A program made the position numbers and the translations under genes. The notes beneath the pieces were generated by a model. The model did no database searches and was not told the DNA's origin. It worked only from the letters and a program-made list of their open reading frames with translations. This document shows, in pieces, positions 1 to 51,679 of a DNA stretch of 51,679 bases (positions are counted from its first letter, which is position 1; each line of letters starts with the position of its first letter). Location of the stretch: the sequence record SRR31147125_10124. One strand, 5' to 3'.

Positions 1-243
1 CGTTTTTATTAAACGTCCGGACAGCAGTGAGCTCATATGATAACTAATAAGAAATGACTGGTGTTTTGAGTATCACTTGAAAAAATAGCGTAAGGTCTTA
101 GCCGGATAAATTGCCCCTGTTTTGATTGGGAATAATTGAAATATTGCCAACCTCCCAGGCTCATTTTATCTGGCTGAGGATTTTACCCGAGAATTATTTT
201 TCGCGCTCCCACACTATAGGAGTATTTTACCGATAGGTATACT

Positions 244-1446
244 TTACGATTCCACCCACAAGACCGGCTCGCGTACGGGGAAATTGCGCAAGCCCTCTTC
301 GGTATCCGGCATGGGGTTGAGTTGTTTCCACAGCTCGATGTATTCCGGTTTGTTCAAGGCCGCGCCAGCAAAGAGCAGACAGGGATGGCGCACCGGCCAT
401 TGCTCCCAGTACATGACATCCGGTTTTATGGGCCATGTGGATTTATCCTTGATAAAGGGATAAATAAACTCCATGCCTTTGCGGATGCCGCGGCCGTCCT
501 CGAGCTCAAAGGTCCATAGATTGTCCTCAGGCGTGGATAGAATATGACAAACAATCGCATGGGCATCGATATTGAAGAGCGAATAGCCGTACGGTTTTGT
601 CCGTTTCAGCTCCATATGAAAACTGCCGTCCGGGGACATTTGGTTCGGCAGCAGCACGGTTTTGTAGCGATTACGGCAATAGTCCAATAGCTCTTGGTTA
701 TCGGTGAGTTTGGCGAATTGAGCCGCCTGCATTACCCAGCAGGTGCCGTGATTGTTCTTACGATCGCGTTCGTCAATGCCATACTCGTGTGTGGTCATCC
801 AGGTGACAAAATCGGTAAACCAGGCTTTGATAGCCTCAGCTGCATCGCTTGAGATGCCATTCAACTGTTCCAGAACCGCAACTGCCCGGGCCGGTTCAAC
901 AAGATGAATGCCGTCGATGAGACCGACGCCGCGGCCGGGACAAATGCCCTTGATCGCCTGGGCAAAGTTCATGCTGGGATTCATTTTGGTCTCCGGATCG
1001 ACAAACCAGGCATTGAGATGCTCAACCGCATGGTCGGCATATTTTTGCTCGCCGGTGAGTTTATAAGCCGCAATGAGCGCAGCAACATGAATGCTCATGC
1101 GCCGCATGGTGCGGCGATGATCCTTGAAATTTTCCGGATTGGTCATGCCGTCCCTGCGGATATAGGGGCCATCCGGATCATCTGGGTTGGGCCACCAGTA
1201 ATCGCCTTCCGAGTAAAAATCATGCATGCTGCCGAGACTCCGTTCGCAACGTGAAGCAGTGACGGTCACCGGTTCTTCTTTCAAATATCGTTCGGCTGAT
1301 TGCACAAGACGAGTTCTGTCAATTTTTGTGATATCGACTTCAATAAGTTGAACTCCTCTGCCGAATTCCTCGTCAACATCTTTACTACAACTTACTATGA
1401 AATTTAAAATCATGAGTAAACTGAATATTCTCAATATATGATACAT
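244..1446 (-). CDS. Alginate/glucuronan lyase family protein (PF05426-type, PL38-like), putative lipoprotein
   Basis: HDFYSEGDYWWPNP..PYIRRDG..NP and NNHGT motifs, ELKRTKPYGYSLFN; signal ends FIVSC; SD GGAGG upstream. Confidence 0.88.
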   Translation of the reverse strand: MYHILRIFSLLMILNFIVSCSKDVDEEFGRGVQLIEVDITKIDRTRLVQSAERYLKEEPVTVTASRCERSLGSMHDFYSEGDYWWPNPDDPDGPYIRRDGMTNPENFKDHRRTMRRMSIHVAALIAAYKLTGEQKYADHAVEHLNAWFVDPETKMNPSMNFAQAIKGICPGRGVGLIDGIHLVEPARAVAVLEQLNGISSDAAEAIKAWFTDFVTWMTTHEYGIDERDRKNNHGTCWVMQAAQFAKLTDNQELLDYCRNRYKTVLLPNQMSPDGSFHMELKRTKPYGYSLFNIDAHAIVCHILSTPEDNLWTFELEDGRGIRKGMEFIYPFIKDKSTWPIKPDVMYWEQWPVRHPCLLFAGAALNKPEYIELWKQLNPMPDTEEGLRNFPVREPVLWVES

Positions 1447-1503
1447 AAAGCCTCCGTTTTAATAAATACCTTTTTAAACGCAATGCTTGAAACTCGATGA
1501 AAA

Positions 1504-3993
1504 TTAGTGATTTTTATCATTAACGACCAAATAACTCCCTTTAAAATCCTGTGTCCGTGCTTCAATGACAGCCTGACCGCCTTCTCCAGACACATATTCG
1601 ATTGCTGCCCCGCCGTTGGCAAATTCAATTACGGTGCTTCCTGTGGGAGTACCAAGATTTGCTTTCAGGTATCCTGCTCCGCTGCAATCAAAATAGACCC
1701 TTTTGTTAAAATCAAGACAGGTATTACCACTCTTGTCCACACAACGTGCTTTTATCAGGTAATTACCATTATCCATCCGATTGGATGAAAGTACAATATC
1801 AGTTGGGCGTCCACTTTTTTTGGTTGTATAAGTTATTTGCAACGAATGCCGGGCAATCTTCCCGCTGCCTGCATAGCCGACAGCTAACAACTCATTTTCC
1901 CCTTCGTCAAAGAGCACGTCCCAATGAAATCCACATGCTGGAAAATCATTAATGTTCCTGACCTTTTTCCCCTGACTTTCCCCATTTAAAAAGAGTTCGA
2001 TTTGCTCACAATTGCTATACACACACACCTGCCGCATTTCACTGGGGCGCCCGGTACGTTCTTTCCACGTCGGAGACTCGATGTAACAAAATTTCGGATC
2101 TGTTGTCCAATAGCTTTTAAATACAAAATAAGCATCTTTTGGATTGCCGGCACGGTCAAGCAATCCTTTCTGATTCATATACGGAATCGCATTTTCAGGA
2201 CGCAGTGGTGTACCAAAATCTTTAAACGCCCATTGTGCATTTCCGGTGAACCAATCGAGCTGTTCCGTCAATTTTAAGTGCCAGTCAAAAAGATCCACGA
2301 TGTAATTTTCACTCCAGTCACCAGCGCTGGATACTTTTTTTATATTGATCATATTAGGTTGTTCAGCCCAATCATCTTCTTCTACGATACCCTCACCAGT
2401 GATCGGATTCTCAGTATGCCGGCCAACATGACTCGAGCCACCGTACTCAGCATGAAAGAAGCGTTTGTATTTGTCTCTGGATGAGTTTAATGCTTTTTCA
2501 TATGTCTTGTAAACGCCGGAATACCAACCTGCCCAAATAGAAGGAGAAAAAATATCAGTGATTTCCGCACCCTCATAATATTTTCTCATGGTTGTATTTC
2601 GTCCCGGATCAAGTTGATGAGCTAAATCATTTAATTCGGAAACAAACGATTTCAGAGAATCAGGATTATCGCCATCCGGAAAATCGGGGAGCCAATAAAG
2701 CTCATTGCCCACTGACCACAAAATTATGCTGGGATGGTTGTAATTCTGGATGATCTGCTCCTTAAGAAGTCGCTTTGTATTCGATTTCCACTCAGTTCTG
2801 CCCATACCGCCTCGGCACCAGGGCAGCTCATCCCAAACCAGCAATCCAAGTTCATCACAGGCGCGATACACCTCCGGATCTTGCGGATAGTGTGCCAGGC
2901 GCACAAAATTCGCACCCATTTCTTTTATCATTTGAATATCTTTACGATGGAGATTATCCGGCATAGCATTACCATATCCAGCGTGCTCTTCATGTCGATG
3001 AGTGCCTCGTAAAAGCATCCGTTTGCCGTTCATATAAAATGGGCCATTCTCCTTGAATTCAACCCAGCGATATCCGAACCGGTCCGAAGTCTGATCAATA
3101 ATGTTTTTATTTTTTACAGTAATTTCCATTTCGTAAAGATTTGGTGTATCCGTTGACCAGAGTAAAGGTTTTTTGACAACCGGCATTTTAATTGCTAATT
3201 TATTTGCTCCGGAAGTAAGGCTTTTCTTAACAGAATTTTTTGAAATAATCGCCCCTTGCGGATTTTTAATTAAAGCCTCAATGGTATATTTTTTCGTTAT
3301 ATTTCCTGAATTTATCAGTTTAACGACAACTGATGTTTCGGCGCTTTTTGCACTCACTTTCGGGGTGCTGATATTAATTTTATCGACATAAACCGGCTGT
3401 AAAACCTGCAGCCACACATCCCGCGTAATGCCACCAAAGATGAAAAAATCAGCTTTATGGGATGGAATGATATCGCGGTCAATCGAATTATCTGCACGGA
3501 CCAATATTTGATTTCGGGTACCTTTTTTAATAAACGGTGTAATATCAGCAGTGAAACCAAGATAACCACCGACGTGCTTTCCGGCTTTTCTACCGTTCAC
3601 ATAGATATCACTCGATATATTAATTCCTTCAAAATAGAGTCTAAAAATCAAAGGTTCATCAAAATCAGGGATAAGAATGTCTTTCCGGTACCAGCTCGCG
3701 TTCCGGCGGTAGCCAGGTGTATTATCTGTTGCATCAAATGCATTCCATGTATGAGGCAGATCAATTTCATTCCATGTCAGTTCGGCATTTCTGAGTACAT
3801 CGATAAGTGAGGCGTTTTCTTCCAGATAACCCCAATCATTATTTAATGAATAGATTTCCCTTACTTCATTCAATTTAAGCTGTCCCTGATATGGTTCTTT
3901 TATTTTCCAATAGGGCATATTTGCATAAACAGCAGTGACTATTATGAAATTTACCCATACAATCATCAATGCAGGAAATATTTTTTTCTTCAT
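1504..3993 (-). CDS. Glycoside hydrolase family 2 (beta-glucuronidase/beta-galactosidase-like)
   Basis: LPHTWN, LYFEG, RGTHRHEE, NFVRLAHYPQ, WSVGNE (acid/base), AEYGG (nucleophile), MNQKGL. Start moved to MKKKIF because of SD AAGGAG; the ORF track extends to 4017. Confidence 0.9.
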   Translation of the reverse strand: MKKKIFPALMIVWVNFIIVTAVYANMPYWKIKEPYQGQLKLNEVREIYSLNNDWGYLEENASLIDVLRNAELTWNEIDLPHTWNAFDATDNTPGYRRNASWYRKDILIPDFDEPLIFRLYFEGINISSDIYVNGRKAGKHVGGYLGFTADITPFIKKGTRNQILVRADNSIDRDIIPSHKADFFIFGGITRDVWLQVLQPVYVDKINISTPKVSAKSAETSVVVKLINSGNITKKYTIEALIKNPQGAIISKNSVKKSLTSGANKLAIKMPVVKKPLLWSTDTPNLYEMEITVKNKNIIDQTSDRFGYRWVEFKENGPFYMNGKRMLLRGTHRHEEHAGYGNAMPDNLHRKDIQMIKEMGANFVRLAHYPQDPEVYRACDELGLLVWDELPWCRGGMGRTEWKSNTKRLLKEQIIQNYNHPSIILWSVGNELYWLPDFPDGDNPDSLKSFVSELNDLAHQLDPGRNTTMRKYYEGAEITDIFSPSIWAGWYSGVYKTYEKALNSSRDKYKRFFHAEYGGSSHVGRHTENPITGEGIVEEDDWAEQPNMINIKKVSSAGDWSENYIVDLFDWHLKLTEQLDWFTGNAQWAFKDFGTPLRPENAIPYMNQKGLLDRAGNPKDAYFVFKSYWTTDPKFCYIESPTWKERTGRPSEMRQVCVYSNCEQIELFLNGESQGKKVRNINDFPACGFHWDVLFDEGENELLAVGYAGSGKIARHSLQITYTTKKSGRPTDIVLSSNRMDNGNYLIKARCVDKSGNTCLDFNKRVYFDCSGAGYLKANLGTPTGSTVIEFANGGAAIEYVSGEGGQAVIEARTQDFKGSYLVVNDKNH

Positions 3994-4040
3994 TATCATA
4001 GCTCCTTTTACCATCATCGGAAATTACTTTATTTATTACA

Positions 4041-5279
4041 TTAATTTTTCGGGTAGACAAGATTCAGCAGATGAGTTTTTGTATCGATATCCGGTAATTT
4101 TTCTATCAACTGATTATACTCCAGATGTTGATATTTTTGTGCCGCGATTCTCAAAAGAAAGTACATTATTTCAAAATCTTCTTCCCATCCGTGAATCATT
4201 TGAAATGGCCATTTTTTGTTTCCCAGGGCATAAGGGAGCAGAAAATCTAATGCTCCCTTCAAACTCCGTCCATCTTCCGTTCGAAAAAACCATAGATCAA
4301 GTCCAACATGCTCGCCTAAAAGTGCAGTGTAAAATAAGCCCTGCAAGTTCATGGCACTGTAGTGAAAAGCCCGGGTTCGAGCCAATTCTTCGGGCTGACG
4401 ACCATCCGGCTCTATTTGAACAGCAATTCGTTTCGCAGGCACGCCGCCAAGTATTTCTTTTGCTATAGCTTCATTTTCCACGAAAAGTGCCAAATGTCCG
4501 GAAATAACATCATACAAGGTTCCATGATTGTTTTTTCGGGAAGCCTCATATTTTCCATGATCACTGCTTGACAGCCAGCTCAGGTATTCGCTAAACCATT
4601 TCTTCATTCCTGATTGATCATCTTCGGTCCAACTGTTTGAATTTTCAATCAATCCAATCGCATCCGCGATTCGGAAAAATGCCCGTGTGTCAATTATACC
4701 AATCCCCCGACCCTCATTAATACCTGGTATTTTCTGTGCAAACTGTAAATGCGGATTCATTCGTGTTTTTTCATCAAGAAACCAAGCTTTTATTAATTTC
4801 GCAGCATGAGCCGCGTACGGTTCATAATCGCTAAAATAATATGCCAGCGCGAGGATTGTGATACTCAAATCCAAATTTCTTAACGGAATTTTATCATATT
4901 GCTCTCTTTCCGGATTAACGATTCCATCCTTTCTGATATAAGGCAATCCATCCTCTGTATCCGGGTTTGGCCACCAATAAGGCGCTAAACTCATATAATC
5001 ATGTTTATTGCCGCTGAGGGGCGTAAAGGGCTTGTCCATGACAGACCAGGGACCGCTGAGCTGGGCACGATCAGCCTGCTGTTGCAGTGAATCCAATGCC
5101 GGCAACAGGTCCTCATCGCCTGCTAAAATCCTCTTTTTTGTTTCAGCAAGGTCTTGCGGATCGTAGAGGAATACCCTAGGATTGTTTCTCTCAAGTTGAC
5201 CTCGAGATCCACAGGACAAAACGGCCATAAGGGCAACGATGATACAGATTATCCATTCAAATCTAATTTTTCCTTTCAT
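4041..5279 (-). CDS. Alginate/glucuronan lyase family protein (PL38-like), second copy, lipoprotein
   Basis: HDYMSLAPYWWPNP..PYIRKDG..NP, GRGIGIIDT, NNHGT, ELARTRAFHYS; lipobox VLSC. Confidence 0.9.
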   Translation of the reverse strand: MKGKIRFEWIICIIVALMAVLSCGSRGQLERNNPRVFLYDPQDLAETKKRILAGDEDLLPALDSLQQQADRAQLSGPWSVMDKPFTPLSGNKHDYMSLAPYWWPNPDTEDGLPYIRKDGIVNPEREQYDKIPLRNLDLSITILALAYYFSDYEPYAAHAAKLIKAWFLDEKTRMNPHLQFAQKIPGINEGRGIGIIDTRAFFRIADAIGLIENSNSWTEDDQSGMKKWFSEYLSWLSSSDHGKYEASRKNNHGTLYDVISGHLALFVENEAIAKEILGGVPAKRIAVQIEPDGRQPEELARTRAFHYSAMNLQGLFYTALLGEHVGLDLWFFRTEDGRSLKGALDFLLPYALGNKKWPFQMIHGWEEDFEIMYFLLRIAAQKYQHLEYNQLIEKLPDIDTKTHLLNLVYPKN

Positions 5280-5352
5280 ACCTTAACTTTCATTTTGCGG
5301 CTGCATTCAGTTCTGATGGATGATAAGGATTCAAATTTGATATTTAAATCGA

Positions 5353-6885
<1,533 letters not shown>

Positions 6886-6902
6886 TTTTTCATAATTTTC
6901 AT

Positions 6903-9323
6903 CTAATTATTTTTTATTTTCTCCACTTTTCCTTCATCCGTACGCCAAAACCCAACAACAGGTAATATCATATCATCTATTAAATTCAAATGCTGAAGCT
7001 CTTTTGGCATAGGCCGATCTTTTTCTAGCTGTGCCCAAACTTCAGCTTGTCCATCATTATATTTGACCCTTGCACCTGTCCAACCGTCAGCATTTACCCA
7101 TTCGATATTTATGAACTGTGTCCCTGCTGTAACAAAAGCAGCAATACGCGTAGACTGAACAGTTTTCAAAGTTGATGCTGTCAGATGCCATTGATTTTCA
7201 ACATCTCTGTAATACTCAGGGGCTGAACCTGCATTGAAAGGTGTATCAAAAGTATCTGTCTGTGTAATATTTAATTGCTGATCAGGTGTGGTAACCAGAT
7301 AAAACCGGGCTTTTGCCTTTTGGCGTTTTATAGTAATTGTCTGTTGTATTTCATCAATTTCCATTCGATTCAAGGCATGAAGCATCCATTGAAATGTGGA
7401 CGGTTCAGGCGCTCTTAAATCATCCAATATAACAAATAATCCCGGACGAACATACATCACATGTCTATCGAATTTTTCCAGCTTGCCGGAATATGCCGGG
7501 GCAGCATCGCCGCAAACATATGCAACTTTGCTTTTATTCTGAAAAGCAGCAATCTTGCCCACTGCCTCAAAATCCCGTATTGTTTGTCCCTCTCCATTAA
7601 CCAGTATGGTGTTATTGGCTTTGCTGGATCGAGTCCATTCTGCATGGTGCGGTGCGCCATATACCGGCCCATAATAACCGGACGGGATTGCTAGCGAATA
7701 TCCGCCAACTGATAAATAGAACGAATTCTGGTCAGCATGACTGTGACTGTAAGAGCCATAAGGACTGCTTTTGAACAAAAAAAACACATCATTTTCCAAA
7801 TCAGATATATCACTGTGAAAGGCGCTCCAACCAATGCCATGAAACAGCTTTGCTTGTTCAATACCAATGGGTTTGGATGCCTTTACTGTTCGCGGCAGGA
7901 TCATGGGTGTTAATGGGTTAAAAATATCGTTATCCACCAGCGGGACTTGGTCGGCCCACCACTGGTAAACCGGATTTTCAAAACGCTGCGCATAATGCCT
8001 CATCAGATCTACCAATAACTTTGCCCGTGAAGATTGCTGTCGTGGCCCTCTTTCCGCTCCGTCTCCATATGGCCAGTATTCATCATTGGGCCGGGCGCAG
8101 TATAAAAAGTAATCCTGTATCTTGTTAAAGAATGGCTTTTTCCACAAATTCAAACCGAGTACAGAATACACACTTTCAATCCAGCTGGTGGCGCGGATAT
8201 TATAAGCAGCCGCATAACCGATTCCTTCGGACCAACCGCCGTCTTTACCATCCCAGTGTGGGAATACAGTCCAGAATCCGGTTAAGGAAAAATCCAGCCA
8301 TTTATAAAAATCCTCATCCGGTATTTCACCATAAAGCGCCAGGGCCTGTTCGCTTAAATAGCCTATCAACCGTGCATCATGACTGGAGCCGGGCTTTTGT
8401 AAAAAAGGCCGTTGTACGGCTATTCGCTGATATGTGTCCCGAGCACGGTCTATACAACTTTGCCGGACAAAATCACGTTCCTCATCCGATAGAACATTGT
8501 ATAACCAGTCATATCCCCGGTGCAGACAGCGGGCAATGCTCAATCCCGGTTCATCAAATCCTATATGTTTTGACGAGGTAATTCCGTCTGCGGGCCATCC
8601 TGCTATTGTTAGTAGTATACGCTTTCCGGCATCCGCATATTTGTTTTCTCCTGTCATGAGCCAGGCAATGGCCAGGGATTGCAATCCTTCATCAATATAA
8701 TTCCGGATGTAATGATAATAATCTCTATATTCCAGACGACGCATTTCATACTCTTCAACATTACCATACAAGGGTGGTTCAGGATCATCCAGACAAAGGC
8801 TTTTATCAGCCATTTGCTTTACCGCAGACCAGGCTTCCCAGCGGCTTGTATTAAGAGTCTTGCGGATTTCGTTCAGTTCCTTAGCCTGAAAGATTAACCG
8901 TGGACGTTCTTTAGAAATGTTATGTGCCAATTGATGAATATCCGGATATGGGAACTCTACCGCATCCGGAGCAATGGAAAAATGAAAATCCTGTGATTCT
9001 GCCAGTAATTGCCGGTTGTTATCAAATGCTTTTACCCGCCAGTGATACTGACCTACTTTAAATGGCTTGAGAGGTGCAAATACATTTTGCTCCAAATCAG
9101 TTTTTTGAAAAACGAGATTATTCTCCTGATATAAAAATAATGTATAATTAGTAGCATCTTCCAACGGCAACCATACGAATGCCGGCGGATTTATATCCGA
9201 TATATTATGGTTTATCGGGTTGGGGAACACATCTTTTTCCGATGTCCGTTTAAGAGGAAAACGTGCATCAACGGATACAACTGTAAATAAGAATAATATG
9301 AAAACAAAGCTAAACTTTTTCAT
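6903..9323 (-). CDS. Heparinase II/III-like lyase with DUF4962-type N-terminus (PL15-like)
   Basis: Signal peptide; NPPAFVW N-terminal domain; DGGWSEGIGY; FKSSPYGSYSHSHADQNSF; NTILVNGEGQ; FQWMLHA. Confidence 0.85.
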   Translation of the reverse strand: MKKFSFVFILFLFTVVSVDARFPLKRTSEKDVFPNPINHNISDINPPAFVWLPLEDATNYTLFLYQENNLVFQKTDLEQNVFAPLKPFKVGQYHWRVKAFDNNRQLLAESQDFHFSIAPDAVEFPYPDIHQLAHNISKERPRLIFQAKELNEIRKTLNTSRWEAWSAVKQMADKSLCLDDPEPPLYGNVEEYEMRRLEYRDYYHYIRNYIDEGLQSLAIAWLMTGENKYADAGKRILLTIAGWPADGITSSKHIGFDEPGLSIARCLHRGYDWLYNVLSDEERDFVRQSCIDRARDTYQRIAVQRPFLQKPGSSHDARLIGYLSEQALALYGEIPDEDFYKWLDFSLTGFWTVFPHWDGKDGGWSEGIGYAAAYNIRATSWIESVYSVLGLNLWKKPFFNKIQDYFLYCARPNDEYWPYGDGAERGPRQQSSRAKLLVDLMRHYAQRFENPVYQWWADQVPLVDNDIFNPLTPMILPRTVKASKPIGIEQAKLFHGIGWSAFHSDISDLENDVFFLFKSSPYGSYSHSHADQNSFYLSVGGYSLAIPSGYYGPVYGAPHHAEWTRSSKANNTILVNGEGQTIRDFEAVGKIAAFQNKSKVAYVCGDAAPAYSGKLEKFDRHVMYVRPGLFVILDDLRAPEPSTFQWMLHALNRMEIDEIQQTITIKRQKAKARFYLVTTPDQQLNITQTDTFDTPFNAGSAPEYYRDVENQWHLTASTLKTVQSTRIAAFVTAGTQFINIEWVNADGWTGARVKYNDGQAEVWAQLEKDRPMPKELQHLNLIDDMILPVVGFWRTDEGKVEKIKNN

Positions 9324-9461
9324 ATAAAAACCTTATAATTTTAAAAAATTGAGTCATTTCCCAGCTTATTCTATTAAAGGAGCAATAAAGTATCTTTTCA
9401 TTTTAATAAATTCTTAATTTTCACCAATAAACAACACCACAGAAACTGTCTGTTTTTATTT

Positions 9462-9904
9462 CTATTTCTCTTTTAATGGTACACAAATATTCCACGATTC
9501 GGTAGAATTATTAAATCCACCAGGTCCGTCCATTGTAGCAAAGAACAAATGCATTATTTCGTGTTTTTCATTCAGGAGAACAGAACATCTTTCAAGTTGC
9601 CCAAGTGTTATTTCTTTTCCCTTCGAGTCTTTAATTGTTTTGGAATAGGCATACGGTTTTTTATCCAACCCCCAGTTAATTCCTTCTTTCGAGTGTGCTA
9701 AAATACCGTGCCCTCGGTGTCCGGTGATTTTCCCTCTGTGGTCTTTTGCCAAGATGTGATAACCATTTTTGTCTTTCCATAAACAAGGGTTTTCAATCTC
9801 TGCATATTCCGGAAATGGTTCCTCTATTATTGCAATTTGCTCAAAGACACCAATTTTTTTCGCATGGTCTAAAAGCTTTAAAAGGATTTATTTTTTCGGT
9901 TCAT
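9462..9904 (-). pseudogene. Chimeric remnant: C-terminus of a five-bladed propeller glycoside hydrolase joined to an enolase-superfamily-like fragment
   Basis: The frame of ORF 9462-9752 stays open to 9887 (KK*ILLKLLDHAKKIGVFEQIAIIEEPFPEYAEIENPCLWKDKNGYHILAKD...LERCSVLL) without a proper start; an orphan ATG AAC CGA at 9904 stops after 8 codons. Confidence 0.7.
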
Positions 9905-9912
9905 TGCTTCTC

Positions 9913-11403
9913 TCAATCTCCCGGCAACGCACCTTTCCATCCCTGCATCATCATCTGTTCCATCTCTTTCACTGTTTCTGCATATTTCGGATCAGCTATC
10001 ACATTTATATTTTCCTTAGGATCAATTTGATGGTCGTACAACTCACGTGCTTTCACTTTACCAGATTTTGTATGTTTCCATTCTATAAAGCGGTATCGAT
10101 CTGTCTTCATAGCATAACCGATTACCTGAGCATCAAAATCATAACGATACTTTTTTTCAACCCAGATACTGAACGCCGCTTTTTTCCATGTCCGTTCCGG
10201 ATCTTTCAGCAACGGTACAAAACTGATACCTTCCAGATGATCAGGTGCTGAAAGTCCGCATAATTCACATAAAGATGGGTAAATATCAACAAACTCTGTT
10301 AAAGCACTAGTCTTTTTTTTCTGATTCTCAATCCCGGGTACACTGATAATAAGGGGTGCATTACAATCGATTTCAAAATCTGTATGCTTACACCAACTCC
10401 CGTGCTCACCTAATTTCCACCCATGATCACCCCAAAGAATTACAATGGTATTCTTTTTTAATCCTTGTCGTTCCAATTCATCCATAATACGGCCGATCTG
10501 TGCATCTATAAATGATACACAGGCATAGTAACCATGAATTAAATGACGGGCAAGTTTATCATCTACCGGTTCTTTCCCTTTCGGCATCTGGTAATAATTG
10601 CGCAGTTCACCAAAATTATTCATTGTGTATTTTGTCGCACCTTTTGGGGGATAGGGATTAGCCGCCAGCTTTAATTCCTTAGGATCGTACATATCCCAAT
10701 ACTTTTTAGGAGCTGTAAAGGGTAAATGCGGTTTACGAAAACCCACTGCTAAAAAGAAAGGTTCATCTTTGATTCTTTCCAACTCCTCGATGGCTCTATC
10801 TGCCAATTTACCATCGCTGTAGCCATTAACAGGCACATCTGCCATTTCAGTCACTGGTCCTTTTGTACCGGAATTCGGATTCGTGGCCCGATTAATTTCA
10901 ACTATCTTTTTTCCTTCGTCCGTAATATAACCGCTTCCTTTCATGGCACGAAATGGTTCCTTGCTCCATGCCGTTGGATCATCATTATTATGATGATATA
11001 TTTTTCCAATGGAAATAGTATTATAGCCATTGTTTTTAAAATGATGAGGCAAGCTAACTATGTCCGGCCATTTTTCAGCTAAGTGATATTTCAATCCATA
11101 TATCTTTGTGGTTTCACAACGCATCCCGCTTAGAAGACTGATACGTGAAGGAGAACAAATTGCTTGTTGACAATAGGCTCGTTCAAATATCATTCCTTCT
11201 GAGGCAATTTTGTCAATGTTTGGTGAAATCATCTGCTTATGACCATAACAACCTAATTGGGGGCGCAAGTCATCCACAGCAATAAACAGGACATTCATTT
11301 TGGTTCGCCGGGAATTTACACAATTTCCTAAACCGCTTAATCCAAGCATTGCAGCACTTCCGACTGCTGTTTTTAAAAAATCACGGCGTGATAAATTTTT
11401 CAT
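9913..11403 (-). CDS. Sulfatase, iduronate-2-sulfatase-like (S1_7-like), Tat-exported
   Basis: SRRDFLK; NVLFIAVDDLRP; CSPSRISLLSG; FRKPHLPF; WGDHGWKLGEHG. Start at MKNLSRR after SD GAGG (ORF track 11415). Confidence 0.92.
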   Translation of the reverse strand: MKNLSRRDFLKTAVGSAAMLGLSGLGNCVNSRRTKMNVLFIAVDDLRPQLGCYGHKQMISPNIDKIASEGMIFERAYCQQAICSPSRISLLSGMRCETTKIYGLKYHLAEKWPDIVSLPHHFKNNGYNTISIGKIYHHNNDDPTAWSKEPFRAMKGSGYITDEGKKIVEINRATNPNSGTKGPVTEMADVPVNGYSDGKLADRAIEELERIKDEPFFLAVGFRKPHLPFTAPKKYWDMYDPKELKLAANPYPPKGATKYTMNNFGELRNYYQMPKGKEPVDDKLARHLIHGYYACVSFIDAQIGRIMDELERQGLKKNTIVILWGDHGWKLGEHGSWCKHTDFEIDCNAPLIISVPGIENQKKKTSALTEFVDIYPSLCELCGLSAPDHLEGISFVPLLKDPERTWKKAAFSIWVEKKYRYDFDAQVIGYAMKTDRYRFIEWKHTKSGKVKARELYDHQIDPKENINVIADPKYAETVKEMEQMMMQGWKGALPGD

Positions 11404-11479
11404 ATTCTTCCTCAATTGTAATATTAAATTACCATTGGCTATCAGACGGATTGAAGATATTCACTGATAAATATCCTTT

Positions 11480-12775
11480 TTATTTTGGTGGATATTTTTT
11501 CAACGTTGCCAATTCACTTTCAATACCCTTATCCCCGATTCTTTTCATCCAGACATCCACTTTTTCGCTCAACTCATTTTTAATCGTCTGAAATTCAGGA
11601 TCGTCTGCAAGATTTTTTTGTTCTTTTGGATCGTTCTTCAAATCAAATAGTTCTTCATAAGGAAACATTTGGTCTTTAAATTTAGGATGCCCCACATGAT
11701 GATTTAAATAGCGTATGTATTTATAGTCATGTGTTCTTACCGCCCGGATCGGAAATGGAATCTCCTGTCTTTTTGAACTAACAATTACGCCGGTATAGCT
11801 AAAATAAAGCTCATCATGATGTTGATCTGTTTTTCCTTCCCACACATTCAACATACTTTTACCATCTATTGCCTGGTGATGGTCGCCACCGGCTACTTCC
11901 AGCAGTGATGGCAAAATATCGATGAAACTGATCATGGCATTACTTATGGTTCCTGGCTTAATATGTCCCGGCCAACGGACAATCATCGGCACATTGATAC
12001 CAGTATCATATAATGTATTTTTGGTGCGTGGTTGCTGTGCTTCATTATCATTTATATAGATAACGATTGTGTTTTCTTCCAACCCATATTTTTTAAGTAA
12101 TTCCATGTACCTGCCAAACTCGTAATCCATATACCAATTTGCAGCATCGTAACCTTCAAGACCATTCGGCAGTTTATTTAATTTTGGACTATGTGGAAGT
12201 GAAGCAGCATGAAATAAACAGAATGGCTGTAAATTTTCCGTACTAATGAATTCTTCTATCTCATCAAATCTACTTTTTCTGTGCCTGTCATGTATGGGTT
12301 CATCTGCACCGGGGACATGTTCATCCGATTTTTTAATTCGAAATTCCCATTCATATAAATCACTGGGTTTCTGAATGCCATCCTTCCCGACGATACAGGC
12401 ACGATAGCCCAATTCTTTCATATAATTTGGCAAGGACTTCACACCATCATAAAATCCGGAGTGGTTTGCGTGCGCTCCATTCTTCAACGGATACATTCCT
12501 GACAACAACACACCACGATTTGGTGTACAAATGGATGATTGTGTAAAACATCTCGTAAATCGAACACCCTGTTCAGCCAGCTTGTCGATGTTTGGCGTGT
12601 GACTCGGATTCGCACCATAACAACCAAGACTGGACTTGTACTGGTCATCCGCAATGTAGATTAAAATATTGGGTCGACTTTTGGACTTTGTTATACAATT
12701 GAATCCGGAAAAGGCAAGCATGGCACTGCCAGACGCGGCTATTTTAACAAAGTTACGTCGGGTTATATGTTTCAT
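11480..12775 (-). CDS. Sulfatase (sulfamidase-like), Tat-exported
   Basis: TRRNFVK; RPNILIYIADD; CTPNRGVLLSG; KNTLYDTGINVPMIVRWPG; EELFDLKNDP. Confidence 0.88.
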   Translation of the reverse strand: MKHITRRNFVKIAASGSAMLAFSGFNCITKSKSRPNILIYIADDQYKSSLGCYGANPSHTPNIDKLAEQGVRFTRCFTQSSICTPNRGVLLSGMYPLKNGAHANHSGFYDGVKSLPNYMKELGYRACIVGKDGIQKPSDLYEWEFRIKKSDEHVPGADEPIHDRHRKSRFDEIEEFISTENLQPFCLFHAASLPHSPKLNKLPNGLEGYDAANWYMDYEFGRYMELLKKYGLEENTIVIYINDNEAQQPRTKNTLYDTGINVPMIVRWPGHIKPGTISNAMISFIDILPSLLEVAGGDHHQAIDGKSMLNVWEGKTDQHHDELYFSYTGVIVSSKRQEIPFPIRAVRTHDYKYIRYLNHHVGHPKFKDQMFPYEELFDLKNDPKEQKNLADDPEFQTIKNELSEKVDVWMKRIGDKGIESELATLKKYPPK

Positions 12776-12812
12776 TCTGGTCTCCTACTTCTATTTTTCA
12801 TATGCCAAAAAA

Positions 12813-14537
12813 CTAATCCGGAATTGATACAAACTTCTCCGGAATTTGATTTTTTTGAATAAACTGAAGCATTTTCTCAATAATTTCCGGATGTTCCGCA
12901 GCAACATTCTTTTCTTCCGGAATAGCTTTATTATCTTTGAAATTGAATAATTCTGTTTTGCTTGCATCATGACAGATGATCGCCTTCCAATATCCCATGC
13001 TGACAAAATATTGAACGTCATCATAGGCTGGCATTTTCCTTTTTAATTCCTGTTTGATCTTATCGAATTGTCGATCTCCAACAAGGTTGTAAAACTCGTC
13101 AGGATCTCGTGTTACATCATACAGTTCCTCAGAGCCATCATAATAGCGGGTATATCGCCATTTCTCTGTACGAACGCTGTGATTCCCGCGTCCAAAAGTT
13201 GTGATTACATGATCTGAAATTTCAGCATCCGGATCTTTCATGAGTGAAACCAGGCTTTTTCCCTCAAAATAATCTTCACCAGGCAGATTAATCATATCAA
13301 GTAGCGTCGGATAAAGATCTATGAGGCTGACTGGTTTATTACATTTCTCTCCAGTTGCATAACCATTACGGCTATTTTTTGCCGGCACGATAATTAACGG
13401 TACCCGGGTAGATTCTTCCCAGCCGGTAAACTTGCCCCAATGCTCTTTTTCACCCAAATGCCAGCCGTGATCACCCCATAAAACAATTGCCGTGTTATCA
13501 CGATACGGACTTTGATCAAGAGAATCCAGAACTCTGCCTATTTGAGCGTCAATAAATGCAACGCACGCCAGGTAACAGGAAATCGCTTCTCTCCATTGCT
13601 TATGTTCCACAACATTTTTATGCGTACCGGCTGTGTATTCTTTTAATGCCAGGTCCCTGGCCACCCGGGGAAGGTCAGATAAATCATCTTCTAAAACGTT
13701 GGGTAATTGTACTTTTTCTGGCGGAAATAAATCATAATATTTCTTGGGAACAAATAAAGGTATATGGGGCCGATAAATTCCAACACCAAGGAAAAAGGGC
13801 TTGTCTTGCTCTTGTTTTATTTTTTGAATTGCCCATTCAGCCGTTTGATAATCCCCCATTTCACTATCATCCACCGGTAAAGCACCCCAATCAAACGAAT
13901 CAATCCGTCTGCTTCCAAGATTTCGTTCACGAGGCATTTTATTTAATGGCAAAGTAACCTGTAGTTTTCCCGGTCCGCGGTCCACTTTACGGGTTATGAC
14001 TGATTTATCATCAGTAGCATTGAATTCTTTATCTGTATACATAATTTCTTTATCAGTAAAAGGTAACCATTTTTGATATGGAGGACCATAGTCTGTAAAA
14101 AGATCTGCGGGATAACGATCTATATTGCCATGTAACAATTTGCCAGCGCCGTAAGTACTGTATCCGGCATTTCTTAACGTTTGGGGTAAAGTTTTAAATT
14201 CACGACCTATTTTATCTAATTTATCACTGTTAGAAAAAATACCTGTGTTCCAGGGTTGTTTTCCGGTAAAAATGGCCCCTCTTGAAGGACCGCATATTGG
14301 TACAGCACAGTGGGCATTTGTAAACAACATACCTTGCTTGGCAAGACGGTCGATATTTGGCGTTCTCGCCTGGCGATGTCCACCAAGACAACCGATCCAA
14401 TCATTAAGGTCATCAATGGCGATGAATAGCACATTGTGTTTAGATGGCTTAACACTACAGCTTAATGCAAAAGGAGAGAGCGTTGCCGCTATTGATAATG
14501 TGGTCGTTTTCAAAAAACTTCGTCTGGAAATATCCAT
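12813..14537 (-). CDS. Sulfatase (S1_7/choline-sulfatase-like) with C-terminal extension, Tat-exported
   Basis: SRRSFLK; NVLFIAIDDLNDW; CGPSRGAIFTG; YRPHIP; WGDHGWHLGEKEHWGK (ORF track start 14558). Confidence 0.9.
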   Translation of the reverse strand: MDISRRSFLKTTTLSIAATLSPFALSCSVKPSKHNVLFIAIDDLNDWIGCLGGHRQARTPNIDRLAKQGMLFTNAHCAVPICGPSRGAIFTGKQPWNTGIFSNSDKLDKIGREFKTLPQTLRNAGYSTYGAGKLLHGNIDRYPADLFTDYGPPYQKWLPFTDKEIMYTDKEFNATDDKSVITRKVDRGPGKLQVTLPLNKMPRERNLGSRRIDSFDWGALPVDDSEMGDYQTAEWAIQKIKQEQDKPFFLGVGIYRPHIPLFVPKKYYDLFPPEKVQLPNVLEDDLSDLPRVARDLALKEYTAGTHKNVVEHKQWREAISCYLACVAFIDAQIGRVLDSLDQSPYRDNTAIVLWGDHGWHLGEKEHWGKFTGWEESTRVPLIIVPAKNSRNGYATGEKCNKPVSLIDLYPTLLDMINLPGEDYFEGKSLVSLMKDPDAEISDHVITTFGRGNHSVRTEKWRYTRYYDGSEELYDVTRDPDEFYNLVGDRQFDKIKQELKRKMPAYDDVQYFVSMGYWKAIICHDASKTELFNFKDNKAIPEEKNVAAEHPEIIEKMLQFIQKNQIPEKFVSIPD

Positions 14538-14599
14538 TATAATCCTTAGCTCCTGCAATTATCAATTTTTTCTTTGTATTGAGATACAACTTTTTTCAA

Positions 14600-16771
14600 T
14601 CATTGCAACAGTATCATCTTCTTCTGCGATTCAAAATGTGCTGTTTCAATCATATAAAAATATACACCAGATGCCAATCCGGATGCATCAAATTCAACCT
14701 GATGAAGTCCTGCATTTAAATGTCGATTCACAATATTTGCTACTTTATGCCCCAATATGTCATAAACAAAAAGTGTCGTATGTCCGGCTCTCATTAACGA
14801 AAAGGTAATCCTCGTTTTTGGATTAAATGGATTCGGGTAATTTTGATCCAGACGATACGCTAACGGCGTATGATTACCTGCTTCAACTCCAACTGTTTGT
14901 GTAAATGTTACTGTGAATGCTTTATTCGAATCCATCAATACACTCTGAGGATTATTGGCACCGATTAACGCACCGCCCCAATGGCTGAACATCCAGCCGT
15001 CATCCGGAATTGCTTCAATTTTCACTACCGTATTCTCCGGATATGATCCGCCGGGCGGATCAAATTCCACGGAGCCGGAGCCTGTTTTCCAAACAGCCAG
15101 CTTGTAGCGAATTGGTGGAATAAACGTAGCAGTTATGTCTTTATCACTGTCCATTACAAGCATTATAGGATTCTCTTTACTTTCAATATCACCGCTCCAA
15201 CCTGCGAATGAGTTATCTTCATCTGGGATAGCGGTTAATGTAACTGTTGTTCCTGATTCATAGATACCACCGGTTGGGTCCAGAATAACTTTGCCTGCGC
15301 CATTTCCAGTCATCTTAATTGTAAGAATTAGAGGTAAATCAGTACCCTTCATCCAGTCAGGACCAACATCAGCAGATGTCAATGGTTGACGGTGACCGCT
15401 ACCCAATTCATCCGCTCCACTATCTTTTTGATCATCCAGAAGAACGCCATCAATATCTTCAATCACATCCGAATAATTACCAACAGCGGCATCCACTGCC
15501 GGACTCTGGTCGGCAATCTGATACCAACCGTTTAATAATATTAAAGCCGGATCATCCACCACATATCCTGAATCAGGCACATCACCTAAATTGGCGCCAT
15601 TCAACATATTGCCTTCCCAAAATTGATTCAATCCCGCTTTGTTCGGATCCTGAGCATAGCATCGTCCACTATTATCCATGTTGACGATATTGTTGGCAAT
15701 TATATTGTCTTTTGGAGGTAGAATGATCGGGTCATCACTATCCCAATATCCTGAATAAATACCTTCTGCGCAGTTCACGATCGTATTATGGGCGATGACA
15801 ATACTGTCTGCCCGAACATGTCCGCCTTTATCCGGGATATAATCGGTATGATCCATACCTGCATAAAGAGCAATAGCACTGCGCTGACCCACACCGCCTA
15901 AATCCTGAAGATAATTATTGATGATCTTATGCCCACGATGTGTAATTCGGATGCCGCCAGTATTAGACTCACCATTTCCGAAAAAATAGTTGCCTTCAAC
16001 AACACAGTTCGTTCCCTGTCGCAATGTCAGCGTTCCCTGACACTCTTCAAAGGTGTTGTAGCGATAAATATTATTATGGCACTTGTTTGAAATGATTTCT
16101 ATTTCCCCGCTACAGCGGTAAAAATAATTATACTCGGCAATGATATTGCCTTCAAGATCAGAGTAAGCACCGGATGACACTTTTAATGATTCATATCCGT
16201 TCCCATTCCCTTCTGGTTTGTCTGCAAAATGGTTGTGATCAATCCTGTGATACCCATAAGGAGCACTAGACAAAGATACAAGCACCGTTACTCCACTATG
16301 TCTTTTCCCCTTGAATAAACAATGATCTAACCGGTGATGCGAACCTTTTAGTACAATCCAATGATATCGGGTTGATTCCTGAGGAGGATTATATTCAGAA
16401 ACTTGTGTGTTTGTAACACGGCAGTGATGGCTACCTCCTTCAAATTCAATAGCACTGTCTAAATTATAACCGCCAATAAAACGTAATCCGTCCACTTTTA
16501 AATATGTTCCCTTAATGCTGAGTCGGGAATTGCCAGTTAATATGACGTGTCCAGGCGTTTCTACCCGAAGAATGATCGAATCACTTTCAACACCATCTCC
16601 ATTAAATGTAATTTGCTCATTAGTCCAAATTCCATTAGTCATGGTCAATGTATCGCCAGGCTGCGCATTGTTCATTGCCACATTTATGTCTCCAGCACTG
16701 GACACATAATATTCTGTTGCGAATGATATCGAATTTAATATCACAACGAAAACAAATAGTACTATTCTCAC
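14600..16771 (-). CDS. PL6 lyase (chondroitinase B/alginate lyase beta-helix) + two InlB-B-like repeats + T9SS-type C-terminal sorting domain
   Basis: AQPGDTL, ETPGHVILTG, RIDHNHF, EIEIISNK, GTLTLRQG, TGGIRI; two G.Y..GT.V.L.A.P...F..W.G repeats; LDQNYPNPFNP...LASGVYFY tail. Confidence 0.9.
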   Translation of the reverse strand: MRIVLFVFVVILNSISFATEYYVSSAGDINVAMNNAQPGDTLTMTNGIWTNEQITFNGDGVESDSIILRVETPGHVILTGNSRLSIKGTYLKVDGLRFIGGYNLDSAIEFEGGSHHCRVTNTQVSEYNPPQESTRYHWIVLKGSHHRLDHCLFKGKRHSGVTVLVSLSSAPYGYHRIDHNHFADKPEGNGNGYESLKVSSGAYSDLEGNIIAEYNYFYRCSGEIEIISNKCHNNIYRYNTFEECQGTLTLRQGTNCVVEGNYFFGNGESNTGGIRITHRGHKIINNYLQDLGGVGQRSAIALYAGMDHTDYIPDKGGHVRADSIVIAHNTIVNCAEGIYSGYWDSDDPIILPPKDNIIANNIVNMDNSGRCYAQDPNKAGLNQFWEGNMLNGANLGDVPDSGYVVDDPALILLNGWYQIADQSPAVDAAVGNYSDVIEDIDGVLLDDQKDSGADELGSGHRQPLTSADVGPDWMKGTDLPLILTIKMTGNGAGKVILDPTGGIYESGTTVTLTAIPDEDNSFAGWSGDIESKENPIMLVMDSDKDITATFIPPIRYKLAVWKTGSGSVEFDPPGGSYPENTVVKIEAIPDDGWMFSHWGGALIGANNPQSVLMDSNKAFTVTFTQTVGVEAGNHTPLAYRLDQNYPNPFNPKTRITFSLMRAGHTTLFVYDILGHKVANIVNRHLNAGLHQVEFDASGLASGVYFYMIETAHFESQKKMILLQ

Positions 16772-16836
16772 ATTTGCTCCAAAATCAAAAGTTTGGCATA
16801 CCTGTTAGTTTTAATCTATTTAGGATAAAATCTGTA

Positions 16837-18230
16837 TCATTTAGCTACTGGCGGAACAATTGCAGACAAATCTGCCACATAAACTTTCCGGGTGCCATTT
16901 TCAACGCCATTAATCGCTACATGTGTGTAGGTGCGTGTGTCCCAGGCCGGATGCAGGTCTACACGCATTTCATTTGCCTCGGAAGGATCATTTTCAAATA
17001 AGGGAGTAGCCGCCTTCATCCGGACCAGTGTTTCCTTTTTGTCTGTTTCGAGATCGATCAACCACAATGGTGCAGTATCATCACCAAAAGCAACAGGTTC
17101 ATTGGGATATGCATCGGTCATCAGAAATTTCTCACTTGGATGTAAACTGTTATGACCACGGTTTGCTGGTTCTGGTGTAATACTTTTACGGTCAGTACCA
17201 TCATACCTTGCTCCCACAAACCTTAATCCCTTGCCATCTACAAACAAATTCATCATTACATGCTCTCCATCCGGCTGCCAATTGGGATGGTTACCGCCTT
17301 TATCAGCCCATTCAGAAGAAGGAATAGCCAGACATATATCATCACCATCTCGTGTCATAGTCATTAACATGGGTTTTCTTTTTTATCATTCTCGGGCATA
17401 TAACGCAGGACCAGCATAATGCGATCGCTTTGGGCGTTCCACTTTGTATGAAAACCATAAAAATCACCTTTGCCATATCGGTTTACATCAATTTTAGGTA
17501 TTGCTTCATCTACAATTCGTTTATAAGATGCAATCATTCGGGTTTCGCCGGTTATTGTATTTGTAACAAATACACCGTCATCATCAACCAGACCTTTATT
17601 TACAGGTACGTATTTATCAGGAACAATGACTCCATAACCCGCTTGAGTAGCACCAATACGACGCAGACAAGTGCTTACAGCCCATTTCCCATCAGGAGAA
17701 ACCATGTAAATGGTGCCATCCAGTTTCATTTTTTCTCCGGTCAGAGGATTCATCTTTACACCGTATGGCATCCATGTACTGGTATCCATGTCGTTATAAA
17801 ACAATTGAGTATCATCAGCACCCCATTGTACTTGTGCCCCTAATTGTGTATCCCAACCTCTTGTTTCAGCAATAATCTTTTGTTCTCCGGTAATCAAATC
17901 GACCAAAACAATCTCTGCTATCTCTCCAGGATCAGGGGTACGATCTTCACGAGATAGTCGGGTTAATCCCAGGTACCGTCCGGATGGGCTGAACGGCGAG
18001 GAGCTATGAAAACGATGGATACAACGATCCAAATCTGGTGTAACACACCAGATGGGGACCTTGGGATCAAATTTTGTATATTTGGGGAAAACCTTATTGA
18101 AATTATATTTCAAACTTGAGTTATTATTTTCTACAGCACACCCCAAAGTACTTGCTATACCGATGCCACTAACACCCACTATTGAGTGTCTTATAAAATC
18201 CCGTCTCGTCCACTCTAATTGTTTTTCCAT
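16837..18230 (-). pseudogene. Tat-exported TolB-like/oligogalacturonate-lyase-like beta-propeller protein, split by a frameshift (ORFs 17364-18281 and 16837-17370)
   Basis: TRRDFIR; SPFSPSGRYL, RGWDTQLGAQVQW, HTKWN, NHPNW, MTDAYP, RVDLHPAW. One extra A in the run at 17379-17384 gives NDKKRKPMLMTM in a single frame. Confidence 0.8.
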
Positions 18231-18419
18231 AGTAATTTCCTTTATTGATTGACTGCTACATGATTTTCTAATGGATGTCAAGGTGTTGAACTCCTCACCC
18301 TGTTACAGCCCATTATATTGAATATTTTCATGAAAACAAATTTTTAACAATTCTCTTCATTTAATATACTCCAGTGTTCTCTTCACCAAATAAATAACTA
18401 TATCTTATTTTTTAAAGCA

Positions 18420-20606
18420 CTATCTCATCAATATCATTTTCTTGGTTGAAGAAAAATTTCCTGACTGAATTTCATAAAAATACACTCCGGATGCCAACCT
18501 GGAAGCATCGAACCTGACTTGACGTAAACCTTCATTCAAATAATCTTTTACAATTTCTGCTACTTTATGTCCCAATATATCATAAACATAAATTGTTGTG
18601 AATCCTGCATTCTTTAACGAAAATGGTATAGTCGTTGTCGGATTAAAAGGATTTGGATAATTTGCATCTAACCGATACGTTAAAGCTTTACTATCGTTAT
18701 TAGTAACATTCACAGTTTGTGTAAAAGTAACTGTTATTGCTTTATCTGAATCCATCAACAGACTATCGGGATTATTGGTTCCTGATAGAGCACCACTCCA
18801 ATGACTGAATATCCAGTTTTCATCTGGATTTGCTTCGATCTTCACCATCGTACTCTCTGGGTATTGACCATTCGGAGGATCAAATATTACAGACCCGGAT
18901 CCAATTTTCCACACAGATATCTGAAACGTAACAGGAACTGTAAAAATAGCACTAACTTTTTTATGCGTATCCATTACAATGGTTGCTGGATTTTCATTGC
19001 CGCTGATATCACCGCTCCAACCCTCAAATTGATGCTCTTCATTGGCTATAGCTGTGAGTGTTACGGTTGTTCCCTGTTCATAAATACCACCAGGTGGATC
19101 AAGAATAACCTTTCCAAACCCATCACCGTCTTTACTTACCGATAATGTTACCGGCAAATTGGGTTGCTGAATCCAAACAGGGCCTACTTCTTGCTTGTTT
19201 AGGGGATGATTGGTAATAGGAGCATCGGAGCGTTCATCCGCCCCGACATCAGCTCTGCCGTCATTGCGGAGCTGACCATCGATATCAAAAGTCACTTGTG
19301 TATAGTCACCTATGGCAGCATCGATTGCCGGACTGCTGCTCCAGGGTCGCCATAGTCTATCTGTATCCTGTATCAGCCCGGGATCAACGGTATCGATACC
19401 GGTGGTAAACGAAATGCCGATAGGAATACCATACATGATATTCCCCTCATAAGCCATTCCAGTCACCTCTTCGTGGTAATGAACTAGTTCCCCATCCGGA
19501 TTATAAACGATATTATTGGCGAATGTTAAATTTCGGGGCGGCACTACTCTGCCGGAGCTGCTGCTTCTACCGGTACCGATTTCGATTGAATATTTACAGT
19601 TGACTATGGTATTAAAGGCGGCCAAAACATTTTCGACTTCGGGAATACCGACTTGTGCGGTCATATAGGATAGCGCACCACGCCACTCGTTGTCACCGTG
19701 AAGATTTTCAAAATAGTTATTGGTGATGACATGATCCTTGCTGTACATACGAACGCCACCTGTGCCGTGTTTATTATTGCCGATAAAAAAATTGTTATAG
19801 ATGCGGTTGGCCACATTTTTACGACAGGTCAACGAACCTATGCATTCCAGAAATGTATTTCGTCTCAGGTCATTGTCGCCGGTTTTGAGCGAGATGATTT
19901 CTCCTTCGCCATCACAGTGATAAAACAGGTTATCCTCGACAATGGTTTTGCCGGCGGCTATTTCCGGTCCCTGTATGCGAATAGTCTCCCAGCCATTTCC
20001 GGTTTTGCCTGGTGGCAGATCCCCAAAATAGTTGTGATCGATACGTGAATAGCTGGGTCCGTCAACAGGGACGACAATTTTCAACAGCGCATCCTGATGG
20101 TTTTTGCCGCTGAAATAACAGTGGTCGATTCTGTTATGGGTACCTTTTGCTTGGACCCATTTGTAAAACAGTCTCCAATCATCGGGATTGCAATTGATCA
20201 TTGCCGTATTGGTCAAACGGCAGTGATATGATTCTGAGCCAAAATCAATAAGATGGACCTTGTAATCGACCATATATGCATTAAGAAAATAGAGACCGTC
20301 AATAACAAGGTAATGTCCGTTTACCTTCAGTCGCGATCTGCCCGTCAGGATGACATGTCCGGGGGTCTCAGCCCGGAGAAGAATTGGATTCTCCGCGGTA
20401 CCATTTCCATTGAAATCAATGTCTTCATCCACCCAGCTTTTATTTGTCATTATCAGAGTATCACCGGGTTGAGCATTGGCCATGATTGTGCGTATCTCAT
20501 TTGCATTATTGACATAGTACTCAGTGGCAAATAACGCTTTACTGATTAACAGTAGAATAATAAGAATCCCAGCGGTTCGTTTAAATCTAATCATATTTCT
20601 TTGCAT
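18420..20606 (-). CDS. PL6 lyase + two InlB-B-like repeats + T9SS-type C-terminal sorting domain (paralog of 14600-16771)
   Basis: AQPGDTL, RIDHNYFG, NGWETIRI, EGEIISLK, GSLTCR, TGGVRM; ANYPNPFNP...LASGVYFY tail. Confidence 0.9.
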   Translation of the reverse strand: MQRNMIRFKRTAGILIILLLISKALFATEYYVNNANEIRTIMANAQPGDTLIMTNKSWVDEDIDFNGNGTAENPILLRAETPGHVILTGRSRLKVNGHYLVIDGLYFLNAYMVDYKVHLIDFGSESYHCRLTNTAMINCNPDDWRLFYKWVQAKGTHNRIDHCYFSGKNHQDALLKIVVPVDGPSYSRIDHNYFGDLPPGKTGNGWETIRIQGPEIAAGKTIVEDNLFYHCDGEGEIISLKTGDNDLRRNTFLECIGSLTCRKNVANRIYNNFFIGNNKHGTGGVRMYSKDHVITNNYFENLHGDNEWRGALSYMTAQVGIPEVENVLAAFNTIVNCKYSIEIGTGRSSSSGRVVPPRNLTFANNIVYNPDGELVHYHEEVTGMAYEGNIMYGIPIGISFTTGIDTVDPGLIQDTDRLWRPWSSSPAIDAAIGDYTQVTFDIDGQLRNDGRADVGADERSDAPITNHPLNKQEVGPVWIQQPNLPVTLSVSKDGDGFGKVILDPPGGIYEQGTTVTLTAIANEEHQFEGWSGDISGNENPATIVMDTHKKVSAIFTVPVTFQISVWKIGSGSVIFDPPNGQYPESTMVKIEANPDENWIFSHWSGALSGTNNPDSLLMDSDKAITVTFTQTVNVTNNDSKALTYRLDANYPNPFNPTTTIPFSLKNAGFTTIYVYDILGHKVAEIVKDYLNEGLRQVRFDASRLASGVYFYEIQSGNFSSTKKMILMR

Positions 20607-20627
20607 CGAGTTCGAATAATATTTGAG

Positions 20628-22298
20628 TTATTTACTTGCTAATCGTTTCTTCAATTGATATTCATAGAGTGATGGTACTGCTATATCGGGGTTATTGATG
20701 CCTTCCATATAAGCATCCGGCCCATAAGTGATTTCCATGGGATAATTCGCAGTGAATCCAACCAATCGTGCTGATGGACCGTCGGTAACACCCAAGATTT
20801 TAATTGGCTGTCCATCAGAATTATCGTATGCAAACTGTATTTGAGTATTCCAGAATGTCGAAAATGCACCATGTGTTGGCGCCCAGTAACCTGCACCACC
20901 AGCATAGATAAATGAGCGTTCAGGGTCATCTTCAATGATTTTTATATTATCAAAAAGATTCTGGTGGTTTGCCCCGCTATGCTGATCTAATGATGGCGCC
21001 CTGGTCACGGTTGAATTCGTAAACACACAACTCCTGGCTCCCGTGTTGAAACTCAATGAGTGAAGCACGTGGGCCTTTACCTGGATATTCTGCGCAAGCA
21101 TGTCATAACAGTCGCCAAATTGCACTGCATAATGGTATTTTCTTCCAGTAACAGTAACGTCTTTTACGGTAACATTAGCACAATTATCGGAAATAAATCC
21201 GCTGTCACCATTTTTAATCGTAACATCATTGACCCAGGAATGGGCTGTATTTGTCATGTAAATTGCATTATAACCATATTCGAGATGATGGGCATAATAT
21301 TCTTCAAATGCAAACTGGAATCGAATATGCTCAATACCCACTTCTGAAATATGCTTCCATTCTGTTATTCGAGGAAACCATTCCGGCTTTAAATCATGCA
21401 GCAGTGGTTCCTTGATGGTGACTAAATTTCCTTCGATTTTCTCAACTGTGACCTCCTGTTTGATAACCGGAATGTCAGGAGATTCCCAGTGCCGGCGGCC
21501 AACAACAACAGGCTTATTATCATACATGTGCTTTATCAACGATGAATTTTCTCCATCCCGATTATACCAGTTAATCCGAACAATCATGCCGGCATTCAAT
21601 TTGGTCGCATTTTCTACCTCAAAGGTGTGTTCGCCACGTTTTCCGCCTTTAATTGAAGCCATTTCTATGTGTTCTTTATTATATTTCGACATGTATGCCT
21701 TGGCACGTTCTCCGGGGACGCGTGTCCAGATATATCCACCGGACCAGGCATAGAGCGAAAATGTTTCATCAATTCCGCGTTCCGGCTCTCGTTGCCTTTT
21801 CTTGTTCACAATCAGATATTCCTGCAATTCTTTCAAATCATCAGGTGTTTTTAATTTATTTAATGGGTGCGGCATGTAAATAATTGTGCCATCCGGTCCA
21901 CTGCCTGCGCCCTGTACGACAAAGTTACTTCTGTCTATATACAAAATATCCTTCAGAATAAATTTGCCCTTGGGAAATTTTACCACAACAGGTCCATCCA
22001 ACTCATTAGCCACAGCAAACGCTTTGAGCAACGCACCAGTATCATCTTTGCCATCATTAGCAATAGCACCATAGCTTGTTACGTTCAACTTTGCCTTCTC
22101 GCTCGGGATCGGATCTTCTCCCCAATGATAACCTGCATACGAAAAATCCGGAAGATAGTGTTGTTTCTGAACTTCCTCTGACAGGATTTCGGGCATCCAT
22201 TTGTTTCCATAAGTGCTGTAAGTGCCCTTGCAGCTAAAAACGAATACAAGTGCGAGAAGCATCAATCCTAATCTAAATAAACTTTTATAATTCTTCAT
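20628..22298 (-). CDS. Pectin-lyase-fold (pectate_lyase_3-like) beta-helix lipoprotein
   Basis: LPDFSYAGY, NVTSYGAIANDGKDDT, FPKGKF, EVGIE, HSGANHQNLFDN; lipobox VFSC; SD AAAGGAG before MKNYK (ORF track start 22346). Confidence 0.8.
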   Translation of the reverse strand: MKNYKSLFRLGLMLLALVFVFSCKGTYSTYGNKWMPEILSEEVQKQHYLPDFSYAGYHWGEDPIPSEKAKLNVTSYGAIANDGKDDTGALLKAFAVANELDGPVVVKFPKGKFILKDILYIDRSNFVVQGAGSGPDGTIIYMPHPLNKLKTPDDLKELQEYLIVNKKRQREPERGIDETFSLYAWSGGYIWTRVPGERAKAYMSKYNKEHIEMASIKGGKRGEHTFEVENATKLNAGMIVRINWYNRDGENSSLIKHMYDNKPVVVGRRHWESPDIPVIKQEVTVEKIEGNLVTIKEPLLHDLKPEWFPRITEWKHISEVGIEHIRFQFAFEEYYAHHLEYGYNAIYMTNTAHSWVNDVTIKNGDSGFISDNCANVTVKDVTVTGRKYHYAVQFGDCYDMLAQNIQVKAHVLHSLSFNTGARSCVFTNSTVTRAPSLDQHSGANHQNLFDNIKIIEDDPERSFIYAGGAGYWAPTHGAFSTFWNTQIQFAYDNSDGQPIKILGVTDGPSARLVGFTANYPMEITYGPDAYMEGINNPDIAVPSLYEYQLKKRLASK

Positions 22299-22337
22299 GT
22301 TACTCCTTTTGCAAATCGTGCAAATTTGATATTCATT

Positions 22338-22403
22338 TTTTGTCACTAAGGCACAAGGGCATTATGTTAGCTAATTTCATACCTTTGCATCTTGGTGACA
22401 AAA
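22338..22403. repeat. Imperfect REP-like intergenic inverted repeat
   Basis: TTTTGTCACTAAGGCACAAGG ... CCTTTGCATCTTGGTGACAAAA. Confidence 0.55.
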
Positions 22404-22436
22404 CCTTTTCCAATTTTGCAGGATTTATTGATATTT

Positions 22437-22468
22437 CTACCGGGTGAACATTTCATTCCACCCGGTAG
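22437..22468 (-). terminator. GC-rich stem-loop after the uptake module (terminator or mRNA-stabilising hairpin)
   Basis: Perfect 10-bp stem CTACCGGGTG/CACCCGGTAG just downstream of the 22514 stop; no U-tract on the minus strand. Confidence 0.6.
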
Positions 22469-22513
22469 CCATCATTGTTATAATCTTACCAACCTGGAGA
22501 CATTACTACCAAT

Positions 22514-24016
22514 CTATTTTAATAATGTCATTTTCCTTGTTCTCGATTGGCCATCAGCCGTGATTTGGTAGAAATAAATTCCAGATGCAATGTTTGAGGC
22601 ATTCCATGATACACTATGAGTGCCGGCCTGTATCTGACCATCAACAAGAGTTTCAACCAGTCTACCGGTGATATCGAACACGCTTATATTCACATTGGAT
22701 CTGTTTTCAATCGAATAATCAATAGTGGTGACCGGGTTGAATGGATTGGGATAGTTTTGTGATAATACAAAATCAACTGGAGCTGAGATATCTTTTCCGG
22801 ATACAAATGTCGCATTTGTTGCCCAGCGAAGGTCACCTAGAGCGCCGCCATCATGGGCCTTACCATAGGCGGGAGAACCAGGCAGAAGCGTAAAGTCGCC
22901 ATTTGCAGCATCTGCGAACATAGGATCAAAATTATAGATCGTTGCGACATCTACGGTACCGGGAGCACCAAAAGTATACCTTCCTGCGGCTATTTCAAAT
23001 CCATTTTCGAGTATAAACGGCCACGTCTCCACTGTGTCTGGTATATCCATAGCTGGTGCAACATTAAAAGCACAGATATTACTGAGGCTTGAACTTGCTT
23101 TTTCAATAGAAATGATTTTGTTGTCTTTTTTGATTGTGTCCGGGCTCGCAACAATTAAATTTCTTACTATTGTATTTTCACAATCATCGACCAGCATAAC
23201 CTGCGGGTAAGAATTATAAACGGTTACATTTTCTACGGTTATTGCGGCATCAACCGTGGTTGAATCTTTATCCCCTTTAACTGTAATTAATCCCTGCACC
23301 TTTGGACCATTGCCGCAATGATTAAACGTACAATTCCTTACAATAAGAGATTCGACTGCCCTGATCACTCCATCCCTGCCACTTGCTTTTTGCACCAGAA
23401 TTGCTTCGTCAGCATTATTTTCAAACGTGCAATTTTCAAATCGTACAGTACCGGCCGTTCCAAAATCACGGACTCTGAAGAAAGATCCTTTATTATCAGA
23501 TTCTGGAGAAGCCTTCTCATAGCAATTGCTAAAATCACAATCTTCTACAATAACATTGGGAAGAACATTCCGGTCAGCCTCATCATTTCTTACAACTGCT
23601 ATAAAATCGTCATTATCAAAGGGATTCAACGATCCGTCTGCAAACCTGCCATCAAACTTGATGCCCTGTAACTTCAAGGTGATACTTTCCGTAAGGTGGC
23701 TTTCATCAATTAACAAAAAGTTATCTAACGTATCACCGGGAATAATCATCGGCTTTTCTGCCAATCCTTCTTTTGCGCGGATGGTCAGATCATACATTAC
23801 AGAATCAGCGGCATTTAAGGTGTACACGCCACCATCTGTGACTAATTCAATGACAGGGTCCACAACAGCGCCAGTGTTTACATACAATAATGCTGCTGTC
23901 AGGTTAGCACCTTCTCCCGCACCTGCTTCAACGGGCAATACTGTTTGTGAATAGCCAATACCTGCGATGCACAATACAGCCGACATCGTAACGAACGTCA
24001 TTTTAAAGACCTTCAT
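22514..24016 (-). CDS. Secreted beta-helix protein with DUF5123-like end and T9SS-type C-terminal sorting domain; probable surface glycan-binding protein
   Basis: Signal peptide; parallel beta-helix repeats (VIVEDCDF, VRFENCTF, LIVRNCTF); DPMFADAANGDFTL...GDLRW; LSQNYPNPFNP tail; SD GGAGG. Confidence 0.75.
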   Translation of the reverse strand: MKVFKMTFVTMSAVLCIAGIGYSQTVLPVEAGAGEGANLTAALLYVNTGAVVDPVIELVTDGGVYTLNAADSVMYDLTIRAKEGLAEKPMIIPGDTLDNFLLIDESHLTESITLKLQGIKFDGRFADGSLNPFDNDDFIAVVRNDEADRNVLPNVIVEDCDFSNCYEKASPESDNKGSFFRVRDFGTAGTVRFENCTFENNADEAILVQKASGRDGVIRAVESLIVRNCTFNHCGNGPKVQGLITVKGDKDSTTVDAAITVENVTVYNSYPQVMLVDDCENTIVRNLIVASPDTIKKDNKIISIEKASSSLSNICAFNVAPAMDIPDTVETWPFILENGFEIAAGRYTFGAPGTVDVATIYNFDPMFADAANGDFTLLPGSPAYGKAHDGGALGDLRWATNATFVSGKDISAPVDFVLSQNYPNPFNPVTTIDYSIENRSNVNISVFDITGRLVETLVDGQIQAGTHSVSWNASNIASGIYFYQITADGQSRTRKMTLLK

Positions 24017-24109
24017 TTAGTCCTCCATTAATTTAAATGAATGTAATTAAGTTACAGCTAAAATTATTTGTTTCTTTGTACCTCCTTTCCGGTTCGAACC
24101 ATTCATGCT

Positions 24110-25612
24110 TTAAAAAGCCACGGTATAGCCGACCAGCATTCTATCCAGCGTTTCCATAACATAATTGGTATTACCGAAATACGAATCATAATATTTCATT
24201 CGCCGGGTTTCGTACGCCACGTCGAACCAGCCAAACAGTGCTTTCACACTCAAACCCAGAGTGATGCTTTCCGCATAAGGGCCACGGTCTTTGATAGCCG
24301 CGCCATCCGGTACAAACACCTCCGGCAGATTACGGTAACCACCAAGTAACGACAACCAATCCCAGGGTTTATATTCCATCCCGATTCCTATCATCAACTG
24401 ATCGGCCCAGCCTTTGTGTGTAGTATCGTTATTAGCAAATGTGAATTCAGACTGACTGTAGTTTGTATTCTGCAGATCAAACGCGATCCGGAATTGTTTG
24501 ACTGGCGAAGAACTGATGCCGATGGTATAAGACAGGGGAACGGTCATTTCATCTTCGCCGGAAGTGTTTTCTGTATTTGAGTTTGTTTGATTGGTAGTAA
24601 TCGTCGTGTAGTCCCATTCCCGTTTATATGTGTATGGAGGAGTAATTTTTAATCCCACGCTTAGATGTTCAAATTCAAAAATGGTCCCGATGTTAAATGA
24701 TAGTGCACTGAATTTTGAATTACCAGTGGTTGAAGTATGTAATGTGTCATAAGAAAATCGAAAAATATTTGCATCAACCAGGTCGAAATAGCCGACTCGT
24801 CCGAGCCCCTGTAAATCAGATGTTTCGCCGGCGCTTTTTGTAAAGCCTAATCCTAATTTAACGTGCTTATTCAATTCTACGGCAACGGCAGATGTCATAT
24901 TCCAGATCGTTCCGGTCCGTTCCCGTTCATAATCTGACCAATAGACCCGCATACTGTCATCCGGACTTGTAACCCGGTCTACGATTCCTTCATAAGGAGT
25001 ATAACCAAGGTGTGGCACTAAGTGCGTATGATTCCGGTCATAATCCAGCACCTGATTTCTTTTGTTATAAGCTGCTGATGCAACGAGTGATTTCCCTAAC
25101 ATGTTAAATGGTACGGCAACAGCAAAATTATCAAACAGGGATTCCTTTTTTTCTTTCTGCCAGTCTGCTGCTTTTTCACTATAATAGTCTTCCCCAAGCA
25201 GAGGATCATTCACTGTATAATTAGTATCATTTTTGAACACCTCATAATCGTACATGCCATTATTGACAGGATCCGGCACATAAAGTCCATCTAAGATAAA
25301 TGATACAACAGCAAACTGACGAAACGGGCGATAGACCTGATTTTCACGCCACATTTTGTTATAGGAATTCGCCTGAAACGAAATTTGTATTTGGTCTGTA
25401 CCGACTAATCCTGCCGGATTCCAGAAAATGGACTGCACACCGCCAGAGATTGCCGTATAGGCGCCACCCATCGCCAGGGCTTTAACGCCATTCCCATCCG
25501 GCACACCCAAACCCTGGAACGCCAGGTTGTCGCCACGATGTTGAGCATACCCCACTGAAAAGCATGAGATTATAATCATGTGAATTAAAATATTTCTGGT
25601 CACTTTTATCAT
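24110..25612 (-). CDS. FadL/PorV-superfamily outer-membrane beta-barrel
   Basis: Signal peptide; GVKALAMGGAYTA...IFWNPAGL N-terminal motif; alternating beta-strands; terminal Phe. Confidence 0.8.
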   Translation of the reverse strand: MIKVTRNILIHMIIISCFSVGYAQHRGDNLAFQGLGVPDGNGVKALAMGGAYTAISGGVQSIFWNPAGLVGTDQIQISFQANSYNKMWRENQVYRPFRQFAVVSFILDGLYVPDPVNNGMYDYEVFKNDTNYTVNDPLLGEDYYSEKAADWQKEKKESLFDNFAVAVPFNMLGKSLVASAAYNKRNQVLDYDRNHTHLVPHLGYTPYEGIVDRVTSPDDSMRVYWSDYERERTGTIWNMTSAVAVELNKHVKLGLGFTKSAGETSDLQGLGRVGYFDLVDANIFRFSYDTLHTSTTGNSKFSALSFNIGTIFEFEHLSVGLKITPPYTYKREWDYTTITTNQTNSNTENTSGEDEMTVPLSYTIGISSSPVKQFRIAFDLQNTNYSQSEFTFANNDTTHKGWADQLMIGIGMEYKPWDWLSLLGGYRNLPEVFVPDGAAIKDRGPYAESITLGLSVKALFGWFDVAYETRRMKYYDSYFGNTNYVMETLDRMLVGYTVAF

Positions 25613-25680
25613 GATAGGACTCCTTAATTAACCACGAATTTAGTTCATTCCGTTTAACAATTATGTGTGAAATCCGAGGT

Positions 25681-26679
25681 TCATTTTTTCATAAAACCAA
25701 TTGAAAACCGGTGCACAGCGTCTAAAGACTCTCCAAAATCACTATATGAATAGTCAACTCGAGTATTGAAAATACTGATTCCAAAACCGAGAGCTAATCC
25801 TTCTTCATCATAATTCAATTTGTAACCGCCACGCAGATATAACATGTCACGCAGAGAGTATTCAACACCCATATGATATTGCTGGCCATAATCCCTGGCT
25901 TCTACCATATCATAAGCAAGCAGCAGTTTATGATCAACTGCAGTCATGAAGAACGAATTTTCCGGGGATATCAGATAACCGGAAACGCCAATTGTTAATG
26001 TCTGCGGCAAAGGATAACTTTCACCATCTTCCAGAAACTTAATTTCCGGCCCGAAATGTCTAATTGTGGAAGCCAGTTCAAGCGACCGAAAACCGGTACG
26101 ATAGGTAAATCCGCCATCAAAAATTAGTGCGGATGCAGCATATGCCACCAAGTCTTCTCGCGCATATTTTGCAGTAACGCCAAACGCAAACTTATCTGTC
26201 AAATCACGAGCGAAAGAGACGCCAAACACCTGAGCAGCAGGACTGACAGTTCGTCCTGTCAGACCGGGATTATAAACGCCCGTGGCATCATCACGGAATA
26301 GGTGGTCTACCCGTGTTTCCTGAATATCACCAATATTTATTATAAGCCCCATCAGCCCAATAGTACCGATACCAGGAATGGCGTACGCAAATGAAAACGA
26401 TTGGTGGTTCATATCAAGCAACCAATCCAGATATGACAGCGAAACATCGAATCCTGTAACTTTAGCCAGTGCTGCAGGATTCCAGAAAATTGCTTCTGAA
26501 TTGTTGACAACCGCTGTAAACGCTTCCCCCATTGCTGTGGAGCGGGCATCAGGCATGACCTTTAAAAACTGGAACGAGGTTGTCCCAACCTTGTGGATGT
26601 CCTCGCCCTGGCCAAAGCCATTCTTACTCACTGCCATTATCATGATAATTAAAATGAATATGTTAAAATGTATTTTCAT
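25681..26679 (-). CDS. PorV/PorQ-family (UPF0164) outer-membrane protein
   Basis: KVGTTSFQFLK..DARSTAMGEAFTA...IFWNPAAL; YPLPQTLTIG; GVEY...LRGGY; VDYSYSDFG..L..VHRFSIG. Confidence 0.9.
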   Translation of the reverse strand: MKIHFNIFILIIMIMAVSKNGFGQGEDIHKVGTTSFQFLKVMPDARSTAMGEAFTAVVNNSEAIFWNPAALAKVTGFDVSLSYLDWLLDMNHQSFSFAYAIPGIGTIGLMGLIINIGDIQETRVDHLFRDDATGVYNPGLTGRTVSPAAQVFGVSFARDLTDKFAFGVTAKYAREDLVAYAASALIFDGGFTYRTGFRSLELASTIRHFGPEIKFLEDGESYPLPQTLTIGVSGYLISPENSFFMTAVDHKLLLAYDMVEARDYGQQYHMGVEYSLRDMLYLRGGYKLNYDEEGLALGFGISIFNTRVDYSYSDFGESLDAVHRFSIGFMKK

Positions 26680-26765
26680 GGTATGTTACCTCTTCACTAA
26701 ATGGCACCACGAATCTCACTCACGACACGAATACTTGCGTGGTGAGAATTCGCCGTTTGGGTGAT

Positions 26766-29078
26766 TTACTTAATCACAATCAATTTTCCTGTAGTACGAT
26801 CTCCTTTAGGAGTTTCCACAACATACACATAAACACCAGACGCGATATCCTGACGGTTACGGGACACCTGAAACCAGGCAGTGGAAAATTTATCCGCATC
26901 ATGATCAATTTGTTCTACTAACTGCCCGGCATAAGAATATATCTTGATTGTACATTTCGCAGGTAATCCATAAAATCCAATCGCATCTTCCATGCCGATG
27001 CCTTCAAGTCCGGATTTACTGATAAATGGATTGGGAACGGCATGAACATCGGTAAGCTTATCCGTGGCAGCAACATTTTTAGTATGGAATGTGATATTCG
27101 ATTTCCCGCTTTCACGCCCATGATCGTCGACCGAAGTTACAGCATAGTATTTTGAATCACCCAGTCTGAAATCTTCATCATCATCCGTATAAAAATATAA
27201 TCCTTCACTATTCACTTCACCCGAATTAAATGATTTCAATAGAGTCCATGGTCCCATTCCGGAATTACTTCGGTATAAATTATAGCCAACAATTGTCCCG
27301 GTAAGACGCGGGTGCGCAAACTCTTCAGCCGTATGGTTCCAGATAATTTCAATTGTCGCCAATGCAGTATTTCTCACAATTGTTACCGGAGCCGGAATTG
27401 CCACAGGTATTTTGTATTTATCAGGATTTTCTGAAGGAACAGGATTTGTTTCCGGCCACATCATGCCATCTGCCGGCCCTTGCTTTAATGTGTCAAATTC
27501 AATGGTCTTGCCTAAATATGCCTCAAAGGCTTTATGGGCAACCTGGTTCACGGTAATGACTTCCGAATTGATATAATCGGGATATCCGTAATCATCAAGA
27601 TAATTTTCAGTCATTGTCTCACCATCGATAACAACTTTTTTATTCCATGAAGGCGCAGCACTGTACGGTTCTTTGGTCATAAATTTTTTATTCTCACTTG
27701 CTCCATAGCCCACAACTTCTGCAACAGTAAATTCAATTTTATCACCTGATTCAAGTGTATAGGGGCCAAAACCGGTTACACAGTTACATCCATTATATGC
27801 TGATGTATTGGTGTTACGCGATCTTCCTTTCCAGGTGCTTCCGTCAGGCGGAATAAATCCTTTTTTATCCGGCGTTCCATATTGATTGATAAAATCATCA
27901 GTCCATACACCTCCCCATCTTTCCCGAATCGTTGTACACCTGTCCATTATTTTTGAAGACCGTGCATTACCCGTTTGCGTACCCAAATTCCATGGTTGCA
28001 GCACATGCTTATTTTCATCCAGTTCAAAGATTTGATTATTTAAATCTTTGGCTAAATAATTGACTTTTTGAGATTCATTCATATCAGGATTATCAGGATC
28101 TACGATTGCCAGATGGTTCGTGTCATATTTCAGAATACAATAACCGGGAGCTTGCGGACTGAGCAGCCCACCGCCATTCAATCCTGTTTCAGAAAACAAT
28201 GTAAACAAGTCTTCATTCGGATCCGGATGAGCAGCTAAATACCCAGTAGCTTCATCCGTGGCGCCGGTTCGTAATGCTAATGGAAAATACAACCAATAAT
28301 CATAATCATAAAAACTCATATGATCCGCCCGGTTAAAGGCGTCATAATTCCAGGAACCATAATTTCGCTGTAATCCTAACATGGAAGGCGCAAAAGTATA
28401 TTGAAAATGTATTAACACATCGGTCAGTGTTGTATCCCGTTCTATTGTTTCCGGACGCCCGTCAGTATCTCCGGTATATTCAAACTCATATTCATAAATG
28501 ATCATATCATCAAAGTCTGGATAACTCCAGGATCGTGATGTTCGTGTTACTGTGATTCCCACCGGAGTTGCCCACTTTGCAATAATTATTTCTTCTGCTT
28601 CATCGGGATTGTAATCGGGGTTCAGCACACCCTGACCATCAGCTCCGGCAATGATAGGGAAATTTTCAATTTCTTCAATCGATAGTGGGAAACTCCAAAT
28701 GCCCAGTGGAAGTTCGGGAGTATTTGTTCCCGTACCACCACACAGTGCAATCAGTCGGTTTTCCCATCCAGGCCGGCCTTTAACATTTGCAGAGATATAA
28801 ACACCACCACCAATCATATTGTGCTGGCCAGGGTATTCAATACCATCAATCACCGTTCGTGACCTGGATGGCCATTCCATTAACGGTACGTCCGTTTGTT
28901 CCCCTGCCTGGCCGTACTGGTAGGGCCTGGAGATAGTACCGGTATTGAAAACTGTTTGATGTAACATTCCTCTGTCATGGATTCGGTACTCTCTCAATTG
29001 TGGAAAAGCTATATTTGAAAATATGAGGAGGAATGTCACCAAATATAATAATATTGCAAAATTATTAAGATTTTTCAT
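26766..29078 (-). CDS. Large secreted protein of unknown function with FN3-like domain and variant C-terminal sorting domain (TBDR partner)
   Basis: Signal peptide; IHDRGMLHQTVFNTG, SFYDYD, TGFGPYTL..GD.I; FN3-like GYNLYRS...YYAVTSVD...ES; tail VHAVPNPF...IGFYGLPAKCTIKIYSYAGQLV...IASGVYVY...GKLIVIK. Confidence 0.75.
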   Translation of the reverse strand: MKNLNNFAILLYLVTFLLIFSNIAFPQLREYRIHDRGMLHQTVFNTGTISRPYQYGQAGEQTDVPLMEWPSRSRTVIDGIEYPGQHNMIGGGVYISANVKGRPGWENRLIALCGGTGTNTPELPLGIWSFPLSIEEIENFPIIAGADGQGVLNPDYNPDEAEEIIIAKWATPVGITVTRTSRSWSYPDFDDMIIYEYEFEYTGDTDGRPETIERDTTLTDVLIHFQYTFAPSMLGLQRNYGSWNYDAFNRADHMSFYDYDYWLYFPLALRTGATDEATGYLAAHPDPNEDLFTLFSETGLNGGGLLSPQAPGYCILKYDTNHLAIVDPDNPDMNESQKVNYLAKDLNNQIFELDENKHVLQPWNLGTQTGNARSSKIMDRCTTIRERWGGVWTDDFINQYGTPDKKGFIPPDGSTWKGRSRNTNTSAYNGCNCVTGFGPYTLESGDKIEFTVAEVVGYGASENKKFMTKEPYSAAPSWNKKVVIDGETMTENYLDDYGYPDYINSEVITVNQVAHKAFEAYLGKTIEFDTLKQGPADGMMWPETNPVPSENPDKYKIPVAIPAPVTIVRNTALATIEIIWNHTAEEFAHPRLTGTIVGYNLYRSNSGMGPWTLLKSFNSGEVNSEGLYFYTDDDEDFRLGDSKYYAVTSVDDHGRESGKSNITFHTKNVAATDKLTDVHAVPNPFISKSGLEGIGMEDAIGFYGLPAKCTIKIYSYAGQLVEQIDHDADKFSTAWFQVSRNRQDIASGVYVYVVETPKGDRTTGKLIVIK

Positions 29079-29125
29079 CTATAAAATACCTCCGGTATTA
29101 TGATTGTCTATTGCCAAAGAGAAAA

Positions 29126-32014
29126 TTAGAATTCAAAGGAAACACCAAATCGAAATGACCTGGGCATATTAGCCATTAAATAGGCTTGCAGGTTTGTTGT
29201 GTATGGTGCGAATTCTGTTTCAGTCATAACACGTTTTTCCTCCACCGGGACATCAGCACCGTCTTCCATATATCGTCCGCGGTACAGATTTTCAAGTTCT
29301 TCAGAGAAGGTTCTGCTATAGTGCCATATCTTCTGATTTAATACATTGTAGACTTCAACATAGGTTGTGACTGTTGTACGGCCTTTAATAAATCCTTTTT
29401 CCAGCCTGAGAGTCGTATGATGCTCATTGGGAGTGCGTTGATTGTACCGCAATCCCTGACCGGACATGTCCCATGTAAACGGACGTCCGGAAAGAAAACG
29501 GTACGTTCCACTGAGGTTTATATTGGCTAATGGGTGAGTATTTAATATTTCAAATCCGGCCTGTGATGATGTTTGAAATCCCAAATTCGCTACAAACTTG
29601 TGCAACCGGTTGTAATCAAGATAGATATCTTTGGGATCCCGCAGATTGTCTTTTTCGGGCTGACCCTCATAATGAGCCACTTGATCAGCAGCGCCTGTGG
29701 GGCTACTTGACTTGCCAGTAGCAGACTCCCAATTATAACGCATATTGCCTCGAATGAAGCCATAATTTTTATCCAGGCTGATGTGAAAGCCCTTCACATT
29801 AGCGTATTCACGGTTATCATACGAATCATATGTGAATCCGTCTTTATCAACATATTGTGCATGCTGAATTAAATTAGTAACGTTTTTATAATAAGCACTT
29901 AAATCAAGATAGAGCCCAAAAGGAAGTGACCTGACCACGCCCATATCATAGGAAATCGTTTTTTCTGGTTTCAATTCCGCATTCCCCATTTGGTCGAAAT
30001 CCGGAATTGCTTCTCTTTTAAAACGGCTTACAAAAATATACTGAAACGGCGGCCGTTGAGTAAAGACGCCATAATTTAAGTGAAGCACCGTTTTGTCCGA
30101 GACCGGAAATGAAAAACCGATTCGAGGTTGGAAAACTGTCTCCAATTTAGTTGATTTTTTAGCCGCTTTCCTGGCATCATAAAATCCACCAGCATCGGGA
30201 TCAGTCGGATCAAAATCCTGATTTTTATAAGGTGAGAATCGGTTGGTAAAATAGTCTGTGTTGAAATTATAGAAATCATACCGCAATCCGATATTCGCGA
30301 TAAAACCTTCGTATTCCATTTTATCCTGCACGTATACAGCACCCTCAAACGGGAACACTTTATAATTTTGCCAACGCTCGTTTCTCACATTTGTCATGGA
30401 ATTTTTTCTATCCATACGCATGTCATAGTAGCTAAACTGAAAACCGGATTTTACGAGATTCCGGTGATCAATCTGAGATGTGATATTACCATTGATATTC
30501 AGCGTTCGTGTTGTATTTTCTCCTACCGTTGTTGCGAGTCTACCCCCTGAATGCCCGGATGGTGATTTGGAAAATCGCCAGTTTGAAGTTGCATTGTAAT
30601 CATCCGCATATTGTCCCGGTTCTAACAGTTCCACACGCTCATTTCCGACAGTCCACAATTGATTTACTTTTATGTCCATGAATGTCGCCGGATTAAACAC
30701 GTGATTCCAGGTGACGCCAAATTGTTGTATTGTTTCTGTTACTTTTTGAACATTCAGCACTGTTTCAAACCACTGGTAAAAATTGCTTGTAATATCATTT
30801 TCAAAATCTGTATTATAATTGTAGTTAAATTTAATTTTATTATTTTGATTTAAGCGGTAAACGAGATTGCTCATCACCTGAATATCTCTGTCGCGGAATG
30901 GCGTGGGAATAACAGGTTGATTATTTCTAAAACGCGTGGCTATAAACAAGCTGGTATTTTCTGAAATCGGGCCACCTGTTGAAAATTCAGTTCGGAAATC
31001 CGGAGAAGCGTAATCAAGCCCGGTCTGCCTTACCAATTGCAGCCAAAGGGCCCTGATCAGTGAGGCAGTGCGTAATGTGTCTTCCCGGGTCGGGGCCGGT
31101 GGTAGCGGCCAGCCAAATTCCTGTTTGGGGACATAATCATCAAAGCCGATCGTGGAAAAGTTATAGAGAGGAGATCCATTCGTAGGGTCAACACCATCGA
31201 CCCATTCTTCAGGATTGAATAATGTCTCATAAAATTGATTGATTTCTTTTGAATACGCGCCATCTCCCCAGGTTTTATAGCGAGGATTGGTAGCGGAAAA
31301 ATTCAATTTGGTTTTCCATTGCTTACCGCCCTCTTTCATTACCATATTAATGACACCCGATTGCACATTTCCATATTCAGCGCTAAAACCGCTGGTATAC
31401 ACTTCAACCTGCTCCAATCCAATAGTTATCGGCTCAAATGTCCTTGAACCAGTAAGTGGATTCATAATTTTGGCGCCACCAATGAGGTAAATTGCCTCCC
31501 CGCTCCGGCCACCTCGGAAATGACCGCCATCTACATCGGCTTGAAGATTAATAACATCACCGACATCAGTAATGCCTGGCAGGCTTTCTACCTGACCGAT
31601 ATCATATGTCATTTTCGTCGCAGTTATATCCGGTTCCACACGATCCGGGTGATATGCAGTGACAACCACCTCTTCACCAGCGAGCGTCTCCATGCTTAAC
31701 TTATAATCTATACGTGTTGTTTTATCGACTAACACCTGAACATTTGTCATTACTTCATTTTTATATCCTATAACACCGGCTCGTAATTCATACGTTCCCG
31801 GGGGGATATTAATGATAAAATATTCGCCGTTCAAATTTGTCGCAGCACCTAACGTCGTACCCATAAGCTGAATATTGGCACCAGGCAGAGGTTCACCGGT
31901 TTCCTCATCGATAACCTTACCCGCTATTTTACCGGTAACCCCTGCGAAGGATGAAACGGTGATGAACAGCGGCAGTAATAAAAGCACAAACCATACAGAC
32001 TCTGTTTTATACAT
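29126..32014 (-). CDS. TonB-dependent receptor with N-terminal carboxypeptidase-regulatory-like domain
   Basis: TGKIAGKVID.ETGEPLPGANI, plug HFRGGRSGE and SGFSAEYG..QSGVIN, YVQDKME, GLRYD, QPRIGFSFP, GNAELKPEKT, PRSFRFGVSFEF end; SD GGAGG. Confidence 0.95.
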   Translation of the reverse strand: MYKTESVWFVLLLLPLFITVSSFAGVTGKIAGKVIDEETGEPLPGANIQLMGTTLGAATNLNGEYFIINIPPGTYELRAGVIGYKNEVMTNVQVLVDKTTRIDYKLSMETLAGEEVVVTAYHPDRVEPDITATKMTYDIGQVESLPGITDVGDVINLQADVDGGHFRGGRSGEAIYLIGGAKIMNPLTGSRTFEPITIGLEQVEVYTSGFSAEYGNVQSGVINMVMKEGGKQWKTKLNFSATNPRYKTWGDGAYSKEINQFYETLFNPEEWVDGVDPTNGSPLYNFSTIGFDDYVPKQEFGWPLPPAPTREDTLRTASLIRALWLQLVRQTGLDYASPDFRTEFSTGGPISENTSLFIATRFRNNQPVIPTPFRDRDIQVMSNLVYRLNQNNKIKFNYNYNTDFENDITSNFYQWFETVLNVQKVTETIQQFGVTWNHVFNPATFMDIKVNQLWTVGNERVELLEPGQYADDYNATSNWRFSKSPSGHSGGRLATTVGENTTRTLNINGNITSQIDHRNLVKSGFQFSYYDMRMDRKNSMTNVRNERWQNYKVFPFEGAVYVQDKMEYEGFIANIGLRYDFYNFNTDYFTNRFSPYKNQDFDPTDPDAGGFYDARKAAKKSTKLETVFQPRIGFSFPVSDKTVLHLNYGVFTQRPPFQYIFVSRFKREAIPDFDQMGNAELKPEKTISYDMGVVRSLPFGLYLDLSAYYKNVTNLIQHAQYVDKDGFTYDSYDNREYANVKGFHISLDKNYGFIRGNMRYNWESATGKSSSPTGAADQVAHYEGQPEKDNLRDPKDIYLDYNRLHKFVANLGFQTSSQAGFEILNTHPLANINLSGTYRFLSGRPFTWDMSGQGLRYNQRTPNEHHTTLRLEKGFIKGRTTVTTYVEVYNVLNQKIWHYSRTFSEELENLYRGRYMEDGADVPVEEKRVMTETEFAPYTTNLQAYLMANMPRSFRFGVSFEF

Positions 32015-32399
32015 TCAAGACCTCCATATTAATGAAGAATAAGTATCACTTGGGACATTATTTCGATAGTATCGTTTTATTTTTTGCTATTAAGATCTGG
32101 ATTGGTGCGATCGATGTTCGTTGAAAAGAAAATCGGGCAGCACAAAGGGTCATCGGCCCGGTTGGGAAAGTGAAAGCGTTGTAGTTTTGAAAAAAAATCA
32201 ATTTGCCTCGCAGTTATTCATAATTTTGAACCGGATTTTCAATCTTGCCCGGTAATTAAAGCAATACACTGGAGAAATTTAGAGTTTGAAAAAGAGAATT
32301 CAATTTTAATAGCAGGTTGGATCAGTGGCATTTTTTAACAAATTATTGTTTTATGATCTTAAAAAATTTGTTTAATTTTTATTACACAATTATATTCAC

Positions 32400-32660
32400 T
32401 TTATCAACGTAATAACGGTTCTTTATCGGTTAACTTTTATTTTCGCAACTCATCCTCAAGATATTTAACTTGCAAAACAGCAGGTAATAACTGCAATTTG
32501 TTCAAAAACGGGTTTTTCAAAGACGAGAACTTGTATTTTTTCATATAATTAAAAGCCTTAAAAATAAAACTTGAAAAATCGCTTGTTGATGTCGATAAAA
32601 ACAGGTTTGCATTGAATTCTTTTTGATGCCATAAGGTTAATAACACGTTATTACGGGTAA
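32400..32660. promoter_or_regulatory. Divergent promoter region with candidate operator sites
   Basis: The 10-mer CGTTATTACG occurs at 32646-32655 (+) and 32408-32417 (-); near-palindrome TAATAAC-AC-GTTATTA at 32638-32653. Confidence 0.45.
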
Positions 32661-32904
32661 ATCATTACATCTTAAAGGTTAGAAAGACTAGTTATTCTCG
32701 GTTCAACAATTTTATTATGTCATATCACATACTCATTCTTTTTAATGGTAATAGTTTTGGAGTTTAGACTCTTTTTGAATCGTATTGTTTCTACTAAAAT
32801 TATTTTACCAAATCCCCGGATAAATCTTAATTTTTGGGTTGCATTTCAATCTTAAAAATGACTATATTTTTTATAGCACAAATTTCACGAAAATATCAAA
32901 TAAT

Positions 32905-34119
32905 ATGTATAATACCAAAGTAGCCTTATATCTTGAAAAGATTTTACAAAGCAAGGAATTTGTAAAGTCCCAAAAGCATCAAAAGTTGTTAGAATATCTC
33001 GTCAAGGCTTCCCTTGAAGGAGAAGTACCCAAAGACTCTACAATCGCCTATGACGTTTTTGATGCGGATCCAAAAGAGGATGCGGATTCCACCACCAAAG
33101 TGCGGGTCTACGTCCATAACCTTCGCAAGAAACTGGCCTGCTACTACATCTCTGAGGGAAAAGATGATGAGATCCGGTTTGAAATCCCAAAGGGTCATTA
33201 TAAGGTCGTTTTCAACGACAAACAAAAACCTCAAAAATTAATAAAACAAAACAGAATTTTATATGTGGCTTTGGCAATTCTTCTGATTAGCATCGCCTTG
33301 AATATTTTTCTGTTTCAAACCGGCCAATCAGGAATTACTCTTCATATTCCAATTGATAATAATAATCCTGTTTGGCAAGATTACCTGAATGATGATTTGC
33401 CCACGCTAATTGTTATGGGGGATTATTTTTTGTATGTCGATACCTATTTAACGGATAGAAATCGTTATGTCCGTGATTATCAGATCAATTGCCCGCAAGA
33501 TTTTGAGTATTTTTTATCCGAAAACGAATCCTATAAAGACTATGTTCTTATGACCGAGCATACGTTGTTGGGCAAACTGGCACCCTGGTGTCTGTATGAA
33601 TTGACATCGGTATTGACCCCTTTCAATTCACAGGTAGAGTTAAAGCTTTCAACACAAATTCAATGGAATGACCTGAAAAAATATAATGTGTTGTTTGTGG
33701 GAGCGTTTAAAACACTGGGAATTCTGGAAGAGCTGGTAAAGGAGTTGCATTTTACCTATCAAATTCATCCGAATAGATTATATTATCATCCGGAAGATGC
33801 AGACACTTCATATTCCTATCACGCTATCTCATCTTTGCCTGCCGATATACCTTATGAAACCGATTATGCTGTGATCGCCAAATTTCCCGGCCCCAATCAT
33901 AACGTCATTACTATTTTTGCATCCACACGGGATATTGGTTGTTTGGCTGCAGTTGATTTTCTGACCATGCCTCAATATTTGGATTCTTTTGTAGACAATC
34001 ATATTAAAAAGGCTTCAAGGGCAAAATATTTTGAAGCCGTTTTTGAGGTAAAGGGTTATGAGCGAACGGTGGTCAGCATCGATCTTTTACATTTTAATAA
34101 AATCGACTCTCAACCCTGA
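32905..34119 (+). CDS. Membrane-spanning one-component transcriptional regulator (N-terminal winged-HTH-like domain, TM helix, periplasmic domain)
   Basis: LEKILQSKEF..S.....LLEYLV...TIAYDVF...VRVYVHNLRKKL..YY..EG...IPKGHY; TM ILYVALAILLISIALNIFLF; soluble C-terminal domain (ORF track start 32839). Confidence 0.78.
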   Translation: MYNTKVALYLEKILQSKEFVKSQKHQKLLEYLVKASLEGEVPKDSTIAYDVFDADPKEDADSTTKVRVYVHNLRKKLACYYISEGKDDEIRFEIPKGHYKVVFNDKQKPQKLIKQNRILYVALAILLISIALNIFLFQTGQSGITLHIPIDNNNPVWQDYLNDDLPTLIVMGDYFLYVDTYLTDRNRYVRDYQINCPQDFEYFLSENESYKDYVLMTEHTLLGKLAPWCLYELTSVLTPFNSQVELKLSTQIQWNDLKKYNVLFVGAFKTLGILEELVKELHFTYQIHPNRLYYHPEDADTSYSYHAISSLPADIPYETDYAVIAKFPGPNHNVITIFASTRDIGCLAAVDFLTMPQYLDSFVDNHIKKASRAKYFEAVFEVKGYERTVVSIDLLHFNKIDSQP

Positions 34120-35193
34120 TTACCACAAAATTCAACGGTACGGTGATATTAGAATAGCCCCCTAGCTACATTCAATAATCGGTCTCCCACCACACCTTAA
34201 CACGCTAAACTCTGCTACTGGTGCTATCATCTCATCATTGACGAGAGTGTTTTAAAAAATCCTGTCTAAAGCGGTAGCAAAATGTGATATTGGGTCAGAC
34301 CTGAGCGAGTACTAAAAAACAATGATTTATCCTAAGTGAAAGGCAATTTGAACCGGTTTAATGTTCTGTTTTTACTCCGTTGGGGGGACAAACATCATCT
34401 GTACTATATAATATTGAAATATTCCTTGTAAATAAAAATCTTTCAGCCTTTTGGATGGAAAATGCTTCCCCTACTATTTTCTTTTCAGTTTATAATCTCT
34501 TTAGGTCCAATTTGAAGCGTTTCGTTAACATTAGCAGAGGTGCGTTCATAACAGGTAAAGATTTTGTATCCCTCAGTATACTAAAGGTTACTAATTCTGA
34601 AACTAATCTTTATGATTAATTTACATTTATTTTACAAAATTCTCTACCACAATTTTAATTTTATCTATTGCTCTGTGATTTAATCAACACCTTCGCTTAA
34701 TTGCTGATTATCACCTTATATATTTATGGTCAAATTCCTTCTTTCTCCTTTTCGCTTTTTTAATAGCAAAAAGTAGAAGAGTCTTTTGTCCAATTCCTGA
34801 TTTGGAGGTGATAATTTATGCAATTAAACAGGTTTGGATTAGCAAGTTCCATTATGATAAATACAATGAAAATTTATGAAATTGAGGAGATGGTTGGATG
34901 AAAGCTAAAATGATCTCAATGATGAGATATGAAAAGTATTTACAGATTGAAGAGGAGTTTGAATTGGATAGAATACGATTGCTAAAAAAGCAGAACGCCT
35001 CATAATTTCCAGTATAAAGAACTACCTTATTTCTCTAATTTATTAAAATCAGTCAATCTAATTTTATCTTTTGATATCATTTGAAGAACCATTACAGATG
35101 AATTAAATGACAAATTTTAGAGTGCCCAAATAGTGCCTTCAGAAGTACCAAAACATACCAATCAGTACCAATTCATTGATGAAAAACAGGCAC

Positions 35194-35237
35194 AAAAAAA
35201 GCCTATAACATCTCATAATTCAAGTTGTTATAAGCCT
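35194..35237 (-). terminator. Rho-independent-terminator-like hairpin downstream of the tRNA-like element
   Basis: AGGCTTATAACA...TGTTATAGGCT followed by a T run on the minus strand; the loop is large. Confidence 0.6.
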
Positions 35238-35246
35238 TTAAGACAG

Positions 35247-35331
35247 TCGGGGCGAGAGGATTTGAACCTCCGCCCCCTTGACCGCCAGTCAAGTGCGCTA
35301 ATCCCAATGACTATCAGGACGTTGCGCCCCG
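35247..35331 (-). tRNA. Degenerate tRNA-Pro-derived gene (anticodon reads GGC; abnormal D-arm), probably a pseudo-tRNA
   Basis: CGGGGCG/CGCCCCG-A acceptor stem, CTTGA-CTGGCGG-TCAAG anticodon arm, GGAGG-TTCAAAT-CCTCT T-arm; D-loop replaced by a hairpin; no encoded CCA. Confidence 0.8.
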
Positions 35332-35337
35332 AACACA

Positions 35338-35530
35338 TTATTTATCTTTACTGTTATCCAGGATGTCCAGTAAATCATTCAGACCTTGCCGGATTTCTTT
35401 TACGATGTCGTTTTTTTTGAGTTCACCCAAAGATAACTGCAACTGGTTATCTTTGTTTTTTTTAACTGGCGTTGTCGTGCGCCTTTTTTGGTAAACTTTT
35501 CTACATATAAAAGACGTTTGATAAAATAGA
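35338..35530 (-). pseudogene. 3' remnant of a MerR-family regulator gene
   Basis: One frame reads FIKRLLYVEKFTKKGARQR, then shifts to KDNQLQLSL...KEIRQGLNDLLDIL*; resembles the C-half of the MerR-like gene usually found just upstream of tRNA-Pro(GGG); the HTH half is absent. Confidence 0.65.
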
Positions 35531-35615
35531 AGCGAAAAGCAATCAAAAAGCGTCTCTGTTTTAATCATTCCGATAAGATCATTTTTTCCATCCCGCGAGA
35601 TCTGATTTCCACGTG

Positions 35616-37103
35616 TTACCACTTGGAAATTGTTTGAAGCTTCTTTTCAAGCTTTTTCCTCACAGATGTAAATTCAGTCTTTTCCACAATATTTTCTTTC
35701 TCTGTCCATCCCCCATCCATATGATAAAGCTCGGGTGGTTCTGTTTCGTTCAAAATGAACTTCCATTGCCGGCTTCTGACCATCGCAGTTTTGTACCTGG
35801 GATTTCCATTTTGATTTAATACACGGCTATGTAAGGGCGTTTCATCTTTATCTTCCAAATCTAAAGACGGATCGGGCATATTTGGATCCACATCATCATA
35901 TCCTGCGGAAGCAAAGACGGTAAAATCCTCCTCTTCAATTTTTTCTCCCCTTAAAAATGGTACAAGCGAACGACCTTCAGCATTTTCCTGTATCTTTCCG
36001 CCGGTCAGAGCTGCCAGCGTAGGAAAAATATCAACACTCTGGGCTAGGTTCTGTACTTTAAATCCTTTGCCTATATGTCCGGGAGCATACCATATCATGG
36101 GTACATGTAAAAGTGTATCATATAAAAACATACCTTTCCTGACCATCCGATAATCACCCATAAAATCGCCATGATCGGAGGTAAACACAATAATTGTATT
36201 TTCCAGGATACCCCTGGCCTCCAATGCTTTCATTAGCCGACCTACCTGCTCATCAACGCCCCATTCAATAGCGGCGTAATAGTAACGCATGGTTTCTATT
36301 AAATCTGAATCTTTCAAATTGGGATATCGCATCGCACAGGCAAAAACATCCAATCTCGAACTCAGATTTGTTGGCGGGATAAAAGTCGGTAATTTCATAT
36401 CAGTCGAATTATATTTACTGGTAAACTCGGAAGGGGCCATATAAGGAGGATGTGGATCGAAATAGCTTACATGGAGAAAAAATGGTTCATCAGAACGTGC
36501 CTGGTTTATAAAATTAATTGCTTCATCCGTATTTTTTCGTGGGTAACAATACTCTGAGGGCCACAATGTGTCACCATGCCAGTGAGGGGGAACAAACCGA
36601 TTATATTTTCTGAATGGCTCACGGGCGCGGAGACTCGATGTATCAAAATAAGAGAATTCTGATTTTATGAATGTATGATTTTTACCAATCCAGCCAAGTC
36701 GATAATTGCATTGTTTGAAATATTCCGCCAAAGTCCCATCAAAAGAAAGCTTGGGGAGATTTTTGGGTTGGTTACATAAATGGCCATGTTGATGCGGAAA
36801 CTTTCCGGAAAACATGGACATACGTGATGGAACACAAACCGGATTGTTAGAAAAGCAATAATCAAATAAAACGCCTCCAGCAGCCAATTTATCTAAATTT
36901 GGTGTTTTTGCATTGTGATTTCCCAGACAACCCAGGGCATCTCCCCGCATTTGATCACAGATAATGAAAACAACATTGGGGGGCGTTTTTGCAGTTTTCC
37001 CCAATATGACATTTGGAAAAGTTGAGGCAAGCATCCCGCCAACAGCAGCACTGCCAGTTGTCTTTAAAAAGTTGCGTCGATTTTGATCTTGTTGAGTTTC
37101 CAT
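35616..37103 (-). CDS. Sulfatase (choline-sulfatase-like), Tat-exported
   Basis: NRRNFLK; PNVVFIICDQMR; CVPSRMSMFSG; SYFDPHPPY; TSDHGDFMG...KG. Confidence 0.9.
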   Translation of the reverse strand: METQQDQNRRNFLKTTGSAAVGGMLASTFPNVILGKTAKTPPNVVFIICDQMRGDALGCLGNHNAKTPNLDKLAAGGVLFDYCFSNNPVCVPSRMSMFSGKFPHQHGHLCNQPKNLPKLSFDGTLAEYFKQCNYRLGWIGKNHTFIKSEFSYFDTSSLRAREPFRKYNRFVPPHWHGDTLWPSEYCYPRKNTDEAINFINQARSDEPFFLHVSYFDPHPPYMAPSEFTSKYNSTDMKLPTFIPPTNLSSRLDVFACAMRYPNLKDSDLIETMRYYYAAIEWGVDEQVGRLMKALEARGILENTIIVFTSDHGDFMGDYRMVRKGMFLYDTLLHVPMIWYAPGHIGKGFKVQNLAQSVDIFPTLAALTGGKIQENAEGRSLVPFLRGEKIEEEDFTVFASAGYDDVDPNMPDPSLDLEDKDETPLHSRVLNQNGNPRYKTAMVRSRQWKFILNETEPPELYHMDGGWTEKENIVEKTEFTSVRKKLEKKLQTISKW

Positions 37104-37119
37104 ATTTTTACCTGATATT

Positions 37120-37854
37120 TCATTTTGCTATTTCCCACACTTTAAAATTTCTATACCGAAAATGTGTCCACTTCATTTGCCGAAAGCCAATTTTGCCGTC
37201 CTTGTGTACCGGACCATATTTTTTTCCGTCATCAATCCAGTCGATTATCCTTTGATCATCGACAAACATAAAAATATAGGGGCCTTGCTTTATCAGTTTT
37301 AACTTGTGAATAGTTTTCGATCTGGTTGGAATACCTTCCTCACCTGTTTGAACCAGAAAAAAACCTTTATTCTTACGTAAATGAGAATCACCCCGATTTG
37401 GATTCTTTGGATTATTGGCATAATATGAAATATGATAACAATTCATTTTCCCTTTCGTGTACTGGCTGAATGTGCCATCCCGTTTGGGGAGTCCTGGATG
37501 AAAGATATCCTCGCCATTTACACCTTTGGCAGCAAAAAATAGAATAACAAGTCCGGCATTCGGTTCCATGTTTTGTGCTTCCCACTCTGCGATGAAACTA
37601 TCCGGAAAATCCCGGGGACACCAGAAGACGTGATGCCATTTTTCCTCAGGTGAATACATGTGCATCCAACCGTCTTTAAACTGTAATTCTCCAGGCCCTT
37701 CCATTTTCCAATCCTGCACATTTTCCCGGGTTGCCAGACTATTTTCGTAAAAAAGTTTTCCTTTGAGAATAGGACCTTTTTTATCAGCGAAGCAGAGTAA
37801 GGGAATCAAAATTATGAAAATCATTCCCTTTACCTGTTTTTCTATCCTTTTCAT
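37120..37854 (-). CDS. YesU/DUF1961-family protein (concanavalin-A-like fold)
   Basis: WKMEGPG, VFWCPRDFP, ILFFAAKG..GEDIF, YHISYY, LRKNKGF, GKIGFRQM. Confidence 0.82.
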   Translation of the reverse strand: MKRIEKQVKGMIFIILIPLLCFADKKGPILKGKLFYENSLATRENVQDWKMEGPGELQFKDGWMHMYSPEEKWHHVFWCPRDFPDSFIAEWEAQNMEPNAGLVILFFAAKGVNGEDIFHPGLPKRDGTFSQYTKGKMNCYHISYYANNPKNPNRGDSHLRKNKGFFLVQTGEEGIPTRSKTIHKLKLIKQGPYIFMFVDDQRIIDWIDDGKKYGPVHKDGKIGFRQMKWTHFRYRNFKVWEIAK

Positions 37855-37925
37855 TTATCGATCCTTCAAAACAGCTGTTATATAAATCATATTACTATAA
37901 TTTTTCACACAAGCATAAATCTATT

Positions 37926-39308
37926 TTACTTTATCGGCCTTTCATCCAAAAGAAAAGCCGTTGCTTTTCCATTTGTCTTTTCCCAACCATAGAAAAGGAT
38001 TATATCATCGATAATTTCTCCCACACCACGACTAACAAACTTTATATTTTGATACTTGTAGTTTTTATTGAGAGTTAGATTTTTGGTCAAATTCCAGTTT
38101 TCTCCCCAATCTTTTGATTCCCATAATTCGATTCTGTTACCCGAACCATAAGAATCCATATTTTCCTCAGAGCTGTTATTATTTTCTCCCACTACCAGAT
38201 AGGCTTTAAAATTGCCATTTACACTTTTATCTAACAGACAGCTGTTCCAGGTATGATTCGTTGGTAGAATGGATTTCCTAGACCAAATTCCGTTTTTATT
38301 CTTTAAAAAGTAAAACATACACTTTTGAGGTGATTCCTCTGACAATGACAGAAGGAAAAATGGTTCATTTTTTTCATCAATATAGATAAAAGGTGGTACT
38401 GCCAAGATACGTTCATTTGTATCCCAGATTAGGCATTCCTCATCGGCAATCTTTTTTCTAACGGGTGTTTCAAGTAATTTCCCTTCATAATTCATCACAT
38501 TCCCGGCAACCAGATCAATTTTTAAGTAATAAAGATTGTATCTTCGGGTTTGTTCAGTCAATGTGCTATTGTAGCGGGAATTCATCATTTTATCTTCGAC
38601 TTTCCAACTAAAGGCAACATGAAGTGTTTTTCCATCTTTACTTAGACAAGTAGAATGATAAGATCCCGCGTGCGGGGCCATTAATTCGTCATGCGGTTCT
38701 TTATTGAGATCTACAACCGGATTATTGGGAGTTTTCCACGTTTCCCCATTATCAGCAGATATTCGATATGTCCAATAACCGAGATGTCCACTATGATGGA
38801 AATACACGAGGGTTGAATTATCATATATTTGAAAAACCTGAGGATAAGAAATACTTTCATGAATCGCTGAACTGTTTTCCCACTCTTTTATGTCTTTAGG
38901 ATTTTTGGAAACCAGATGAATTCCGGCTGTACGGTGACAACCGAATAAAACTTGCAAATGTCCACCATTCTTATCTGCCCAAATCACGGGTGAGAAATGA
39001 TGATCCCTTTTTATTTTCTGTTTCGTTGCGTAATTAGATGGGAAAGGTAATGGCAAAGGCTTTGAGAAAAGACGACTCGCAAGACCATAAGTTGTTATAT
39101 AAGGAAAGCCATTTTCCCCTCTCCAAACGATATATACACGGTCTTTATACTCCAACGCCTGCGGATTCATTCTCAAATCATATAACATTTTTAAAGTACC
39201 ATTTGTCGCAAATGGAACAGGTTGCGCAAAACAAAAATCAGCAGATAAGACAGGCCATAAAATGATGGCTATTAAAAAACGAAATTTTATATTTTTATAT
39301 TTTACCAA
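37926..39308 (-). CDS. BNR-4 repeat beta-propeller protein
   Basis: Signal peptide; DHHFSP...FGCH; SYPQ; Asp-boxes SADNGETW and SKDWGENW; RYNLYY. Confidence 0.75.
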   Translation of the reverse strand: MVKYKNIKFRFLIAIILWPVLSADFCFAQPVPFATNGTLKMLYDLRMNPQALEYKDRVYIVWRGENGFPYITTYGLASRLFSKPLPLPFPSNYATKQKIKRDHHFSPVIWADKNGGHLQVLFGCHRTAGIHLVSKNPKDIKEWENSSAIHESISYPQVFQIYDNSTLVYFHHSGHLGYWTYRISADNGETWKTPNNPVVDLNKEPHDELMAPHAGSYHSTCLSKDGKTLHVAFSWKVEDKMMNSRYNSTLTEQTRRYNLYYLKIDLVAGNVMNYEGKLLETPVRKKIADEECLIWDTNERILAVPPFIYIDEKNEPFFLLSLSEESPQKCMFYFLKNKNGIWSRKSILPTNHTWNSCLLDKSVNGNFKAYLVVGENNNSSEENMDSYGSGNRIELWESKDWGENWNLTKNLTLNKNYKYQNIKFVSRGVGEIIDDIILFYGWEKTNGKATAFLLDERPIK

Positions 39309-39332
39309 TTTATAAAACTCTCAACCTGTTTA

Positions 39333-40652
39333 TTATTTGAACATAGTAAGCGCTTTCTGTAATTTTTCTCTCACTGTAGCAGCTTCATTACTATCCGATT
39401 TTTTCGCAATTGGATTTTCTTCCAGTGGATCAGAGAAAATATCAAAAAGGCGACCATCATCATATAGCTTCCATCTTTGATCACGTGTAAAACGTACTTC
39501 CACATCGTCATAATTTGACTTCTTTGGATTATAACTGCAGAACATCCACTCTCTTGGCTTGCCTTTTTTGCCAAGAAGCTGAGGTGCAAAACTTTTCCCA
39601 TCCACAGGAATGTCCTGCCCGAGCGGTATATCTCCTAATTCAGCAATCGTAGGTAAGAAATCACTAAAATCAATAATATCATGATTAACTTTGCCTTTGG
39701 GCGTATATCCCTGCCAATGAGCAACTAGTGGCACATGCGTGCCTGCGTCAGTCGTTTCTCCTTTTCCACCCTTTATTTTAACTTTGCCAAGTTTTGAAAT
39801 AATTCGCTTATAAGTACCATTATCCCCGGTAAATAACAGTATCGTATTCTCCCGAATGCCAAGTTCATTGACTCCTTCCATAATGCGACCAACTATTTTA
39901 TCCATATATGAAACCATATCAGAAAAATAATTCACAGAACTTTTCCTGGAACCAATTTTGTTCCAGGATTTTACGTTGCTATCAGGAGTAGGTTGAAATG
40001 GATTATGAACAAGTGCCATGGGGTAATAGACAAAACATGGTTTGTTTATATTTTTCTTCATAAACTGGAGGATAAAATCACAAAAAATATCCGGACCATA
40101 TTTTCCTTCAAGGTTTTCGAGTTTTTTACCGTTTTCATAAAGGGTGGGATTCGCATATCGTGAACCCTTGATATCTGCATTGCCAGATCCCAAATTCCAG
40201 AAACAATACTCATCAAAACCAGCTTTAGAAGGTCCATCAACTCCACCGCCAAGCTGCCACTTACCGGACAGACAGGTTGCGTAACCACCTTTTTTCATGA
40301 CATGTGCAAAGGTCCTCTGCTCAAGATCAAGAGAGCCAAATTTTTTGTAATTCCTAAAGTTATACTGTCCGGTCATGATTTGAACCCTCGAGGGTGTACA
40401 GAGCGGCTGGGAATAACAGTGCATAAACTGAACCCCGGTACGAGCAAGTGAATCCAAAACAGGAGTGGAATAAGATGTGCTGCCATAGCAACTCAGGCAC
40501 TCATATCCCAGATCATCAGCCATGATGAGTATAATGTTGGGTTTCTTTTTATTTTTTGCATTTGTTACCGAGCTCAAGAATGAAAATGATCCTACTGTAC
40601 CGATGAATCCTGCTGTTTGTCTCAGAAATCGCCTTCTTGATATATCTTTCAT
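39333..40652 (-). CDS. Arylsulfatase-A-like sulfatase, Tat-exported
   Basis: SRRRFLR; PNIILIMADDLGY; CTPSRVQIMTG; GKWQL; TGDNGT..GGKG. Confidence 0.92.
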   Translation of the reverse strand: MKDISRRRFLRQTAGFIGTVGSFSFLSSVTNAKNKKKPNIILIMADDLGYECLSCYGSTSYSTPVLDSLARTGVQFMHCYSQPLCTPSRVQIMTGQYNFRNYKKFGSLDLEQRTFAHVMKKGGYATCLSGKWQLGGGVDGPSKAGFDEYCFWNLGSGNADIKGSRYANPTLYENGKKLENLEGKYGPDIFCDFILQFMKKNINKPCFVYYPMALVHNPFQPTPDSNVKSWNKIGSRKSSVNYFSDMVSYMDKIVGRIMEGVNELGIRENTILLFTGDNGTYKRIISKLGKVKIKGGKGETTDAGTHVPLVAHWQGYTPKGKVNHDIIDFSDFLPTIAELGDIPLGQDIPVDGKSFAPQLLGKKGKPREWMFCSYNPKKSNYDDVEVRFTRDQRWKLYDDGRLFDIFSDPLEENPIAKKSDSNEAATVREKLQKALTMFK

Positions 40653-40721
40653 TATATTCTCCTTCCTTTCACAATAATTTATTTGGTTAGAATAGAATTA
40701 GCGTTTCGCATTTCTGTTTAA

Positions 40722-40871
40722 TTATTTCATAACCATCATTGACGGTGGCACATCTTGAGGGCTACTTGCCCATTCTTTATTCGGTGTAGCACCAAATTGC
40801 ATGTCTAATGTTCCACCTTTTACTAAATCGTCATTATAAAACCAGGCCCGATTCAGTTGCTTGCCATTCAT
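40722..40871 (-). pseudogene. Orphan 3' fragment of a GH92 gene
   Basis: Translates MNGKQLNRAWFYNDDLVKGGTLDMQFGATPNKEWASSPQDVPPSMMVMK*, which aligns by eye with the C-terminus of the GH92 ending at 47925 (MNGVKLNKAWFYHDDLVKG...PNKEWASRPEDVPPSM). Confidence 0.85.
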
Positions 40872-41036
40872 TACTTTAAACATGAGTAATGTAATGCATT
40901 AAAAAAATGGCTCCACATAATCCAAAAATAATCATAATAATCCACTTTATTTTTATTGTCATATTTTAAACTTTCATTCGTTATTTTTCTCAAAATAAAC
41001 AATTTGATCTCTCACTAAAACTGTAAATATTATCTC

Positions 41037-42878
41037 TTATTTTTCGAATAACACAGAATGCATATTTTGTAATGAATCAACGGGTATCTTTATCACTTTC
41101 CTGTCATACGTCATTAATCCATTCACCTCACCTTCCACATCTGTTGTTTGTGTGTAAACAGCTGCAGACAATCCTTTGCTCTTTTTCATTTCAACAATCT
41201 GATCAAATTTGTACTTGTAACTTTTTAACAATTCTTCTGAAGAGTGGTAGGTTTGATAACCCCAATTACGCATTTCAGGATTCCACAAGTGACCTTTTAC
41301 AGGGTATCCAATTCCGCCAAATTCACCAATTACGCTAGCTCTGTCGAGCGAAGTAGGTGGCACTTTTACTTCTATATCGTAGGAATGAATATCATAAATA
41401 TCGCCGCTCGGACGTAATGCCCAGCCACTGGCTGCATTTACCAACCTTGTTGGATCATAAGCCTTTACGCCATCAGTAATCCTGTTTGTGGCATACTGCC
41501 CCCAACCTTCATTGAATACCACCCACATTACAATACTTGGTGCATTTATATGCATATCGATCATTCTCCTCAATTCCAACTCAAATTGTGCGGTATTTTC
41601 AGAGCGGCGAAATGCATCTGGATCTTCGTGTTTTATCCTGGGAGTACCTTTTAGTTTATTATTGCTCTTTTTCACACGAGATGCCATTCCGGAGGGCATA
41701 TCCTGCCATACCATTATCCCCAATTTGTCACAATGATAATACCAGCGATCCGGTTCAACCTTCACGTGTTTTCGGATCATATTAAATCCCATCTGCCTGG
41801 TAATCTCAATGTCGTATCTCATAGCTTCATCAGAGGGTGGCGTATATAGTCCATCAGGCCACCAACCCTGATCGAGTGTTCCATAATGAAAAAGTGGTTC
41901 GTTATTAAGGAACAAATATTTATTACCTTTCACATCACCCAAACTGATTTTTCGCATACCAAAATAGCTATTCACTTCATCTAATACATTCCCATTTTCA
42001 TCTACCAGTGTTAAATTCAGATCGTATAAAAATGGATCATCAGGAGACCACAATCGTGGGTTAGCAATTTCAATATCATTTTTTTTGTCAGCAATTATTA
42101 ATGCTTTTTGTATTGTGGTTCCATTTTCTGAAATTCGGATGTTGACTTTGTTCTCTATCAAAAGAGGCTTGTCTAACAATGGTATGACTGAAACACAGTT
42201 TTTATCAATATCCGGAATAATTTTTACTTCTTTAATAAAAAGCTCTCTGGAGACTGCCTCCAGCCAGACCGTCTGCCAAATCCCGCTTACAGGTGTATAG
42301 GTTATCCCCTGGGGCTGCATTCGCTGCTTGCCACGAGGTTGTGTCTGGGAGCTTGTTGGATCATCAACGCAAACAATAAGCTCTTGTTTACCTGCTGGTT
42401 TGAGGTAATCTGTGATATTAAAAGAAAACCTGTCGTAAGCACCTTTGTGCGAACCTGCTAACAATCCATTTACCCAGACGGTAGCTGCATAATCAACCGC
42501 CTCAAAATTTAAAATAACACTTTTTGAATGCCAGTCTGATGGAATTTCAAATTCTTTTTTGTACCACAAACGATCATCTGGCATCATACTTTTACCAACT
42601 CCTGACAGAGATGATTCAATACAAAAGGGAACCAGGATTTGATTCTGATATTTTTTGGGCATCGGTTGGTTCTTCTTAATCATTGCATATTCCCAGAGGC
42701 CGTTCAGGTTTTTCCAGTCAGATCGTTCCAGTTGTGGACGTGGATACTCTTTCCACACATTGTCCGGTGAAACATCGTCAGCCCATTTCGATTTTATTTT
42801 ATCACCTGCAGGTGACCAGTTTTGTGCCAATAAATTAAAGCTTACCAAAAAAAATAACACAACTATAAAAAATCTCAT
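41037..42878 (-). CDS. Glycoside hydrolase family 2
   Basis: EYPRPQLER..W.NLNGLW, VPFCIESSLSGV, GTLDQGWWPDG, NMIRKHVKVEP, VFNEGWGQ, GEFGG, YTQTTDVEGEVNG. Confidence 0.9.
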   Translation of the reverse strand: MRFFIVVLFFLVSFNLLAQNWSPAGDKIKSKWADDVSPDNVWKEYPRPQLERSDWKNLNGLWEYAMIKKNQPMPKKYQNQILVPFCIESSLSGVGKSMMPDDRLWYKKEFEIPSDWHSKSVILNFEAVDYAATVWVNGLLAGSHKGAYDRFSFNITDYLKPAGKQELIVCVDDPTSSQTQPRGKQRMQPQGITYTPVSGIWQTVWLEAVSRELFIKEVKIIPDIDKNCVSVIPLLDKPLLIENKVNIRISENGTTIQKALIIADKKNDIEIANPRLWSPDDPFLYDLNLTLVDENGNVLDEVNSYFGMRKISLGDVKGNKYLFLNNEPLFHYGTLDQGWWPDGLYTPPSDEAMRYDIEITRQMGFNMIRKHVKVEPDRWYYHCDKLGIMVWQDMPSGMASRVKKSNNKLKGTPRIKHEDPDAFRRSENTAQFELELRRMIDMHINAPSIVMWVVFNEGWGQYATNRITDGVKAYDPTRLVNAASGWALRPSGDIYDIHSYDIEVKVPPTSLDRASVIGEFGGIGYPVKGHLWNPEMRNWGYQTYHSSEELLKSYKYKFDQIVEMKKSKGLSAAVYTQTTDVEGEVNGLMTYDRKVIKIPVDSLQNMHSVLFEK

Positions 42879-42904
42879 GACTAATTCCTTTATTACTAAA
42901 AAAA

Positions 42905-44164
42905 TTATTTTACATGAAAAAAATCATTTAGTGGTTTATCTGTAATTAAAAGTTTATCCTTTCCATTAGTCAACCATTCCAGGTCAAATGAAACAATCGA
43001 CATATGCTTATTTTTGTAAAAGCTTTGTGTCCCTTTCACTGTCCCCCCTTCGTAGAGCACGTGAATAATTCCGTCAGGCGTAACTGCAATATCCGAATAA
43101 CCTGAAACGCCAGGATCAATAACTTTCGATATTGGCCATGTTTCACCTTCATCATAACTTATTCTAATCGTAAGGTTTTCCCTATAGCGAGCTCTTGCTG
43201 ATCTGGGTGTATCGGGAGACTTTGCCTTCCATGGATTGTTTCTGCTATCGGGATTGCAAAACAGTATTCGGTTTTTCGACTGAAATGGTTTTAGACTGTA
43301 CCTGCACATACTGCCAAAACATATCGGTTCAAATAATGAATCTGAAAATTTCGGGGTTGACCAGTTAGTGACGCCATCTTCGCTATAAGTAAGCAATCGT
43401 CGGTAATTACTCGACTCATTCCTTGAATTAAACATGACTCTTCCGTCGGCTAGTTCTATGCACGAGGTTTCATTAGGAATAACGGAAATATCGTTATCAG
43501 GAACAGCTAAATCGCCAGCTTTCCAGGTTTTACCGTGGTCGTCACTATAAACAGGTACAACTATTGAAGGGCGATGCCCTCTATTGTTTAGCCCATGTTC
43601 GGTTGATCCCCCATTAGAAAGCCAGAATGGAACAATAAGCCGTCCGCTTTTAAGCTGAATACCATGTCCGGGGCCCGGAGCTTGCACAACCCATGGGTAT
43701 ATTTCTTTGAACACGTCTATTGTTTTAGTAATATCCTCGGGTTCGGACCAGGTTATGCCGTCATCAATGGATTTCATATAGTAGCATCTTGCATAGTCAA
43801 CCTGGTAAAGTAAATGAACTTCACCCGTAATATAATCTACGATAGGCATAGCATTATCACAAGGTAGGTTATTATTATGCGCCAGTAGTTTTTGAGGTTC
43901 CCATGTTTTTCCACCATCAACGCTTCTTCTCATTACAATATCAATCGGAGCCCAATCGCCTCCTCCTCCCTTACGGGCCGCACAAAAAGCAAGGAGCGTT
44001 CCTTTTTTTGTTGAAGCTAATGAAGCAATACGATAAATAAAGTAGTCATTGGTTCCGGCTTTAAATAAAACTTGTGACCTGTGAAAGCCGGATTCCTGCG
44101 TAAAACTTGCATTCGACATAATCAATAACAATATTGAAAGAAATAGCATAATTCGATTATTCAT
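42905..44164 (-). CDS. GH33 sialidase-family protein
   Basis: YRIASL (RIP-like), Asp-boxes SVDGGKTW, SIDDGITW, SDDHGKTW, SYDEGETW; PGPGHGIQL; GYSD nucleophile Tyr. Confidence 0.88.
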   Translation of the reverse strand: MNNRIMLFLSILLLIMSNASFTQESGFHRSQVLFKAGTNDYFIYRIASLASTKKGTLLAFCAARKGGGGDWAPIDIVMRRSVDGGKTWEPQKLLAHNNNLPCDNAMPIVDYITGEVHLLYQVDYARCYYMKSIDDGITWSEPEDITKTIDVFKEIYPWVVQAPGPGHGIQLKSGRLIVPFWLSNGGSTEHGLNNRGHRPSIVVPVYSDDHGKTWKAGDLAVPDNDISVIPNETSCIELADGRVMFNSRNESSNYRRLLTYSEDGVTNWSTPKFSDSLFEPICFGSMCRYSLKPFQSKNRILFCNPDSRNNPWKAKSPDTPRSARARYRENLTIRISYDEGETWPISKVIDPGVSGYSDIAVTPDGIIHVLYEGGTVKGTQSFYKNKHMSIVSFDLEWLTNGKDKLLITDKPLNDFFHVK

Positions 44165-44335
44165 AATAGTAGATTTTCTTTTTTGCCAAATTTTTTAAAT
44201 TGCTTATTTTGCGTTTTCATCAAGGTTTTTAATCCAGTCTGTTCTTTCTATTATCCATATAATTTGAAATAAATAATATGAAGTCAAGTGAATAATTATA
44301 ATAATATTTCTTTTAGTCACAGAATTAAAATATTT

Positions 44336-45807
44336 TTAGTTGATTATTCTTATGTTAGTTGAGTTCTCTTTTTTGAGGAATTTGTCCATTCCTTTAGGAG
44401 CATTGCAATTTCGAATAGTCACGCCTTTGGAATCAGTTAATGTTATTACCGAATTTTGACCAGAATTGCTTTCTAAATTATCCAAAACAACATCATTCAA
44501 TTTTCTGAAAAAAAATGGAGTCCTTTCTGAAACACAAATCTTTATATTTCTAAAGTCGCTGCCATTTACATATTGACAATCGAGTCCTTTTTTACTTTGA
44601 ATATAAATATTGTCCATGCTCAGATTTTCCATGGGCGATTCTATCAATCCATAAATTTCCATTGCTTTACCAATGTTTTTCCCAACAATATTTGAATATT
44701 TCAGATCTCGCACATGAGGAGTGGTTTCATTTACCGGCATTTTTTTATCCTTAATTTTGCCGTAAACCATATCGAGAGAAAATCCCAAATCAACATTTTC
44801 CATAATGATATTGCTTGCCACAATATTTTCGATCAAACCACCACGACCTCTTTTGGTTTTTATTCTCAATCCACGGAATGTGCCGTTAAACAGACAATTG
44901 CTAATGGTTACATTTCTAACTCCTCCGGCAGTTTCACTTCCAATGGCAACGGCAGCTCGCCCGTTTGCAAAAGCGCAATTTGAAATTATAATATTTTGAC
45001 AAGGGATATTAACTTTCCTCCCATCATCTTTGTACCCCGATTTTATGGCAATGCAGTCGTCGCCACAATCAATGTAGCAGTTGGTAATATGCACACCGTT
45101 GCTCGAATCCAGGTCGATACCATCGGTGTTGGGCGATTCATAAGGCTGTTTGATTGAGATGTTTTCGATTACTACATTTTCGCAATATGCCGGATGAATG
45201 GTCCAGGCTGGAGAATCAATAATCCGAAAGTCCTTTAGCTTTACATTTTTACAACGATAAAAAGCAATTATTCTTGGTCGGGAATAACGCAGTACACTCC
45301 CTTCGGATGTTCAGTTCTCCGGTCATTTTTATCAATTCCGGCAGCTTCTCTCATTTTCCCGGCTTCGCGGCTCGCATTCCACCATACTTCACCTTGCCCA
45401 TCTAATAAACCTCCTCCAGTAATTGCCACGTTTTCCAAATCAAGTCCTGTAAATAATGAAGCATAAACTTTACCTCTAACTCCTCCGCTTGTTCCTTCAA
45501 TAACCGCAGTATTCACAATATTTTCACTAAGCATCACATGTGCACCAAAAGTAATTTCTACTTCAATATTACTTTTCAGAAAAATGGGTCCGGTTAAAAA
45601 CTTTCCTGCAGGGATAATAACCTTACCACCACCTATTGCCGCACATTCATCAACTGTTTTCTGAATGGCTTTTGTATCCAAAGCAACTCCATCTCCAACA
45701 GCGCCATAATCTTTTACATTAAAGTAAAAATTGTTGGCTTGCAATGCCCCGGTCATCGCAAAAAAACATAACGCTAATAACAACAGTTTTTTGTGTAATA
45801 TTGTCAT
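44336..45807 (-). pseudogene. GH28 polygalacturonase-family gene split by a frameshift near 45300 (ORFs 45268-45807 and 44336-45094)
   Basis: NVKDYGAVGDG..DT.AIQ N-terminus; the second frame reads RPRIIAFYRCKNV...SPAWTIHP...SPNTDGID...GDDCIAIKSG...IGSE...GLRIKTKRGRGG. Confidence 0.88.
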
Positions 45808-45817
45808 AATTACTTCC

Positions 45818-47074
45818 TTATTTAAAATTCAATTTAAAAAGAAAGACCTGTCTGCTCCCGGTATGTGTAGAATTAAATCCAATGATATCTCCTTCAGGAC
45901 TCCACCGACAATGAATATCACATCTCCAATCCTTTGTAAATTCTTCGGGCTCATGAAATCTGCCCAATGGCAATACTGCTTCTGTTTGCATATCCATGAG
46001 GTAAATTTTCTGCTCCCTCATCCCATTTTTGGGATATGTATCTGTAACCATCCATTTCCCATCCGGTGAAAATGTTCCATGACCATCATAATCTAGTAAT
46101 CCATTCCCAAGCCGTTTGTAGTTATTTTCACCGACAGTAAAAAGAATATGTCCGTATTGTTTGGCATTAAACTCTGCCGTTATCATCAACTCATCATCGT
46201 TGAGCCAATCGAAATGAGAGCCACTCCATCCATCAGGAAAACAGTTTTTCAGTTTGGTTCCATCACGATTTACGGTAAGAGATGTGGTATTCCTTTTTGG
46301 ACGTGCTCTGGCAAGCCAAAATATTTTTGTTCCGCCACGGCTAAAAAGGGTATGATTAAAATACTCCAGTCCACCTTCAGGAACAACGGGAACCAGATCC
46401 TTAATATCTGCAATGGATACAAGTAATTTTGCATCACCGGTTTCAAGATTAATTAAAAACAATCCGTCATCTCCGGGGAATGCTTCATCCAATTTAGCAT
46501 CTTGTCCGTTGCCACCATATCCATATGAATCTCTTGTGTGGCGAAGCCTGGCAAAATTGATACTCACCGCTTCTTTTCCATTGGGAGAGACACCACTAAT
46601 GGGATGTGGAATCACTTTTAGCTCCTGCCGGGTGTGAACATTAAGTATCACTGAGACAAATTTATCATGCCTGAAATCATTATAAATTATCAAAGAATCA
46701 GGATTTGTTGCCAACCAGTGTGCCATACATCCCTGCTGAAAATTCCAGGTTCTGGTTTCTGTAAGTGGAATAAACTCGTGAGTATCAATATCGACCAATC
46801 CTAAAGTTGCTGGTTCATTTTCAGTGGGTAGTTTATACTTAATATCAGTCTGCAGAACAGTCGCATAACGCTGATTCCGGCTAAATGAATTTATACCATA
46901 ATAGCTGGCAAAAAAATGTTCTTTATTACCTTTTGTTATTTGAACAGGTCCACTAATTTCAGGGAAACCTACAACTCCCTTACTCATTTTTCCTGAATTA
47001 TTCCTATTGCATGAACAGAAAAATACGGACCATGATAACAGCAGTAAATATATTCCAGTTTTCATATATTTCAC
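45818..47074 (-). CDS. TolB-like/oligogalacturonate-lyase-like beta-propeller lipoprotein
   Basis: Lipobox-like FFCSC; TWNFQQG, SPNGKEA, YFNHTLF, SHFDW, DGHGTFSPDG..VTDTYP, RCDIHCRWS. Confidence 0.72.
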   Translation of the reverse strand: MKYMKTGIYLLLLSWSVFFCSCNRNNSGKMSKGVVGFPEISGPVQITKGNKEHFFASYYGINSFSRNQRYATVLQTDIKYKLPTENEPATLGLVDIDTHEFIPLTETRTWNFQQGCMAHWLATNPDSLIIYNDFRHDKFVSVILNVHTRQELKVIPHPISGVSPNGKEAVSINFARLRHTRDSYGYGGNGQDAKLDEAFPGDDGLFLINLETGDAKLLVSIADIKDLVPVVPEGGLEYFNHTLFSRGGTKIFWLARARPKRNTTSLTVNRDGTKLKNCFPDGWSGSHFDWLNDDELMITAEFNAKQYGHILFTVGENNYKRLGNGLLDYDGHGTFSPDGKWMVTDTYPKNGMREQKIYLMDMQTEAVLPLGRFHEPEEFTKDWRCDIHCRWSPEGDIIGFNSTHTGSRQVFLFKLNFK

Positions 47075-47769
47075 TTTTTATTTAGATTATTAATAATCGT
47101 TTGGGCTACTTGTTCCGCCAGGGCTTTACTTCCCATTTCAGTAAAATGGACATTATTGGGTCGTTGCAACGCTTCCATCCGGGGTAATACAAATGCATAT
47201 AAATCATTCACTACAATTTCATTTTCCTGCATTATTTTAAGGGCAATTTTATTGTATTTTTTAGACATTCCAGGTTTGCGGATTTGTTTTCCCAGTTTAT
47301 CAGGATAAGGCGTTGTTGTTGCAAATATCAGTGTGGCCCCTGAGGCTTTTAGCTTTCCAACAATCTCTGTCAGGTTCTTCTTGTATTGTTTAAGATCAGC
47401 CTGATGAGGGTGGTTGAAATTTTTACTATTTTTTCCGGTTATCGGGTCAATATGTTTTATATCATGCAAGCCAAAATTAAAATGAATCACATCCCATTTA
47501 GTGTCACCAATCCATTTGTCAATATTAATGACTCCATTTGTGGTTCCCTGACAGTTTTCAGGATTTCCATTTGGGTTGTAAGGCCTGGTAACCGTCGCCT
47601 TATCCTTCATTAATTCTTTAACAAATGGAAGATACCCAATTGAGATCGAATCGCCTATGATTAGGACTTTGGTTCGTTTTTTATTTGTTGCTCCAAAGAT
47701 AAACTTTGGGAATGCTAAAATTGGGCTAAGCAACAATGTGGTTTTTAGGAAATTTCTTCTTGAATTCAT
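47071..47769 (-). CDS. SGNH/GDSL hydrolase (putative carbohydrate esterase), Tat-exported
   Basis: SRRNFLK; IIGDSIS; HFNFGLHD; ATTTP; NVHF. Confidence 0.88.
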   Translation of the reverse strand: MNSRRNFLKTTLLLSPILAFPKFIFGATNKKRTKVLIIGDSISIGYLPFVKELMKDKATVTRPYNPNGNPENCQGTTNGVINIDKWIGDTKWDVIHFNFGLHDIKHIDPITGKNSKNFNHPHQADLKQYKKNLTEIVGKLKASGATLIFATTTPYPDKLGKQIRKPGMSKKYNKIALKIMQENEIVVNDLYAFVLPRMEALQRPNNVHFTEMGSKALAEQVAQTIINNLNKK

Positions 47770-47924
47770 AGTATTGTTTTCCTTCCCCTGCCCCTCTCAA
47801 CTCGTATTATGGGTGCGGGTGAGTAACCCATTATTTTTTCTATTTATTTAATGATCAATAAACGCTAACAAATGTATTTGTCTTGTTAAAACTGCATTAG
47901 CAACGTCATCGAAACAGATCTTGG

Positions 47925-50308
47925 TCAATTCATATCTGACATAGACGGTGGTACATCTTCCGGGCGGCTTGCCCATTCCTTATTCGGTGCAGGTCCAAGT
48001 TCCAGGACTAATTCCCTACCCTTGACCAAATCGTCATGATAAAACCAGGCTTTATTCAGCTTCACACCATTCATTTTTGCAGATTGGATATACCGATTTT
48101 TATCAGAGTTGTTTTTCGTTTCAATGATAAATTTCTTCCCTGGATAATATCGGGGATCCAATTCAATAGTAATCTTGTCGAATATCGGACTGCCTATTTC
48201 ATAAACAGGTTCGATGTCAGCCCCGCCACGCATGGAGAATAAACCCATTTTCATCAAAACACTCAATGCTCCCATCAGCCCCTGGTCTTCGTCACCGTTG
48301 TATCCCAAATGGGGAGTTAGATCACCATAAACTGTTTTAATCACTTCTCTGGCCCAATACTGCGTAAGCCAGGGAACGCCCGAATAATTGAATAAATACG
48401 CCACTTGCATAGACGGTTGATTGCCATAATTCAGAAAAGTGCTTCGGTTCTTCCTGGTCTCTTCTTTATCCCGTGTTTTTAGTGCGACAAAGTTGTGAAA
48501 TTGAGCCTGTTTAAATGAATTATCCAGTTTTTGGGTGAAATTTTCAGAACCACCCATGAGATTTATTAAACCCTGGACATCATGAGGAACGAACCAGGTT
48601 GCTTGAGCCGCCGTTGATTCCACCCACCCATCGTCGTACTCCAGTGGATCAAATGGAGAGAGCCAGGAGCCATCAACATTTTTCGGTCTCATCCACCCTG
48701 TTGAGGGATCATACAAATTGTTATAAAACTGAGCCCGTTTCATAAACAGAGTATAATCATCTTCTTTTCCAAGAGCTTTTGCCATTTGCGCAAGACACCA
48801 GTCCTGATAAGCATATTCTAATGTTTGCCCAGCCCCATCCATGTGATAGCCGACTTTAGATCGAACAGGGAGCGGATATGGAACGAATCCGTTTTTTATA
48901 TAATATTCAATGCCTCCACCAAGGAATGTATCATGTTCATATCCAGCCTTACTCATCATCCCGCCGGGGAAATGGTTTTTACGCATTCCTTCATAAGCGA
49001 CATCGATATCAAACCCGCGAATCCCTTTCATATACGCACTCACAATAAAAGGTGTAGAAGAGGCGCCGGTCATGACATAGGTGTAATTCCCCCAGGAAGG
49101 ACCTCTCGGAATCAATCCACCGTCTTTATACATCAAAATCATGGAATTGCAAAATTCTTCTGTTACGTGCGGATAAACCAGGTGCCAAAGTGTGTTTAAT
49201 GTCCACTGCGCACCCCAGAATGAGTCCGAGTTATAATGATTAAACTTTGGTTTGCCAAAATCATCCAATGGTATCTGACCAGTTCTGGGTTTATCCCCGG
49301 TCATATCACAATATTTGCCATTGGCATCTGAAATTATTCTCCTGCCTTGAAGTGCATGCCACAAATCAGTATAAAACCTTGATCTTTGTTTTCAGAGCCA
49401 CCCTCTACTAATATTTTACTTAACCAATCATTCCATTCATTGAAAGCTTCTACTGCTACCCTGTCAAAATCCCAATGCGAAAGTTCGGTTTCCAAATTTA
49501 ATCTGGCCTGTTTGATACTGACATAGGAAATTCCAACCTTCATTTTAATGGTTTGTGCATCCATTCCTTCGAAATTTACATAGATACCTCCATTCGATCC
49601 CTCATACTTTTTTGTTTTACCAAGTAATTTCCCGTTTTCCCATGCCTGCATGGTATTAAAAGGAGTGTCAAATTGAATGACATAATATACAAAGGTTGAC
49701 TTTGGTCTCCTTCGTGTGGCTGCCATGAGGGCGTAGCCTTCAATCTCATTCTTTTTTACTTGTCTCGCGTAACCTTTTTCTGTCCCGCTGGGTCCGAGTA
49801 ATGTGCCCAAATCAAGCAACACATATTTTTCCTTATTTGGTGGATAGGAATATCTATGAAATCCAACTCTTGTGGTAGCGGTCAACTCTGCTTTAATTCC
49901 ATACGTCTCTAAAATTACGGAATGATACCCGGCCTTCACTACCTCTTTTTCATGTGAATAGGTGGATCCGTAAATATTGGCACCTAAATGACCTTTAAAC
50001 TCACCACTAATAGGTAAAACAGGTACTCCTGACAATTGCCAGGCATGGATATGGCTAAAGAAATTGATGGTATCATTGTTGTATCTATATCCTGATTCCC
50101 AGGCACCGCCAATTCCCATGTCTGGACTAAGGTTGACCATACCAAAGGGTCTGGTAGCTGAAGAAAAATAAAACCATCGTGAGTTCGCTGCATCAAGCAG
50201 TGGATAAACGAGCTCAGCAGGGGTTTGAGCCATAGAATGTGCCGTAGTAAATAAAACGGCTAGTACTATAACTGTATTTTTAATTAAAAAATCTCGGATA
50301 TACTTCAT
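47925..50308 (-). pseudogene. GH92 alpha-mannosidase-family gene split by a frameshift near 49390 (ORFs 49334-50395 and 47925-49364)
   Basis: RPFGMVNLSPD, FSHIH, ELTATTRVGFHRY, GISYVS, RFYTDLWH, TLEYAYQDW, GWVE, WFVPHD, GNQPS, GDEDQG.M; one extra A restores GSEKQRSRFYTDLWHAL. Confidence 0.9.
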
Positions 50309-50351
50309 TTTCACTACCTTATTATTATGCTTTAAATAATAATTTTCCCCA

Positions 50352-51679
50352 TCATTCTCCAAGGTCTTCTTTGAGTCTATAGAACGCCCCATCAATATTC
50401 CTGATTCCAGTCTCCGCGTTCACATTCTCTAAGAACTCAATCAATTCACTCTCTAAAACTTTTGCAACTTCAGGCAATTCATTTATCAAATTTTTAGTTT
50501 CTCCCAGGTCCGATGATATATCATACAATTCAACTTTAGGTGTGTTTTTGTACTTTGTTTCTCTACTCCAGTATTTTATCAATTTATAATTACCCTTTCT
50601 AATAGCACTTCTGGGCTTTCGGTGGGAACTTTGGTGAAATATTAACGCCTTCCTTTTACGCTCTATTTTTTCTGTTTTTTCATTTTTCATCAAATGAACA
50701 AGACTACCCCCGTCGATATATTCAGGCATATCTTTATCAAATCCAGCCAACTCGGCGAACGTTGGTAAAAAATCCAATCCTGTGACGGGAATGTCACAAA
50801 TCCTCCCTGCTTTAATGTCCGGCCCAGAAATCATAAACGGCACCCTGATGCCACCTTCGTAAAACGAGTGTTTTCCATCACGTAAGGGAATGTTTCTTTT
50901 TTGCTGGATAGAATATCTCGCCTCAACAAGCTTTCTATTGGCATCAATAACCGCCAGTTGATTTAACGTCAATCGTCCGCCGTTGTCACCCATCAGAAAA
51001 ATGTAGGTATTATCTTCTATACCTGCCTCTCTTACAAAATCAATAATCCTTCCAGTACAGGTGTCAAGGTCTTTTAGCATTGCTGCAAATTCCGGATTGG
51101 TATGCCTTTTACCTCTTGGTTTATTTTTAAAGTATTCATAGGTTTCCTTTCTCGACACCAACGATAAATGGGTGGCATAATGAGAAAGTTGAACAAAAAA
51201 TGGCCTTCCTTCTTTAATACTTTCATTCATAAATTTTTTAGCTCTTTTGGTGATGCCAAAAATGTCTTTTGGGTTCTCATCACTCCAATATGCTGAGGGT
51301 TTTCCAGCTCTTTTGGCATTAGTAGGATTTTTACATTGTTTTCCCTTAGATATATATCCGCCGGTTTGGTATAATCTTTGGCATTTAAATAACCGTCTCC
51401 AAATATTTCTCCAGCGGCATTGGAAGTCATGCCTTCATCATAATCAAAGCCGGCATCTTTGGGGATCATTGCAATGTGCCATTTACCAAAATGTGCGGTT
51501 TTATAATTGGAATTAGCTTGTTTTAATACTTTGGGCAAAGTCAGCCAATCCGAGGTCTTTTTATACCAGTCTGCATCTTTATTATATATATGCCTGGCGG
51601 CATTTTGACCAAACATAACGCTATTTCTGGTTGGTGAACAAATAGGATTTGGAGCATAACCCTGGGTAAACATAATGCC
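50352..51679 (-). pseudogene. Sulfatase, 5' end outside the window, split by a frameshift near 51330 (ORFs 51227-51673 and 50352-51230)
   Basis: CSPTRNSVMFG, TAHFGKWH, SHYATH, GDNGG, PLRDGKHSFYEGGIRVP; one extra A restores NVKNPTNAKRAGKP...DENPKDIFGITKRAKKFMNES. Confidence 0.85.

Follow-up and report, generated by a model that had tools for sequence, protein, structure and literature searches.

A TonB-dependent receptor, a tailed all-beta partner and a PorV/PorQ-family barrel as a candidate SusD-independent module for glycan uptake

INTRODUCTION

How could a glycan be captured and imported across the outer membrane where the gene next to a TonB-dependent receptor encodes no SusD protein? This question is raised by a stretch of 51,679 nucleotides (sequence record SRR31147125_10124; hereafter "the window"), in which a receptor gene is followed by the gene of a secreted 770-residue partner and by two genes for outer-membrane barrels. 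The initial annotation had interpreted this arrangement as an alternative utilisome design, in which T9SS-exported binding proteins are held next to the transporter. Our computational analysis supports that interpretation in part: The non-SusD nature of the partner, the synteny, the co-inheritance, and a predicted interface between the partner's tail and a PorV-like barrel all stood, and no outcome that the annotation itself had named as refuting was observed, while anchoring by the second barrel found no backing. We estimate a probability of roughly 0.6 that the region is an operon-like, SusD-independent unit that captures a glycan and imports it across the outer membrane, built from T9SS parts. 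The five-gene unit, which sits in a degradation cluster for seaweed sugar of the alginate type, is strictly conserved; in the literature, we found the cassette only as an uninterpreted drawing, in the part of PMC9530828 that depicts the alginate locus of Rhodothermus marinus.

RESULTS

The ORF calls and family scans confirmed five co-oriented genes on the minus strand of the window (22514-32014), with the following features:

29126-32014, minus strand: gene 1, TonB-dependent receptor (TBDR), 962 amino acids
26766-29078, minus strand: gene 2, partner protein, secreted, without a Pfam family, 770 amino acids
27405-29006, minus strand: N-domain of the partner (approximately residues 25-558), beta super-sandwich, from the structure model and VIA-align
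27072-27404, minus strand: FN3 domain of the partner (approximately residues 559-669), from FN3 matches at Z ~11
26769-27050, minus strand: divergent sorting tail (CTD) of the partner (approximately residues 677-770), from the match to PorZ 5m11
25681-26679, minus strand: gene 3, private PorV/PorQ-family outer-membrane barrel, 332 amino acids; predicted holder of the partner's tail
24110-25612, minus strand: gene 4, second barrel, FadL/OMPP1-like, with a PorV-like N-terminal motif, 500 amino acids
22514-24016, minus strand: gene 5, Beta-helix and DUF5123 protein ending in a canonical type A sorting tail (T9SS), 500 amino acids
22437-22468, minus strand: hairpin 3' of gene 5, 12 pairs and an 8-nt loop, no U-tract, from sequence and fold
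32015-32838, no strand assigned: AT-rich intergenic region between the TBDR gene and a divergent regulator-like gene, presumed operon promoter region, from GC content and the ORF map

The genes are separated by 47, 86, 68, and 93 bp, in order from the TBDR gene to gene 5. The "strong hairpin" that was said to close the module is present, with a 12-bp stem that starts 46 nt past the gene 5 stop and an intergenic fold of z = -2.57, but no U-tract follows it and a terminator scan reported nothing at that spot; the element is a hairpin and not a demonstrated terminator. On the other side of the module, the GC content is 0.343 over 32001-34000 versus ~0.42 across the operon, and a promoter scan of the presumed promoter region returned consensus-level promoter-like matches only, not above shuffled sequence. 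Contrary to what had been stated, the module is not strictly at the head of the CAZyme cluster: Upstream of it, at 35616-51679 and likewise on the minus strand, there are additional genes of the sulfatase, GH2, BNR, GH28, and GH92 types, with the divergent regulator-like gene (32839-34119) in between. The lyases of the window comprise two PL6 enzymes, two PF05426 alginate lyases, and one DUF4962/heparinase II/III-like protein, and sulfatases accompany them; two short ORFs (16837-17370 and 17364-18281) had no family match. Neither the five genes of the module nor the flanking ORFs that we scanned include a susD-like gene, and the window does not count as a polysaccharide utilisation locus in the strict sense, since it has CAZymes but no susC/susD-like pair.

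The order of the genes was conserved almost absolutely across 80 related loci. We found the TBDR gene directly upstream of the partner gene in 79 of 79 and the PorV-like gene directly downstream of the partner gene in 78 of 79 (the sole miss, L072, has a 100-N scaffold gap there); among the loci with room for the gene, the FadL-like gene came next in 73 of 73, and a relative of gene 5 directly downstream of that in 45 of 59. The first four genes are also inherited as a unit. In 59 of 80 loci, all four had at least 85% coverage, and the trees built from these loci shared, pairwise, 28 to 38 of 57 splits, as compared to a mean of 0.2 to 0.3 and a maximum of 3 upon shuffling of the labels. Where one genome has paralogous cassettes (L001 and L039; L002/L006 and L053; L069 and L078), these sorted by cassette type and kept the same nearest neighbor in all four trees, with only this first of the three listed neighbors being constant and the second and third varying. 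After the other two genes were regressed out in a partial Mantel test, the distances remained correlated for TBDR and partner (r = 0.81) and for the PorV-like and FadL-like barrels (r = 0.71), values that 0 of 500 permutations reached; for the partner and the PorV-like barrel, no residual correlation was left (partial r = 0.02).

The pairing of a tailed protein with a barrel of its own recurs within genomes. In five complete genomes, 60 ORFs carry the partner's tail type, and 50 of these are followed within 87 to 276 bp by a PorV-family gene, with a TBDR gene upstream in 49 of the 50 pairs; conversely, 50 of the 81 PorV-family genes sit in such triads of tailed protein, PorV, and TBDR type. 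This amounts to 5 to 16 pairs of tailed partner and private barrel per genome, while full-length copies of the FadL-like gene number only one or two. As a control, a PorV-family gene came next for only 2 of the 38 generic sorting tails in genome G001. Hosts of the cassette have a T9SS and little or no SusD: SprA turned up in 9 of the 10 genomes that carry the cassette, all 5 genomes tested for the PorU sortase had it, and SusD_RagB gave 4 matches, in 3 of the 10. Judging from these relatives, the organism of the window presumably has a T9SS as well.

Gene 3 is indeed a PorV-family barrel directly after the partner, with 201.8 bits against a cut-off of 90 for the PorV/PorQ family (NF033709; profile positions 1-324 of 326) and a profile match to the solved PorV 6h3i_F at E 6.1e-17. 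It is neither PorV proper (NF033710, 84.9 against an equivalog cut-off of 250) nor PorQ proper (NF033711, 101 against 220), with the higher score on the PorQ model, and in all five genomes of relatives a PorV_fam gene distinct from it scores higher (243-320 bits). Gene 4 was likewise recovered as the second, FadL/PorV-like barrel: It scored 36.6 bits against 29.7 on the Toluene_X/FadL model (FadL/OMPP1/TodX, PF03349), over profile positions 140-337 of 421 only, and matched PorV_fam at its N terminus (residues 44-85). An assignment to BamG (NF053685) failed at 38.7 bits against an equivalog cut-off of 250.

The sorting-domain tail ascribed to the partner is supported by its resemblance to the PorZ tail (5m11, Z 10.3 in VIA-align; the PorZ C-terminus was also its best NCBIfam match, E 7.5e-7) and to the tail of gene 5 (27% identity), with profile scores below the cut-offs: 22.8 bits against 23 for the type A model TIGR04183, PF18962 not being listed, and 18.6 against 27 for the type B domain CHU_C (PF13585), which rejects a type B assignment. 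At the sequence level, the tail shares homology with type A tails of the ordinary kind. In complex predictions, the partner's tail (residues 560-770) and the PorV-like barrel reached an ipSAE of 0.91 in three of three runs, versus 0.00 (best of 3) for the controls, with at least 91% agreement in contacts and a partner pLDDT of at least 79; in a benchmark of the mark set for such predictions, 51 of 78 solved complexes attained it, as did 2 of 108 mismatched pairs. The confidently predicted interface involves only the CTD (residues 669-770), and the barrel is more conserved at the interface than elsewhere (0.73 versus 0.59, p = 2e-4). Because structures of PorV have been solved (6h3i and six 8gl* entries), the score may reflect likeness to known PorV-cargo binding, and the prediction does not discriminate which PorV paralogue binds the tail, nor transient from stable binding. 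The idea that the lid and binding proteins are held by locus-specific PorV-type anchors is supported for one barrel, gene 3, and not for the second.

Gene 5, the DUF5123-like protein closing the module, matched Beta_helix (PF13229, 28.9 bits), DUF5123 (PF17161, 41.1 against a cut-off of 35.1), and Por_Secre_tail (PF18962, 50.6 bits), and has no sequence relative in the PDB. Its tail is of the ordinary type A, as on the neighboring lyases, and none of these genes has a barrel gene after it. The product of this variable fifth gene may bind glycans at the surface or else be lyase-like, and it might be held by a barrel.

We infer that gene 3 would act as a permanent anchor rather than as a private secretion shuttle. 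The shuttle alternative, which we regard as unlikely, holds that the barrel is a secretion shuttle or chaperone only, which takes the partner through the T9SS, that PorU then cleaves the tail, and that the partner goes to lipopolysaccharide or is released, leaving no stable anchor or fixed receptor complex. It would agree with the homology to type A tails, which are normally cleaved, with the PorU found in the relatives, with the blindness of the complex prediction to binding stability, and with the description of housekeeping PorV as a shuttle in passages of PMC10202324. Yet, each tailed partner has one private barrel, strictly adjacent and co-inherited, and a transient step is therefore hard to credit, as the housekeeping PorV could serve it. 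Moreover, the ordinary type A cargo of the locus and nearly all generic tails in G001 do without such a barrel, and the partner's tail falls below the cut-offs of the type A and type B models alike.

The remainder of the partner is equally distinct. It carries a Sec signal peptide with no cysteine in the N-terminal signal region (that is, no lipobox), and the Pfam scan yielded no family above cut-off and no SusD_RagB or SusD-like match at E up to 0.01. Its structure model (pLDDT 83.3, pTM 0.81) is all-beta, consisting mainly of strands, which rejects a helical (TPR-like) SusD fold; the best matches were super-sandwich domains (9ju0 at Z 17.6 over 266 residues, 4zle at Z 15.7, and 1lf6 at Z 14.7) and FN3. 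The partner is no SusD lipoprotein, as annotated, and we recognized no catalytic domain in it. That it would nevertheless be a surface enzyme of an undescribed family, namely a lyase or hydrolase of uronate-rich glycans whose products the TBDR imports, rather than a binder or lid, seems quite improbable to us. Alginate lyases, heparin lyases, and many glycoside hydrolases and phosphorylases do have domains among the super-sandwich matches (e.g., 3a0o, Z 11.1; 9irq, Z 10.6), and the partner family is unusually conserved, with >50% identity across phyla and numerous positions at which Asp, Glu, His, Tyr, or Arg is invariant. However, the model is devoid of the helical catalytic barrels that accompany the super-sandwich in the matched enzymes, where the sandwich is not the catalytic module by itself, as in GH15, GH65, and GH94 enzymes, and the locus already has at least five lyase genes.

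The TBDR consists of a signal peptide, a carboxypeptidase-regulatory-like domain (CarbopepD_reg_2 PF13715, 72.9 bits, residues 30-118), the stretch EEVVVTAY at residues 113-120, which we take to be TonB-box-like, and a plug and barrel (TonB_dep_Rec_b-barrel PF00593, 63 bits), both visible in the AF2 model (pLDDT 79.2). TonB transporters filled the Foldseek list, generic ones first (FusA 4zgv, E 3.9e-25), with SusC chains at ranks 18, 22, 29, and 42. With SusC/RagA, it shares the N-terminal regulatory-like domain followed by a plug and a 22-strand barrel; it lacks an adjacent SusD-family gene, the next gene giving an all-beta model, and it was rejected by the SusC/RagA model (TIGR04056) at 59.3 bits against a cut-off of 368.25, with only residues 29-123 matching. 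It also matched PF25183 at 40.1 bits, a model that is presumably typical of Oar-like barrels. A role outside glycan import, with the receptor-like barrel exporting or assembling the partner at the surface (as proposed for Oar-type receptors) or taking up another nutrient and the CAZyme link incidental, would suit a receptor that lies outside the SusC family, matches PF25183, and has protein- and siderophore-type transporters as its best structural matches, but is very improbable given that the cassette has lyase genes beside it at many loci (28-29 of 80 have PL6 relatives at their flanks, and the beta-helix relative of gene 5 recurs as above), that T9SS parts able to export the partner are present, and that the cassette also lies inside an alginate locus studied in PMC9530828.

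DISCUSSION

In the uptake unit that we favor, the TBDR would be the importer, and the 770-residue partner would be an export substrate first of Sec and next of the T9SS. Its divergent CTD would escape cleavage and stay attached to the private barrel of PorV/PorQ type whose gene comes directly downstream; the super-sandwich and FN3 domains would thereby be fixed on the cell surface next to the TBDR, where the partner might touch or cap the receptor. The partner could there bind alginate-type oligosaccharides made by the lyases that the locus sends out through the T9SS (PL6 and others) and hand them to the TBDR, a putative job equal to that of SusD and the surface glycan-binding lipoproteins in Bacteroidia. 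The FadL-like barrel, which appears to co-evolve with the PorV-like one, is probably part of the same membrane platform, and the gene 5 protein may be a substrate-specific accessory.

More tentatively, and at somewhat less than even odds, these loci may represent a second general architecture of TonB-dependent nutrient capture in Ignavibacteria, Calditrichota, KSB1, Fidelibacterota, and Rhodothermus-type lineages, where each receptor has a T9SS-delivered partner that is locked by a distinct class of retained CTD onto its own PorV/PorQ-type barrel, with the alginate subtype adding the FadL-like barrel to yield a two-barrel platform. If so, SusC/SusD would have a lipid-free counterpart that occurs in 5 to 16 copies per genome.

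Going by its figure legend, the alginate locus of R. marinus MAT378 matches the window in gene order and sizes: The genes named in the legend in PMC9530828 are, in this order, tonB (2805 nt), one for a protein with a type A sorting domain of the T9SS (2181 nt), one for a member of the PorV/PorQ family (1056 nt), a hypothetical gene (1398 nt), and one for a PL6 alginate lyase. That paper characterizes the lyases, and in the passages considered here the four outer-membrane genes of the locus are assigned no role.

The SusC/SusD (RagA/RagB) pairs and utilisomes of Bacteroidota PULs resemble the module in that a glycan-degradation cluster opens with the gene of a TBDR that has an N-terminal carboxypeptidase-regulatory-like domain, directly followed by the genes of a secreted surface partner and then of further surface proteins, in many paralogous sets per genome. 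They differ in that the TBDR of the window fails the SusC model (59 versus 368 bits), that the partner is an all-beta super-sandwich with FN3 and a sorting tail rather than a helical SusD lipoprotein, that its T9SS tail and a barrel, instead of a lipid anchor, would hold it in place, and that the unit has two extra barrels. In TonB transporters capped by surface lipoproteins (BtuB-BtuG, XusA-XusB) and in the BamG-BamH platform, an outer-membrane barrel similarly works with a surface-exposed partner, but the partners there are lipoproteins, and gene 4 is far below the BamG cut-off.

Type B tails have cognate PorP/SprF-like barrels, e.g., SprB-SprF in Flavobacterium johnsoniae. Such systems, which passages of PMC10202324 also mention, share with the module a tailed cargo gene that is directly followed by the gene of its own PorV-like barrel; they differ in the tail type (CHU_C falling short here), in the barrel (gene 3 is in the PorV/PorQ family, with no PorP/SprF model among its matches), and in the cargo, which here is tied to a TonB receptor and not to gliding adhesins.

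By analogy, the closest logic would be that of PorZ-PorQ anchoring in the T9SS attachment complex of Porphyromonas gingivalis, which also contains PorU-PorV. The module departs from it in being a cargo-specific pair beside a nutrient receptor rather than a secretion-system component, in its 5 to 16 copies per genome, and in a gene 3 that scores below the PorQ and PorV equivalog cut-offs. Passages of the review PMC10202324 describe the PorZ tail as retained and bound to PorQ, and propose that a tail can be shielded from cleavage by its cognate PorV-like barrel. In both cases, a surface protein would keep its CTD and be held by a PorV/PorQ-family barrel, a likeness that extends to the PorZ matches of the partner's tail in sequence and structure and to the preference of gene 3 for the PorQ model over the PorV model.

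A five-gene module inside a glycan-degradation locus

The ORF map bears out the initial annotation in that the module is a co-oriented set of five genes, with the following features:

22514-32014, minus strand: five ORFs in the same orientation, separated by gaps of 47, 86, 68 and 93 bp
Gene 1, minus strand, 962 aa: TonB-dependent receptor, composed of an N-terminal domain of the carboxypeptidase-regulatory-like type (PF13715, 72.9 bits) and of a TonB-receptor barrel (PF00593, 63 bits)
Gene 2, minus strand, 770 aa: the partner protein
Gene 3, minus strand, 332 aa: PorV/PorQ-family barrel (NF033709, 201.8 bits against a cut-off of 90)
Gene 4, minus strand, 500 aa: FadL-like barrel (FadL/Toluene_X, 36.6 against a gathering score of 29.7) with a PorV-like N-terminal motif
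Gene 5, minus strand, 500 aa: beta-helix protein (DUF5123, 41.1 against 35.1) with a canonical type A sorting tail (50.6 bits)
22437-22468, 3' of gene 5: hairpin of 12 pairs without a U-tract

The family matches agree with the earlier description of gene 3 as a PorV-family barrel, gene 4 as a second FadL/PorV-like barrel and gene 5 as DUF5123-like. Gene 3 stayed under both equivalog cut-offs (101 against 220 for PorQ, 84.9 against 250 for PorV), and genes 4 and 5 yielded no matches in a sequence search of solved structures. The strong hairpin that was said to close the set is present, but it lacks a U-tract, and a terminator scan detected nothing after gene 5, this hairpin included.

The module does not strictly head the CAZyme cluster, as had been claimed, but sits inside it. 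On its 3' side, the same strand encodes a pectate-lyase-like protein, two PL6 (chondroitinase B-type) lyases that both carry type A tails, four sulfatases, one GH2, a DUF4962/heparinase II/III-type lyase and two PF05426 alginate lyases, while on its 5' side, past a divergent regulator-like gene, we found further sulfatases as well as GH2, BNR, GH28 and GH92 genes. From this content of flanking lyases, sulfatases and glycoside hydrolases, the locus targets uronate-rich glycans, which are probably sulfated or alginate-like. The divergent 426-aa ORF (32839-34119, plus strand) has only a weak Trans_reg_C match (19.7 bits against 26.2) and may regulate the operon.

Several minus-strand genes of the surrounding locus appear in pieces. 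The GH92 gene at 47925-50395 seems to be split into two overlapping ORFs, of which 49334-50395 holds the N-domain and profile positions 1-45 of the catalytic domain and 47925-49364 holds catalytic positions 50-463; the cause of this split is either a frameshift or a fault in the assembly. The GH28 gene at 44336-45807 lies in two ORFs with a 173-bp gap between them (N-terminal part at 45268-45807; profile positions 153-319 in 44336-45094), and the sulfatase gene at 50352-51679 lies in two overlapping ORFs (profile positions 36-121 in 51227-51679 and 161-300 in 50352-51230). Between both PL6 genes, at 16837-18281 (minus strand), are two overlapping ORFs (177 and 305 aa) that match no Pfam family and lack relatives in all of the 80 related loci described below.

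The partner is neither a SusD nor an evident enzyme

No Pfam family scored over cut-off in gene 2, and the protein has no lipobox because its signal peptide contains no cysteine. We built an AF2 model from an alignment of 40 partner sequences (mean column identity 61%), and the result is mainly beta (pLDDT 83.3, pTM 0.81). The claim that gene 2 is not a SusD lipoprotein thus stands. With the whole partner as query, Foldseek found nothing in the PDB beyond FN3 pairs, the PorZ tail (5m11, at rank 2) and long alignments of low TM-score. The fold of the N-domain was taken from a wide VIA-align search of 48,161 chains, in which residues ~25-558 matched super-sandwich domains that accompany catalytic domains, namely those in dextran dextrinase (9ju0, Z 17.6, rmsd 3.6, 266 aligned), in GH94 phosphorylases (4zle, Z 15.7) and in glucoamylase (1lf6, Z 14.7); lyase domains gave weaker matches (3a0o, Z 11.1). 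Residues 559-669 matched FN3 (Z ~11).

The proposed sorting-domain tail is a divergent one. By VIA-align it matches the tail of PorZ (Z 10.3), and it shares 27% identity, with insertions, with its type A counterpart in gene 5, but its family matches are weak: CHU_C (18.6 bits against 27) and TIGR04183 (22.8 against 23) are both below cut-off, and the PorZ C-terminus is matched at E = 7.5e-7.

The AF2 model of the receptor is a standard plug-and-barrel TonB transporter (pLDDT 79.2). In Foldseek, FusA, Fiu and YddB came at the top, and SusC chains appeared from rank 18 onward with scores similar to those of siderophore receptors, on which ground a SusC-like fold preference was rejected. The receptor sequence is below the SusC family model, and in a sequence search of solved structures only its N-terminal domain was matched.

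The gene order is conserved across phyla

A word-indexed protein search returned 606 partner relatives at E ≤ 0.001. All of the 120 matches listed were at least 50% identical and nearly full length, and none had a precomputed Pfam domain; the named ones among them are annotated as hypothetical or as "T9SS sorting domain-containing" (T9SS, type IX secretion) and come from KSB1, Calditrichota, Neomarinimicrobiota and Melioribacteraceae. For the N-domain alone, an exhaustive search of 1.84 billion representatives gave 148 clusters (50% identity) at E ≤ 0.001, 31 of them at E ≤ 1e-30. Structural look-alikes of the N-domain in the Atlas are unnamed clusters, with Fidelibacterota, Zixiibacteriota and Gemmatimonadota as the commonest known phyla.

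Scanning one genome per species, we obtained 266 stretches with a partner relative, of which 80 loci were kept (28 labelled Ignavibacteriota, 14 Bacteroidota, 11 Calditrichota, 6 Fidelibacterota, 4 other and 17 unassigned). The five window proteins were compared with these loci by tblastn and the neighbours were counted by script, a survey that upheld the expected synteny.

Neighbouring genes (loci with the neighbour / loci with room for it)
Receptor directly 5' of the partner: 79/79
PorV-like gene directly 3' of the partner: 78/79
FadL-like gene next after the PorV-like gene: 73/73
Gene 5 relative within 500 bp: 45/59

Given these counts, the first four genes form a fixed core, and the fifth is a frequent, exchangeable accessory. 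Locus L072, the one case in which the PorV-like gene is missed, was rejected as an exception to the synteny, as scaffold gaps of 100 N lie on both sides of its partner gene. PL6 relatives occurred in the flanks of 28-29 of the 80 loci. Some cassette-bearing MAGs are labelled Gammaproteobacteria (L017), Lentisphaeria (L069/L078) and Deferribacteres (L015); either these bins bear wrong labels or the cassette has been transferred horizontally as a whole.

The four core genes are inherited together

Gene trees were built for the 59 of 80 loci that had all four genes at ≥85% coverage, the other 21 being excluded. Identity to the window correlates between genes (Spearman 0.70-0.85), and the FastTree trees have 28-38 of 57 splits in common in each pairwise comparison, where shuffled labels gave a mean of 0.2-0.3 and a maximum of 3. 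Mantel correlations between genes were 0.57-0.88, values attained by 0/500 permutations. The anticipated phylogenetic congruence was thus found. Paralogous cassettes from a single genome or contig (L001 and L039; L002/L006 and L053; L069 and L078) have the same nearest neighbour from other genomes in all four trees, which indicates that each cassette is copied and relocated as one block; beyond the nearest, the next two neighbours vary. Locus L076 is less consistent, and L017 and L078 are mutual nearest neighbours in all four.

When the other two genes were regressed out, the partial Mantel correlation stayed high for receptor and partner (0.81) and for the PorV-like and FadL-like genes (0.71; each 0/500 permutations) and was weak for partner and FadL-like gene (0.26, 2/500), whereas over the 59 loci no residual correlation was found for partner and PorV-like gene (0.02), receptor and PorV-like gene (0.13) or receptor and FadL-like gene (-0.09). 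This co-variation fits two coupled pairs, receptor with partner and PorV-like with FadL-like barrel. A signal of this mirror-tree type is no proof of contact, since shared rate shifts could yield the same.

The partner tail is predicted to bind the PorV-like barrel

We folded the PorV-like barrel (residues 25-332) together with the FN3 and tail of the partner (560-770) in three runs, alongside three controls. Each of the three runs gave an ipSAE of 0.91, against 0.00 in the best control, in line with the suggested pairing of partner CTD and PorV; the runs agreed in at least 91% of contacts, with a partner pLDDT of at least 79. Of solved complexes, 51 of 78 attain the mark set by the tool, as do 2 of 108 mismatched pairs. 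On the partner side the predicted interface comprises only the CTD (residues 669-770), and on the barrel side it comprises several loops together with a conserved stretch at the N-terminus (29-41). Interface residues of the barrel are more conserved than the rest (0.73 vs 0.59, p = 2e-4), while in the uniformly conserved partner tail interface and other residues were equally conserved. Solved PorV structures (6h3i along with six 8gl* entries) are matched by the profile of the barrel, so the score may mirror likeness to known PorV-cargo binding. The prediction does not discriminate between PorV paralogues.

Receptor, tailed partner and private barrel form a wider class

We also surveyed the triad of receptor, tailed partner and private PorV-family gene in five large cassette-bearing assemblies (G001-G005), four of them titled as single-chromosome records; scaffold gaps are present in G004. 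The partner alignment profile gave 88 matches, of which 60 with a tail at E ≤ ~2e-10 were kept, 11 non-tail pieces and 17 weaker matches being removed; these were compared with 81 PorV-family genes over cut-off and with receptors drawn from the matches listed (96 of 150, mainly N-terminal pieces; 53 further matches exist). A PorV-family gene followed 87-276 bp 3' on the same strand in 50 of the 60, and a receptor lay upstream at the expected distance in 49 of these 50 pairs. Triads numbered 5-16 per genome and took up 50 of the 81 PorV-family genes. As a control, a PorV-family gene followed 2 of the 38 generic sorting tails listed for one genome (G001), one of these belonging to a PorU-like paralogue.

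The 12 triads examined are tightly packed (receptor 838-1053 aa, partner 626-1218 aa, barrel 325-365 aa), and none of the 10 partners scanned had a Pfam family over cut-off. With only 1-2 full-length relatives per genome, the FadL-like fourth gene belongs to the alginate-type subfamily and is absent from the other triads. Gene order varies in places, with receptor, barrel, partner at G005:C15:259780-267463 and partner, receptor, barrel at G001:C1:4386514-4394163. PorV-family genes also lie directly 3' of the PorU-like paralogue (1684-aa ORF, G001:C1:405480-410812) and of a 5607-aa tailed giant protein (G001:C1:1950579-1951826), so private barrels are not confined to partners of TonB receptors.

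A probable SusD-independent uptake unit and its relation to known systems

In the genomes of ten cassette-bearing relatives, SprA was over cut-off in nine (the exception being a 1.8-Mb assembly), and the PorU sortase in all five tested. SusD_RagB gave four matches (three over cut-off) in three of the ten genomes, and none in the window's five closest relatives.

The association is real and far beyond chance. We read it, with a confidence of roughly 0.6, as a unit for TonB-dependent glycan uptake that works independently of SusD: the T9SS would deliver the surface partner, and a private barrel of PorV/PorQ type would hold it. In such a unit, we infer, the receptor would contact the partner, the tail would be retained, glycan would be bound and the FadL-like barrel would have a part.

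SusC/SusD is the textbook glycan-capture system of Bacteroidota, and polysaccharide utilisation loci are both defined and predicted by it. The cassette-carrying lineages degrade polysaccharides and are abundant in soils, in sediments and in hot springs, and since they have few or no SusD genes, SusD-based pipelines miss their uptake systems. If our reading is true, a tailed partner with a private barrel would be a searchable marker of glycan loci in these phyla, the T9SS would have a second use in the assembly of nutrient importers, and retained sorting domains would form a new class.

Our literature search found no interpretation of the cassette. Its gene order appeared only in a figure legend on the alginate locus of Rhodothermus marinus, which names tonB, a T9SS sorting-domain protein, a PorV/PorQ protein, a hypothetical protein and PL6 (PMC9530828); the available part of that paper gives no functional reading of the first four. 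As this cultured organism appears to carry the cassette, in an alginate locus with studied enzymes, knock-outs, pull-downs and cryo-EM are directly feasible.

The unit is like SusC/SusD in position and logic but belongs to neither family: the receptor falls below the SusC model, and the partner lacks a match to the SusD models, the helical fold and a lipobox. Closest in anchoring logic are PorZ-PorQ and PorU-PorV, where the tail is kept and held by a PorV/PorQ barrel, and protection of tails from cleavage by cognate PorV-like barrels has been explicitly proposed in a review (PMC10202324). The unit also resembles type B tails with their PorP/SprF barrels, and BamG-BamH is a precedent for FadL-family barrels as platforms of surface proteins (PMC12578637). 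Overall, the unit is a variant assembled from two known kinds of machinery.
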